A stretch of 64,000 bases of DNA from Piromyces finnis finn. Taxonomy: Eukaryota; Fungi; Neocallimastigomycota. The notes beneath the pieces are model-generated. The model searched no databases. It worked only from the letters and a program-made list of their open reading frames with translations, and had not been told where the DNA came from. This document shows, piece after piece, positions 1 through 64,000 of this stretch. The stretch covers positions 496,001 through 560,000 of the forward strand of contig MCFH01000026.1 in assembly GCA_002104945.1 (NCBI GenBank), read 5' to 3'. Each line of letters begins with the position of its first letter. The stretch's first letter is position 1. Made by a program: the position numbers and the translations under genes.

Positions 1-256
1 AATATCTTTTTATAATTCCTTTTTTCCTCTTGGATTTTAACAAGTTTTAGGTAAAGTATTACAATTTACCTCTACACAAATATTATTTTTACATTACTAC
101 CAAAAGATTATAATTATTTTTTAATTTTCAATACCATGGTCCTTTATAAAGTTTTATTTTTATCCTAAAACTTTGTATACTTATTTGGATAATACTTTTC
201 AGTAAAAATCAACTTTTTATTATTTTTAACTTTTAATGAATAAATAGTATTAATAT

Positions 257-318
257 AAACCACCATTGGGATTTACTATTCTGATTGATGGGAGAAATAC
301 ACTTGGAAGTTAAAAAAA
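257..318 (+). mobile_element. Old 5'-truncated fragment of the SINE 3' end with short A tail
   Basis: The reverse complement (ttttaacttccaagtgtatttctcccatcaatcagaatagtaaatcccaatggtggtt) aligns to 573-630 with substitutions; it ends in an A7 run at 312-318. Confidence 0.8.
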
Positions 319-533
319 TAGGAAGAGTTTAATACGCATTATTCAAATAGGTTAATTTAGTTTAGAAATTTCTTTCTTTTTTTTTTTTTTTTAAAAAAAT
401 GTAGGATCCCTTTCATTCTTTAATAAAGGTTAGATTACTATAAAATACATGTGATAAAATCACATTATATTCACATTATATGTCATCTTATTGGTGGAAA
501 TTTAATTATTTTATGGATTTGATCTTTTAATTG

Positions 534-535
<2 letters not shown>

Positions 536-577
<42 letters not shown>

Positions 578-1110
578 TTCCGAGTGCATTTCTCCCATCG
601 ATCAGAGTTAGCTCCAATGGTGGTTCTTAGAGAAACGTTGGCTCATTCCTATTGCTAGGTGGTTGTGACCCTCCTGGTCTGTCATACTGTTTCTTCAGCT
701 TCGACGCTCACTTAATCCATGTACATTAGATGCATGTCGTTGTACGATATTTCACAACTACAATGCTAAGCCTCTTATAGTCAATTTGATCACGTGTCAA
801 CCGCCCCCTAATGTTTACACTTAAATTGATTAAGGAATATTATGTGTTTTTGGCATAGCCTAAGTCACCACTTATTAAGTTCTAATTTGGAATGTACCAT
901 GTACACTAGACCCTCTCAGGCCGGCTAGACGAGTGTTATTATCATAGTAGTAAATTAGAAAGTTCATTTATACTTACCTGAATATCATAACCCAACCCAT
1001 GGCAAACCCAGTGGGAAAATCCACAGGCACTGACATCTGCGGGGTCGAACCAGAAGCCTTATGTATGCTAAGGAAACGCCTTAACAACCAGGATAAAAAC
1101 TGGAACGACC
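536..1110 (-). mobile_element. tRNA-derived SINE, full-length copy 1
   Basis: Poly(A) tail (T run 536-574). 12-bp TSD cttttaattgaa at 524-535 and 1110-1121. The head has a B box GGTTCGACCCC and an anticodon-like stem CCTTA-7nt-TAAGG. Near-identical copy at 35363-35922. Confidence 0.9.
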
Positions 1111-1443
1111 TTTTAATTGAAAGTCACCAAATTTTTCGAAAAAAATTTTTTTTTTTTTTATTTTTTTGCTTTTTACTGTATACCACCACCTCTCAAAAAA
1201 CCTTTTTTTTTTAAACAATAAAAAAGTATATAAAGATCAACTTTTTTTTTCATATTTTATAATTTTGTCAAAGTAATTATACCGCCTTTTTTTTATTTCT
1301 TTTTTTTTTTTATAGTCAAATTTTCTTTTTTTTTTTTTTTATTTAAATATTAAAAAAATAAATTAATAAATTTTTTAAAATTTATTTTTTTTTAAATATA
1401 AAAATATAAAAAAAAAATTTTTTTTCTTTTTCTTTTTTATTAT

Positions 1444-1475
<32 letters not shown>

Positions 1476-1788
1476 GAAAATTTAAATTCTTTTTGTTGTT
1501 TTTCTTTTTTTCTTTTTTTCTTTTTTTTTATTAAAAAAAATAAAATATTTTTATAAAAAATAAAAAAAGTTTACTTTCAAAACTAAGAAAAAGAAGAAGA
1601 AAAAGAGAATTTTTTTTAAAAAAAAAAAAAAATAAAAATTAAATATAATAAAGAAATCAAAATAATTTAACAAAAAAGAATTATCGAAATATCGAAATAT
1701 TTACTAATTATATTTATATATAAAATAAATAAATAAATATCAATTTTATTCTATATATACAAAAAAAAAAAAACATTTTCTTTATAAA

Positions 1789-2571
1789 ATGTCAGATAAA
1801 TCTGCTACTACACCAGAATTTACAATGGATTCAAAAATTGTCATTGCTATTATTGCTGTGACTGTTACTACAGTTGCTGCTGTTGTATGTACAAGAAAAT
1901 ATATATTAGATAAAAAACAACCCACCTCACCCGAAAAACGTATATTAAGAAGAAAACAAAGATCGATGATGAAAAGTATTATTTCCATTGAAGATTCAGC
2001 AAAAAAAATGTTGGAAGATATTAAAAAAGTTCAAGGAATTATAGTGGAATTTATGAAAAAGAAAAAGGAAACAATAGATGATGAAAATACTATCGTTGAA
2101 GCAGATACAGTCACTGCTACTACTGATAATGAAAAAACAGATAATGAAGGTAAGGCTCAACAACAAGTCAAACCTTCTGAACCTCAATCGTTAACAGATA
2201 TTAGAGTGGATGGTTTATTAATGGAAATGAAATTAAAAGGTCTTGACGAATTTTTATTACGTCTTTTAGAACAACTTGATTCACTTCGTCCAAATGCTTT
2301 AATGGATGAAGCAAGAGAAATGTGTGCCGATAAAGAAGATCTTACTGATGTTATACCCTACATTGAACATAAAGTAGAAAAAATAAAAAAGAGAAAAAAG
2401 ACTATTGTTGTTAAAATTCAAAGTTATCTTGATAATGTTGATAAATTAGTTCATACTGTTTCAGGACAAAATAAAGATATTACTGTGGTGGAATCTGTTG
2501 CTCAACTTTGGGAAGTTAAAGAGAATGAAGAGGATACTTTATCTAATGATGATGAAAAGAAGGATAAATAA
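1789..2571 (+). CDS. N-terminally membrane-anchored BAG-domain protein (Snl1-like Hsp70 co-chaperone)
   Basis: Hydrophobic anchor IVIAIIAVTVTTVAAVVC, a coiled coil, then the BAG-like pattern LDEFLLRLLEQLDSL...KRKKTIVVKIQSYLDNVD. Single exon, 260 aa. Confidence 0.7.
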   Translation: MSDKSATTPEFTMDSKIVIAIIAVTVTTVAAVVCTRKYILDKKQPTSPEKRILRRKQRSMMKSIISIEDSAKKMLEDIKKVQGIIVEFMKKKKETIDDENTIVEADTVTATTDNEKTDNEGKAQQQVKPSEPQSLTDIRVDGLLMEMKLKGLDEFLLRLLEQLDSLRPNALMDEAREMCADKEDLTDVIPYIEHKVEKIKKRKKTIVVKIQSYLDNVDKLVHTVSGQNKDITVVESVAQLWEVKENEEDTLSNDDEKKDK

Positions 2572-3927
2572 TTTTTTTTTATATATAATTTTATTTAATA
2601 ATAATAAAAAAGAAAAAAAACAAAATAGATAAAGAAAAGATATATTTTAACTTTATAAACCAACTCTATTTAAATGAAGATTAGCCATAAAGTAAAAAAT
2701 AAACTATAATCTTTTATCTTTTATAAATAAAATAAAAAAAATAAAATAAAATAAAATAAATAAGCCTAAATATTTAGAAAAAAAAAAAAAATCAAGACAA
2801 TGTATCATTAGAAATACATATTATATATATTATATATAATTATAATTATATCTATTTATTATATATTTATTATTCAACTATAGAGTTTCTTAAGTGTGTC
2901 ATTATTAATGTATAAAAAAGAAAGAAAAAAAATACAAATTAACTAATGGTTACTTTTTTTTTTATTTCCCCAAAAAAAAAAAAATAATCTATTTATTATT
3001 TAAATAGAAATATTATTTTATTCCTTCCTTTTTTTTTTTTTTAAGACTATGGAAATTAAGACCATGATGATGATGTTTTTTTTTTTTTTTTTTTTTTATA
3101 ATTAGTTTAATTTGTATTGATCATCCATATAATGTATATTAATTCTCTTCTACGATCTTTTTTTTTTTTTTTTTTTTCCCTCCTCCTAAATTTTAATAAG
3201 CACAATATACTATATGGACGACAACAATCGACAAAATTATTTATACCTATAAAAAAAGAAAATGAAATTCCCCCTTTCTTTTCTTTTTTTTTTTTTTTTT
3301 TTTTTTTCTTTTGTTTTGTTATTTCTATTATTATGAATAATTATTTTAATATATATATATATATGTATATTTTATTCTCATTTTAATAAATAGCCTTTTT
3401 TTTTTTGATGTTATTATTTAGATTTAGATTCTTGAGGAGGTGGTGGTGTTGGTTGATAATGATACCATTAAAAATCGTTTTGTAGTGGTGTTGATGGTGG
3501 ATCATAAAAAATAATAACATACCAATGAAAAAAATAAAAAAAATTTTTTTTATCCTTCCTCTTTTTTTTATTTTTATTTTTATTTTTATTTAAATATTAT
3601 AATTTATTAAATCCTTCATTTTTTTTTTTTTTTTTTTTTATGATGATGAGAATGATGTTTTTTTTTTTTTAATTTTTTTATTTTTAAAATTATGTATATA
3701 TATTTTTTATGTAATAGGATATAAATATTATTTTTAATTTTTATCTTTGTTTATTATAAACTAATAATAATAAAAAAATAAAAAAAAAAAAGATGAAATT
3801 ATTATTACTTTACTATATAATATATATAATATATATATATAAAATATTATTATTTTTTTTTTTTTTAAATATATATATATATATATATATTGGAAAATGA
3901 CTTTTATATATATATATAAAATTGTGG

Positions 3928-3963
<36 letters not shown>

Positions 3964-4104
3964 TTCTCATTATAAAAGTAAAAAGTAGTAGTAGGTTAAA
4001 ATAATATCTTTAAATATATTATATAGAAATATATTAAAAAAAAAAAAAGTATAAAATAAAATGCTAGTATTATTAATTATTATTATTTTTCTTTTTTTTT
4101 AGAA

Positions 4105-7100
4105 TTATTTAGCTTTGCTTTTAGTTTGATTAAATGAATTCAAATATTCAAGTGGTGACATTTGTGTAGTAGTGTCGTAGGGTGATGTCGCTTGTCCATT
4201 ACCACCCATTCTAACTGCCATAATCGCTGGATCTTGGAATGGAATATTCATCATAGAGGATTGACCATGGGGTTGAACTACTATAGTAAATAATAAAATA
4301 TTGGGTATTGTAATAAAATATATTAAATTGTTAGTTGAGCATTACGATTCATAGTATTATTATATATGCATCATTTGCAATAATTTAAAATTTTAAAAAA
4401 CATTAATCTTTTTTTTTTTTTATATCGTTTTATAAGTCAAAAATTTAACATTCATTTCTACCATTTTTTCTTTTTCATAAAAAACTATTTTTGATGTAAA
4501 AGAAAAATAAAAACTATGTAATAGTTACCATTTTGTTTTTGATGTAACATTTGGCCAAAGAAATCACCTGGTAATTGTTGTTGTTGTTGTTGAGAATTTG
4601 CTGCGTTAGCATTATTCATTCTTTGATAAAGTTGTTGTTGTTGTTGTTGTTGCTGCTGTTGTTGTGGATGCTGATTTGTATTCATAAAGGCTTGTTGTTG
4701 ACGTGGAGTAAAAGTATAATTTTGGTATTGTTGTTGGACTGAATTTTGATATTCAAGTTCAGGACTAATCATAGAATTTACATAGTTTATATTATTAGCA
4801 TTACCATTCATATTGGTATTAATGCCGTGTAAACGTTGTAAATTATTATAATTGGAAGCGGCAGTATTATATTGATTACCAGCATTATTATTCATTTGAA
4901 TATTATTATTGGCACGATTCATATTATTAAGAATATTATTCTGAAGATTACTCATATCATTAATGCTATTCATGCTACCAGAATTATTCATAACAAGAGA
5001 ATTTAAGGATTGAATATTTTGTTGATATTGTTGATTTGGTAAATTCATTTCATTCCAATTTTCATTGGTACCACCCATTGGAAGATTTTGTGTAGCTGCT
5101 GCTGCTGCTGCTGTATTAGACAACATATTATTTTGATAGAGATTGTTTTGACCATTGAATAAATTACGAACTTCATCAGAATTTGGTAATTTACGTTTTA
5201 TTATGTTGTTAAGTGAAGTAGCAATATCATTATTTGAATTTTGTGACATCATTCTTGATAATTTTTTTTCTGGTGGTATTTCTGGAGATAGCATTGCTTT
5301 TGCTTGTAAAGGAATGGTTTGATTGGCATATAATTTTTGTAATCTATTCATATTTTTATTATTCATATCAAATTTATTACTATTGTAATTTTGACTTAAT
5401 TGTTGTTGGTAACTTTCAAAAGGTGCAAGCCTTAATTTTTGTTGAAGTTTAGCTAATGCTGTAAATATTTCTTCTTCTACTCATTTAAAAATTCGGAATT
5501 TCATTTTTTTATATTTAATTAATGATATTTTTTTTTAAAAAAAAAAAAAAAGATTAGATTAGTATAAAATGAAATATAAATTTATAGTATACAAAATATA
5601 TATATATATATATTAATAATATTAATAATAAAAAATAGTGTTTTTTATTGGGGTAAAATGGACTATAAAGTCCTATTAGAATAAATCTATAGAAATCATC
5701 ATAACATAATAACATGAAAAAAAAAAAAAAAAGAAATGAAAACTTTTATACTATATATTGATTCCTATTTTACCTGTAAAGTGGAATGGATCTTCACAGA
5801 ATGGATTAAATGGTCCTTCATATTTATGTTGAAGATTATTTATAGCATTTGGTACATTATCATCTTCATTTTGATTATTGTTGTCTGATAAAGCAGAGGA
5901 TCCAGTATATAAATTTTCATAGACAATTTTGTAATTCTTTGGCTTTGGATTTAGGGATACTTGATTTGTTGTATTAGATGTTGGTGGTGTAGTATTATTT
6001 GAGGCTACAGTTTGGGCAGTAGTGGTAGTAGTAGTGGTGGTGGTGGTAGTAGTAGCAGCAGTAATAGCAGGAGATTTTGGTTGAGATATACTTTGACTTT
6101 TATTATCTGTGTCGTTGGGTTTATTGTTGGATTCCGCATCATTTAATTGAGAATTGGAAGAAAGGATTGGAGTGTTGATACCTGAACTGGATTTTGATTT
6201 AATATCTTCTTGATCTGATGATGTTGAATTATTATATACAGGTTTGTTAGTATTGAGTGAGGCGTTGACATTATTATTGGATGAGGTTAAGGTATTTTCC
6301 AATGCTTTGTTAAGTGAGATACTTGAAGAGTTATTACTAAGATTTGAGGTAGAAGATACAAGGGATTGTTGACTTGATGATCCTGTAATTTTATGGAGGT
6401 CATTTTTAGTACTTGTGGTTTTAATTTGTCCAGAACTTGAGGAATAAGCCTTTTCACTTTCTTGTTTTGGTTTTGAACTGGCAACCTTGTTCAATGAAGA
6501 GTTCGACGATGATGATTTTGTTAATTTTGCCCTATAAAATATTCATATCATAAAAATACAAAATTTTTTAATTTTTAACCTTTTAAATCAAACATGTTTT
6601 TATATTTATTTTATATCTAATACGCTTATTATATATTATTATGTGTTTTTTTTTTTTTTTATTTTATTTTATTTCCTTACCAGCTTGCAGTAACAGGTAA
6701 CGCTGAACCTTCCTCTTTTTTATCATCCTTATTAAATGATGATGGATTAATAATTTTAAATGAGGTCTATAAAATTATTAAAACACAATAGATTAGAATA
6801 TATTTATATTTTTCAAGTTTATGAAAATTACCATAAATTTATTTTTTTTTGACTTACTTCTTTGTATGGGAATGAGGCTTTAGCACTTGTTAATTCCTTT
6901 TGAACATTATGCTTACTTTGATTAAGTGTTTCATCTTTTTCTTTAGAATAGGAATCTGCTTCTTCTCCTGGTTCATGAAGATACATACAATTTGGATTTT
7001 GACATTGTTGTCCCTTAAGATAGTTTGTACAATATTTAGTGGTACCATAGGAAGCTCTGTAATAAGCATATTTATTAATGAAGAAAGAAATTTTTTAATT

Positions 7101-8170
7101 TTTTTTTTTAATAAAACAAGCATTAAAATATATATGAATTGGTGATGGTCCATTTATTTCATAAAAAAAAATACCCTTCTCTTGGGGGTCCAAGTCCGGC
7201 CCCTCTAAAAGAAGGAGTATCTTTTCTAGATCATAAATTAATGTAATATTTTTTCCAATATTTACTAAAATTACTTACTTGATTGTTCTTCCTTCACAGA
7301 GTGTACCATCTACAGCAATGATAGCTTTTGTTGCATCTTCTTTTTTGGCATAAGTAATATAAATACTGATATTGGTGCTAGTTCCTTGTGGGGTATTATG
7401 TATTTTTTTGTTAATGACTACTTTGGTGATTTTACCATATTTACCAAAATATTCATATTGTCTTAATGTCTTTTTTTTTTTAAAAAAAAAAATTTGTAAT
7501 ATTTATAATTTTTTTTTTAAATATTAAAAGAATGACCATTAGTTTTTTCTTTTTAATAAATAAATTTGTTCATTAATACTAGAGAATATATATATACCTC
7601 TTCTGTTGCCAATTTAGCTGGAATACCAATAACATAAACCAAATTCTTTTGAACTACTCTTACATTGGACAAATGTTTTCTAGCATTTTGTTCTTGTTCT
7701 TTTCTTTCACGTTCCTTTGCCCTTTTTTTAGCTTTTATTTCTTGTAGTCTAACATTTTAATTTTATTTATAATTTTAGGCATTAATACGGGCAAATATTA
7801 TAAATTTTTAATAATTGTTTATTATTTCTAGGTATACTTACTCTTCTTGAGGTATAGGAGTAAATTCTACTGTTTCTTTTGAATATGGTCTTCTACATGC
7901 TGGACAGAGTCCATTGCATTCTTCTAAAATATGATTCCAGCAAAATCTACAAATCTTTTTTTTATTTATTTTTATTTTTTATTGTTATTTAACGACAATA
8001 GATTTATTAATATCACTTTTTATTTTATTTTTGTGAAAATAAATATTTTAAAATAATAAATATACCTGATATCCACAAGCACATGGTTTAAAATTTCTAT
8101 CTGCTAAATCAATTTCTTCCATACAAAGAGGACATACTAATTCCTCGTCTTCTGATAAATAAGATGACAT
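4105..8170 (-). CDS. NOT4: CCR4-NOT E3 ubiquitin ligase NOT4/MOT2 (multi-exon)
   Basis: Spliced reading gives RING CPLCMEEIDLADRNFKPCACGYQICRFCWNHILEECNGLCPACRRPY, RRM VRVVQKNLVYVIG...EYFGKYGKI, CCCH finger ASYGTTKYC...CQNPNCMYLHE, a low-complexity tail (ORFs 5751-6494 and 4485-5366) and a last exon with FQDPAIMAVR. Introns are GT-AG. Confidence 0.95.
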
Positions 8171-9720
8171 TCTGTTTAATAGAAATTTTATTAAAAATTA
8201 GGATAACATTAATGATAACGTTAATAATAATAATATTATTATTATTATTGGTTAATTAATTATACAACTATATATAAATCTATATATAAAGAAAAATATA
8301 TAACAACAGCAACAGTAATTAACAAATATTATTATATTAGAATGAATATTTTTATTTATTTTTTTTGAAGCAGGTATTGTTTATGATCCATCAAATCTAA
8401 TTTATTTATTTAATTTTTTTGAATATATGTTAAATGCTATTTTTTTTTTTACAATATATACACTTTTTATACTCATTTTATCATATTTATCCATATTTAA
8501 ACCATAACACTATTGCTATTATTATGCTAGTGCCTTATTTTGATTAATTGCTTTTGTTAGTATAATTCATTCTATGGATAAATTATATTATTTACAAGTC
8601 TTTTCAAAGAAGTGTTTTTTTAAACTAGATATAACTTTATCAATTTATTTCATAAACCCTTCCCCCTACAAAACTACTGGAAAAAAAGTTTTTGTTTTTA
8701 TTTATAAGAAATATTTTGAATAATATATTTTGTGTAATATATATATTTTGTTATATTATCCAACTTTTTCTTTCACTTTTCTTTTTCGTTTTTTTTTTTT
8801 TCCACAATATATATATATATTTTTTATTTTCTACTTTAAACAACTATTTATAGTATATTGATTTATCATATTTTAAATTATATATTTTGTTAAAAAGATA
8901 TAAAAAATACAATATTTAATTAACATTTACTTCCTATTAAATCGGTAAAGGTTTTTTTTTTTTTTTTTTTTAAATACTTAAATAAGTTTTATTATTATAT
9001 ATATATATATTTTTGAAAAAAATAAAAAATGTATTTGAAATAGCTTTTTTTTTTTCTTCTTCTTCTTTTATTATATCTTTTTCTTTTAATAAAAAGGTTT
9101 AGTTCATTCTAAGTGTGGTGGTGTTTGATTATATTGAAATTATATGAATAAATATGAATAGAATAATATATAATTTTTTCTTTCTTTTCTATTTTTCTTT
9201 CTTTATTTTTATTTTATAATATAATTTAATTTATATATATATTTTTAAATATATATTTTTTTATTTTTAATTTTATTTTATTTTTATTTTTTTTTTTTTA
9301 TTTGTTGCAATCGTTGATGAATGTTTCTATTGAAAGGTTTGATGACATTGAATATTTTTTTTTCTTATTTTTTTTTTTCTTATTTTCTTTTTATGTTTAT
9401 TATTATTTTTTTTTTCCCTTTAATAATAAAAAAGAAGAAAAAGATACAATATTATCCTTTTTTTTTTATTTTCTTTTTTATAGTACAATTATACAAAAAT
9501 AACAATAACAATAACAACAGCAAAAAAAAAAAAAAAGTCCTATAACCGTTTTATTTTTTTTTTTTTTTTTTTAAAAGCCAACAAAAAAAATATTTTAATA
9601 ATAATAATAAAAAAAAAAATGAATAAAAAAAAATAAAAAAATAAAAAAAAAATTATATTTAAATATTAAAATTTTTAAAGAATTTTAAACTCTTTTTTAT
9701 TTATTAAAAAAAGTCCAAAA

Positions 9721-9759
<39 letters not shown>

Positions 9760-10823
9760 TGCTTTTTTTGCAAAAAAAGAAAAATAAAAAAAATAAAAAA
9801 AATAAAAAAACAATAATAATTAATAGAATAGTTTAAATAATTATTATTTCTTTATTTTATTTTCAATGTTTTATTATTCTTTTTATATTTCAATTCTTCC
9901 TAATTAAAAGAGTTAAAAATTCAAACTTTGAATATTTTATTTTAAAATTTATAATACCTTTTTTTTAAAAAAAAAATGAAGTTAAAATTATTTTATTGTT
10001 TCCTTTATATTAGAAATAATAAAGAATGCTTTGAATATCTTGAATATCTTGAATGAGGAATTATACATTTTGAATCCTAATAATAATAATAATAATAATA
10101 TTATGGGTAACAGCTTCATATGGAAATTTTATATTCATTAAGAATTAGAATAACCTAAGCAATGTTATTATCTTATAAATAAAAAAAAAAAAGTATTTAA
10201 TAAAAAAAAAAAAAAACCCAATTAGAATTAATTATTAAGGCATACTAGAATAATATCTATAGATAAATTTGCTTTACAAGGTATTAATTAAAATAGAAAT
10301 GCTTTTTTTTTTTTTTTTTTTTCATTTTGAATCAGTTCACTAATAAAGAAATAACACCCCCCCAAAAAAAAAAAAAAAAAAAAAAAACTTGAATAACTTA
10401 ATAATAGAGAGGAAAACACAAAATTAATAAACGTAGAAAAAAAAACTGTTTTTTTACCATTTTCTATTCCTTTTAAAGTTATTATTTGCTTTTAATTTAG
10501 GCTTTATTAATTTCAATTTTTTTTTTTTTTTCTTTTTTTTTAAATAGAAAATAATAAATTTTATGCGATGATATAGTCTATATTTATTTACATAATAATT
10601 TATTATTACTTAATTTTTTTTTTTTTTCGAATAAAAAAATAAACTTAAAATGGTTAACGTCTATTACTTATTCATGACTATGTAACTAATAAAAAAAATA
10701 TTATTTCAGTAAAAAAAAAAGAAGTATATATATTCTATTGTGATTCCTTTTTTTCTTTTTAAAAAATATATATAAAACCTTTTTATCTTTGTGTGTTATC
10801 TGCGTTGTTTTTTTTTTTTTTTT

Positions 10824-13658
10824 TTATGCCATATACAATGATTGTATTCTTCTTCTACGTTCCTGTCGATTGTTTAAACAATTCATTGGTATAGCACCCC
10901 ATTTATTTGTTGATAAATTACTAGAGATAAATATTAAAAAAAATAAAGAATTAAAAATTTTAATATTTTATATTCAATAATAAAAAAAAGGTTTAAGAAA
11001 TAGGAGAAATGATGTAGGATGCGTTTTTTTTTTATTATTATTATTAAATACTTACGTTCCAACACACCATCCATCTTCAAATACTTTTTCAACTTCAAAG
11101 ACATGTCCATGTTTAACTGTAACTTCATCATTAAGAACTTGTTCATATTCTTTAATAATTTCATATCGACTTCCTTCACGAATTTCATTATTTTCTTCTC
11201 TTCTTCTTCTTGATCTGTCACGCTCATGCTTATGCTCTTCTTTGGTATTGTATCGTTGTTCCCATTCGGATTCTTTATTATCTCTTCTTTTTCTGTCTCT
11301 TGATCTTTCATCTCTTCTTCGATCACCTCCTCTGTCTCTTGATCTTTCATCCCTTCTTCGATCACCTCCTCTATCTCTTGATCTTTCATCTCTTCTTCTT
11401 TCTCTTTCTCTTGCTTTTTCTCTTTCTTTTTGTCTTCTTTGACGCTTTTCTCTTTCAATTCTTTTTTCTTCTTCTTTTTCAAGTCTTTCTTTTTCTTCTT
11501 TTTCTTTCTTTTCTCTTTCAAGTCTTACCTTTTCTTCTTTTTCTTTTCTGGCTTTTTCTTCCATTTCTTTTTTATGTTCTTCGGTTTCACATTTAATAAG
11601 GGGTATATTCATGGATTCACATTTGTGATTTTCTACTTCTTCAATTGGTATATCTTTTTTACATATTTTACATTTAATGGTAAAATGATTCATGGTGAAG
11701 TCGTCTTCTTCATCTCCAGAAGCATCAGAAGCATTTTCTTCAATTTCAAACATGGAAACAAATTTAGGATTACCTACCATTGACATACTCTTACTTATTG
11801 ACATGCTACTCTTATTCAAATAGGTTTCTAATTCTTCTCTTGAACTAATATTTCCAGGATGTAATTCCTTTTCTTCGATTTCATCATCACTATTATCATC
11901 ATCGTAATTATTTCTGTCATGATCATTTCTGTATCTGTCCCTTTCTCTTTCTCTTCTATCTCTATTTCTGCTTCTATCTCTCTGTCTATCTCTTTCTCTA
12001 TCTCTTCTGTTTCTTTCTCTTAATCTTTCTCTTTCTCTTTCCCTTATTCTTTCTCTGTTTCTTTCTCTCTCACTTTTTTCACGAGCTTCTTGACCTCTTC
12101 TGGAAGCAAAACTTCTATCAAAGGTACTACTTCTATTAGTTGATTCGTTAAATTGCTTTAATGGTGACATTGGTGATTTTGGTTTTGAACTAGATAATGT
12201 ATTATACTTGATACTTTCATCAAAGTCTTCTGGATTTATATTATCTCTTGAATAGTAGTCATTATCATAACGATTATTGACCGGTGTTTCATTTTTCATT
12301 CTTCTTAAACTATTATAATTAACATTGTTGTTCATACTTTGTCTAGTATTTAAGAATGGTGCTTTATCGGTTGTTGGAAGCATATCATAATTGTTATAAT
12401 TATCATTTCTTTTATTGTAATCTAGACTATTAAAGTAATTATTATTGTTAGGTATAATTGTAATTCCTGGATCACCACCATCTATATCTGAATTATTAAT
12501 CGTAATGACTTCTGATGCAAATCTAGTCTTTTTCTTTGAACTGCTGTAGATAGATACTGTCTTTGAATCTCTATATACGTTTCCATATTCATCTGTTTGC
12601 TTTATATTTTGTTTTAATGGTACAAAACATGCTAAAATCGCCCCCAATACCTTTTATAATTAAAATTTTTAATGAAAAGGTTATTAACTAATATAAAAAT
12701 AATTGGGTATAAAAATGTCTTTTTTTTGATAGAATAAAAAAAAAATTATGGATGATTTATATGATTTTTACCATAAACACCATTAATCCAATATATAAAT
12801 AAAATGATAGGGAAGGTATTGCACTTGTATTATTTTTATAGTTATTTATAGCACTTCTTCCAATAATTAGATTATCTAGTGATTCTAGTATATGAAATAT
12901 TCCAAAAATATCCAAGAATAAAAATACAGTAATAATTAACCATAGTACTACAGTTATGATATACTAAATGCCGTGATTTTATTATTGTATTGCAATTCAA
13001 TTATTTATACAATTGGATAATAGTTTGAATGTTTTGTATTATGAATTATTTTACAGTGAAAATTTTTAAAAGATTATTTTTATAATTAAAAAATATAATA
13101 TTGAATGTTTTGTATTATGAATTATTTTACAGTGAAAATTTTTAAAAGATTATTTTTATAATTAAAAAATATAATGTTAGTCAATCATACAATTATTTAA
13201 AAATAAATAATAAAAAAAAGAAATATTATTTATGAAAATAAAATAAAAAATTAATGCTTAATTATTTAAAAATAAATAATAAAAAAATGAAATATGATTT
13301 ATGAAAATAAAATAAAAAAATAATGCTTATAAAATATTAAAGAATAACATATCGCCTTTTTAAAAAAAGTTAATAGTAATTTACATATAACAATTAAACA
13401 AATATTCTTTATTCAATTTATCATATATTTAAACAGTAGTAATACAACTATACTAGATTTTAAACTTACCATATAAAGATATTTTAATTTCTTTGACCAA
13501 AATATCATCAATGCTATTAATAGTGATAAAAATATTAGTGCACTCAATATACCCATACTTAAAAATGCACCATCTTTTGAAAGTATGGCTACTACTGTAC
13601 CTGCAAAACCAGTTTGCAGTATTAATGTAAATATAAATAAAGTTTTAGCTATTGCCAT
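10824..13658 (-). CDS. Four-transmembrane protein with long charged tail and C-terminal SH3 domain (Sho1-like architecture)
   Basis: Exons 13470-13658, 12772-12963, 11056-12650 and 10824-10920 join in frame through GT-AG introns. There are four hydrophobic segments, and SH3 YEIIKEYEQVLNDEVTV...EDGWCVGTNLSTNKWGAIPMNCL is completed by the last exon. Confidence 0.85.
13025..13329. repeat. Two adjacent local tandem duplications (76 bp x2 and ~70 bp x2) in intron 1
   Basis: ttgaatgttttgtattatg... starts at 13025 and 13101; attatttaaaaataaataat... starts at ~13192 and 13261. Confidence 0.85.
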
Positions 13659-15310
13659 TTTGTGCTTATTTCTTTTGATTTAATACTGTATTTTTAACAA
13701 TTGATGGCCACAACAAAATATTTTTTTTATAAACTATGTGATGGCCAAATAAATCAAAGGTTATTGTATATTTTAAATAATTTATAAAAAGCGTTTATTC
13801 TAAAGTTAAATTATATTAACCAATTTATTTTATATTATATATATCTATTTTTTAACCTTGATAAGATAAATAAATTTGAATAAAAAGGTTTGTTTCTCTT
13901 AAATAATTGCGTTTTTTTTTTTTTTTTTATTTTTTTGAGTTTTTATCGTATTGTATATACTATATATATGTATAAAAAAATATTTATTTATCCATATTAC
14001 TTTTAAATTGATTTGTTAATAATTGAATTTTTTTAATATCTTATTTTTGCTTGTGTATAACTCAATCCTTTATATATACTAAAATAAAATATATATTGAT
14101 ATTATTGCGATTTTGTTAATTATACTTTTTTTGTATAAGTTTTTTTTTTTTTTTTTTTTGAGTTTTTACTTTATTTCTTTCTTTTTTAAAAAAAAAAAAA
14201 AAAAGTGGAATATAAATTATTAATATTTTGATTAGATTTATTATTGAATTGATTCAATTAAAAAAAAATTGTTTGAATTGTTTTTATTGAAATGAAATTT
14301 CGTTAAATAGGATATAAATAAATAAGCAATCTTTTCCTTCTTTTTTTTTTATCTAAAATCCAATGGATATATAAAAATTTAAATTAAAACAATTTTTTAA
14401 AAATTGAAAAATAAAAAAAGAATAAAAAGAATAAAAAAAAAAAAAAAAGGCATTACTAATAAAAAGGAAATAATAGAAAGATTAATAAATAAAGTTTATT
14501 ATTCATAATCCTAATTTTATATATAATATTATTTTATTACAATATATTACAATACAAATAATATATATATTTCAATCCTTTTTTTTTATTTGTTCAAATA
14601 AAAAGTAACAACACAACATGTAACTTTAAATTCTATAATTTTTTATTTTCTAATTTATTTTGTCATACAATAAAAATTAATATAATTTATATATATTAAT
14701 TATTAAAATAATATATTAAAATAAATAATTATAGTAAATTCATAATAAATAATAATTAAATTTAATACACTATAAATAATCCTTAAATCATAAATAATAT
14801 ACTTTTTGTATTTATTAAAGTTTCCAATTTAATTTAACTAAGATAGATTAAATATCTTTTTAATTTAGAGTTGAACAAAAAAGTATATAACTTTTATAAT
14901 TATTAAGGTTATATTTCTTTCCTTTTAATATAAAAATTAATATATTTTAAAGGTAATACAAACTATTTAATTTAGAAGTACATTTTAAGTGGAATGCTAT
15001 TTTATGACATCGTCATTTATGATAATGTAAACAATTTTTAAAAGGTTTTATTGTAAGTTGTATTTATATTGAAATAGCATCAAATCCCCTACAATTCTTG
15101 CAATAAAACTTTATTGTCTATGATTTTTATATATGAATTGTAGTAAAAACTTTATGGGAATTATTAGAAAGTCATAAATAAAACTTTAAAGTATAAGAAT
15201 TGCAAAATTTTAGGAAATAATCACATTTTTAAGAATTGAGAAATTTTCCATTAGAATAATTAGAATAATAGGATGATAACGATGTTGCTGTTTCAAAATT
15301 TGTTTGACAT

Positions 15311-15382
15311 ATAAAATCATTTATTATTATAAATAGATAAATATACATTTATTTATCTATTTATAATAATAAATGATTTTAT
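15311..15382. repeat. Perfect 32-bp inverted repeat with 8-nt spacer
   Basis: ataaaatcatttattattataaatagataaat / atacattt / atttatctatttataataataaatgattttat. Confidence 0.9.
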
Positions 15383-16596
15383 GAGGTAATATTGTTATTG
15401 AAAAGAAGTAGAAGTACCAGCAGAAAAAAATAGTAAATTTCTTTTTTAGCTTTGCTCAACCATAGTATACATAACATTTAGAATAACTACTATAATCATT
15501 ACCGTATTCTGTTAATAATAATTCTTTTTATTCCTATTATTTCTTTTTAAATTATCAGGTGGTGTTTAAAAGCTGTGATAGTTAGAATTTGCTTATTTAA
15601 AAAAGTGACATTTATTTTTAAGGAATTTAATAAAATGATGGCTTTAATAATATATAAACAACTAAATGTATTTAATAATATATAAAAATAGAGTTATTTT
15701 ATGATATATTGTGGCACATTGATATACCTAATTTTCTTCATTAAAGTCAAATAAAACATAAAATGTGATTTGTGTAACTATTTCGAGAGAATAATAATTA
15801 AAATCTGTTACTATATTAAGTAAAATTAATGAGTTTAATTTATTTTATATTAACATGTTTTTAAACTTTATTTATATTTAAAATCTTAATTAAAAAAAAA
15901 TAAAATATTTTATAATATTTTATAATATATAATATACAAATTTATATACAAAAATTCGTTTATAATATATGATGACCTAGATTCAAACCTTAATAATTAA
16001 TAAATTGAATTTAAGATCAAAAACAAAAAACAAAATAGCATAAAGCTAGGGAAAAAAAAAAATGGATGAAAGATGCATTGTTTTATAATAATAATTATAG
16101 TTAACAACCTGTTGTAAATTACATAAATAATTGTTTAAATCCATAATAATAATAAATATATATTAAAAATATTATGACTTATCATTGTCTATATCAATAT
16201 AACTGTTAAATGCTTCATTTGATGATGGTTAAACATAGCCATTTAATAATTTTTATACTATTAAATGAATATTGATGAAACATACTTATTTTTTGTCGAT
16301 AATACCAAATTCAATATCTCTAAAAATTATTCCATTGATATGAAGAACTATCATACATAAATTTATATTTCACATCAGAACATTTATTAATTTTTTAAGT
16401 AATTATATCCCTTTTTACTAGTAAAGTTACTTAAATCTAAACAATAATCAGTTGGATTTCTAATATTACCATTTAGAAATCTAAACAATAATCAGTTGGA
16501 TTTCCAATATTACCATTTAGAGAAGGAATGTAAGGATCATCCAAATTAAATATTCTTATATACTCACTTTTATTATTAAAGAAGTTTATAAACTAG

Positions 16597-16739
16597 GATT
16601 TATACAGTATCTTAGATTTTTAGCCTGAAATTTCTGCCTTTTCTAATTTTTGTCTGGTTGAAATTTTACCAGAGGTCAAATTTCCTCTGGTCAGAAATCC
16701 TGGCTAAATCCTTCCAAAATCTAAGATAAAGTATAAATC
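16597..16739. mobile_element. MITE-like element with 24-bp terminal inverted repeats
   Basis: The left end gatttatacagtatcttagatttt matches the reverse complement of the right end at 22/24 positions. Internal inverted repeats include ccagagg/cctctgg. The left TIR contains TA-CAGT, as in Tc1/mariner ends. Confidence 0.65.
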
Positions 16740-19700
16740 ATCAGATAAATAAAGATAAGAATGATCTGTTTCAGAGGTAATAAACTATGTGTAATATTTA
16801 TCAGTATTTTTCATATCAAAACTTTCGTTCACATCTAATTTTGGAACAATTAAATATATACTATTATCAAAAGTATAGCCTTTAAATGTGACAGGTATAA
16901 AATTTGATTTTATAATATTATTATTTGTTGGTGCTTAAGTTAAGCTCGTTATACCACTTTTATATTTAGTAGTTGTTACAGGGATTTCTGTAGTTATTAT
17001 AACTGGTATTACTGTTGGTATTATAGATGGTATTGTAGATGATATTACAGTACTTTTAGTAATATAGTCAGTAGTAGTGGTACGTATATATAAAGCGGTT
17101 TCTTGTTCAATTTCGTCCCATTTATAATTTGGATAATTTTAAGTATAGTTACATTCTTTTAATATATAATATATCGGAGTAGTAGATGCAATATGGTATG
17201 GTGTTTTAGTAATAACCAATCCATTGCTATCTGTAAAAGACTCATAATACTTAAATAAAAAATTTGCATTTGAACCTTTAGAAATTGATAAATAGTATGA
17301 ACTTCCGATAGCTTGACCTACATTTAAACAATAGTCTGATAAACCTCCATTTTGATTTGCTAGATACATTTTTGAAGGGGTTATTTTTCGATTTAACTAA
17401 CTATTTAATACATTTACTTGGACTTTTATTATAAATGCCACCATATAATGTAGTATATTCCTTCAATTCATTAACACCTAAAATATATTTAGATTCAATA
17501 GTTCCAAAGTAACCAACATATGAATATGCTTCATAACTTTTATTTATTTTAGTAACTAAACTAGTTTGTATTTTTTAGTTGAATAGTTAGTTGAATAATT
17601 AATTAAATAGTTAGTTGAATATTTTGTTGAATATTTAGTAATAACTGTAGTTATAACTTTTGGTCTTGGATAATCATAATATACAATTTTTTCATTGGCA
17701 TATATTTCATAAAATTCAATTTTACCGTTTTCATCATTACATGAGATGCGAATATCTTTTTTTTTTCGAGGATGTGTTATTAAAATTATTAACATATTTA
17801 GCTAATGTGATAGGATTACCATATTTATAATTTAAAACAAAATTATTTTCATCATCAAAATTTGCATCAATAAATTCATTATCATTATCAAATAAATATT
17901 TTTCTGATTGTCCTTTGAATAATTCTTCATTCTTTTCATTATCCTCCTTCAGTGTATCTGTACATGAATCCACTTTTCTTAAGAATAAAACCATAGTTAC
18001 CATTCTTGCCCATAATTTTTTGACCAATTTTGAAATTCTTTTTTTTTCTTCATTTTTTGTATTTGAATAAAACAAAGTACTCTTAATTTGATTAATATTA
18101 AAAAGGTTTATAATAATTTCATTAATATCCAAATTAATAAACTTACAATTCAATTTATCAATATTTTTTGATTTTTATTGGATTCATCATCACCATTGCA
18201 GTTTATAGCATAATTATGGAATTTATCTAAATTCCATTCATCTTTAAATAATTCATATTTGACATTTATACATTACAACCCACCATTATTCTCAATGATT
18301 GATTTTAATACACTATCAACATAATATTCACCTAGTGTAATCCTAGAAATATTAAAGCCTTTCATGACTTCAAGTTTGTAAATTTTTGAACAATCAACAT
18401 TTTGACTATTTACGTTATTCAATTCTAGACCATTTAAACATATATTTGTGTTAAGTCTATATTTCCAAACCAACTCTTTTTTTTTCATCACTAATATTTA
18501 TTTCTATTTCATTTTTATTATTGCAAAACATCTCAACTTTTGGACGGTTTATATTTAATAAAACTAAATTATCACTTCCTAATGAAGTAATAAAATTACC
18601 TGTATCATTCTCAAGATAAAATTTAGATGGCTGATATTGATTTAATACATCATTTGTATATATAACATTATATTTTTTGTATCTACAAGTCTAAAACTTT
18701 TACCAGAACCATTATAAGTTTCTTATGTTTCCTATGTCAAACAGCTCATGTCATTTGCACCGATAAGGGAATTATTCAAACAAAAATTTTTATTGTAATC
18801 TGTATTAGAAATTAGTTTATCATCTCTTCTACATTTATTCATAACTTTGTCAATCATTTCATTCGTATCATCATCATTATATATAGCAAAGAAGGTATTA
18901 CTACTTTTTTGATCACATCTTAATGACATGCTACTTGGTAATTTTCCATATTCTCCAATTTTTTTGCTGAAATTTTCAAATATATTAAAACCATTAACTA
19001 CTAATGGTGTGATACTGAACTTTGTTTTATCTCTACACTATATGTTTTTTCTCCTATCTAAAAATTTATAATTATCAGTAAGAGTGGCACAAACAATATT
19101 ATCCTTTGAAATAATTGAATCACCAACATATAATTTTTTACCATCATACACAGTAATGTTTGACTTTTTTACTATACTATCAAATTCATCTTCAATATAA
19201 TACCCATAATTTTCTTCACATTTAAATTGAACATATTGAGCATTAGATATATTTTCCACATCGATTGACCTATCATTATTACCATTATCTTTATAAAAGT
19301 TACGCCTGAAATATCCCTCTTTCTTTTCCAAATAAATATATTGAAGATGATTTGCATCTTTTTCTTCAGCAACTGTATATACATGTTTTCTATCATAGAA
19401 TCTACCATTTTCAGTTATATTAAAGCCTAAAATATGACTGAAAATAATAACCTAATAACCTAAAATAACCATATTCTGTTAAATTAATATATTTAATAAA
19501 CCGTTCATCATATAAAGACTCACCAATAAATAATTTTTTATTATTTAATGAAGATATAAAATTCTTTTTCACAAACTTTGGATATCTCCAAAATTCAAAA
19601 CCACTTTCTTCATCTTCAATTATAACATATAATTTTTCGTATTCTATTTTACATTGTATCTGTCATTTGTTTGAATAATATATTTCGCCTAATAAATTTT

Positions 19701-20053
19701 TATCGTTTAATAATAATATTCCTTCATCTTTATTGAATCTTTATGAATTTATTATTATTAATTAAATTAATATGTATAGTTTAGTTTCATGATTGAAAAA
19801 TAAACCAATTAAGCCGTTTTCCTCATCTGCAATATCTATACGTATACATGGTAAATTAAAATAACCATTATTTACGTATAATTTATCACGAACCACATCA
19901 TTACCTTTAAGAATTACTTTTTTTTTCCAATAGGAGGATATTCATACATAACACTTTCTTTGGATATATTATACAAAACAAATTTATTATACCCATGATA
20001 ATCCATACATTTTCCTATTAACACATCATCTCTGCTAATATTAGTGACACTAG

Positions 20054-20192
20054 GATTGTCCAACTTTTAGAGATATTAAACATTACAATTCCATAGTCCA
20101 GCTATTAAATTTTTTCAGTCAACGTAATTCCAACAATCCTATCAATAATAATGAAAATGTTAATATCAGTAGAGATAGCAATAATAATAATA
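20054..20192 (+). mobile_element. LINE family A internal fragment (post-zinc-knuckle region), plus strand
   Basis: Translates DCPTFRDIKHYNSIVQLLNFFSQRNSNNPINNNE, matching the ORF at 26640-26775. Confidence 0.9.
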
Positions 20193-20412
20193 GAGTTTTA
20201 TCTTTTAGTATTTTTATAAATAGAAAGAAACATAAATTTGTTCATTATATACCTTATATTAACATTTTTTTATATTAGAAATTTATCTTACCTAGTGAAA
20301 TGAATTATAATTATATCCTTGTTCCTCACACAAAACAAAAAAATTTTAATTTCCATCGAATGTCAAAAAGTCCAACAGTAATTACAATAAAATTTTCAAA
20401 AAATGAACCAAT

Positions 20413-20997
20413 TCTTACTTTCAATAGCCAGTAGAAGTCATAGGCAAACTCTGGGTACTCATAACATAATTTAATAAAACCTTTGGTTTCAATAAATTTA
20501 TTATCGTCATAGTATTTGGCTTTGATTGAATTTCCTTTGAAATCTTTCCAATAAAAATTTTTAACTGCTTTAACATCTCCATGCTTCTTTAATTTTTTTT
20601 ATTAAATGTCCTACTTGATTTGCACCATGTATATTTTCTAAATTTAGGAATGTAATCGATAAGGTGTGAGATGATACAATTTGAATTTTTCCATTTATTA
20701 AAACATCTAACCTGAGCTAATGCTTATTTCACTAACAATGAAGGAATATTCAAATCTTTTGAAATAGAGTATAGAAATATAAACGATACAACTTTATGAA
20801 CTCCGACAACCTATTGTATTCTTTTGTTAACAAGTTTCTGAGTAATCCTAGACCTAGCTTTGTTGGATCCAAGTAATGGTGCAAAGTATTGAAACTCTGC
20901 TGATCACTTGGGAGTTAAGTACTAGCTTTTTAAAAGAAATAGGAATATTAGGATTTCTTAGGAATTTAATGACTGAGAAAAGTCCTTTTAAAACCTT
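20413..20997 (-). mobile_element. LINE family A internal fragment (post-RT region), degenerate
   Basis: Aligns at nucleotide level to 26885-27468, with stops and indels. Confidence 0.9.
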
Positions 20998-21072
20998 CAC
21001 TAATAATCTTTTTCTTTTTCTTTTTCCTATTCACTCAATATCACAAACTGTAGATTGTTCTAATCTATAGCC

Positions 21073-21416
21073 TTTTTTTTTAACGTCATCAAATATTTTT
21101 AAACTTTATTAAAATTATAATACATGTTATAAAAAACAAAAATTAAAATTAAAAATAAAAAAATGGGTTTAAATAAATATAAATGAATAAAAATTGGGTA
21201 TGATGTATTCGAGCCATTTTAATTAAAGTAAGAAAGCCACTATGATACTAAAATACAATAATTATAGTTGACTTCCAATGAGAGACACCGAGCCAAAGAT
21301 TAAAATTTTATCATGGGACAAAATTATGATCTTCATTGGTTACGCTAGCCCTCCTGGCCTGTCTTTCTGTTTCTTCAGCATTGACGCTCTTGGATATTGC
21401 TTCAAACCTTTTGAAC
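21073..21416 (-). mobile_element. LINE family A 5'-truncated copy (ORF end, 3' UTR, A tail)
   Basis: A T run, then aacgtcatcaaatattt..., aligning to 25879-26222. Confidence 0.9.
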
Positions 21417-21654
21417 CTTGACCACAATCTATCCTACGCTACAACTTGAAACTTTATTTTCAAATTAGTAATTATGTCCATCTTTATCCTGCTTACAATT
21501 TTTTTTTTTTTTTTTTTTTTTAGACTAGGAAGAGAATACACATCTTTTATTTATTTATTTAATTTGTGATATTACATAATATTTGGTGATAATACATATT
21601 GATATAATAAATAATAAATAAAAATAATAAAATATATATAAAATTGGTCTCTAC

Positions 21655-24600
21655 CTAATAAATTAAATGAAATAAAAAAAAAAGAAGTAATATCAGGTAT
21701 GATAGTGTGGTGTCCACTAAACTCTCCCATAAGCTCATAATGTTTTCATTCGAATTTGAGGAAATACTAACATTGAACCCTGTGTACGGAACATTAGGAA
21801 TGTTCCTTTGCCATATCGGTAAGACATCGGCGCTCTTGATTACGTTAGGTGTCTTACTAAACCTCTCAAAAAGTAGCTTCATAGAGCTACTAATGATAGG
21901 GATTGTTTTAGTAAGAAAAGCCGCGAGACCCTCTACCTATGGAACATGAGACCCCGATGAACTGTAAAGCTGTTCATTCAAATGTCTTTGTTCCGCCTTA
22001 TCGATTTGTAGCTCATCGTAAGCTAAAGTTCTACCAAGAAGGAACGTAAAAATATAGTTATAAATTGTTTTTCTTACTTCAGGGAGTAAGTATGTGATGA
22101 ATTGATTCTTATATTTATTGTAAAAAAGGGTAAAAAGATCGTCAAGAAAGTTAAGTGAAGAAGCTCTGTATTCAGAGAATGCAGAACATTCTAATATTCA
22201 ATGGTAAAAAGATTGTTCGTCATATCCGCAACATGGACAGACACGAGGGCAGTCAGGAGTAACTCTATTACTGGTAATAGCAACTCGGGTAGTATTTTCA
22301 TAACCGCATCGAATATGAATAATCCAGGTAATTCCTAAATTTAAGTGAGGTTTGTTGAGACCGATATGCATTAGGCGATTTGAATTAAGGAATTTGTTGT
22401 TAGTATATCTGAGGGCTTTACTTCCATTATTTAGCCTAGTATTATTCCAATAATGTTCTCTATTATCTTTAGTACTTTTAATATTTATTTTCATAAGCTT
22501 CTTATGTAGTGAACAAGATTCTTTGGCCCATGAGTAATGAGACATGGGAGGAATAGATCGGACGAGATCTTTAATTATACAATTTGATTTTCTCCATTTA
22601 ACAAAGCATTTCACTTGTTGTGCAGCACAAATACCTGAAAGGGTAGGAATCTTCATATCTCTTGTAAGAGCATACAGACTAATAAATGAATTTCGTTCAA
22701 AAACAAAATCTTTGTTATTAAAACTTTTATTGTGAAAGCTATTGATACTCCATAAAACAGCAGAATTGATAAGAGATTGGACTCTTCTAGTTCTATTTTT
22801 GTTGGAACCAAGTAAAGAAGCATAATAAGAGACTTTGCTTAAAATATAAGAATGAATTACTATATTTTTTAAGCCAATAGGAACACAATTGTTGATGAGG
22901 AAGTTCTTCATTGACAGAACAACATTCCTAATTTCCTCAATAGCAATGGGACCATTTATATCCCATGCTATTTGATTGATATGATTGAATCGGAAGGCTC
23001 TTTCCCAGTAACCACGATTTAAGCTGTGATTTGAAACATTCAGATGCAAGATTTTCATAATGTTCAGCCCAACGTTTTAATTGTTCTTGAGAAGTAAATA
23101 AATCCTTGCCATTCTTGTCCTTAAGAGTTGAAACATGGGAGGACGAATAACTTGGTTTGGCAAGTTTTTTAAGGCCTTTCCAACCTTGTCTAAAGCTTTT
23201 ACCAATAAAAGGTTCACCGATAGAAACAATATTAGCTTTATAGAGATTGGATCTGAATTTACTCTTAACCTTTTTGATGGTATTACATAAATTTTGGTAT
23301 ATGGAGAACGGGTTAAGATAATTTTCCATGTCAGCGCGATCTGAAAAGGGCTTAATATTTTTGTAAGCCAGGTGTTTTCCATGTGATAAGTTTTTGATGT
23401 ATTGAGGGTAATGGAATGCTGGACCTTTTAAATCTGCAGGCACAATGGCTTTTATTTCTTTACCTATAGTTTTGGAGGTATCTAAAAATATTGAAACCAT
23501 ATCGTCAGCCGAAAGGCTATCGCAATTTGCTTCATGCTCAGAAGCTAGAATAGCAAAGCGATTACTAGTAAGAATGTCAGAACACTTTGTGTTACAGATA
23601 TGACTTGACCATTTAAAGGTCTTCTTAGGCTTTTTGAAACCATCAGAAGAGTCTTTTTTACAAGATACAAGGATCGGTTTGTGATCAGAAACATCGTGAA
23701 AAGCTCTTCACAAACTGAAGATTTGTTTATGTGTTCTGTCATAGCTTTGTTGCATATAATATGATTAATGCATGAAGATTTAGATCCTTTTTCCCAAGTG
23801 AAATTATTACCAGTTAATTCTGCCATAGTCCAATCCGGGAAGTGTTGTGATATATAAGATTTGATTTTAATAGCTGACATATTAAAGTCTCCTACAAGGA
23901 TAGCTGGGTGGTTGAACTTGTTAACCACTTATCAAGTTCATCAAAGGCAATTAATCTAGCATCCGGCCATCTAGTTTGCGGGAAATAAATATTACCGATG
24001 GTACATCTCTGGTTCCAAAATGACAGTATTGTAACTGAAATGATGTACTTATATAGAAGAGGTTCAGGAGTAAAGAAACAAGAGTTATGAACACCAATGT
24101 AAAGTCCTCTCATACCTGGAACTTTAGGATTAGCACGTCTGTGTACTGGTTTATGGTTCAGTAGGCATGGGGAGGAAATTGCATTACCACAGAGGAATTG
24201 GCTGTTACCTACTTCTTGAAGGCAGACATATACAGGTTTGAAAACAGAGATGAAGTATAAAACACCGTCCTTTTTCTCAGGGTTCCAACCATTGATGTTC
24301 CAACAAGTACATAAGTTGAAAAAGGAAGCATTAGAACTTAAGTGACTAAAATAGAAATTGTCAGAGAGTGAACCAGTAGTGGATTTGATAGATCGTTTGT
24401 TTTTGTATGATCTATTGTTTTTGAGCTTATCAATGAATTTCCAAGATATTTTACTAGAGATTGGGAGTTTTTTAGAAAGTAAGTGTATAAGTAACATGGC
24501 TTTAAGCGGGCATTTTCCATTGACTTTTAAAATGAAATAGGTATCGAGTGATTGTGAATATTTTTTGGTGAGGGATTGAAGAATATCATTGAAAGGTTGA

Positions 24601-24748
24601 ATATCCTTTAAAAGAAATTCCATTAGTCGTTGTTTTAACCATGAACTAAGATCATGGATAAAAATTAGATATGATTTATTGGAGTTAGATCCGAAGAAAC
24701 GCGAAGGCCACGTCGTAAGGTAGGTACAGTACAATTGGTATTGTTCAT
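21655..24748 (-). pseudogene. Family B polyprotein remnant: N-terminal domain, APE endonuclease, no RT, zinc knuckle, C-terminal domain
   Basis: APE motifs CWNINGW, CLQEVG, ILVGDFN and SSCINHI; zinc knuckle CPCCG..EQSFYH*ILEC. It has frameshifts and stops, and SMKNF joins directly to LINNCVP, skipping the RT. Confidence 0.85.
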
Positions 24749-25422
24749 TTTGAAAAAACTTATTATGACAATAGATATTAATGAATTGAAGTATTGATAT
24801 ATTGATATAAATAAGATAATGAAATAAAATATATAGTAAAATATAAATAATAATAGTAAAGACGGATATATTATATAGCTAGTGGATTATTTGTCAAACA
24901 ATATTTTAAATTTTATGGCTGGAAAAGTAGCTAAGTTGTTGACAAACTTAGTTCTAACTCTACTGAAGACTTTAAACGGAAAATAAATTTTGAATATCTA
25001 TCACTTTGGATTTCTGTATTATAACTGTATTTTGAAGGCACTTTATATTTATAAGATTTGTATTATTTATTGGATGATTTTTGTATTGTGTTGATTCTGA
25101 TTGTTGAATTTGAACATTCATTAAGGTTATTTATGTTGTAAGGTAGAGAGATAATAAGAGTGAAAAGTTGTTATATCAAAAATAATGGAAAAAAGTTGAA
25201 AAATTTTGGGTAAACATAATAAATTTTTTTTTTAAAAGATAAAATTGAAACAAGAGTAGTATTTATAATATAAAAATAGAATCCCCGATTTTCCAGGATT
25301 GAAGCTTTGATAATAAAAAATGTTAAAAAAAAAAAAAGGAAGTTAATATTTACCATAAGAGTCCATAATAAACCTAATAAAGTTATACAAATATATAAAA
25401 ATACATATAATATAAAGTATAT

Positions 25423-25466
<44 letters not shown>

Positions 25467-25727
25467 AAAGAGATAGAAAGAGTATACAAAAGAATGTTGG
25501 TAGGAAAGAGATTCCTTGGAAAATCTAGAGTTTCAAAAAATAAAAAATAAAAAAGATATGACTAGAATCATATTAAATCATAAAAAAAAAAAAAAAAAAA
25601 AGCCGCGCCCCTCGAAAAAATAAAAAATAGAAATAGAAAAAATAAAAAGATTAAATATGATTATGGTAATGAAAGCCGCACCCCACAACGAAACTCAAGA
25701 ATAAATGAAAGGAATAACAAACTAACT

Positions 25728-25772
25728 TTTTTTTTTTTTTTTTTAACGGCATCAAATATTTTAAACTTTATT
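25728..25772 (-). mobile_element. 45-nt extremely 5'-truncated family A insertion
   Basis: A T run plus aacggcatcaaatattttaaactttat (the family A 3' terminus), flanked by the 13-bp TSD taacaaactaact at 25715-25727 and 25773-25785. Confidence 0.85.
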
Positions 25773-25853
25773 TAACAAACTAACTGAAAAAACAAAACTA
25801 TCTGACTAATCAACATATAAAGAGTAGAAAGGAATAAAAGAACAAAGAGAATA

Positions 25854-28800
25854 TTTTTTTTTTTTTTTTTTTTTTTTTAACGGCATCAAATATTTTAAAC
25901 TTTATTATTAATTTAATTAAAATTATAATACATGTAATATAAAAATTAAAATAAAATAAAAATAAAAAAAATATGTTTAAATAAACACAAATGAATAAAA
26001 ATTGGGTATAATGTATTCTAGTAATTTTAATTAAAGTAAGAAAGCCACTATCATACTAAAGTATAATAATTGTATTTGACTTCCAATGGGACACCGAGCC
26101 AAAGATCAAAATTTTGTCATGGAACAAAATTATGATCTCCATTGGTTGCGCTGGCCCTCCTGGCCTGTCTTACTGTTTCTTCAGCATTGACGCTCTTGGA
26201 TGTTGCTTCAAACCTTTTGAACATTGTCCATTGCTGGCCAATAGCAAAAGGCATGATTTTGGTTAGAAGTTCCGCGGTTACCGTCAAGAATGGTGTTCCT
26301 TCGTTAGTATCAGATTGAATCTGACGCTTACAAAGTTCTTTCCATTCCCTTGAATTGTAATTAATATTGTTAAAACTTCTTCCCCCAAGAAGGAATTTAA
26401 ATATTTCACTGCACACACTAGAATAATCATACACATTAATATTCACCGGATTATTAGAACTATTACTATCATTAACTAAATTACTATCTAAATTAGAATT
26501 ATTATCTTCACTATTGCTATCATTACTAATATTATTATTTCTATTACTACTATTGTTATTATTACTATTTCTATTACTACTATTGTTATTATTACTATTT
26601 CTATTACTACTATTGTTACTATTACTATTAATGTTATTACTATCTCTACTGATATTATCAATTTCATTATTATTGATAGGACTATTGGAATTACGTTGAC
26701 TGAAAAAATTTAATAGCTGGACTATAGAATCATAATGTTTAATACGGATATCTCTAAATGTTGGACAATCTAATAACCAATGTTTAATACTTTGATCTCC
26801 ACACTTGCAACATGGACAGTAGTTAGGACAAACTGGATCAACAAATTTGGCAGCTTTGGCAACTCTAGCATCCAACTTGTATCCGCTTCTTGCTTTCAAT
26901 AGCCAGTAGAAGCCATAGGCAAACTCTGGGTACTCATAACATAATTTAATAAAATCTTTAGTTTCAATAAATTTATTATCATCATAATATTGCGCTTTGA
27001 TTGAATTCCCTTTGAGATCTTTCCAATAAAAGTTTTTAACTGCTTTAACATCTCCATGCTTCTTTAGTTTTTTTTCAAGTGTCCTACTTGATTTGCACCA
27101 CGTGTATTTTCTAAATTTAGGAATGTAATTGACAAGGTGTGAGATAATACAATTTGAGTTTTTCCATTTGTTAAAACATCTAACCTGAGCTAACGCACAT
27201 TTGGCTGACAATGGAGGAATATTCAAATCTTTTGAAATAGAATATAAAGATATAAACGATACAGCTTTATGAACTCCGGCAACCCATCGTATTCCTTTGT
27301 TAACATGCTTCTGAGCAATCCTAGACCTAGCTTTGTTGGATCCAAGTAATGGTGCAAAGTATGAAACTCTGCTAATCACTTGTGAGTTAAGTACTAGTTT
27401 TTTGAAAGGAATAGGAATATTAGGATTTCTTAAGAATTTACTGACTGAGAAAAGTCCTTTCAAAACCTTGTTATTAAGAGCTTTAATTACTGATTTAAGG
27501 GACAGATTCTTATCAAATGGAACACCAAGATAAGTATAACAATCAGTAGTTGGAATGGGTTGTCCTGCTAAGTAAAATGTTGGATCTCTCTTGTTCTGAT
27601 TTTCTATTGATTCAGGACGAATCACCATCGTTGAACATTTCTGGATACCAAATTCCATTTCATTATACAATGCCCATTCATTAACTCTTCTAAGCATCTT
27701 TTTTAAGCATCCTCTTGTTGGAGCACAAATAACTATATCATCTGCAAAAAGTCCACCACAGCATCGAGTGTCACCTAAACTGACTCCTAGATCTTCGCAC
27801 TCTTTAAATATATCATTAATAAAGAGATTAAAGAGAATAGGAGAAAGAGGGCATCCTTGACGGACTCCTTTCTTCACATCAAAAGATTTCGAGAATTGTC
27901 CATCTAATTTGACATTAGCCTTAGATGTTAAATATAAATTTTTGATGAATTGTAAACTCTTACCTCGGATTCCTAAACAATCTAATTTATGGAGAATATT
28001 ACCGATTGGGACTGAATCGTATGCTTTCTTGAGATCTAAAAAGGCCAAATATGTCTCTTTATTATCTAATTGACGTCTACGGCATATTTCTTGGATTGAA
28101 ATGAAAAGACTGATACTTTCTTCCTTTTTTCGAAAACCAAATTGTTCAGGTCTAATGAAATTATCCTTTAGACCATATTCTGAGATTCTAGTGGTGACAA
28201 TTTTGGAAATCAACTTAATACCATTATTGATAAGTGATATACCTCGATAGTTATCACAATCTGTCAAATCACCCTTCTTAGGAATAGAAACAATACTGGA
28301 TTCATTCCATGAGTTGGGGAAGTCTCCATCCCAAATACGGTTGAATAATTTAAGAATAAAATTTAACCCATGAGCATCATTATCTGAAGTAGTATTACCA
28401 GAAGAATTATTACCTGTAGCATTATTAGAATCATTACTTGATGGAATTAATGCTTTGTAAAATTCAATTGGAATACCATCCGGACCTGATGCTTTATAAT
28501 TTGGAGTAGAGAGGATAGCTGACTTGACTTCATCAATACTAATATCTTGGTTGATATCCCATTCATCAAGCATAGGAAGTGAAAAACGTTTATTCGTTGG
28601 TTCTTCATACCAATGCTCTAGATCAAGACTTACACCACTTGGATCTGATGCAAGGTTTTCGAAATGATCATGCCACACATCTAGTTGTTCTTCCGTAGCA
28701 ACAACTAATTCTCCATTTTTATTTTTAATTGGTTGAGCAATAAAGAAAGAATCTTTTCCAATTTTTGCAGTTTTCTTGATCCATTTCCAGGCCTTCTTAG

Positions 28801-31544
28801 GATTATGACTCTTCATATACTCACATCCTGTTTTAATCCAATGAAGATATTCTTGCTTCCTAAATTCATTACATCTTTTGTGGATGTAATCAATGAGCTT
28901 ACGGTAGATTTTAATTCTTTTAATAAATTCATCTATATCATAAATTCTTTCTTTTTTAAATCTCTTATACAACTTCATTTTGATTTTTTGAAGATTAAAA
29001 ATTTGTTGTGAAATATGAAATGAAGACTTTATAACATTATTTGCTGAGGTAATACTGAGCTCGTCTGCAATTGAAAAAGCAGTTGAAGTAAACTCTTTGG
29101 AAAGTTCATCTGTAGAAACATTAGGATCGTTGAATTTTGCTGAAAGTATTTGGAATTTATTATGACTGAGAATAGATTCCTTTTCCTCAGTACATTTTAA
29201 TCTATTCCATTTCAGAATTTTCTTAGGAACATTAAAGTCATTAGAAAAATCTTCCATAGGAATAATTTTACCATTAATAAGAAGTGGCTTATGGTCTGAT
29301 ACAGGATAAAAATTATTTATAAATGATCCTGAGTGAATAAGATCTTTCATCTTCGAATTGATAAGAGCATGGTCAATGTCGGAAGATTGATCACCTCGAG
29401 TCCAAGAGATAGTCGACCCTCTAAGCGGAAGAATTTCCCAATCTCCTAATCCATTAGTTGATAACCAGTTGGATAATTTTACTTTAGACATATTAAAATC
29501 ACCAACAAGAATCGATGGATGGGATGAATGAGTTTGTAACCACAAGCGAACTTCTAACTTTGCATGATCAACATAGATGTTGCGATGACTATGAGGCATA
29601 TAAACATTTCCAATCGAGCATTTGAATCTGTTCCAGAGACTAAAAGTATAAATAGAAATAATATACTTTCCAGAGAAGTTTTCAAGTGAGGCTTGACACG
29701 AATTGTGAAAACCTAAATATAAACCTCTCATTCCCGGAACTGATTCATCAGCTTTCTTGAAAAAGTGTCTATAGTTTCGCAAAGTAACACGACAAGGATA
29801 ATCTGTATTCGATCCAGAACCATTACCAGTTTCTTGGAAACATAAAAATAATGGTTTGAAAATAGCTGTGAAATAGCTAATACTATCTCTCTTTTCGTGA
29901 TTCCACCCATTGGTGTTCCAACTAAAACAAAAAGAAAAGTTATCAGGCTTGTTGGATGAGGAAGAATCGTTGCTATTATTATTATTATTAAAGTCATCGT
30001 TATTAATGGATGATGCATCAGAGGAATAAGTAGAACTATTACTAGATGGCTGTGAAACTGAAGAACTATCAACTATTGAACTTTTATCAGAGTTGATAGA
30101 ACTATTAGAATTAATTGTTGAATGTTGAGATTGAAATTGTGTTTGCTGTAGATCTGGAATATTTTCATGATGGGAAACTTGTTGAAGATCTTGTTGTTGA
30201 AGATCGGATTGTTGATGAGATTATTGAACTGATTGTTGAAATGATTGTTGAATAGAATGTTGATGTTTATTAGAAACTAAAATTTTACGTTTGAGAGTGG
30301 AAAAAGTATATTTGTGATTCCTTCTACTACGAGCTGAAAAGGAAATTGAGGTAACTGAAAGTTTCTTCTTTAACATGTGTAAGATTTTAATACAATCTTT
30401 TGATGAACCATGAACCTTGACTAAGAAAAAGTGATCATTGAAAGTCTGAAAATATTTAACACTAATAACTGAATTAAATTTATCTTCTAGAATAACCTCG
30501 AGTTTTTCCCATAGCATATTTACTGACCATGATCGAATACCACGGATAAAGAAGGAGCGAATATCATCTAAGGGGATACCATAAGACCGGGTACCACGTC
30601 TGATATAATTCTTATCTTTAATATAAAGGACTGACATGATAATAAATTCTAATTAAAAAATATTGAATATAAAATAAATACTAATAAAAATTACAAATAT
30701 AACGTATATGGAAAAAAATCTGTCTCTCTCTCTCTTCTTAAAAGTGCTGGATAGTACAAAAATTGTTACGATGCTTTGTTTAAAGTTTCTTTTTTTTTTT
30801 TTTTTTTTTTTTGAATTCTAGTTGTAAATTTTCTTTAAAAATTCTAGTTTTGGTTTGTTGTTAGTAAATTCAATTCGCTTTTTGACACTAAAATTGTTTG
30901 ACTTTACTTTTCATTAAATATTTAAATTGGTAAAAAATTTGAATCAAGAATGTCGACACCAGAAAGCTTGTGAATAGTATTTTTACATGATGTAGAGTGA
31001 ATCAGTCTCTTACAAGAAACAATTCAACAATAGCTACATGAATATAAAAATACAATGCAAATGCTAAAGTTGACTACATTGGATTCTTACAAGAGAAGAG
31101 TAGTACTACATGAATACATGAATAAAAGAAAAAAATACAGCAACAAAATGTATTACTCTTCTAATTAAATACTATACAAACTTACCTGAGTATCAAACAT
31201 TCACTTATTCATCAAATACTTAAATTCGATGAATAAAATGTTTTTTAATCGCTCAGTACCATGAGCTTAGTCCTAATAATTTTCCCTTAAAGACTAACCA
31301 AGCATCCATTGCGCAATACTTGGATTTAATTCTTTCTACTCTCTCAGTACCATGAGCATGAGTAGACTCCCTTGATAAACTACGTTTATTAAATAAATGA
31401 AGGCACGTTTCCAAGAGGGCACCAAGCATCCATTGCGCAATACTTGGATTTAATTCTTTCTACTCTCTCAGTACCATGAGCATGAGTAGACCCCCTTGAG
31501 AAACTACATTTATTAAATAAATGAAGGCACGTTTCCAAGAGGGC
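25854..31544 (-). mobile_element. Full-length LINE family A (APE-RT non-LTR retrotransposon, ~5.7 kb)
   Basis: Poly(A) at 25854-25878. 37-bp TSD ataaagagtagaaaggaataaaagaacaaagagaata at 25817-25853 and 31545-31581. Tandem 5' monomers. Confidence 0.95.
26117..30637 (-). CDS. Single-frame LINE polyprotein (~1506 codons: RRM-like N-terminus, Q/S/N linker, APE, RT, CCHC-type knuckle) with one in-frame TAA at 30221-30223
   Basis: ORFs 30221-30637 and 26117-29782 are in the same frame, and the gap reads open (SWNTNGW, CFQETG). RT motifs: KASGPDG, YRGISL, QFGFR, DLKKAYD, GVRQGCPLSP, LFADD. Knuckle: CPCC..SIKHWLLDC. Confidence 0.9.
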
Positions 31545-31545
31545 A
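31249..31545 (-). repeat. Family A 5' monomer array: two 124-bp units plus a variant partial unit, rich in hairpins
   Basis: Units start at 31298 and 31422. Each contains the palindrome attgcgcaat and stems such as tctactc/gagtaga and ccaag/cttgg. Confidence 0.9.
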
Positions 31546-31780
31546 TAAAGAGTAGAAAGGAATAAAAGAACAAAGAGAATAAGTAATAAACTGGGATAAC
31601 AAAATGTCTATGAAAGCTAAAAATTAAAGAGAAATCAAAAATATTCAAAATCAGTATTTAATACTACCAAATCAAACAATATTAAGTTAAATGTTATAAA
31701 GGTTGTAAAACACAACTACTATCTAATAAGTTGAAGGTGTAAGAGAAATATAAAATAACAACTAACACTCAGATTATCAA

Positions 31781-31931
31781 CTCTACTCGCTCAGTACCAT
31801 GAGCTTAGTCCTTATAATTTTCCTTTAAAGACTAACCAAGCATCCATTGCGCAATACTTGGATTTTTTCTACTCTCTCCGCCGTACCATGAGCATGAGTA
31901 GAGCCCCTTGAGAAACTTCATTTATTAAATA
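31781..31931 (-). repeat. Same 5' monomer module at the 5' end of family B
   Basis: Near-identical to 31249-31395 (gctcagtaccatgagcttagtc...ccaagcatccattgcgcaatacttgg...gtaccatgagcatgagtaga). Confidence 0.9.
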
Positions 31932-32301
31932 TATCCTGCTTACAAACATTATATCCTTTCCATTTTAAACCAATATATTCCATTTAAACACACCTATAAA
32001 AAGCATTCATAAAAAAAAATTTTTTTTTTAAATTATATCTTTATTACTATTTTAAAAAAATATATATTACAAAAGTTGATTTATTACTAGAATGGTAAAA
32101 GTTAAACTATAAAACAATTATATAATAAAAAGAAATGGGTATGATTATATATTAGATAATTTAACGAAAATTAATAAATTTCTTACGTTGTAAAAATAAA
32201 ATATACTAATTTTAATAATGATAATTTTTTTTAAATACTTGTATGATAGTCGTTTAAATGATAAAAGTGTTTATAAAAACGATAAAAAAATAGGTTTATA
32301 A

Positions 32302-34461
32302 TTAAAGGAAACGACGACGCATGAATTCTTCACGTCTTCCTGGACTCCAAGCACTTACAGAGGTAAAGTAACCAACAATACGAGTGATATGATCAATTAT
32401 TGGTTCTGAACATATTGGACAAGTAGTAGCATTACCACTTATAGTAATATGTTTTTGAGTACAAGAATTGTAAGAATAATTAATAGCAAAATGTTCACAA
32501 TGATTTTTTATAGCGTATTTAACAACAGCTTGCATTTGTGATGCAGATTGCATACGATCAGCTAAATTGATATGAGTAATACAACCACCACTCATATATT
32601 TAGCCAAGTCACCATCAATCTTTATTCTTTCTTCTAAAGAAATATCAGTCCAAAGTGGAACAAATTGGTTAGCATAAATTTCATATTGCATATCATTAAC
32701 TAACATATCCTTCTTAGCATGTTTAATGGCCAAGGATTCACCTGGAACTTGTTCAACATTGAATAAAATCTTGTTTTTAATATCACACTTATCGTTAGCA
32801 TAATCAGTAATGTGCTTTAAGATACGACGAGAGAGTTCAATACCATCTTCCTTTAACATATCATAACCCATTTCATTTAAACCTTCGTAGAGACCGTTAA
32901 TACCAAAGGTTAAGAAGAATCTTTCCAAGAACATGTAACCTAATTCGTCCTTAAAGAATGGACAAGCACCTCTTTCCATTTGTTTAACAATGAAAGCACG
33001 GTGAGCTAATAACATATAGTAAGCCTTTTCAAGTTGAGCATCTAAATGTTCAAAGAAAACATCAATAGCTTTTTCCTTATCTTGTTCCTTAGAAGCGTAG
33101 TAACCCATTCTAGCTAAATTAAGAGTAACGATTCTTAAACTACCAATGTTAACACCACCTTCACCAAAGACACTCATGTGAACATTTAAGTTGTTGATAA
33201 CACGGCAGCAGGAAGCAAGTTTGTTAGAGTCACTAACAAAGAAGTTGAAAAGACCATTCATATTAATTTCACAAAAGTATTCAAAGGTTTCTTGATCCAT
33301 AACTTCCTTATCATCGTTAACCTTTAAGTTTAAGGTGACAACTGGGAATGGATATGGAAGGAAAGATTCAGTAGATTGACCACGAGCAAACCAATTACAG
33401 AAAATCTTTTGTAATTCCATAACTAAATCGAGATTTGGTTGAGAACCATCTGGATAATAAACAGTTCCAAACAAGTGTTCAAGACTTGGTTTATCAAAAA
33501 TGGAAATGTTAGTGAAAGCACTTTGACAAGAGAAACGATGAGCACAATTTAAAATGTGAACAAGACTTTGATAATCGTTTTCGATTTCTTCAACCTTTTC
33601 TTTATTGTTAACAACAGTTTCAATACCTTCTAATTGAAGGTAGTAAGCGTAGTAAACAAAAAGATCAGCAACAGCAATAGCACCAGCTAATTCTTGAGAC
33701 ATACTAGTAACAGTTTCAGCAACTTGACCAATGAAACTTCTAGTGTGTTTTGGAGGAAGAGAACGAAGTTGACGGTTAAAAGTGATACCTTGAGTTACAA
33801 CAGGTTCAACAGACATAGCATAACAGTATGGAACAAAAAGGTAGCAAGAATCATGTAAATAAATATCACCGTTAATCCAAGCACGGAACATATCAACAGT
33901 CTTTTCACCACCATAAATACTTTTAACATGACTAAAGAATTGGGAAACATTAGCCAACTTTTGATATGGAGCAACAATTTCACGAATTTCCTTTGAATGG
34001 AATTTGTAAGTACCGATAGCGCCGTTAGCATTAGCATCGATACTGTGATCAGAACCATAATTCATTACATCAGTAAAGTTTGTGTTGATATCTAAAATTT
34101 CTAAACCTAAACCTTCCAATTTAAGTAATTTTCTCCAAATTTCATCTGGAGTTTTACCAGTTGGATCATGTTGTAAGAGTTCGTAGAAATCAGCATCAAT
34201 AGAAAGAGAAACACTAGTAGTAGTATAATCTGGGTTAATTATATCTGGAACTTCAGTAGCATCAGAAAGGTTAGTGTGGTCAGAACCAATAGTTCCTTGA
34301 GAAACTTCAGTATTTTCAGAAACTTCAGTGTTTTCGGATTCTGAAAAGGCGTCTTCATTTAAAGTACATTTTTTATCTAATTGTTCTTCAATTTCTCTTA
34401 TTTTCTTATCTTGAACAAACTTGTTAATTGGATCATTAATAATATCGTATTGAGTAGTCAT
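32302..34461 (-). CDS. nrdD: Class III (anaerobic, glycyl-radical) ribonucleoside-triphosphate reductase
   Basis: 719 aa, intronless. Motifs: YLHDS..VPYC, AGAIAVAD, PFPVVTLN, ASCCR, NIGSLRIVTLNLAR, LTFGINGLYE, NVEQVPGES, GGCITHIN and C-terminal C..KH..CPIC..ITRIVGYF (glycyl-radical loop). Confidence 0.95.
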   Translation of the reverse strand: MTTQYDIINDPINKFVQDKKIREIEEQLDKKCTLNEDAFSESENTEVSENTEVSQGTIGSDHTNLSDATEVPDIINPDYTTTSVSLSIDADFYELLQHDPTGKTPDEIWRKLLKLEGLGLEILDINTNFTDVMNYGSDHSIDANANGAIGTYKFHSKEIREIVAPYQKLANVSQFFSHVKSIYGGEKTVDMFRAWINGDIYLHDSCYLFVPYCYAMSVEPVVTQGITFNRQLRSLPPKHTRSFIGQVAETVTSMSQELAGAIAVADLFVYYAYYLQLEGIETVVNNKEKVEEIENDYQSLVHILNCAHRFSCQSAFTNISIFDKPSLEHLFGTVYYPDGSQPNLDLVMELQKIFCNWFARGQSTESFLPYPFPVVTLNLKVNDDKEVMDQETFEYFCEINMNGLFNFFVSDSNKLASCCRVINNLNVHMSVFGEGGVNIGSLRIVTLNLARMGYYASKEQDKEKAIDVFFEHLDAQLEKAYYMLLAHRAFIVKQMERGACPFFKDELGYMFLERFFLTFGINGLYEGLNEMGYDMLKEDGIELSRRILKHITDYANDKCDIKNKILFNVEQVPGESLAIKHAKKDMLVNDMQYEIYANQFVPLWTDISLEERIKIDGDLAKYMSGGCITHINLADRMQSASQMQAVVKYAIKNHCEHFAINYSYNSCTQKHITISGNATTCPICSEPIIDHITRIVGYFTSVSAWSPGRREEFMRRRFL

Positions 34462-35361
34462 TTTTAAATAATTTTTATTTTGTTTTGTTTAATGTTTAAC
34501 TTTTTTTCTAAATTGAAATGAATAAAAAATAGTAAATTTCGTAAAAGATTTCTTTTTTATTTTATTGGTATAAGCTGTTTTTGTTTTTTAAAAAAAGATG
34601 GTTAAAATCTAAAAAATAAAAAAAAAAGAATTGAGAAATAAAAAAGAAATAAATTTTTTAATAATTTTTTAAATCAACTTTTGCTAAAACTTTTGTAATA
34701 AAAAAAAGTGAAAAAATGGGAATTTTCGTTTTTTTTATACTTTTTCATTTTTTATTTACAATTTTTTATTTACAAGTTTGAGGAATGAATAATCCTATTT
34801 TCATTATACTCTAATATATAGGAACAATTAAAATTTTAAATTGAATGTCATATATTATTTTTTTATATTAAAATTTAAAAAAAATTTTTTTGTTGTCTGT
34901 TCAAAAAAAAAACCATTTTATAATAAAAAAAATGAATTTGAAATCAGGCTCAAATTCTGGTAAATTTCATGAATTTTAAAAAATCTTCAGGCAAAGATAA
35001 AATTTCGATACTTTGCCACCACATTTTTTGATAATAAAATCGATTAATCATTTTTAATACAATAGCTAATGAAAGGGGATTGTATATATTACTGTACATT
35101 GTAATATATTTTAAATTTTAATTTGATAATTTTTTATAGGTACATAAATTTATGTAAATTAAAAAATTTTGATTATACTCATAATATATTGTATAATATA
35201 TTATTCAATTTAAATTTTAATTAATATAAATTTAAAAAAATAATTAAATTTATTTTTGTTTTTTTGTTGTCCTTCGCTAAACCATTAAAAATGTTTATAT
35301 ATGGTTCAATTTAATTTTTGAATTGAATCCTATATTAGAGTCAATTGTACTTTTAAAATAA

Positions 35362-35362
<1 letters not shown>

Positions 35363-35392
<30 letters not shown>

Positions 35393-35922
35393 TTCCGAGT
35401 GCATTTCTCCCATCGATCAGAGTTAGCTCCAATGGTGGTTCTTAGAGAAACGTTGGCTCATTCCTATTGCTAGGTGGTTGTGACCTCCTGGTCTGTCATA
35501 CTGTTTCTTCAGCTTCGACGCTCACTTAATCCATGTACATTAGATGCATGTCGTTGTACGATATTTCACAACTACAATGCTAAGCCTCTTATAGTCAATT
35601 TGATCACGTGTCAACCGCCCCTAATGTTTACACTTAAATTGATTAAGGAATATTATGTGTTTTTGGCATAGCCTAAGTCACCACTTATTAAGTTCTAATT
35701 TGGAATGTACCATGTACACTAGACCCTCTCAGGCCGGCTAGACGAGTGTTATTATCATAGTAGTAAATTAGAAAGTTCATTTATACTTACCTGAATATCA
35801 TAACCCAACCATGGCAAACCCAGTGGGAAAATCCACAGGCACTGACATCTGCGGGGTCGAACCAGAAGCCTTATGTATGCTAAGGAAACGCCTTAACAAC
35901 CAGGATAAAAACTGGAACGACC
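35363..35922 (-). mobile_element. tRNA-derived SINE, full-length copy 2
   Basis: Identical to 574-1110 apart from three 1-nt indels in C runs. T run 35363-35389. 13-bp TSD cttttaaaataaa at 35350-35362 and 35922-35934. Confidence 0.9.
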
Positions 35923-37299
35923 TTTTAAAATAAAATATTCTATTTGTTCTGGTGGAATAAATATGCTCCTGGCAAAAAATAACCAGAAATAAATGGATGC
36001 CTATTTTTCAGAGAATAGAAATAGATAAACTAATAAAACCTGTCAAAAAGGTTTTGTAAAAAAAATGTGTATTCCACTTTTTTTTTTTTTTTTTCCTCTA
36101 TAACTATAATTAATATTTAAAATAAAAAGAAATCCATTAAATTATCAATGTATTCCTTTGTTCTTTTTAAAAAAAAATCAATTCAATTTAATTGTAATTT
36201 AAATCAATGACAATTACTTTATTATAAACCATTTTAAAGTGTACTTTTTATTAATTACGATTTAAACTAATTTTTAAAAAGTATAAAAAAAAAAGAAACT
36301 TTAAAAGTAAAACTTAGATATTTAAAATTTTATTTTTTTAAATTACATTTGTTGGTAAGAATTAAACAAAAAAAAGGTTGTATTTTTTTAATAATTTTAA
36401 AATAAAACAGCATAACAATTTATAGAAATAAGTAATGACCATTTTTTTTTTTTTATTTATTAAATGTAAAATAAATCGTTCATGTTGAACTAACAAATTC
36501 ATTCAATTGCAAAAAAACATAAAACTACTGAATTAATAAAGATACAACATTTAATGCAAAGTTTTTTTTTTTTAAAAAAAAACTATCCGCCGATTAAAAA
36601 TATTAATGGACAATGAAAAAAAAAAAGTTTTTTAATAAAAACATTTATTCTTATTAAAGTATAATTTCTAGTTTTTCCTTAAATTTAAAATTTCCATAAT
36701 GACAAATCATTCCTTCCTTCATGAAAATGGCAAATAAATAAAATAGAGTTTGTTTATTTTATAATTCAATACTATAATAAAATTGATTTAATGGCTTCAT
36801 TAGCTATTAATATTATTTTATTTATTGTTACAACAACAACAATTATTCTATTTTTTAAAAAAAAATATATATATATTAAAATTTAATTGCAATGGCGTAT
36901 ATAAAAGATACCTTTGTCATATACAAAAGTTAATCTTGTGGATAAATAGTATAATTTGTATTTTTAAACATATCTCAAGAATTACGTTGAAATGAGGTAT
37001 AACAAAGATCTTTTTAAAACAAACTATTATAAAAGTCACACCTTTTATTAAAGTATCCACAAATACAATCCTTTTTTTTTTTTAAACAGATAATAGAAAA
37101 AAAAAAGTAAATAACAAAGTACATCAATTAATAAATAATAGTTGTATTATTGTATTATTGTATACTATTTGCGGCGGTAATTTTTCCTTGATAATCAACT
37201 CATAATTAATAATAGCTTTTTGGTAATATTTCTATGGATTGTACCTATTGACTAGATACAAATATAATTTCTATTAATATAATAATAATAATATAATAA

Positions 37300-37415
37300 T
37301 ATTATTATTATTTATTATTATTTATTATTATTTATTATTATTTATTATTATTTATTATTATTTATTATTATTTATTATTATTTATTATTTATTATTATTT
37401 ATTATTTATTATTAT
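37300..37415. repeat. (TTTATTATTA)n minisatellite
   Basis: A 10-nt unit repeated about nine times, degenerating at the right end. Confidence 0.8.
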
Positions 37416-40358
37416 TACTCTTATATATATAATTCTATATTTTTTTAATAAAAAATTTTTAAATAAAAAAAAATCTTGTCCGTTTTATTTTTTGTTCAAC
37501 TTAACCACTTTATATTTATATGTGATATTATATATTAAGAATATAATTTAATATATTGTTTATTGTATATAAAATAAATTACTAATTTAAATTTATTAAA
37601 TTTTTTTAAAAAAAAAATTGTTGTCCATCTTTCTCTATTTTTTTTTATTTTCAAAAAAATAAAAATGAATAGGGACGATTTTTACATAGAAATAAAAGTG
37701 GGAATATGAAAGTTATAGTATGACATTTTAAAGAGTTTTTTTTTTAAAAAAAAAAATATATATATGTGTGGAATCAAACAAATAAAGTAGTGTTATAAAG
37801 CTTTTTGTTTTACTTTGTTAAACTTTTATTATTTACCATCACAGCATTACGATTTAAATCAAATCAATATTTTTCATCTTTTCATCTATACCATTGTAAT
37901 ATTTTAAACCTCTTTTTTCTTTATATTATTAAAAAAAAAATAAAAATATTATTTCATAAAATGAATAATATTAAAATACATTAAAGATGATGTGTATAGC
38001 TGTTTAAACGTAAAATAATAAAGGGATAGGTCATTTGGGTTATAATAAAATAAAATTAAAAGACATTTAATTTAGTCAGTTATTATTACTAAAAGGTTTA
38101 TTAATTCTTACTATTTAGCAAATATATTTTTTAATTATTTAAAATAGTTTTTAATGATATTATTGTGTCCTTTCCATAATACGTACCATTTAATTGTTAT
38201 CATTAAATAAAATATTTTAAGAACTATGAATATTTATATGTATTTATCTATAGTGTAGCGGAAAAATAAGTAACCGTTGTTGTTTTTATCTTACTAAATA
38301 AAAACGTATTTCTTGGTAAAAAAAAATGTAATATATTAATAAATGATATTTAAATATATATATAAATTAAAAAAAAAAAATCTATATTCTACTACACATA
38401 AAATGTGACAATGTTTTTGAATTACTTTGAAAAATAATCCCACATTTTTATAAAAAAAAAAAAAAAAAAAACTGAAAAATAATAGGTTCATTATATATAA
38501 AGAATTTCTTGTGTTATTTAAAAAGTAATTCATTAATTCAAATTTTGAATATTGATATCAACCTATCCATTTATTATTATTTTAAAATACCATCAAATAA
38601 TCAATATAAGTTGACGTTGTAAAAGTAGATAGTGCATCAAAATATGCAAAGTAATAATATATAAAATATATATACCTATACTAAGAATAATTGCAAGAAA
38701 AAAAAAAAAAAGCATTTAAATTATACAACACTTTATTTAGTTGCAAATATTTAACCAAAAAAAAAAAAAGTATATAGTGTTAAATTTTAAATAGGTCTAT
38801 AATTCATGGTTTTAATCCCACCATCAACAAAGAAAATAACAATTATTTAATATTTAATTAGTACTACTGATTAATAAATGATAAAGAATATGGTTAGTCA
38901 ATCCCTTTATTGAAAATGTTTGAAAAAAAAGCTTCTCCTTTAAACAATTATAACATTCTTTTTTTTTTTTTTTACTTCATCTTTAAAATATTCCTATATT
39001 GTTAGGTATTAATAAATTAAATTAAAAAATGATAATATATTATCAATATATTAAATTATATTGAAAATGTAATTTTTTAAAGTTTTAATTTTTCTTGTCC
39101 CTCAAAAAAAATTGATTAATCGATTATTTAAAAAAAAAAAAAAGATTCAAGAAGGAAAAAAGTAAATGTTCAATTATAAACGAGATAGTATAAATATATT
39201 TATATTATATAAACAATATATGTTTAATAGCATTTGGTGAAAACAGAGGAATAAATGGTCTATTCACTATTAAAAAATGAGTGACAACTTTTTTTTTTTT
39301 TTATTATTGAAAAACTTTAAATGCAATTCATAGGAATATAATGGGCGACGATATTAAAATATTCATAATAGTAATTAAAAATATAGGTATATTGAATATA
39401 AAAATACTTTTAATTATTAAAAAAAAAATATATATATATATATATATATGTTTTAAAAAAAAAAAGATAAAGAAATTCTTTACTCTAGAAAATAAAACAA
39501 TATTTTATTTAAAAAAACAAGGTCATGTTTAAACTAAACCAGTCAAAGGATACATTTCTCTTTTTTTTTAAAAAAAAAAAATAAAAAAGAAATAAAAAAT
39601 TAGAATCAAAAGGAAACATTAAAATATCATAATACAAAAATTCTAAAATAAATTTGCATTAAATAACAAGGAATGGATTAAAATGTCTTTTTGTATTACT
39701 TTTTTTTTTTTTTTTTTTACTATTATTTTTGTAATAATTTTAAATACAAAAATGATATGACCTTTTTTTTTTTGTACACTTTTTTGGTTTTAAAAAAAAA
39801 TAAACGTATTTATTAAATGGTCTTTTTTGGTTTTTAATTAATTTAAAAATGCTAATGCCAATTTAAAAAATAAAGTGGTTTGTCCTAGCTTAGTGTTTCT
39901 CTTGCCATACCAAAATAGGTTATTCCTTTTACTTTAAAGTAGAAAGAGAAGGAGGATTTTTAAACTACATAAAAAAATAAAACATTTATTTGTATTTACA
40001 ATATGTAGAACGTTTGTAGATTATTGGTCAAATAATGATACAATAAAATAACCAATAAATTTTAAGTCATGGATGATACATAAATATATTGAAAATAGCT
40101 AAATTGAATGGAATGGCCAATTTTTTTTTTCATCCAAAGTATATTATTAATAGTAATGAGTCATTGTTTTTTTTTTTTTACAATATTTAATTATACCTTA
40201 AAAAAAAAAATAATTAAATTACATCCAAAAATATGATTTTAAATAATAAAAAAAATAATTTTCACAATAATATTATTATAATAAAATAATAATTATTTAT
40301 TAGATTTAATTATTATTTTTACTTTTAAAATATTTTTAAATTAATTATATTATAAAAA

Positions 40359-40574
40359 GTTGTCAGAAAGCAACCAAGTCCTTGCCGTATCAATGGAAAA
40401 GTTTGATAGGCACGATCTTCAAAGTGAAAACATTCATTTAAAAAACAAATGTAGTCACCACTTCCCGCTATGAACCGGTGCTATGTATCATCTTCCAACT
40501 TAGTAAATGTGTCTTGTTTGGAAAACAAAGACGGGAAACGTACTATATACATGATCCTGTAAAGTACGGTCGAT
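40359..40574 (-). ncRNA. U3 snoRNA
   Basis: The minus strand begins ATCGACCGTACTTTACAGGATCATGTATATAG (boxes A'/A), then box C' GATGA, box B AGCGGGAAG, box C TGAAGATC and box D CTGA with terminal stem GTTG/CAAC. About 216 nt, a GC-richer island. Confidence 0.85.
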
Positions 40575-40936
40575 AAAGATTAATAAGGTCACCAAAGTTT
40601 TCATGTTATATAGTTAATTAATTTTAATATTTTTCTATATTTTTAGTGAATTATTTTTAAAGTTATTTGATTGGCTGCTTTAGAATTCTTAACTTTTAAA
40701 TTTCATAATAATAAAATATAAAACATTATTGATATACGTATTAAACTACGTATAAGAAAAATGTATCATGTAATATTGAATAATAAATAATATTATAAAA
40801 ATTTATAATATATATATATATTTTTTTTTTTTGATTAAAATTAAAATCAGTAATAAAATTAATAAAAAAAAAAGAAAAAAAAAAAAAATTGTAAAAAAAT
40901 ATTAATTACTTTAAAAGTGTTTCAATTCATTAAATA

Positions 40937-42683
40937 ATGAATAAAGCTACATTCTCAATATTTTCAGCTTTATTAGCTGACTATATTATGGTTACTATTA
41001 TTGTACCAATTATTAACGATTTATTTAAAATTGACTATGGGAAAATTGATGAATTTAAAGTTGGTTTTGTATATTCAATGAAAGGTATTTCTTTTTCCAT
41101 TATTAATATTATTATTTAAAAATAAATTTTAAAGAGTATAATAATTCAATAAGAAATATAATTAAATTCATTACAATGGATGCAAATATTATATAAACTA
41201 AGAAATGCAAATATAAAAAATGAAATGAAAATGAAATGTGGATTTTGAATTAATAATGAATTTCGAATTTCAAATTTAATACTATAAATATAATGTATTA
41301 TTATTTAATAGCAAAATATAAATGTTATGATAACATTAATAATATGAGTTTGAAGAACAATAATATCTAATTTTATATTTAAATTTCAAAAATGAAAATT
41401 AATTTATATATATATACATTCTTTTTAATTTTATATTATTCTCCAAATTTTACATGTAAATTTAAATTGACATTAAAGGTTTATCTCAATTATGTACTGG
41501 TTTACTAATTGGTAGAATTTCAGATAAATTGCAATTAAAAACTATGACACAATTAGGTATAAAATGAAATTTAAAAATTGTTTAATTAATAGCAAAATTA
41601 TATGTATATTATATAAATTATATTTATATTTAAGTATAAATTAAATTTTATGTATATATATGGATAAAAAAAAAAAGGTTTACTATCTGACTTATTAGCC
41701 TCCTTAATATATATTTTCGGAAGAAAATTTCCATGTTATTTATTAGCAAGAATGTTTCATGGTATTGGTAGTTCACTAATTGCTTCTTCAAGCTTCTCAC
41801 TTCTTGCAAATCAATATAAAACAGATAAAGAAAGAGGAGAAATAATGTCAAAGGTATATTGAATATTTTTAAAGATAATAATAATAATAATATATGTATG
41901 TATATTTATAATGGAATATTCTTTTATGTATCTTAAATTTTAATTTTTATAAAATATTTTACATGCTTAATACTTTATTAAAAATAAAAAATAAAATGCT
42001 ATAAAAAGGCTGGAAGTGGCATAGCTTGTGGTGTATTATGTGGTCCTGTTGTTGGTGGTTTATTGTACTCTGTAAGTTAAATACACATATAAAAATTTAA
42101 GATTCATAATAATATAAAATAATATTAATCAAATAATAAAAAAAATAAAATAAAAAATATATATATTAAGCTTGGTGAAAAAATGGGTTTAGGAAATTTT
42201 GCTCGTCTTATTCCTTTTGCATGTTGTAGTTTAGCTGATTTATTATCTATTTGCGCAGTTCATTTCTTTATTAATTCACCTTACCGTTTAAAAAAGAAGC
42301 ATAATCATCGTTCCTTGGAAGAAGAAAAATCAACTAATAAAAATAATAAAAGTTCATTGTCACCTATTACTAAAAATTTATCCAATTTTGAAATTTTAAA
42401 ATATATACCAATTTTCGCTTTAGTATATTTAAGTTTCGCTGGTAATCTTCAAACAGCCTATATTGAACCTATTCTTCCTAATTATTGGATGAAATTAACT
42501 GATAATAATTGGAACACTTTTAAATCTGGTATTCTTTTTGCATTTTCACCACTTTCCTATACTATCCTCATGCCTATATTAGGAAAATATGGATATAAAA
42601 TTGGTCGTCATAATGTTATTTTGATTGGAATGCTTGTTATTAGTTCAATTAGTTTGGTAATTAAATATAATTTTAGGAAATCA

Positions 42684-42714
<31 letters not shown>

Positions 42715-43655
42715 AAAAAAATACAGTATAATCTTTTCCTATAAAAAATATAAAAAAAAACATCATACTATCTAGATGTAAAATAATAATTAATGAATTC
42801 TAATTACTCAATAATTTTATATATATATATATATATTAAAATGATTATTTATATATTTATATATATAATCAATAGATTATATTACCATCGAAAAAAACTA
42901 TATATTTATCCGCAATATTTTTATTTTTAATGGGATGTGGTAGTGGTGCCATTGATGCTTCTCTTCAACCAATGTTGGCACAAGCCTACGATAATTTATT
43001 AGAAAGAAAACAAATAGAAAAAGAAAAAAATAAAATAAAAAATTCTGATAATACCATAGATTCATTATCATTAAATGAAAACGAAAGTAGTATTAAATTA
43101 AATATTGATTCAATAAAAAATGATTCGATAACAAATGATTCCTCAAGTATTCATAGAGATATAGGTGATCATAATACCCCAGAAAATAATATGAAAATAA
43201 ATAATGAAAATAATAATGAAAATGAAAACGATAATGAAAATGATAATGAAGAAGAAAGTGAAGAAGCTCATAATAAATATACTAGAGTATTTTCACTGGG
43301 AAATATGGCTATGAATATTGGATTTATTACAGGTAAATTTAATGTATTAAAATAATATATATATATATATATATTAAAAAGATGTTGTTTTATTAGTAAT
43401 ATTTATGTTTTGTTTTGTTTTTAACAATTTTACCAATATTTTGATATATATAAAATAGGACCTATGCTCAGTTCATTTATTGTATCTTTAATTAAAGGTG
43501 AAGAACCAAATAAAAATCGTTTTAATTCATCCTTCTTTAAATGTTGTCTTATATTTACTATCTTTGGATGTTTATCAGCATTAGTAGCTATTATACCTGG
43601 TATGAAAAAATACCAAAGCAAAAAAAATACTAATGAATCAGAAAAGAGTATATAA
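40937..43655 (+). CDS. MFS transporter, SLC18/vesicular amine transporter-like (multi-exon)
   Basis: Exons encode LLADYIMVTIIVPII, GLLIGRISDK, LLARMFHGIGSSL..SLLANQY..ERGEIM, GPVVGGLLY, YIEPILPNYW, GAIDASLQPMLA and FSLGNMAMNIGFITGP. Confidence 0.85.
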
Positions 43656-46600
43656 ATACTATAACTAGATATTGTTATTATTAAAAATATATATATATAA
43701 AAATATAAAAATATTTCTAATTGTTTATTATTTATTTCATAAATTTTGTAAAAGTATTTAAATAAAATAAAAAATAAAAACTATTATATATAAATTATTT
43801 AAAAATAAAAATTTAATAAAATTTTTTGATATTTAGTAAATAATTAAGGGTTAGAGTAAAATGATTTTGAGGGTTAGAATTATAGTATAATAATCTAAAT
43901 TTTAACTTGTCAATAAATCTTGTTTTCTTTTAATAAATGTATTATTTATATTATGTAATCATAACATTATTACATATAAAATAAATGGATACAGAAGAGT
44001 TAACAACGCAAGAATTTATAATGAATTGAGTATAGAAATTGAAATATAAAAAGTAGCGTATTTTTATTTTATTATGCAATAATAAATAGTTTTTTTTTTT
44101 TCGAAAATTAACTTGTTTATAATTTTCATTTATTATAACAATATACTTTCATTATAATAATTTAAATATATTTAAATAATACATCCATTTTATTTATATT
44201 AGAAAAATCTTATTTACTGATTATTATAATACACATAAATAATAATAATAAATAAGCATAGATTTTTATTAATTTACTCAGGTATTCATTATATTGAAAT
44301 AAATATTTTAAAACTCAAATTGTTTGGTAAAAATACAAGTTTGAATGTATATTAATACATTTATTTTATTTTATTTTTTTTGTTTTATTAGGTTCTTACA
44401 AATGAAAAAAAAATTATATATAAAACAAATTTAAATATAATCAATATGCATTATATAGATTTTTATAATTGTATTAATAATTTATGTTATTTTTTTTAAA
44501 AAAATAATTACAAATAGTGATGCACAATGAATAAAAAATGAAATAACTTTATCCCCCATGATATTTATAAAAAATTAGGTGTATTAAAGATAATTTAATA
44601 TGTACTATTTAAAAATAAGATAGATCTTGGAAAAGATATTAATTTATTAAAAGGTTAGAATAAAAATATTATTTTTATTATTATTATTTTTTTTACTTTT
44701 TATATATTATATTATTATTTTGTATTTAACAATTAATACTTACACATATATATATATATATAAATAAAAATTATATATATATACATATAAAGAAACAAAT
44801 AGCAATAATTAATATACCTTTTATTTATTATAATTTATCTTTATGTATAATTAATTTAGTAGTTTCATTATTAAACATGTAAAACATTTTTTTTCTAGTT
44901 ATAACAGAACAAATCTTATAGATAATTAATATTTAAAAAAAAAAGAAAAAAAAGAAAAAAAAAAAACATTCTTATTAAATAATAATAAAAATATAAATAA
45001 CTATGGGTGTTATAAAAACAAAAATATTTATATTACTTTCATTTTTTTTAAAATTTTATATAAATAAAACTTTTAACTATTTATTTCGTGGTTTTTGAGT
45101 GCATTTATATAATTAGAAATCAAATATATATTATTATTAAATTATTTTTTTTTTGTATTATAAAAAGTAATAACCAATCTACTCTTAAATGCATTTATAT
45201 TTTTGAATATTGACCTTTATTTAAGTAATGAATAGTGAAAAATCAAAATATATTGAAAAAGTTAGATTGAATATAGATATATAGCTTATTGCATTGTTTA
45301 TTGACACATTGTTCAATAACCTAATATGAAAATGAAATATGTATTATGAATTATTATAGAAAGTTGACTTTGACCTTTTTATCTACTCTTAATTGAATGA
45401 TGCAAAAGTGAAAAAGAGAAAAGAAAAAAGAGAGAGAAAAAACTAAGTAGAAATAAAAAAAATACATAAAAATATAATAAAAGCATAAATCTATATTATT
45501 ATTTATATAAAGGGGTAAATTATATTTTTTTTTGAAATTATTGCAAATTATTTTTTATTTTATTTTTAATTTTTTTTTCAATTCAATTTTTAATACATTA
45601 TTAATATTTATTTATGTATCATGATTATTACATTGTCCATGTCACATGTTACATTATTTTTTTATGTTTTTCATTATCCTGAATTAAATGTATTGTCCAT
45701 AAAATCTTGGATAAAGTATTTTCTTTTATTCTTCCTTTATTCTGTAATTAAAGGGTAAGTAATTATTAAAGTTATATTAGCATTTACATATATTTTAATA
45801 TTTTAAAATCTTTTATCTGTAATATTTAAGAATATAAAGAACATAGTAATAGTATAATGTATAAAGTATAATATTTATTTTTTTTTTTTTTTTATTATTT
45901 AATATATAATAAATTTCTAAAAAGTTAAATATTTAATATTTATATTGTTATTATATTATCTATATAAAATTTTATAATTAAATATATATAATAAATATAA
46001 AAGAACCTTTATCCTTTTATAGAATTTTATTATGTAAATTATATATAAATATAAATATAAATATAAATATATTTGTTTAAAGACATTTGTAATGTAGTCT
46101 TTTTAAAGTCATTGAACTCTTAAGCTTAAGTATTAGAAATATGTAATTTGTAATATTTTATTTAAAAAGAGGTATTTTTCATAATATATAATTAATAAGT
46201 GTTAGATAATATCAAAATATTAAATAATATTAAATAGTATTATATATAAAAATAATATATAATATTATAAAGTTAATAAAGTACCATTTAATTAAATTAA
46301 AAAATGATTATTATTTTAGTGATTTAAATATAATTAATTATTATATTACATCACTATATTATACTATATTATACTATATTGGTTAAAGCATTATTATACA
46401 ATAATATTGTGTTTCTCTAAAAACAAACCTAATTTTCTTATTTTTTGTTTTTATTATATATTAACAAAAAATTTATTGGATAATAAATAGTGAATAAATA
46501 ATTATATATAATTATCTTTACATATATTTTAAATAAAAGAATATATATATAAATGTACATATTCCTATCTTTTTATTTTCGTTATTTAGCAATATATATA

Positions 46601-46760
46601 TTTTTGTTATTTACAATATTTATTTACTTATTTTTTTTGCATAGAATAAACAAACAAATAAACATACAATATAAATAAAAAGAATAATATTTGTAATACT
46701 AAATATAAATACTTTTATAATACAAATATTAGTAATATTTTTAAAAATAAAACAATTTTA

Positions 46761-48629
46761 ATGTCCACTACTTTATATTTTATTTTATTTTTTATTTTAT
46801 TCATTACTTTTTGTTTTAGTAGTAGCACTATGATTTATAAAACTTTTTTTAAAAATTTAAAGAGAAATCAATTTGAATATTTAAACTTTAATGGTTTAAA
46901 ATATTCAGAAATTAAATATATTATTAAAGTTACCTACTTGTTTTATAAAATGAAAGAGATGAAAAGAAATGACATTAAAAATAAATTCTTTTTATCTTTT
47001 CAAAACAAATTTAAGATAAGTATGAAAAAGCAAATTAATAATATATATTTAATTAAAAAATTTCAAAATTTAGAGGATTCTTATTCCTTAAAACATATGA
47101 AATTAAGGAAAGGAATTCAAAGAATAAAAAATAAAGAAAATAATTCTTTAAATAATAAAGAATATTTTCATTTAATTAAAAAAACTAAAGATAAGCATTT
47201 AATTCGAAAATCGTCGAAAAAATGCTTATTTAATATTAAAGATTTTATTACAAAAAAGGATATTAAAAACAATCAGAAAATATTCCTTGAATTTTGTAAT
47301 AATAAATATAGTTATATTAATTATAACTTTTTGAATAATAATGATCCAATTGTTGATTCCTTGGATCAAATTAAAGAAGAAAAAGAAGAAATAAGTTATG
47401 AAGAAAATGGTAATTATACCATTTTTAATATTCCTAATAATGAAAAAGTCGAAAAAGAAGAAGATATAAAAGAAGATATGAATGAAGAAAAGGTCGATAA
47501 AAAAGAATATGATAATGATGAAGAAATTGAAGAAATAAATGAAGAAATTGAAGAAATAAATGAAGAAATTGGAGATGATGGTACCATTATTTATGTTCCG
47601 GATGAAGAAGTTGATAAAGATAATGAAAGAGATGTCATACAAATTATTTTATCTCTTTTCAAAGATCGAATCAATGAAAAAGAAGAAGATGATGATAATG
47701 GAAAAGAAGAAGAAGAAGAAAAAGAAGAAAAAGAAGAAAAAGAGTATGATGGTGATGAAGAACAATCTAATGAAAATAATTATCTTGGAATTATTTCACA
47801 TGAATCAAAATCAAATGATCAAAGTATGGAAGAAGAAAGTAATAAATCATTAATTTTATTTTCAGAAGAAGAAGAAGAAGAAGAAGAAGAAAGAAAAGAA
47901 AAAGAAAGAAATGATGTAATGGAAGAAAGTGTTAATAATATTATTCCATTTTCTTTAAGTGATCAAATCGTTAAAGATGATGATAGAATTACAGCATTAT
48001 TTCAGTCACATCAAAACAACAATAACAACTACATTAATGAAGATGACAATAGTACAATTATTTTGAGTTCTGGAGAAGAAGAAGAAGAAGAAGAAGAAGA
48101 AAAAGAAGAAGATGAAAATGAAAAAGAAACATTTGAAAAAGAAGAAACAGAAGAAGAAGATTTTGAAGAAAAAATGAAAAGGAATACTTTTAATGAATTG
48201 GAATATTATTATACGAGTCCAATTGATTATACACCTTCCATTGAAAATATCGAAAACTTGCAAGAAAGAGTTAATCTATTAAATTGTAAACTAAAATTAT
48301 CCCAATATATATTACCGAATCTTGACAAGAAAAAGTATTTTATGAGGTTGACAGAAATTCAAGAAGCTATTATTTATATCAGATCAATTTACAGAAGGAA
48401 GAATAAGAAGATCCAAAAGTTAAAGAAAGAGACTGAAACAAATGCATTAGCAAGAAAGAGCACCAGAACTATAGGAAGAAAAGCCAAGAAAGTAGAAGTT
48501 CAAAGTTTAATTAATATAAATAAAATTAAAGCAAAGGAAGAAAAAAAATCTACCATAGATTTAATAATTAATAATATGAAAAGTTTAAAATTAAACAAGC
48601 AACGAAACATATTAAAAAATGAAATATAA
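46761..48629 (+). CDS. Orphan protein, basic-acidic-basic, copy 1
   Basis: 622-aa stop-free frame in very AT-rich DNA, preserved in all three units. No family recognised. Confidence 0.6.
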   Translation: MSTTLYFILFFILFITFCFSSSTMIYKTFFKNLKRNQFEYLNFNGLKYSEIKYIIKVTYLFYKMKEMKRNDIKNKFFLSFQNKFKISMKKQINNIYLIKKFQNLEDSYSLKHMKLRKGIQRIKNKENNSLNNKEYFHLIKKTKDKHLIRKSSKKCLFNIKDFITKKDIKNNQKIFLEFCNNKYSYINYNFLNNNDPIVDSLDQIKEEKEEISYEENGNYTIFNIPNNEKVEKEEDIKEDMNEEKVDKKEYDNDEEIEEINEEIEEINEEIGDDGTIIYVPDEEVDKDNERDVIQIILSLFKDRINEKEEDDDNGKEEEEEKEEKEEKEYDGDEEQSNENNYLGIISHESKSNDQSMEEESNKSLILFSEEEEEEEEERKEKERNDVMEESVNNIIPFSLSDQIVKDDDRITALFQSHQNNNNNYINEDDNSTIILSSGEEEEEEEEEKEEDENEKETFEKEETEEEDFEEKMKRNTFNELEYYYTSPIDYTPSIENIENLQERVNLLNCKLKLSQYILPNLDKKKYFMRLTEIQEAIIYIRSIYRRKNKKIQKLKKETETNALARKSTRTIGRKAKKVEVQSLININKIKAKEEKKSTIDLIINNMKSLKLNKQRNILKNEI

Positions 48630-51600
48630 GAAAATACATATATAAGCAATTACTACAATTTTTCTATTATGAGAAATGATATAAACAAACAATATAAACA
48701 ACAATATTTTATTTAAAATTTATAATAAAAGTTTATTTACCTTTTTTTTTTGTTATAAAATATCATTATATAGATTACAATATTATATAGACTATTATTA
48801 TTATATAGATTATATAGATTAATAAAATTACTTCTTCATTATTATTTATTAATATCTTTTACTGCAAATTATAAAAATTATAACAAACGTAAAAAATATA
48901 AAATACATAATTATAAAATTATTACTTTATTATCTTTTAATTTAATTGTTAATATTTATTTTATTATTTTTATTATTATTATTATTTTTATTATTACTTA
49001 CTTTTTATTGCTACATTTGTTTAAAGTTTTATTATTATAACATATATATAAATATATAAATAAATATATAAATAAAACATTTAAATAAAATTCAAAAGAA
49101 AAAATATTATTGAATGCATTAATAATTATTACTGAAATGAATTTAAATTGATTATTTTTATTTTTTTAAATAAATATTTCCATAGTCTTCATGAAGATGT
49201 TATTTTATACATATGTGTTACTTCGAATATCATAATATTGATTGAAAAAAAAAAGTAATTATTTATTTGAAATATCATTTTATGAATATTATAAAAAATT
49301 AATATTAAATAAAGTATAATAAAAAATTTTAAAATTAATTTTCATGAACTCTTTTTTTTTTTTTCTTATAAATATAAATAAATAATATTGTATAAGTTAC
49401 CTCTTTTAAAGTGAATAATATATAATAAAAATTATAGTACAGTTTATAAAGGATAATAACAATGATATAAATCATTGTATTATTTTAAGATTCAATCTCT
49501 CTATTTATATCATCACCTTGATAATTTTGAGATTATTTTCTTAGCACACAAACATATATATATATATAAATATTTGATTCTACTATTTATCATTAATTAA
49601 ATGCCACTATAATAAGAATTGCATAATTATTAATAATATTTAAGCCCATTTTAACTTTATATAATACTTATTACATTACATTATGTTATAATACATGATA
49701 AATATGTAGATATGTACTATAAACATTTAATATTTTTTTTTGTAAAATATGGTGATTTAACAATGTATATAATTTTATTTAATATTATCATCATGATTTT
49801 TAAATGTTATTAATATCTTTTGTTCCGTTAACAATATATAGAGAATATAAAAATGTTGGCATTCTTTTAATAATTTTCCATGTTTTTCATTTAATACTTA
49901 ATAAAATAATGTTGACTATTTAATAAAATTATGCAGACTTATTTTCTTTATAGATTCAATTTATTTACCAAAAAATGATAGATTCTTGGTACATATATAC
50001 ATATATTAATAATATAATGTAAAAAGTATAAAAGTATATTATTAAAAGTTAAAAAATACCAAAATGTTGATAATTTTAATAATAATTGCATAATTACATA
50101 ATGTAATGTGCTACATCTAGCCATTAATATAATCATTATTGTACAATTATTTAATATAAGACAGGTATATATCATTGAAAAATGGATAAATAGTCCAATA
50201 TATAATATAATTAATAAATTTGTAATATAAATGTTAATTGAAAAATTAATATTTAATAAATATAATTTGATATATATCCTATTATTATATTTAATGCAAT
50301 TTTTTTTGAAAAAAGAAATACCACAATATTGTTTAATACATTGAAATTAATATGTAGATTAACTATTAATATGGTATATTAATTATATATTATTAAAATG
50401 TATAAGTATATAAATATATGTAAATATATAAATGTATAATTATATAAGTATATAAGTATATAGGTATATAAGTATATAAATATATGAATGTAAAAATTTA
50501 AAAGAGTTTATAAAATTTTAAAGCAATATAATTTTATAAATATATATTTACCTATTTTAATATTAGATTAATATTTCTTTGATATAGTATATAGCTTTTA
50601 ATTTTTAATTCAAATTAGCCTAAATTAATAATTTTGTTATATATTGTATATAATATTAAAGAATTTTAATATATTTAAATCATAAAAATAAAAACTTATA
50701 ATTCTGAAATATAGATAAATAGATATAAGCGTATATAATATTATGGTAAAAAAATGATGATTATATAAATTTATTATCGTTGAATCATCATTATTGCATT
50801 ATTTTACTATTAAAGTTAATATTTAATTTAGATAAATGACAAAGTAATAATAAAAGATATTGGTTAATAGATAATCTTTAAAAAATAGAAATAGTAAAAT
50901 AATAAAAATTTATATGTTAAAGTCAAGAAGAACTAAAATAAAAATAATATAAAATAAGAAATTAATTATTAATCAAATATCCTAATAATTTATTTTTGTT
51001 CTTCAGAAATTAGAGTAACGATAAAAAAATATGATAACTTAAATCTTTCTCAAGAGAATAATGAATAAGTATTATGATAATTTACCTTAATTTTTAAAAA
51101 AATAAGAACATCATAAAAATCTAAAGAAATGAAAATGGATAAAAAAAATGTTAATAAGCATAAAAAGTATTATCTTTAGTAAAGATTATAAATATAATAA
51201 TTAGTATTCTTGTTCGTATTCTTGTTCGTATTCTTGTTCGTATTCTTGTTAAATTGTTATTTTAATGTTATTTTGTATTATAAAAAGTAATAACCAATCT
51301 ACTCTTAAATGCATTTATATTTTTGAATATTGACTTTATTTAAGTAATGAATAGTGAAAAATCAAAATATATTGAAAAAGTTAGATTGAATATAGATATA
51401 TAGCTTATTGCATTGTTTATTGACACATTGTTCAATAACCTAATATGAAAATGAAATGTATTATGAATTATTATAGAAAGTTGACTTTGACCTTTTTATC
51501 TACTCTTAATTGAATGATGCAAAAGTGAAAAAGAGAAAAGAAAAAAGAGAGAGAAAAAACTAAGTAGAAATAAAAAAATACATAAAAATATAATAAAAGC

Positions 51601-52912
51601 ATAAATCTATATTATTGTTTATATAAAGGGGTAAATTATATTTTTTTTTGAAATTATTGCAAATTATTTTTTATTTTATTTTTAATTTTTTTTTCAATTC
51701 AATTTTTAATACATTATTAATATTTATTTATGTATCATGATTATTACATTGTCCATGTCACATGTTACATTGTTTTTTTATGTTTTTCATTATCCTGAAT
51801 TAAATGTATTGTCCATAAAATCTTGGATAAAGTATTTTCTTTTATTCTTCCTTTATTCTGTAATTAAAGGGTAAGTAATTATTAAAATTTTATTAGCATT
51901 TACATATATTTTAATATTTTAAACTCTTTTATCTGTAATATTTGAGCATATAAAGAACATAGTAATAGTATAATGTATAAAGTATAATATTAATTTTTTT
52001 TTTTTATTTTTTATTATTTAATATATAATAAATTTCTAAAAAGTTAAATATTTAATAAGATTTATATTGTTATTATATTACCTATATAAAATTATTAATT
52101 AAATATATATAGTAAATATAAAAGAACCTTTATCCTTTTATAGAATTTTATTATGTAAATTATATATATAAATATAAATATAAATATAAATATATTTGTT
52201 TAAAGACGTTTGTATTGTTGTATTTTTAAAGTTTTTTATTTATCATTGAACTCTTAAGCTTGAGTATTAGAAATATGTAATTTGTAATATTTTATTTATA
52301 AAGAGGTATTTTTCATAATATATAATTAATAAGTGTTAGATAATATCAAAACATTAAATAATATTAAATAGTATTATATATAAAAATAATATATAATAAT
52401 ACTATATAATACTATAATATTATAAAGTTAATAAAGTACCATATAATTAAATTAAAAAATGATTATTTTAGTGATTTAAATATAATTAATTATTATATTA
52501 CATCACTATATTATACTATATTGGTTAAAGCATTATTATACAATAATATTGTGTTTCTCTAAAAACAAACCTATTTTTTTTTTTTTTTTTCGTTTTTATT
52601 ATATATTAGAAATTTATTGGATAATGAATAGTGAATAGATAATTATATATATAATTATATAATTATCTTTTACATATATTTTAAATAAAAAAATATATAT
52701 ATGAATGTACATATTCCTATCTTTTTATTTTCGTTATTTAGCAATATATATATTTTTGTTATTTATAATATTTATTTACTTATTTTTTTTGCATAGAATA
52801 AACAAACAAATAAACATACAATATAAATAAAAAGAATAATATTTGTAATACTAAATATAAATATTTTTATAATACAAATATTAATAATATTTTTAAAAAT
52901 AAAACAATTTTA

Positions 52913-54781
52913 ATGTCTACTACTTTATATTTTATTTTATTTTTTATTTTATTCATTACTTTTTGTTTTAGTAGTAGCACTATGATTTATAGAAATTTTT
53001 TTAGAAGTTTAAAGAGAAATCAATTTGAATATTTAAACTTTAATGGTTTAAAATATTCAGAAATTAAATATATTATTAAAGTTGCTTACTTGTTTTATAA
53101 AATGAAAGAGATGAAAAGAAATGACATTAACAATAAATTCTTTTCATCTTTTCAAAACAAATTTAAGATAAGTATGAAAAAACAAATTAATAATATATAT
53201 TTAATTAAAAAATTTCAAAATTTAGAGGATTCTTATTCCTTAAAACATATGAAATTAAGGAAAGGAATTCAAAGAATAAAAAATAAAGAAAATAATTCTT
53301 TAAATAATAAAGAATATTTTCATTTAATTAAAAAAACTAAAGATAAGCATTTAATTCGAAAATCGTCGAAAAAATGCTTATTTAATATTAAAGATTTTAT
53401 TACAAAGAAGGATATTAAAAACAATCAGAAAATATTCCTTGAATTTTGTAATAATAAATATAGTTATATTAATTATAACTTTTTGAATAATAATGATCCA
53501 ATTGTTGATTCCTTGGATCAAATTAAAGAAGAAAAAGAAGAAATAAGTTATGAAGAAAATGGTAATTATACCATTTTTAATATTCCTAATAATGAAAAAG
53601 TCGAAAAAGAAGAAAATATAAAAGAAGATATGAATGAAGAAAAGGTCGATAAAAAAGAATATGATAATGATGAAGAAATTGAAGAAATAAATGAAGAAAT
53701 TGAAGAAATGAATGAAGAAATTGGTGATGATGGTACCATTATTTATGTTCCGGATGAAGAAGTTGATAAAGATAATGAAAGAGATGTTATACAAATTATT
53801 TTATCTCTTTTCAAAGATCGAATCAATGAAAAAGAAGGAGAAGATGAAAATGAAAATGATGATAGTGGAAAAGAAGAAGAAAAAGAAGAAGAAGAAAAAG
53901 AGTATGATGGTGATGAAGAACAATCTAATGAAAATAATTATCTTGGAATTATTTCACATGAATCAAAATCAAATGATCAAAGTATGGAAGAAGAAAGTAA
54001 TAAATCATTAATTTTATTTTCAGAAGAAGAAGAAGAAGAAGAAGAAGAAAGAAAAGAAAAAGAAGAAAAAGAAAGAAATGATGTAATGGAAGAAAGTGTT
54101 AATAATATTATTCAATTTTCTTTAAGTGATCAAATCGTTAAAGATGATGATAGAATTACAGCATTATTTCAGTCAAATCAAAACAACAATAACAACTACA
54201 TTAATGAAGATGACAATAGTACAATTATTTTGAGTTCTGGAGAAGAAGAAGAAGAAGAAGAAGAAGAAAAAGAAGAAGAAACATTTAAAAAAGAAGAAAC
54301 TGAAGAAGAAGATTTTGAAGAAAAAATGAAAAGAAATACTTTTAATGAATTGGAACATTATTATATGAGTCCAATTGATTATACACCTTCCATTGAAAAT
54401 ATCGAAAACTTGCAAGAAAGAGTTAATCTATTAAATTGTAAACTAAAATTATCCCAATATATATTACCGAATCTTGACAAGAAAAAGTATTTTATGAGGT
54501 TGACAGAAATTCAAGAAGCTATTATTTATATCAGATCAATTTACAGAAGGAAGAATAAGAAGATCCAAAAGTTAAAGAAAGAGACTGAAACAAATGCATT
54601 AGCAAGAAAGAGCACCAGAACTATAGGAAGAAAAGCCAAGAAAGTAGAAGTTCAAAGTTTAATTAATATAAATAAAATTAAAGCAAAGGAAGAAAAAAAA
54701 TCTACCATAGATTTAATAATTAATAATATGAAAAGTTTAAAATTAAATAAACAACAAAACATATTAAAAAATGAAATATAA
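52913..54781 (+). CDS. Orphan protein, copy 2
   Basis: 622 aa; differs from copy 1 by substitutions and in-frame indels only. Confidence 0.6.
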   Translation: MSTTLYFILFFILFITFCFSSSTMIYRNFFRSLKRNQFEYLNFNGLKYSEIKYIIKVAYLFYKMKEMKRNDINNKFFSSFQNKFKISMKKQINNIYLIKKFQNLEDSYSLKHMKLRKGIQRIKNKENNSLNNKEYFHLIKKTKDKHLIRKSSKKCLFNIKDFITKKDIKNNQKIFLEFCNNKYSYINYNFLNNNDPIVDSLDQIKEEKEEISYEENGNYTIFNIPNNEKVEKEENIKEDMNEEKVDKKEYDNDEEIEEINEEIEEMNEEIGDDGTIIYVPDEEVDKDNERDVIQIILSLFKDRINEKEGEDENENDDSGKEEEKEEEEKEYDGDEEQSNENNYLGIISHESKSNDQSMEEESNKSLILFSEEEEEEEEERKEKEEKERNDVMEESVNNIIQFSLSDQIVKDDDRITALFQSNQNNNNNYINEDDNSTIILSSGEEEEEEEEEKEEETFKKEETEEEDFEEKMKRNTFNELEHYYMSPIDYTPSIENIENLQERVNLLNCKLKLSQYILPNLDKKKYFMRLTEIQEAIIYIRSIYRRKNKKIQKLKKETETNALARKSTRTIGRKAKKVEVQSLININKIKAKEEKKSTIDLIINNMKSLKLNKQQNILKNEI

Positions 54782-57700
54782 GAAAATACATATATAAGCA
54801 ATTACTACAATTTTTCTATTATGAGAAATGATATAAACAAACAATATAAACAACAATATTTTATTTAAATTTTATAATAAAAGTTTATTTACCTTTTTTT
54901 TTGTTATAAAATATCATTATATAGATTATATAGATTAATAAAATTACTTCTTCATTATTATTTATTAATATCTTTTACTGCAAATTATAAAAATTATAAC
55001 TAACGTAAAAATATAAAATACATAATTATAAAATTATTACTTTATTATCTTTTAATTTAATTGTTAATATTTATTTTATTATTTTTATTATTATTATTTT
55101 CTTTTTATTATTACTTACTTTTTATTGCTATATTTGTATAAAGTTTTATTATTATAACATATATATAAATAAAATATATAAATAAAATTTAAAAGAAAAA
55201 ATATTATTGAATGCTTTAATAATTATTACTGAAATGAATTTAAATTGATTATTTTTATTTTTTTGAATAAATATTTCCATAGTTTTCATAAAGATGTTAT
55301 TTTATACATATGTGTTACTTCGAATATCATAATATTGATTGAAAAAAAAAGTAATTATTTATTTGAAATATCATTTTATGAATATTATAAAAAATTAATA
55401 TTAAATAAAGTATAATAAAAAATTTTAAAATTAATTTTCATGAACTCTTTTTTTTTTTTTCTTATAAATATAAATAAATAATATTGTATAAGTTACCTCT
55501 TTTAAAGTGAATAATATATAATAAAAATTATAGTACAGTTTATAAAGGATAATAACAATGATATAAATCATTGTATTATTTTAAGATTCAATCTCTCTAT
55601 TTATATCATCACCTTGATAATTTTGAGATTATTTTCTTAGCACACAAACATATATATATATATAAATATTTGATTCTACTATTTATCATTAATTAAATGC
55701 CACTATAATAAGAATTGCATAATTATTAATAATATTTAAGCCCATTTTAACTTTATATAATACTTATTACATTACATTATGTTATAATACATGATAAATA
55801 TGTAGATATGTACTATAAACATTTAATATTTTTTTTTGTAAAATATGGTGATTTAACAATGTATATAATTTTATTTAATATTATCATCATGATTTTTAAA
55901 TGTTATTAATATCTTTTGTTCCGTTAACAATATATAGAGAGTATAAAAATGTTGGCATTCTTTTAATAATTTTCCATGTTTTTCATTTAATACTTAATAA
56001 AATAATGTTGACTATTTAATAAAATTATGCAGACTTATTTTCTTTATAGATTCAATTTATTTACCAAAAAATGATAGATTCTTGGTACATATATACATAT
56101 ATTAATAATATAATGTAAAAAGTATAAAAGTATATTATTAAAAGTTAAAAAATACCAAAATGTTGATAATTTTAATAATAATTGCATAATTACATAATGT
56201 AATGTGCTACATCTAGCCATTAATATAATCATTATTGTACAATTATTTAATATAAGACAGGTATATATCATTGAAAAATGGATAAATAGTCCAATATATA
56301 ATATAATTAATAAATTTGTAATATAAATGTTAATTGAAAAATTAATATTTAATAAATATAATTTGATATATATCCTATTATTATATTTAATGCAATTTTT
56401 TTTGAAAAAAGAAATACCACAATATTGTTTAATACATTGAAATTAATATGTAGATTAACTATTAATATGGTATATTAATTATATATTATTAAAATGTATA
56501 AGTATATAAATATATGTAAATATATAAATGTATAATTATATAAGTATATAAGTATATAGGTATATAAGTATATAAATATATGAATGTAAAAATTTAAAAG
56601 AGTTTATAAAATTTTAAAGCAATATAATTTTATAAATATATATTTACCTATTTTAATATTAGATTAATATTTCTTTGATATAGTATATAGCTTTTAATTT
56701 TTAATTCAAATTAGCCTAAATTAATAATTTTGTTATATATTGTATATAATATTAAAGAATTTTAATATATTTAAATCATAAAAATAAAAACTTATAATTC
56801 TGAAATATAGATAAATAGATATAAGCGTATATAATATTATGGTAAAAAAATGATGATTATATAAATTTATTATCGTTGAATCATCATTATTGCATTATTT
56901 TACTATTAAAGTTAATATTTAATTTAGATAAATGACAAAGTAATAATAAAAGATATTGGTTAATAGATAATCTTTAAAAAATAGAAATAGTAAAATAATA
57001 AAAATTTATATGTTAAAGTCAAGAAGAACTAAAATAAAAATAATATAAAATAAGAAATTAATTATTAATCAAATATCCTAATAATTTATTTTTGTTCTTC
57101 AGAAATTAGAGTAACGATAAAAAAATATGATAACTTAAATCTTTCTCAAGAGAATAATGAATAAGTATTATGATAATTTACCTTAATTTTTAAAAAAATA
57201 AGAACATCATAAAAATCTAAAGAAATGAAAATGGATAAGAAAATAATACTAATAAGCATAAAAAGTATTATCTTTAGTAAAGATTATAAATATAATAATT
57301 AGTATTCTTGTTCGTATTCTTGTTCGTATTCTTGTTCGTATTCTTGTTAAATTGTTATTTTAATGTTATTTTGTATTATAAAAAGTAATAACCAATCTAC
57401 TCTTAAATACATTTATATTTTTGAATATTGACTTTATTTAAGTAATGAATAGTGAAAAATCAAAATATATTGAAAAAGTTAGATTGAATATAGATATATA
57501 GCTTATTGCATTGTTTATTGACACATTGTTCAATAACCTAATATGAAAATGAAATGTATTATGAATTATTATAGAAAGTTGACTTTGACCTTTTTATCTA
57601 CTCTTAATTGAATGATGCAAAAGTGAAAAAGAGAAAAGAAAAAAGAGAGAGAAAAAACTAAATAGAAATAAAAAAAATACATAAAAATATAATAAAAGCA

Positions 57701-59001
57701 TAAATCTATATTATTATTTATATAAAGGGGTAAATTATATTTTTTTTTGAAATTATTGCAAATTATTTTTTATTTTATTTTTAATTTTTTTTTCAATTCA
57801 ATTTTTAATACATTATTAATATTTATTTATGTATCATGATTATTACATTGTCCATGTCACATGTTACATCATTTTTTTATGTTTTTCATTATCCTGAATT
57901 AAATGTATTGTCCATAAAATCTTGGATAAAGTATTTTCTTTTATTCTTCCTTTATTCTGTAATTAAAGGGTAAGTAATTATTAAAATTTTATTAGCATTT
58001 ACATATATTTTAATATTTTAAACTCTTTTATCTGTAATATTTGAGCATATAAAGAACATAGTAATAGTATAATGTATAAAGTATAATATTAATTTTTTTT
58101 TTTTATTTTTTATTATTTAATATATAATAAATTTCTAAAAAGTTAAATATTTAATAAGATTTATATTGTTATTATATTACCTATATAAAATTTTATAATT
58201 AAATATATATAATAAATATAAAAGAACCTTTATCCTTTTATAGAATTTTATTATGTAAATTATATATAAATATAAATATAAATATAAATATATTTGTTTA
58301 AAGACATTTGTAATGTAGTCTTTTTAAAGTCATTGAACTCTTAAGCTTAAGTATTAGAAATATGTAATTTGTAATATTTTATTTAAAAAGAGGTATTTTT
58401 CATAATATATAATTAATAAGTGTTAGATAATATCAAAATATTAAATAATATTAAATAGTATTATATATAAAAATAATATATAATAATACTATATAATATA
58501 TAATATTATAAAGTTAATAAAGTACCATTTAATTAAATTAAAAAATGATTATTATTTTAGTGATTTAAATATAATTAATTATTATATTACATCACTATAT
58601 TATACTATATTATACTATATTGGTTAAAGCATTATTATACAATAATATTGTGTTTCTCTAAAAACAAACCTAATTTTCTTATTTTTTGTTTTTATTATAT
58701 ATTAACAAAAAATTTATTGGATAATGAATAGTGAATAGATAATTATATATAATTATCTTTACATATATTTTAAATAAAAGAATATATATATAAATGTACA
58801 TATTCCTATCTTTTTATTTTCGTTATTTAGCAATATATATATTTTTGTTATTTATAATATTTATTTACTTATTTTTTTTGCATAGAATAAACAAACAAAT
58901 AAACATACAATATAAATAAAAAGAATAATATTTGTAATACTAAATATAAATATTTTTATAATACAAATATTAATAATATTTTTAAAAATAAAACAATTTT
59001 A

Positions 59002-60921
59002 ATGTCTACTACTTTATATTTTATTTTATATTTTATTTTATTCATTACTTTTTGTTTTAGTAGTAGCACTATGATTTATAAAACTTTTTTTAAAAATTTA
59101 AAGAGAAATCAATTTGAATATTTAAACTTTAATGGTTTAAAATATTCAGAAATTAAATATATTATTAAAGTTACCTACTTGTTTTATAAAATGAAAGAGA
59201 TGAAAAGAAATGACATTAAAAATAAATTCTTTTTATCTTTTCAAAACAAATTTAAGATAAGTATGAAAAAACAAATTAATAATATATATTTAATTAAAAA
59301 ATTTCAAAATTTAGAGGATTCTTATTCCTTAAAACATATGAAATTAAGGAAAGGAATTCAAAGAATAAAAAATAAAGAAAATAATTCTTTAAAAAATAAA
59401 GAATATTTTCATTTAATTAAAAAAATTAAAGATAAGCATTTAATTCGAAAATCGTCGAAAAAATGCTTATTTAATATTAAAGATTTTATTACAAAAAAGG
59501 ATATTAAAAACAATCAGAAAATATTCCTTGAATTTTGTAATAATAAATATAGTTATATTAATTATAAATTATTGAATAATAATGATCCAATTGTTGATTC
59601 CTTGGATCAAATTAAAGAAGAAAAAGAAGAAATAAGTTATGAAGAAAATGGTAATTATACCATTTTTAATATTCCTAATAATGAAAGAGTTGAAAAAGAA
59701 GAAGATATAAAAGAAGATATGAATGAAGAAAAGGTCGATAAAAAAGAATATGATAATGATGAAGAAATTGAAGAAATGAATGAAGAAATAAATGAAGAAA
59801 TAAATGAAGAGATTGAAGAAATAAATGAAGAAATTGAAGAAATAAATGAAGAAATTGGAGATGATGGTACCATTATTTATGTTCCGGATGAAGAAGTTAA
59901 TAAAGATAATGAAAGAGATGTAATACAAATTATTTTATCTCTTTTCAAAGATCGAATCAATGAAAAAGAAGATGATGAAAAAGAAGATGATGATAATGGA
60001 AAAGAAGAAGAAGAAGAAAAAGAAGAAAAAGAAGAAAAAGAGTATGATGGTGATGAAGAACAATCTAATGAAAATAATTATCTTGGAATTATTTCACATG
60101 AATCAAAATCAAATGATCAAAGTATGGAAGAAGAAAGTTATAAATCATTAATTTTATTTTCAGAAGAAGAAGAAGAAGAAGAAAGAAAAGAAAAAGAAGA
60201 AAAAGAAAGAAATGATGTAATGGAAGAAAGTGTTAATAATATTATTCAATTTTCTTTAAGTGAACAAATCGTTAAAGATGATGATAAAATTACAGCATTA
60301 TTTCAGTCACATCAAAACAACAATAACAACTACATTAATGAAGATGACAATAGTACAATTATTTTGAGTTCTGGAGAAGAAGAAGAAGAAGAAGAAGAAG
60401 AAGAAGAAAAAGAAGAAGAAACATTTAAAAAAGAAGAAACTGAAGAAGAAGATTTTGAAGAAAAAATGAAAAGGAATACTTTTAATGAATTGGAACATTA
60501 TTATATGAGTCCAATTGATTATACACCTTCCATTGAAAATATCGAAAACTTGCAAGAAAGAGTTAATCTATTAAATTGTAAACTAAAATTATCCCAATAT
60601 ATATTACCGAATCTTGACAAGAAAAAGTATTTTATGAGGTTGACAGAAATTCAAGAAGCTATTATTTATATCAGATCAATTTACAGAAGGAAGAATAAGA
60701 AGATCCAAAAGTTAAAGAAAGAGACTGAAACAAATGCATTAGCAAGAAAGAGCACCAGAACTATAGGAAGAAAAGCCAAGAAAGTAGAAGTTCAAAGTTT
60801 AATTAATATAAATAAAATTAAAGCAAAGGAAGAAAAAAAATCTACCATAGATTTAATAATTAATAATATGAAAAGTTTAAAATTAAATAAACAACAAAAC
60901 ATATTAAAAAATGAAATATAA
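59002..60921 (+). CDS. Orphan protein, copy 3
   Basis: 639 aa, with an expanded EEINEEI repeat; otherwise a mosaic of copies 1 and 2. Confidence 0.6.
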   Translation: MSTTLYFILYFILFITFCFSSSTMIYKTFFKNLKRNQFEYLNFNGLKYSEIKYIIKVTYLFYKMKEMKRNDIKNKFFLSFQNKFKISMKKQINNIYLIKKFQNLEDSYSLKHMKLRKGIQRIKNKENNSLKNKEYFHLIKKIKDKHLIRKSSKKCLFNIKDFITKKDIKNNQKIFLEFCNNKYSYINYKLLNNNDPIVDSLDQIKEEKEEISYEENGNYTIFNIPNNERVEKEEDIKEDMNEEKVDKKEYDNDEEIEEMNEEINEEINEEIEEINEEIEEINEEIGDDGTIIYVPDEEVNKDNERDVIQIILSLFKDRINEKEDDEKEDDDNGKEEEEEKEEKEEKEYDGDEEQSNENNYLGIISHESKSNDQSMEEESYKSLILFSEEEEEEERKEKEEKERNDVMEESVNNIIQFSLSEQIVKDDDKITALFQSHQNNNNNYINEDDNSTIILSSGEEEEEEEEEEEKEEETFKKEETEEEDFEEKMKRNTFNELEHYYMSPIDYTPSIENIENLQERVNLLNCKLKLSQYILPNLDKKKYFMRLTEIQEAIIYIRSIYRRKNKKIQKLKKETETNALARKSTRTIGRKAKKVEVQSLININKIKAKEEKKSTIDLIINNMKSLKLNKQQNILKNEI

Positions 60922-62789
60922 GAAAATACATATATAAGCAATTACTACAATTTTTCTATTATGAGAAATGATATAAACAAACAATATAAACAACAATATT
61001 TTATTTAAAATTTATAATAAAAGTTTATTTACCTTTTTTTTTGTTATAAAATATCATTATATAGATTACAATATTATATAGACTATTATTATTATATAGA
61101 TTATATAGATTAATAAAATTACTTCTTCATTATTATTTATTAATATCTTTTATTTCAAATTATAAAAATTATAACTAACGTAAAAATATAAAATACATAA
61201 TTATAAAATTATTACTTTATTATCTTTTAATTTAATTGTTAATATTTATTTTATTATTTTTATTATTATTATTTTTTTTATTATTACTTACTTTTTATTG
61301 CTACATTTGTTTAAAGTTTTATTATTATAACATATATATAAAATATATAAAAAAATGTATAAATAAAACATTTAAATAAAATTCAAAAGAAAAAATATTA
61401 TTGAATGCATTAATAATTATTACTGAAATGAATTTAAATTGATTATTTTTATTTTTTTGAATAAGTATTTCCATAGTTTTCATAAAGATGTTATTTTATA
61501 CATATGTGTTACTTCGAATATCATAATGTTGAATGAAAAAAAGTAATTTATTTGAAATATCATTTTATGAGTATTATAAAAAATTAATATAAAGTAAAAT
61601 ATAATAAAAAATTATTATCGCTGAATAATTATAGCATTATTTTACTATTAAAGTTAATATTTAATTTAGATAAATGACAAAGTAATAATAAAAGATATTG
61701 GTTAATAGATAATCTTTAAAAAATAGAAATAGTAAAATAATAAAAATTTATATGTTAAAATCAAGAAGAACTAAAATAAAAATAATATAAAATAAGAAAA
61801 TAGTTATTAATCAAATATTGTAATAATTTATTTTTGTTCTTCAGAAATTAGAGTAACGATAAAAAAATATGATAACTTAATCTTTCTCAAGAGAATAATG
61901 AATAAGTATTATGATAATTTACCTTAATTTTTAAAAAAAAACTAGAACATCATAAAAATCTAAAGAAATGAAAATGGATAAGAAAATAATACTAATAAGC
62001 ATAAAAAGTATTATATTTAGTAAAGACTATAAATATAATAATTAGTATTCTTGTTCGTATTCTTGTTAAATTTTTATTTTAATACCATTTTGTATTATAA
62101 AAAGTAATAACCAATCTATTCTTAAATACATTTATACTTTTGAATATTGACTTTATTTAAGTAATGAATAGTGAAAAATCAAAATATATTGAAAATGTTA
62201 GATTGAATATAGATATATAGCTTATTGCATTGTTTATTGACACATTGTTCAATAACCTAATATGAAAATGAAATATGTATTATGAATTATTATAGAAAGT
62301 TGACTTTGACCTTTTTATCTACTCTTAATTGAATGATGCAAAAGTGAAAAAGAGAAAAGAAAAGAGAGAGAGAAAAAACTAAGTAGAAATAAAAAAAATA
62401 CATAAAAATATAATAAAAGCATAAATCTATATTATTATTTATATAAAGGGGTAAATTACATTTTTTTTTGAAATTATTGCAAATTATTTTTTATTTTATT
62501 TTTATTTTTTTTTTTTTCAATTCAATTTTTAATACATTATTAATATTTATTTATGTATCATGATTATTACATTGTCCATATCACATGTTACACTATTTTT
62601 TTATGTTTAATTAATTAAAAATGAATTTTTCTTTTTCAAATTCAAGGATTAATTAATTAATGTATTGTCCATAAAAATTTGGGTTAAATATTTCTTTCCA
62701 ATCTTTCTTTATTTTATTATAATTCTACATAATATCAAATACTCTACTGATATTACTTTATCTCTAACTTCATATTTTATTCATTGAGG

Positions 62790-63375
62790 TGATTTTATTT
62801 CTTTTTTTTCATAATCATTTTTTTGGTTTATCCATAATAATTTTAGAGGAATTATAGCGAAGAGCTATCAATATGTTAAGTTTACGACAAATACCACCAC
62901 TAAAGTCGGATGGTATTTTATTTTTTATGTTCTGTCCAATAACAATATGAAATGAATTCTATAGCAGTTTTTTTAGCTTCTTTTCTTGAATAACTTATAA
63001 TATACAAGGTTATTTCAATATATTCCAAAAGAGTATACTCATCCTATAGAGTATCTTATTGAGGATAATAGCTCTGAGTGATTACATTACCATGTCATTC
63101 AGTAGTATTCTTACCATCATAATAAATTTTATCAAGGGTCTGGTGGAATGAAAAGGAAGAGTAATCAGTAAACTAGTTTTACCAGAACCATTGGGTCCTA
63201 AAATTCCAAAACATTCCCGTTAATCCACACCGATGAATACATTATCAAAGGCAGACATGACAATACGACAACTATCTTTATTGGACACATGAAATTCTAC
63301 GTATTTCGAGGGATGATCCCGTTTAAGAGCTTTTTGAATTTCTTCTGGCATTAATTTTATTTCACTATATTCTTT
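62790..63375 (-). pseudogene. ABCA-type transporter nucleotide-binding domain remnant
   Basis: The minus strand gives ECFGILGPNGSGKTS (Walker A) and FSGGICRKLNILIAL...IIMDKP (signature and Walker B), with stops and frameshifts. Confidence 0.8.
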
Positions 63376-63378
63376 AGC

Positions 63379-64000
63379 TTTTTTTTAAACTTTATTATTA
63401 ATTTAATTAAAATTGTAAATTATAATACATGTTATACAAAAATAAAAATAAAAATTAAAAAAAAATAGGTTTAAATAAACACAAATGAATAAAAATTGGG
63501 TATAATGTATTCTAGTCATTTTAATTAAAGTAAGAAAGCCACTATTATACTAAAGTATAATAATTGTATTTGACTTCCAATGGGACACTGAATCAAAGAT
63601 CATAATTTTGTCATGGGACAAAATTATGATCTACATTGGTTGCGTTGGTCCTCCTGGCCTGTCTTACTATTTCTTCAGCATTGACGCTCTTGGATGTTGC
63701 TTCAAACCTTTTGAACACTGACTATTGCTGGCCAATAGCAAAAGGCATGATTTTGGTCAGAAGTTCTGCTGTTACCGTCAAGAATGGTGTTCTTTCGTAA
63801 GCGCCCGATTGAATCTGACACTTGCAAAGTTCTTTCCATTCCCTTGAATTGTAATTGATATTATTAAAACTTCTTCTCCCAAGAAGGAATTTAAATATTT
63901 TATTGCCCAAGCTAGAATAATCATACACATTAATATTCCCTGGATTATTAGAACTATTACTATCATTAACTAAATTACTATCCAAATTAGAATTATTATC
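63379..64000 (-). mobile_element. LINE family A copy, 3' end (runs off the window)
   Basis: A short T run, then sequence aligning to 25895-26515; ORF piece ...PFLTVTAELLTKIMPFAIGQQ. Confidence 0.9.

Follow-up and report, generated by a model that had tools for sequence, protein, structure and literature searches.

How do two LINE families with deeply diverged proteins come to begin with the same short module, and what might that module do? The question is raised by a window of 64,000 nucleotides (the whole stretch of DNA analysed here) from the anaerobic gut fungus Piromyces finnis, contig MCFH01000026.1, in which positions 31249-31931 comprise the 5′ ends of two nested LINEs, both on the (-) strand.

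Two nested LINEs and their common 5′ module

Element A (25854-31544) is inserted within the 5′ UTR of element B (21499-31931), and the target-site duplications of the two copies enclose the module (Table 1). The elements are thus not side by side: A, with its 37-bp duplication, lies inside B, which has its own 14-bp duplication. Nor is 31249-31297 a partial copy of the monomer; this segment is a separate linker of 49 nt that forms a UGGUAC hairpin of its own. TRF reported the 124-bp unit in 2.0 copies at 31297-31545 with 97% matches. The 26-nt core CCAAGCATCCATTGCGCAATACTTGG has three exact matches in the window (31298, 31422 and 31836) against 0 expected, and the palindrome ATTGCGCAAT, noted beforehand, is indeed found at 31308, 31432 and 31846. 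The two families had also been said to share a near-identical module, which is true genome-wide, where their monomers are 96-100% alike, but not in the window, where the B monomer is 88% identical to that of A and truncated at about nt 24.

A reverse transcriptase (RT) domain was detected in both elements (RVT_1, E 1e-35), the best PDB relatives being human L1 ORF2p (E 5e-33). B contains an apurinic-endonuclease-like domain upstream of the RT (Exo_endo_phos, E 3.5e-11) to which A aligns with 44% identity, and the SDHKP and GDFN motifs are invariant in 17 relatives. The elements have the poly(A) tails, target-site duplications and 5′ truncation (in the B copy of the window and in copies elsewhere) of APE-type, L1-like non-LTR retrotransposons. 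Intact copies of A and B have one APE+RT ORF each (~1520 aa in A), the two ORFs sharing 44% amino acid identity over 1115 aa, while the N-terminal regions of the family proteins are poorly conserved (27-32% identity). The B ORF of the window has frameshifts and its RT core is deleted (B-main nt 3256-4273). As predicted, the coding regions and the remainder of the 5′ UTRs are dissimilar, with no nucleotide match between A and B outside the module other than a 101-nt stretch of 70% in the RT region. A literature search on non-LTR elements of Neocallimastigomycota found nothing relevant.

Table 1. Features of the nested elements A and B, in positions of the window
Feature	Positions	Strand	Remarks
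A outer (terminal) 124-bp monomer	31422-31544	-	First bases of the copy G+CCCTC
Helices in the A outer monomer	P1 31532-31543 with 31491-31502; P2 31459-31490; P3 31422-31447		
A inner 124-bp monomer	31298-31421	-	97.6% identity to the outer monomer
A 49-nt linker	31249-31297	-	Decayed monomer-like unit; own stem and CUCA-UGGUAC-UGAG hairpin
A family-specific 5′ UTR	30638-31248	-	Without alignable similarity to the B UTR
A coding region, APE+RT	26117-30637	-	Three frames in this copy (broken)
A 3′ UTR and poly(A) tail	25854-26116	-	Tail at 25854-25878
A target-site duplication, 37 bp, left copy	25817-25853		
A target-site duplication, 37 bp, right copy	31545-31581		Inside the B 5′ UTR
B single monomer	31836-31931	-	5′-truncated at about monomer nt 24; P3 core intact
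B linker	31787-31835	-	96% identity to the A linker in this copy
B family-specific 5′ UTR, first part	31546-31785	-	Interrupted by A
Remainder of B	21499-25727	-	5′ UTR second part, ORF, 3′ UTR, poly(A)
B target-site duplication, 14 bp	21485-21498		TATCCTGCTTACAA; second copy at 31932-31945

Copies across the P. finnis genome

We identified 615 monomer cores genome-wide, compared with 0 in the control, together with 399 A-UTR and 58 B-UTR candidates. In both families the retrotransposed unit begins exactly with the module, present as one to three tandem monomers of 124 bp followed by a decayed copy, the 49-nt linker, which in A is ~92% identical to that of family B. Dimers predominate in A, and one or two monomers are found in B copies. 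The start base CCCTCTTGGG was shared by 37 of the ~50 copies sampled from both families, with six others beginning one base later, and all of these copies adjoin unrelated flanks. An untemplated 5′ G, which is a cap footprint in some L1 insertions, was absent in ~45 full-length copies.

A and B differ by 0.3% across the outer monomer, 4.6% across the inner one and 7.1% across the linker; past the linker the UTRs are unalignable. Where extra monomers are present, the junction with the canonical first base is imprecise, falling after monomer nt 70, 91, 121, 122 or 124+7, and looks like a template-switch junction. A module divergence of 0.3-4.6%, despite ORFs of 44% amino acid identity, bears out the earlier idea of a swappable cassette exchanged between families, for which recombination or template switching is the best reading. 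The original prediction had named B copies lacking the module as an outcome that would speak against it; all of the 28 B-type 5′ UTRs with linker, sampled without regard to monomers, have at least one.

Fold and diverged versions of the module

The stems listed in the original prediction are those of the MFE fold of the sense (-) strand (-42.2 kcal/mol, z -5.4), compared with -32.1 kcal/mol and z -3.7 for the antisense strand. Across versions the sense-strand z ranges from -4.3 to -5.4, the antisense fold being always weaker in intact versions. The fold comprises three domains: P1 encloses an inner hairpin, P2 is in two parts and closes with GGUAC, and P3 closes with GCGCAAUG. The 5′ end of the module coincides with the foot of helix P1. 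P2 and P3 are broken in none of 83 monomers, and within the genome a U.G pair of P3 has changed to C-G in A inner monomers and to U-A in B monomers. Changes in inner monomers concentrate in domain 1, which holds 11 of the 16 variable sites of the inner unit of dimers and has a ΔG of -18.9 to -7.4 in inner units, against -20.2 kcal/mol. A master pair table had P1 broken in 37/37 inner monomers; refolding shows that the commonest change, G10 to A, shifts the register only (-18.9 versus -20.2 kcal/mol).

In metagenome contigs, A-like, B-like and C-like relatives begin with diverged versions of the module, which have the same three-domain fold and many compensatory pair changes. The match at the 5′ end of L091 has an E of 1e-13 and those of L084, L078 and L095 are marginal (E 4e-4 to 6e-3), as is that of L075 (E 7.5e-3), which lies at the position predicted from UTR homology and has a z of -5.2. 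A second case of sharing is provided by the A-like L078, B-like L084 and C-like L095, which have nothing but the module in common, in a version (module-2) of 84-94% identity. Judged from these sequences, the module is probably shared across families in at least two organisms, the second represented by metagenome contigs. No module was detectable in several relatives for which over 1 kb of upstream sequence is available (L080/L102, L104, L106, L090 and L087), and the CCCTC-containing repeats of 52-109 bp in the L106 5′ UTR have no detectable relation to it. A loose gapped pattern, CCCTC..TGGTAC..GCGCAATG, gave at least 120 and 67 matches in genome and viral contigs, all of them chance hits within DNA of prokaryotes or viruses; nhmmer confirmed none. 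The palindrome, a putative C/EBP-type bZIP site, is perfect in P. finnis and L091, has a changed half-site in module-2 (TATGCGCAATGA) and is absent in L075; the conserved part of this region is GCGCAAUG, as the P3 loop.

A plain MAFFT alignment of the diverged versions was discarded, as it misplaced the helices and RNAalifold consequently saw only 1 compensatory pair; a model-guided alignment and independent MFE folds were used in its place. In the former, which is model-fitted with one antisense row among its sequences and on which both of the following counts rest, 89.6% of cells are paired, compared with 70.0±2.1 in shuffles and 40-48% in slid controls, and both sides change in 24 of 41 pairs, compared with 14.9±2.2 and 3-9. 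The independent MFE folds gave the same helices, with double compensatory changes relative to P. finnis numbering 7 in L091 and ~18 in module-2. Unpaired motifs are kept: CGU follows P1, GUAC lies in the loop of P2 and GCGCAAUG in that of P3, although the last differs in the L075 version. Covariation, proposed at the outset as a check, was thus found, with all three helices kept through compensatory changes in the diverged metagenome versions. The accompanying suggestion of a new structured RNA is consistent with the lack of a matching Rfam family, and we regard the module as a candidate new cis-acting RNA family, supported by covariation.

Possible roles of the module

We propose, with a probability of roughly 0.55, that the 124-bp unit is a conserved structured 5′-terminal cis-module of a single-ORF APE+RT LINE clade of anaerobic gut fungi, acting as promoter and folded leader and swapped between families. 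As DNA it would be an internal (downstream) RNA polymerase II promoter with the start site fixed at its own first base, a step that we infer by analogy with other LINEs. As RNA the three hairpins may form a leader for some post-transcription step such as protein binding, stability or 5′-end integrity. The module would spread between co-expressed families, and monomers would be added at the 5′ tip, when reverse transcriptase leaves the 5′ end of one LINE RNA and continues on the homologous module of a second; under this proposal such template switching is why the terminal monomer differs so little between families. The palindromic loops may just as well be bound by dimeric DNA-binding proteins, and the homogeneity of the module could stem from DNA-level gene conversion.

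Mouse L1Md elements (A, Tf and Gf monomers plus tether) display variable monomer number, upstream extension of the array and promoter-body mismatch by recombination (PMC6454616, PMC9022269). The P. finnis module likewise consists of tandem 5′ monomers, variable in number, before a non-monomeric tether (the 49-nt linker). It differs in its unit length (124 bp versus ~200 bp), in having usually one or two units, one exact start base and a three-hairpin fold with covariation, and in being shared between families of 44% protein identity, whereas sharing in mouse is between L1 sub-lineages. The mouse monomers are compared here as promoters, a role that is putative for those of P. finnis, and we know of no sequence relation between the two. 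In the trypanosomatid L1Tc/ingi clade Pr77/L1TcRz is a 5′ signature common to several retroposon families, serving both as an internal promoter with a downstream core element and as a structured RNA (PMC3383444, PMC4748587, PMC8190864, PMC4035085). The likeness, which is one of kind and not of sequence homology, is that the same short 5′-terminal signature occurs on several families of one genome (A and B), as module-2 is common to the A-like, B-like and C-like contigs. Pr77 however has an HDV-like ribozyme fold and is found in kinetoplastids, while the fungal module has three consecutive hairpins, a first base C and tandem monomers.

Mosaics of mouse L1 were reportedly described by Saxton and Martin in 1998. 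In such mosaics and in RT template-switch chimeras LINE lineages trade their 5′ parts (PMC6454616), as is seen for the fungal 5′ parts, whose junctions of added monomers resemble template jumps; the fungal exchange differs in being limited to a 120-300-nt terminal module and in crossing deep family boundaries, in at least two organisms. With the HDV-like ribozymes of R2, RTE and related LINEs the module has in common a structured RNA at the exact LINE 5′ end, which could define that end. No nested double pseudoknot of the HDV-like fold was found, and Rfam gave no match at E≤10 for the window region or at E≤1 for four diverged versions; the same searches yielded no covariance-model match to hammerhead, twister, hatchet, pistol, hairpin or VS. 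Threading onto an HDV-like topology failed: a partner for P2 is missing, position +1 is a C and P1 is long.

A 5′ end that is nucleotide-exact at the base of a conserved helix would also suit an RNA-processing module, either a new self-cleaving RNA or a host-nuclease substrate, that cuts the LINE RNA from read-through transcripts; since the cut would fall exactly at the P1 foot, a promoter of its own would be unnecessary. Such release is performed by 5′ HDV-like ribozymes in R2, RTE and L1Tc (PMC3185411, PMC4035085). The absence of an extra G of cap type fits this explanation, as do the strong conservation of structure with CGU, GUAC and GCGCAAUG kept unpaired and the concentration of inner-unit substitutions in domain 1 of dimers with P2 and P3 intact, which would be expected if an inner unit, when active, severed the outer one. 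We nevertheless consider it unlikely, as no Rfam ribozyme model matched in a 1.4-kb search even at E 10, the first base is C and not the G of an HDV-like P1, P1 is 10-12 bp long and threading of a conserved nested double pseudoknot failed. Moreover the middle unit is intact in trimers, and for some inner units the loss in domain 1 amounts to only ~1.3 kcal/mol, certain terminal B units being weaker than these. Rather more doubtful is a 5′-end-defining RNA of a new class, a self-cleaving ribozyme or dedicated processing signal with a compact tertiary fold in which CGU[G/A][C/U] after P1 would pair with the P2-loop GUAC, freeing the LINE RNA from read-through transcripts at the P1 foot; through its two self-complementary loops it would also join LINE RNAs in pairs, accounting for rampant module exchange between families.

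Loops that are invariant while stems covary, both kept loops having palindromic cores, could instead mark a protein-binding, packaging or dimerisation signal in which the loops bind the element's own or a host protein, or the GUAC and GCGC cores pair two RNAs, the 5′ position being secondary. The R2 protein binds structured 5′ RNA, and RNA dimerisation would favour template switching, frequent signs of which are seen at the module. We hold this to be quite improbable: the identity of the module despite N-termini of 27-32% identity argues against family-specific protein recognition, and the P3 loop differs in the L075 version. The terminal monomer is only 0-0.5% divergent across subfamilies and families, compared with 2-5% for the inner monomer and UTR, and varies between organisms as a host RNA would, which could reflect repeated capture of a cellular non-coding RNA retro-copied through RT jumping at the end of cDNA synthesis (compare U6-L1 chimeras). 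Such an origin is highly improbable, however, with family-specific substitutions inherited by single-monomer B copies, a dimer junction (TG) that is identical everywhere and therefore inherited rather than recreated, 615 monomers roughly explained by A and B 5′ ends, and no match to any known RNA family. A nested in B only 240 bp from the B monomer might also suggest a local accident, conversion or rearrangement between neighbouring copies that would be uninformative on the families; this has a negligible chance of being correct and is refuted by the module-bearing copies elsewhere: on other contigs A and B copies carry the module by the dozen, and the B monomer of the window is the most dissimilar of all (88%).

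Should the module act as we propose, it would be a compact (~120 nt) portable element that fixes precisely where an RNA begins in anaerobic gut fungi, which are of biotechnological interest and have few genetic parts. With a 5′ module evolving in concert between LINE families of deep divergence, in at least two organisms, one can test how LINEs gain, retain and exchange promoters or 5′ ends, and whether template switching at the RNA level is responsible.

Two LINE families and their common 5′ module

The subject of the finding is two LINE 5′ ends on the minus strand of the window (G+C ~20%), one nested in the other. They belong to families A and B, whose intact copies encode one long ORF (1524 aa in A, locus L070; 1470 aa in B, locus L067) with endonuclease and RT domains, and for both of which the best relatives of solved structure are L1 ORF2p. 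The two ORFs share 44% identity across 1115 residues, less in the N-terminal 250 residues. In line with the original prediction, A and B gave no nucleotide alignment outside the module except within the RT region, where one stretch aligned at 70%, and the monomer is repeated in the window, its 26-nt core occurring three times with none expected. The B copy of the window has lost its RT core and starts with one monomer, truncated at ~nt 24.

Searches of the 56.46-Mb assembly (232 contigs) returned 376 candidates for the monomer pair, 58 for the B UTR and 399 for the A UTR, and the core pattern (≤3 mismatches) was found 615 times against 0 for its reversed control. Among 60 fetched loci, the linker and 1-3 monomers (96-100% identical to those of the window) stood ahead of all A-type UTRs and of 28 B-type ones, with A mostly carrying dimers and B one or two units. 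B copies without the module, named beforehand as the refuting case, were thus not found. The wording "near-identical" was too strong for the pair in the window, where the B monomer is 88% identical to that of A, and too weak for the families genome-wide.

Features of the LINE elements in the window and module matches in metagenome contigs
Feature	Position	Strand	Details
Element A	25854-31544	-	poly(A) tail and target-site duplication
Element A poly(A) tail	25854-25878	-	
Element A target-site duplication	25817-25853 = 31545-31581		37 bp
Element A outer monomer	31544-31422	-	124-bp unit
Element A inner monomer	31421-31298	-	124 bp
Element A linker	31297-31249	-	49 nt
Element A family-specific UTR			611 nt, downstream of linker
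Element A coding region			contains RVT_1; broken in window copy
Element B	21499-31931	-	5′ UTR interrupted by A
Element B target-site duplication	21485-21498 = 31932-31945		14 bp
L091, C-like	49-165		R1, 55.5 bits, E 1e-13
L084, B-like	153-243		R1, E 4e-4
L078, A-like	360-450		R1, E 6e-3
L095, C-like	171-261		R1, E 6e-3
L075, A-like	1126-1288		second model R2, E 7.5e-3

The LINE region of the window is a nest of LINE insertions. A 5′-truncated A-type 3′ end of ~40 nt (25729-25770), carrying a poly(A) tail together with an 11-bp duplication (AACAAACTAAC), sits in the UTR of B near the full A insertion, the duplication of the latter being unusually long (37 bp, against 14 bp in B and 11 bp in the short fragment). 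More A-type fragments (86-91% identity, one inverted) lie at 20054-20193, 20412-20997, 21073-21424 and 63383-64000, and short matches to the A 3′ UTR (nt 5351-5403) at 660-709 and 35484-35523, adjoining long T runs, are compatible with a SINE having a LINE-type 3′ end. A ~6.1-kb tandem unit occupies 45000-62700 in 3-4 copies of 97-100% identity. An intact 719-aa ORF with an NRDD domain (anaerobic class III ribonucleotide reductase, E 7e-85) at 32302-34461 on the minus strand ends 370 bp upstream of the 5′ end of B, on the same strand, so that read-through into the LINEs is possible. A reductase of this class is in keeping with P. finnis being an anaerobic gut fungus.

Exact 5′ ends and a gradient of divergence

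The same first base (CCCTCTTGGG) was found in 37 of ~50 copies examined, from both families, and six began one base later. Flanking DNA was unrelated at all these shared start points, and none of the start-sharing copies carried an extra 5′ G. Where extra upstream monomers are present (L009, L012, L027, L006, L011, L053) the junction to the canonical first base is imprecise, partial upstream units ending after monomer nt 70, 91, 121, 122 or 124+7; such junctions look as if RT, having reached the 5′ end of its RNA, had jumped to another LINE RNA (template switching).

Divergence of 5′ units within and between families A and B
Unit	Within A	Within B	A vs B
Terminal monomer	0.5%	0%	0.3%
Inner monomer	3.3%	2.5%	4.6%
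Linker	0.8%	1.3%	7.1%
UTR	2.1%	1.3%	unalignable

In the fetched arrays the outermost monomer hardly varies between subfamilies or between the two families, the middle unit of trimers also has this invariant sequence, and the inner monomer is more variable than the UTR. As judged from these sequences, the outermost unit is either conserved or homogenised between families. Monomers are also inherited, since B-specific substitutions are common to the inner and the single monomers of B, and the module is old in B, as the older B copies (L034, L035, L036, L037 and that of the window) carry correspondingly diverged monomers. The linker with ~37 nt of A UTR (e.g. L023:1750-1834) matches R1, the covariance model of the P. 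finnis monomer, as a decayed monomer would (18-20 bits, E 0.002-0.005), and the linker (31249-31297) retains the CUCA-UGGUAC-UGAG hairpin; linker and start of the A UTR are therefore probably a fossil third unit.

Module versions in relatives and their fold

A profile of 17 relatives led to 80 metagenome contigs, whose LINEs group by ORF identity as A-like (55-65% to A), B-like (58-74% to B) and C-like (~47% to B, 44% to A). R1 matched the 5′ ends of four contigs (L091, L084, L078 and L095). The L075 match lies at the place predicted by UTR homology and folds at -55.9 kcal/mol (z -5.2). The covariance-model search detected no module in several relatives having long upstream sequence. One C-like contig (L106:487-788) carries a different 5′ UTR array, of 52-109-bp tandem repeats rich in CCCTCAAGTGGTAAAGGG, with no detectable relation to the module. 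L078, L084 and L095 have only the ~100-nt module in common (module-2, 84-94% identity) and differ in flanks, UTRs and ORFs.

Minimum-free-energy folding of the sense strand (-42.2 kcal/mol, z -5.4) gives the stems originally listed. Folding of the antisense strand is weaker (-32.1 kcal/mol, z -3.7), and the sense strand is the more stable in every version. Folded separately, all versions give the same three domains: P1, which opens the module with CCCUC or CCCCU and encloses a hairpin in P. finnis, L091 and L075, not in module-2; a two-part P2 with GUAC in its apical loop; and P3, with the loop GCGCAAUG in three of four lineages. An unpaired CGU directly follows the P1 5′ strand in all four lineages (P. 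finnis, L091:49-165, L084:153-243, L075:1126-1288), and with the next bases is able to form 3-4 bp with the kept GUAC. Rfam returned no match for any version.

Covariation, the lack of which was also named beforehand as a refuting case, was observed, with seven pairs altered on both sides and pairing retained in L091 versus P. finnis, and ~18 in module-2 versus P. finnis. In the model-guided alignment of versions (A9), which is model-fitted with one antisense row and so leans towards structure, 89.6% of cells are in standard pairs (shuffles 70.0±2.1%, slid controls 40-48%) and 24 of 41 pairs show both-side changes (shuffles 14.9±2.2, slid controls 3-9). Within the genome a P3 U.G pair has become C-G in A inner monomers and U-A in B monomers, and none of 83 monomers has a substitution breaking P2 or P3.

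Possible roles and exchange of the module

We take the structure and evolution of the module as established and propose how it most likely acts. As DNA it would be an internal promoter that sets its own first base as the start, and as RNA a folded leader, and it would pass between families by template switching or by recombination at homologous monomers. The chief alternative is that the module serves in RNA processing or cleaves itself. This would suit the exact position of the 5′ end at the base of P1, the absence of a cap-type G, the kept unpaired motifs and the way in which domain 1 has decayed in inner monomers, but the module is without any ribozyme signature and several inner-monomer changes are mild in effect. 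The two palindromic loops, whose kept cores GUAC and GCGC are self-complementary, may also be binding or dimerisation sites, and the kept CGU[G/A][C/U] after P1 could possibly pair with the GUAC loop.

By sequence comparison, a second source (L078, L084 and L095) repeats the P. finnis pattern of one module version per community of families, with versions differing between sources. Vertical descent since the family split cannot give this pattern, so that the module must have been exchanged or homogenised within genomes. New here are a module common to two deep families, in P. finnis and again in a second source, and with it the divergence gradient, the junction evidence and the covariation across lineages.

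Follow-up and report, generated by a model that had tools for sequence, protein, structure and literature searches.

How does a strictly anaerobic fungus make its DNA precursors? Ribonucleotide reduction is their sole de novo source, and a strict anaerobe must replace the usual eukaryotic ribonucleotide reductase (RNR) because that enzyme needs O2. The question is raised by a long open reading frame of Piromyces finnis (Table 1) located in a 64-kb stretch of contig C152 (C152:496001-560000, hereafter the window), on a contig that extends over at least 560 kb. We are highly confident that this frame encodes a functional nuclear class III reductase (NrdD), probably of the thioredoxin type; it would derive from a Dependentiae-type nrdG-nrdD operon, the nrdD of which was triplicated and the nrdG of which was separated to contig C211, and would belong to the only route to dNTPs.

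The first-pass annotation had proposed an intact, intronless nrdD with A/T-ending codons and AT-rich flanks, embedded among host retroelements, and nearly all of this description stood. The gene is a single frame of 719 codons, and in alignments its product follows bacterial NrdD without any break in frame, beginning near residue 93 and continuing through the final residue; the coding region is thus without an intron, a statement that covers the coding region and leaves room for an intron in a UTR. The Pfam family NRDD (PF13597) matched residues 190-717 with an E-value of 6.8e-85 (286.3 bits for a gathering cut-off of 26.2), and this match covered profile positions 33-560 of 562. When the frame was compared with NCBIfam, the best eight matches were all NrdD models. 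The scores remained below the equivalog cut-offs (517.8 versus 545 bits for NF006127 and 367 versus 568.3 for TIGR02827), the protein belonging to a divergent eukaryotic branch of the family. The gene sits in DNA of 15-33% GC, its flanks having 18-27% (positions 34462-35461 being included in the count) and the window as a whole 21.9%. The codon bias itself is real, with a GC3 of 0.22 and 78% of the codons ending in A or T, but its value as evidence for a host gene was lost: the nrdD genes of Dependentiae have a GC3 of 0.13-0.40, so A/T-ending codons cannot tell host from donor, and we rejected the bias as a sign of domestication since the donor phylum shows the same one. The LINE-type frame found near nrdD shows, as for it, a host genomic setting.

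Table 1. Features of the nrdD locus, in window coordinates
Feature	Position	Strand	Basis
NrdD coding sequence, 719 aa + stop	32302..34461	-	Uninterrupted ATG-to-stop ORF; Pfam NRDD, NCBIfam
Acidic N-terminal extension, aa 1-92	34186..34461	-	Alignments A1, A2; 21 D/E versus 6 K/R; SENTEVSENTEVS repeat
Tyr212-Cys213	33823..33828	-	Equivalent to T. maritima Tyr124-Cys125 (4coi alignment); invariant in alignment A1
SCCR motif, aa 417-420	33202..33213	-	Equivalent to T. maritima 328-SCCR-331; T4 NrdD has MGCR there
Glu570 in FNVEQVP, candidate active-site Glu	32752..32754	-	Invariant in A1; aligned to T. maritima FNIEQVP
C-terminal metal-site residues C667-x3-H671 ... C681-x2-C684	32410..32463	-	Columns conserved in A1; same pattern in T. 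maritima NrdD
Glycyl-radical motif RIVGY, aa 694-698	32368..32382	-	Gly697 aligns with T. maritima Gly621
LINE-type ORF, 1221 aa, reverse-transcriptase domain	26117..29782	-	Pfam RVT_1, E 8.8e-36; downstream of nrdD

We then looked at the residues on which catalysis would depend. Cys213 aligns with the conserved active-site cysteine of the family, Cys79 in T4 NrdD and Cys125 in Thermotoga maritima NrdD, and RIVGY corresponds to the RxxGY that class III enzymes require. In the T. maritima enzyme Cys125 is the bottom-face active-site cysteine and the Tyr that precedes it marks subclass NrdDh; SCCR occurs only in NrdDh, and the C329A and C330A mutants are inactive (PMC4493059). With S417-C418-C419-R420 and Y212-C213, which are the residues of that definition, the P. 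finnis protein is, to judge from its sequence, an NrdDh, the T. maritima type of RNRdb2. No ATP-cone was detected in it. Wei and colleagues reportedly defined, in 2014, a redoxin-dependent type, NrdD2, with an active-site Glu; Glu570 occupies what we take to be the position of this defining residue, for which it is a candidate, and the third active-site cysteine of the type is found in Cys418 and Cys419 within SCCR.

The best solved relative is the T. maritima enzyme (4COI, 4U3E; NrdDh1), which was matched with an E-value of 1e-76 over everything downstream of roughly residue 90-110, the C-terminus included. Both proteins have the Tyr-Cys pair, SCCR, the Glu of FN(I/V)EQVP, the C...H...CxxC pattern and RIVGY, and neither has an ATP-cone, whereas the insert that follows SCCR in T. 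maritima is lacking in the fungal protein, and the acidic N-terminal extension of 92 residues and the nuclear location are fungal features. By analogy, the glycyl radical, the radical-SAM activase and the NTP substrates would be as in the NrdD-NrdG systems of E. coli and T4 (NrdD1, NrdDc); however, the match with T4 NrdD was weak (E 1e-5, C-terminal half only), and T4 MGCR and the ATP-cone of E. coli NrdD differ from what is found in P. finnis. The enzymatic activity of NrdD, like its compartment, is something that we infer.

Because the protein belongs to NrdDh (Tyr212-Cys213, SCCR, the candidate Glu570, no ATP-cone), the most likely electron source, by analogy with characterized members, is the pair of thioredoxin and its reductase, and not formate. 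The genome encodes an intron-split thioredoxin reductase and thioredoxins, which speaks for this choice in terms of reductant availability only. Formate, the reductant of E. coli and T4 NrdD, seems to us a rather unlikely substitute: gut fungi do produce it via PFL, and some JGI homologues were automatically named 'ribonucleoside-triphosphate reductase (formate)', but SCCR replaces the MGCR of T4, and the third Cys and, as a candidate, the conserved Glu are NrdD2 features. E. coli Trx is not accepted by T. maritima NrdD, the mechanism of which is debated (PMC4493059), yet that enzyme takes its electrons from a protein of more than 10 kDa, and the NrdDh of Neisseria bacilliformis (NrdDh3 / NrdD2), of the same subclass and likened to ours by motif only, uses thioredoxin (PMC4493059, PMC9176816).

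As for the activase, the annotation had seen no nrdG in the window and predicted either an unlinked one or cross-activation by a PFL-type activase. Indeed, no NrdG-like ORF was found there, and the first of the two predictions proved right: the sole NrdG-type match of the genome is a single-copy, intronless radical-SAM ORF of 198 aa on C211 (C211:1221939-1222535), exactly ORX56135.1, a protein annotated "hypothetical protein". It contains the N-terminal cluster motif CxxxCxxC, as CSIRCPDC, and GGEP, and it matched Fer4_12 with 63.1 bits (cut-off 22). Its top three NCBIfam matches were NrdG models, the PFL activating enzyme (PFL-AE) ranking lower. The scores lie below the NrdG equivalog cut-offs (68.5 versus 126.1 for TIGR02491, 66.1 versus 131 for TIGR02495 and 58.7 versus 151.7 for TIGR02826), as do those of the operon NrdGs of Dependentiae (84-90 bits). 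The protein is at least 90% identical between genera of gut fungi (AGF), the gene order zf-C2H2 - nrdG - 535/571-aa gene is repeated in four AGF assemblies, and in the three for which neighbours were listed no NRDD lay within 10 kb of nrdG. A third Fer4_12 match of the genome, on C35, was rejected as an activase; it belongs to the viperin family (NF038283, 240 bits for a cut-off of 180). [quoted passage not shown]

Where did the two genes come from? The transfer of nrdD into gut fungi, also proposed in the annotation as a horizontal acquisition, is already known: Murphy et al. 2019 (10.1101/487215, Fig. 5D) described the AGF NrdD as a Dependentiae-derived transfer, and NRDD is a Pfam family unique to AGF (Wang et al. 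2019, PMC6712302). Our data agree, as the nearest named bacterial homologues of NrdD are those of Dependentiae/Babeliales (42-46% identity), all the bacterial nrdD loci that we found (37/37) are from MAGs of Dependentiae/Babeliales type, and the eukaryote-type clade and the AGF clade of the NrdD tree each had an SH-aLRT support of 100. In each of the 37 loci nrdD is directly preceded by a homologue of nrdG, which shares its strand and ends 0-60 bp ahead of it, whereas the P. finnis genes are on different contigs. The bacterial operon proteins have the same motifs as the fungal ones, the NrdGs being 29-39% identical, but Dependentiae NrdD ends in a C-terminal tail with no counterpart in the fungal NrdDs. 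The nearest relatives outside the gut fungi are linked gene pairs on other eukaryote-like contigs: nrdG and nrdD share contigs in Quaeritorhiza, the ENA contig ptg000166l and an ERZ1426829 contig, which hold the closest non-AGF NrdDs, and nrdG adjoins nrdD in a chytrid contig. The NrdG tree, in which no bacterial outgroup outside Dependentiae is present save one long-branch row, mirrors the NrdD tree. It is likely from these sequences that nrdG and nrdD were acquired together and later separated. The bacterial operon would have reached zoosporic fungi at a time when the genera of gut fungi had yet to split; in P. finnis nrdD would then have been triplicated, and nrdG separated as the single intronless gene on C211.

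Since this dedicated NrdG-type gene exists, cross-activation by a PFL activase is unnecessary. A PFL-AE gene is present in the genome (C101), and the sub-cut-off scores of the C211 protein would suit a reading in which PFL-AE activates NrdD and the C211 gene has another role; we nevertheless hold this to be very unlikely in view of the ranking of the NrdG models, of the operon partnership in the Dependentiae loci and in chytrid-type contigs, and of the mirrored trees and the conservation of the protein among AGF genera. The activases of glycyl-radical enzymes are as a rule substrate-specific.

Three intact intronless NrdD paralogs are found in the P. finnis genome, the one studied here and two on C1, a contig of 2.6 Mb, where a paralog is identical to the P. 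finnis protein P0018, and orthologues are present on long contigs in the Anaeromyces and Neocallimastix assemblies; the gene is thus a eukaryotic nuclear one, as first annotated. The dN/dS of the C152 copy versus its orthologues ranged from 0.085 to 0.12, and shows purifying selection. ORX68860.1 from Anaeromyces falls in the 90% cluster of orthologue P0001, in a clade with a support of 97 in the NrdD tree, and the C152-type clade is therefore older than the Piromyces/Anaeromyces split. The 92-aa N-terminal extension is specific to this paralog type: it is missing from bacterial NrdD and from both C1 paralogs, and it is conserved in the alignments with orthologues P0001-P0003. A Pfam search with it gave no match, and the first 100 codons of the gene have a dN/dS of about 0.22-0.38 (NG86). 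The exact 719-aa protein was not found in public protein collections, so that in P. finnis the C152 copy must either lack an annotation or have received a different gene model. This absence, the existence of three paralogs and the 92 additional residues without a known domain could be taken as signs of redundancy or decay in the C152 copy, with the work left to the C1 paralogs. We find this highly improbable, for every catalytic residue is intact, the orthologues giving the low dN/dS carry the same extension, and the paralog clade predates the generic split.

The P. finnis genome seems to encode no RNR other than class III. Searches of this one assembly with four class I/II models (PF02867, PF00268, TIGR02506 and TIGR02504) gave 0 candidates, and as a control the same method recovered the intron-split thioredoxin reductase exon by exon, as well as the thioredoxins. 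PMC8085122 likewise reports neither a class II RNR nor a B12-independent alternative for Neocallimastigomycetes. As no class I/II RNR is detectable, dNTPs would be supplied by the three NrdD paralogs alone, in line with the earlier view that the class III enzyme lets an anaerobe make dNTPs. Class III RNRs are rare in eukaryotes (7 NrdD genes in 76 genomes; Lundin et al. 2015, PMC4390871), and those of other unicellular eukaryotes have a late horizontal origin, some being NrdD-NrdG fusions (PMC4390871); P. finnis differs from them in that its nrdD and nrdG are neither fused nor linked and no class I enzyme is found in its assembly.

The accounts of Murphy et al. 2019 and Wang et al. 2019 concern the same family, fungal phylum and donor phylum, with the same reading of dNTPs made without O2. 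They are without the NrdD subclass, the reductant, the loss of classes I and II, the three paralog lineages and the N-terminal extension; nrdG is not mentioned in the text and one supplement of 10.1101/487215 or in PMC6712302, and we found no literature on nrdG in anaerobic fungi within a limited collection of papers. What is new here is the dedicated unlinked activase on another contig and the lack of any other reductase class in the assembly. The picture becomes that of a complete system, with an apparently co-acquired activase, apparently the only RNR, and of a subclass for which thioredoxin is expected. These findings would be useful for metabolic models of gut fungi, and they bear on any effort to equip yeasts with anaerobic dNTP synthesis as well as on the date of the transfer. 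A broader scenario, which we offer only tentatively, is that nrdG-nrdD entered zoosporic fungi as an operon before the gut fungi radiated, or was passed from one chytrid lineage to another, and that the linked pair persists in Quaeritorhiza haematococci and on other GC-rich eukaryote-like contigs; gut fungi would have split the genes, lost class I RNR and come to rely on thioredoxin-type class III alone, one paralog lineage having gained the conserved acidic extension, which may replace ATP-cone regulation.

NrdD of AGF was identified in poly(A)-selected transcriptomes (Murphy et al. 2019, 10.1101/487215). That the frame is bacterial contamination or a chimeric assembly join is hardly conceivable: it is intronless and of bacterial type, and composition alone cannot decide the matter because the donor phylum is itself AT-rich, but the highest bacterial identity is just 42-46%, its contig also carries a LINE, two more paralogs are found on the 2.6-Mb one, orthologues occur on long contigs of two other genera, the A-rich context of the ATG and the flanks are typical of the host, the transcripts were poly(A)-selected, and one DNA run, possibly from the source sample, holds 91% of the words of the gene and its flanks. 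Expression of the C152 copy itself is indicated indirectly: in four runs from the same organism, presumed to be RNA, 58-65% of the words from a 4-kb stretch are present, and the CDS accounts for 54% of that stretch.

The nrdD gene of the window is real and was interpreted correctly, and its central point has already been published. New here are a putatively cognate, co-acquired yet unlinked NrdG activase annotated as hypothetical, an apparent sole dependence on class III ribonucleotide reductase (RNR), NrdDh (redoxin-type) features, a conserved, paralog-specific N-terminal extension, and nrdG-nrdD linkage in a non-gut chytrid and other eukaryote-like contigs.

The first-pass annotation had described an intact, intronless nrdD, and we recovered the ORF at identical coordinates. 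Pfam NRDD spans residues 190-717 of the product (E 6.8e-85), and all 8 NCBIfam matches are anaerobic RNR models, the top one (NF006127) scoring 517.8 bits, slightly below its curated cut-off of 545. The coding region contains no intron, given that its product aligns colinearly with bacterial NrdD from residue ~93 through the C-terminus. The GC content is 21.9% for the window, 33% for the ORF (GC3 0.22) and 18-27% for its flanks. The A/T-ending codons had been taken as a sign of domestication; this argument fails, given GC3 values of 0.13-0.40 for nrdD in the donor phylum itself. Compared with two orthologous sequences, the gene has dN/dS values of 0.085 and 0.12, rising to about 0.22-0.38 over the first 100 codons. 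Of the words sampled from a 4-kb stretch around the gene, 54% of which is CDS, 58-65% were present in four runs of this organism that were tentatively taken as RNA, and 91% in a DNA run. Elsewhere in the window, three plus-strand ORFs of 622-639 aa (46761-48629, 52913-54781 and 59002-60921) are spaced by about 6.1 kb, and a Pfam search with them gave no match.

Features of the nrdD and activase loci (C1, C35, C101 and C211 are P. finnis contigs; L handles are retrieved loci)
Feature	Location	Strand	Remarks
nrdD CDS, 719 aa	window 32302..34461	-	single ATG-to-stop ORF (ORF listing)
Acidic N-terminal extension, 92 aa, with SENTEVSENTEVS repeat	window 34186-34461	-	kept in orthologues from other gut-fungus sources
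ORF with reverse-transcriptase domain, 1221 aa	window 26117-29782		downstream of nrdD
Tyr212-Cys213	window NrdD		alignment
SCCR loop	window NrdD, residues 417-420		alignment
Glu570 in FNVEQVP	window NrdD		alignment
C667/H671/C681/C684 site	window NrdD		alignment
RIVGY with Gly697	window NrdD		alignment
Two intact intronless NrdD paralogs, 652 and 673 aa	C1:923555-925180 and 929368-930990		tandem, ~5.8 kb apart
NrdG-type ORF, 198 aa, intronless	C211:1221939-1222535		sole strong match genome-wide
PFL-AE gene	C101 (L005 1204-2440)		two AT-rich introns, unlike intronless nrdG and nrdD
Viperin-family radical-SAM gene, 310 aa, intronless	C35:456250-457182 (L050 1432-2364)		NF038283, 240 bits, above cut-off
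Quaeritorhiza nrdG HK102_002644	JADGJF010001677.1 (L007) 2866-3657	-	divergent neighbour of nrdD
Quaeritorhiza nrdD HK102_002643	JADGJF010001677.1 (L007) 4238-6127	+	divergent neighbour of nrdG
nrdD, ENA ERZ19610909	ptg000166l (L006, 678 kb) 8001-9929	+	2 kb from nrdG
nrdG, ENA ERZ19610909	ptg000166l (L006, 678 kb) 11905-12435	-	2 kb from nrdD

In the assembly (56.46 Mb, 232 contigs) the window corresponds to C152:496001-560000. NrdD is encoded there by three genes, all intact and intronless: the one in the window and the C1 tandem pair. The C1 paralogs are about 70-72% identical to window NrdD and devoid of its long N-terminal extension; one of them is identical to a known P. finnis protein (P0018). 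Window NrdD belongs to a distinct paralog lineage (tree support 97) whose members, 88-92% identical to it, have the extension in common, and the 90% cluster of this lineage also includes a protein from Anaeromyces. The extension had no Pfam match. A collection of 15 billion proteins lacks the exact 719-aa sequence, which suggests that the public P. finnis proteome either omits the window copy or contains it under another gene model. The assembly, searched in all six frames with PF02867 (class I/II large subunit), PF00268 (class I small subunit), TIGR02506 (NrdA/E) and TIGR02504 (NrdJ), yielded 0 candidates for each model; the same procedure recovers intron-split host genes, such as the thioredoxin reductase of contig C154 in five exon-sized pieces, and Neocallimastigomycetes were reported to have neither a class II RNR nor a B12-independent alternative (Orlowska et al., PMC8085122). 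On this evidence, the assembly appears to encode no RNR catalyst other than the three NrdD paralogs.

The nearest named bacterial relatives of window NrdD are Dependentiae/Babeliales (TM6; 42-46% identity), and when GTDB was scanned by pattern, with each species represented by a single genome, 37 nrdD loci emerged, all in Dependentiae-type MAGs, of which one is labelled Gracilibacteria and several carry generic labels. The likelihood tree unites all eukaryote-type sequences in a single long-stemmed clade (SH-aLRT 100); nested inside it, the gut fungi make up a sub-clade (100). The proposal of a horizontal acquisition serving an anaerobe is upheld and matches the published transfer: Murphy et al. 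(10.1101/487215), using poly(A)-selected transcriptomes and retaining only what occurred in over half of the assemblies for a genus, listed NrdD among HGT events, clustering with Dependentiae, and read it as an adaptation to anaerobiosis; Wang et al. (PMC6712302) listed NRDD among the Pfams unique to gut fungi. A Dependentiae-type nrdG-nrdD operon also occurs in MAGs titled 'uncultured Pseudomonadota bacterium' (L008, L009, L010, L020, L022, L026, L032, L035, L040 and L043). These titles may be generic labels, because the sequences interleave with TM6/Babeliales in both NrdD and NrdG trees.

An unlinked activase had been predicted, and a genome-wide search with two NrdG models and Fer4_12 bore this out, with an ORF on C211 whose homologues are NrdD-linked. 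It equals ORX56135.1 exactly, annotated as hypothetical, and carries CSIRCPDC cluster and GGEP motifs. Its top three NCBIfam models are three NrdG families, with PFL-AE lower and all below curated cut-offs, and its Fer4_12 score exceeds the cut-off. Two other Fer4_12 matches were rejected as NrdD activases, that on C101 being the pyruvate formate-lyase activase and that on C35 a viperin-family gene. The only detectable relatives of the C211 protein share contigs with the closest NrdDs from outside the gut fungi. In Dependentiae an nrdG homologue (29-39% identical, with a matching NCBIfam profile) immediately precedes nrdD, in the same orientation, in 37 of 37 loci. The NrdG tree mirrors that of NrdD, with support of 99 for gut fungi, 98 for these with their sister Quaeritorhiza, and 92 for all eukaryote-type sequences. 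Piromyces and Neocallimastix proteins are at least 90% identical, and the order zf-C2H2 gene, nrdG, 535/571-aa gene is kept in N. californiae, a second Neocallimastix assembly, Piromyces sp. E2 and P. finnis. Together, these sequence comparisons support the C211 gene as the probable cognate NrdD activase. No NRDD lies within 10 kb of nrdG in the three gut-fungus assemblies with neighbouring genes listed. The simplest history would be that both genes were acquired as an operon and separated before the gut-fungus genera diverged. We found no mention of nrdG in Murphy et al., Wang et al. or the wider literature searched.

The hallmark residues are all present in the alignments of window NrdD. Glu570 occupies what we take to be the position of the candidate NrdD2-defining Glu (cf. 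Wei et al. 2014). The closest solved structure is T. maritima NrdD (E 1e-76), the T4 NrdD match being weak. The NrdDh subclass is defined by an SCCR motif and a Tyr ahead of the conserved Cys (PMC4493059), both of which window NrdD bears. The characterised NrdDh of N. bacilliformis depends on thioredoxin (PMC4493059, PMC9176816); the reductant of T. maritima NrdD is also a protein (PMC4493059). In contrast, the NrdD1 enzymes of E. coli and T4 have MGCR and use formate (PMC4493059, PMC9176816). A Pfam domain search detected no ATP-cone in window NrdD, and the assembly encodes thioredoxins and thioredoxin reductase. On these grounds we propose that the C211 NrdG would install the glycyl radical on Gly697, that catalysis would run via the SCCR and Cys213 cysteines, and that thioredoxin would re-reduce the enzyme; judged from its motifs, thioredoxin is somewhat favoured over formate as the reductant.

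Linked nrdG-nrdD pairs also occur in a non-gut chytrid and in eukaryote-like contigs, and they prompt one to ask at what time the pair entered fungi and whether it did so more than once. Quaeritorhiza haematococci (Chytridiomycetes) encodes NrdG and NrdD proteins 55% and 58% identical to those of P. finnis, on a contig of 52% GC that also holds an intron-containing Metallophos gene. The eukaryote-like ptg000166l (50-58% GC) carries a LINE RT/endonuclease ORF, RING and DM9 genes, and an nrdD with a GC3 of 0.75. The two genes are likewise adjacent on a 33-kb contig of ENA ERZ1426829, among many orphan ORFs and genes for DHFR, a protein kinase and a PNKP-like kinase/phosphatase; a set of genes like this might belong to a compact eukaryote or to a giant virus.
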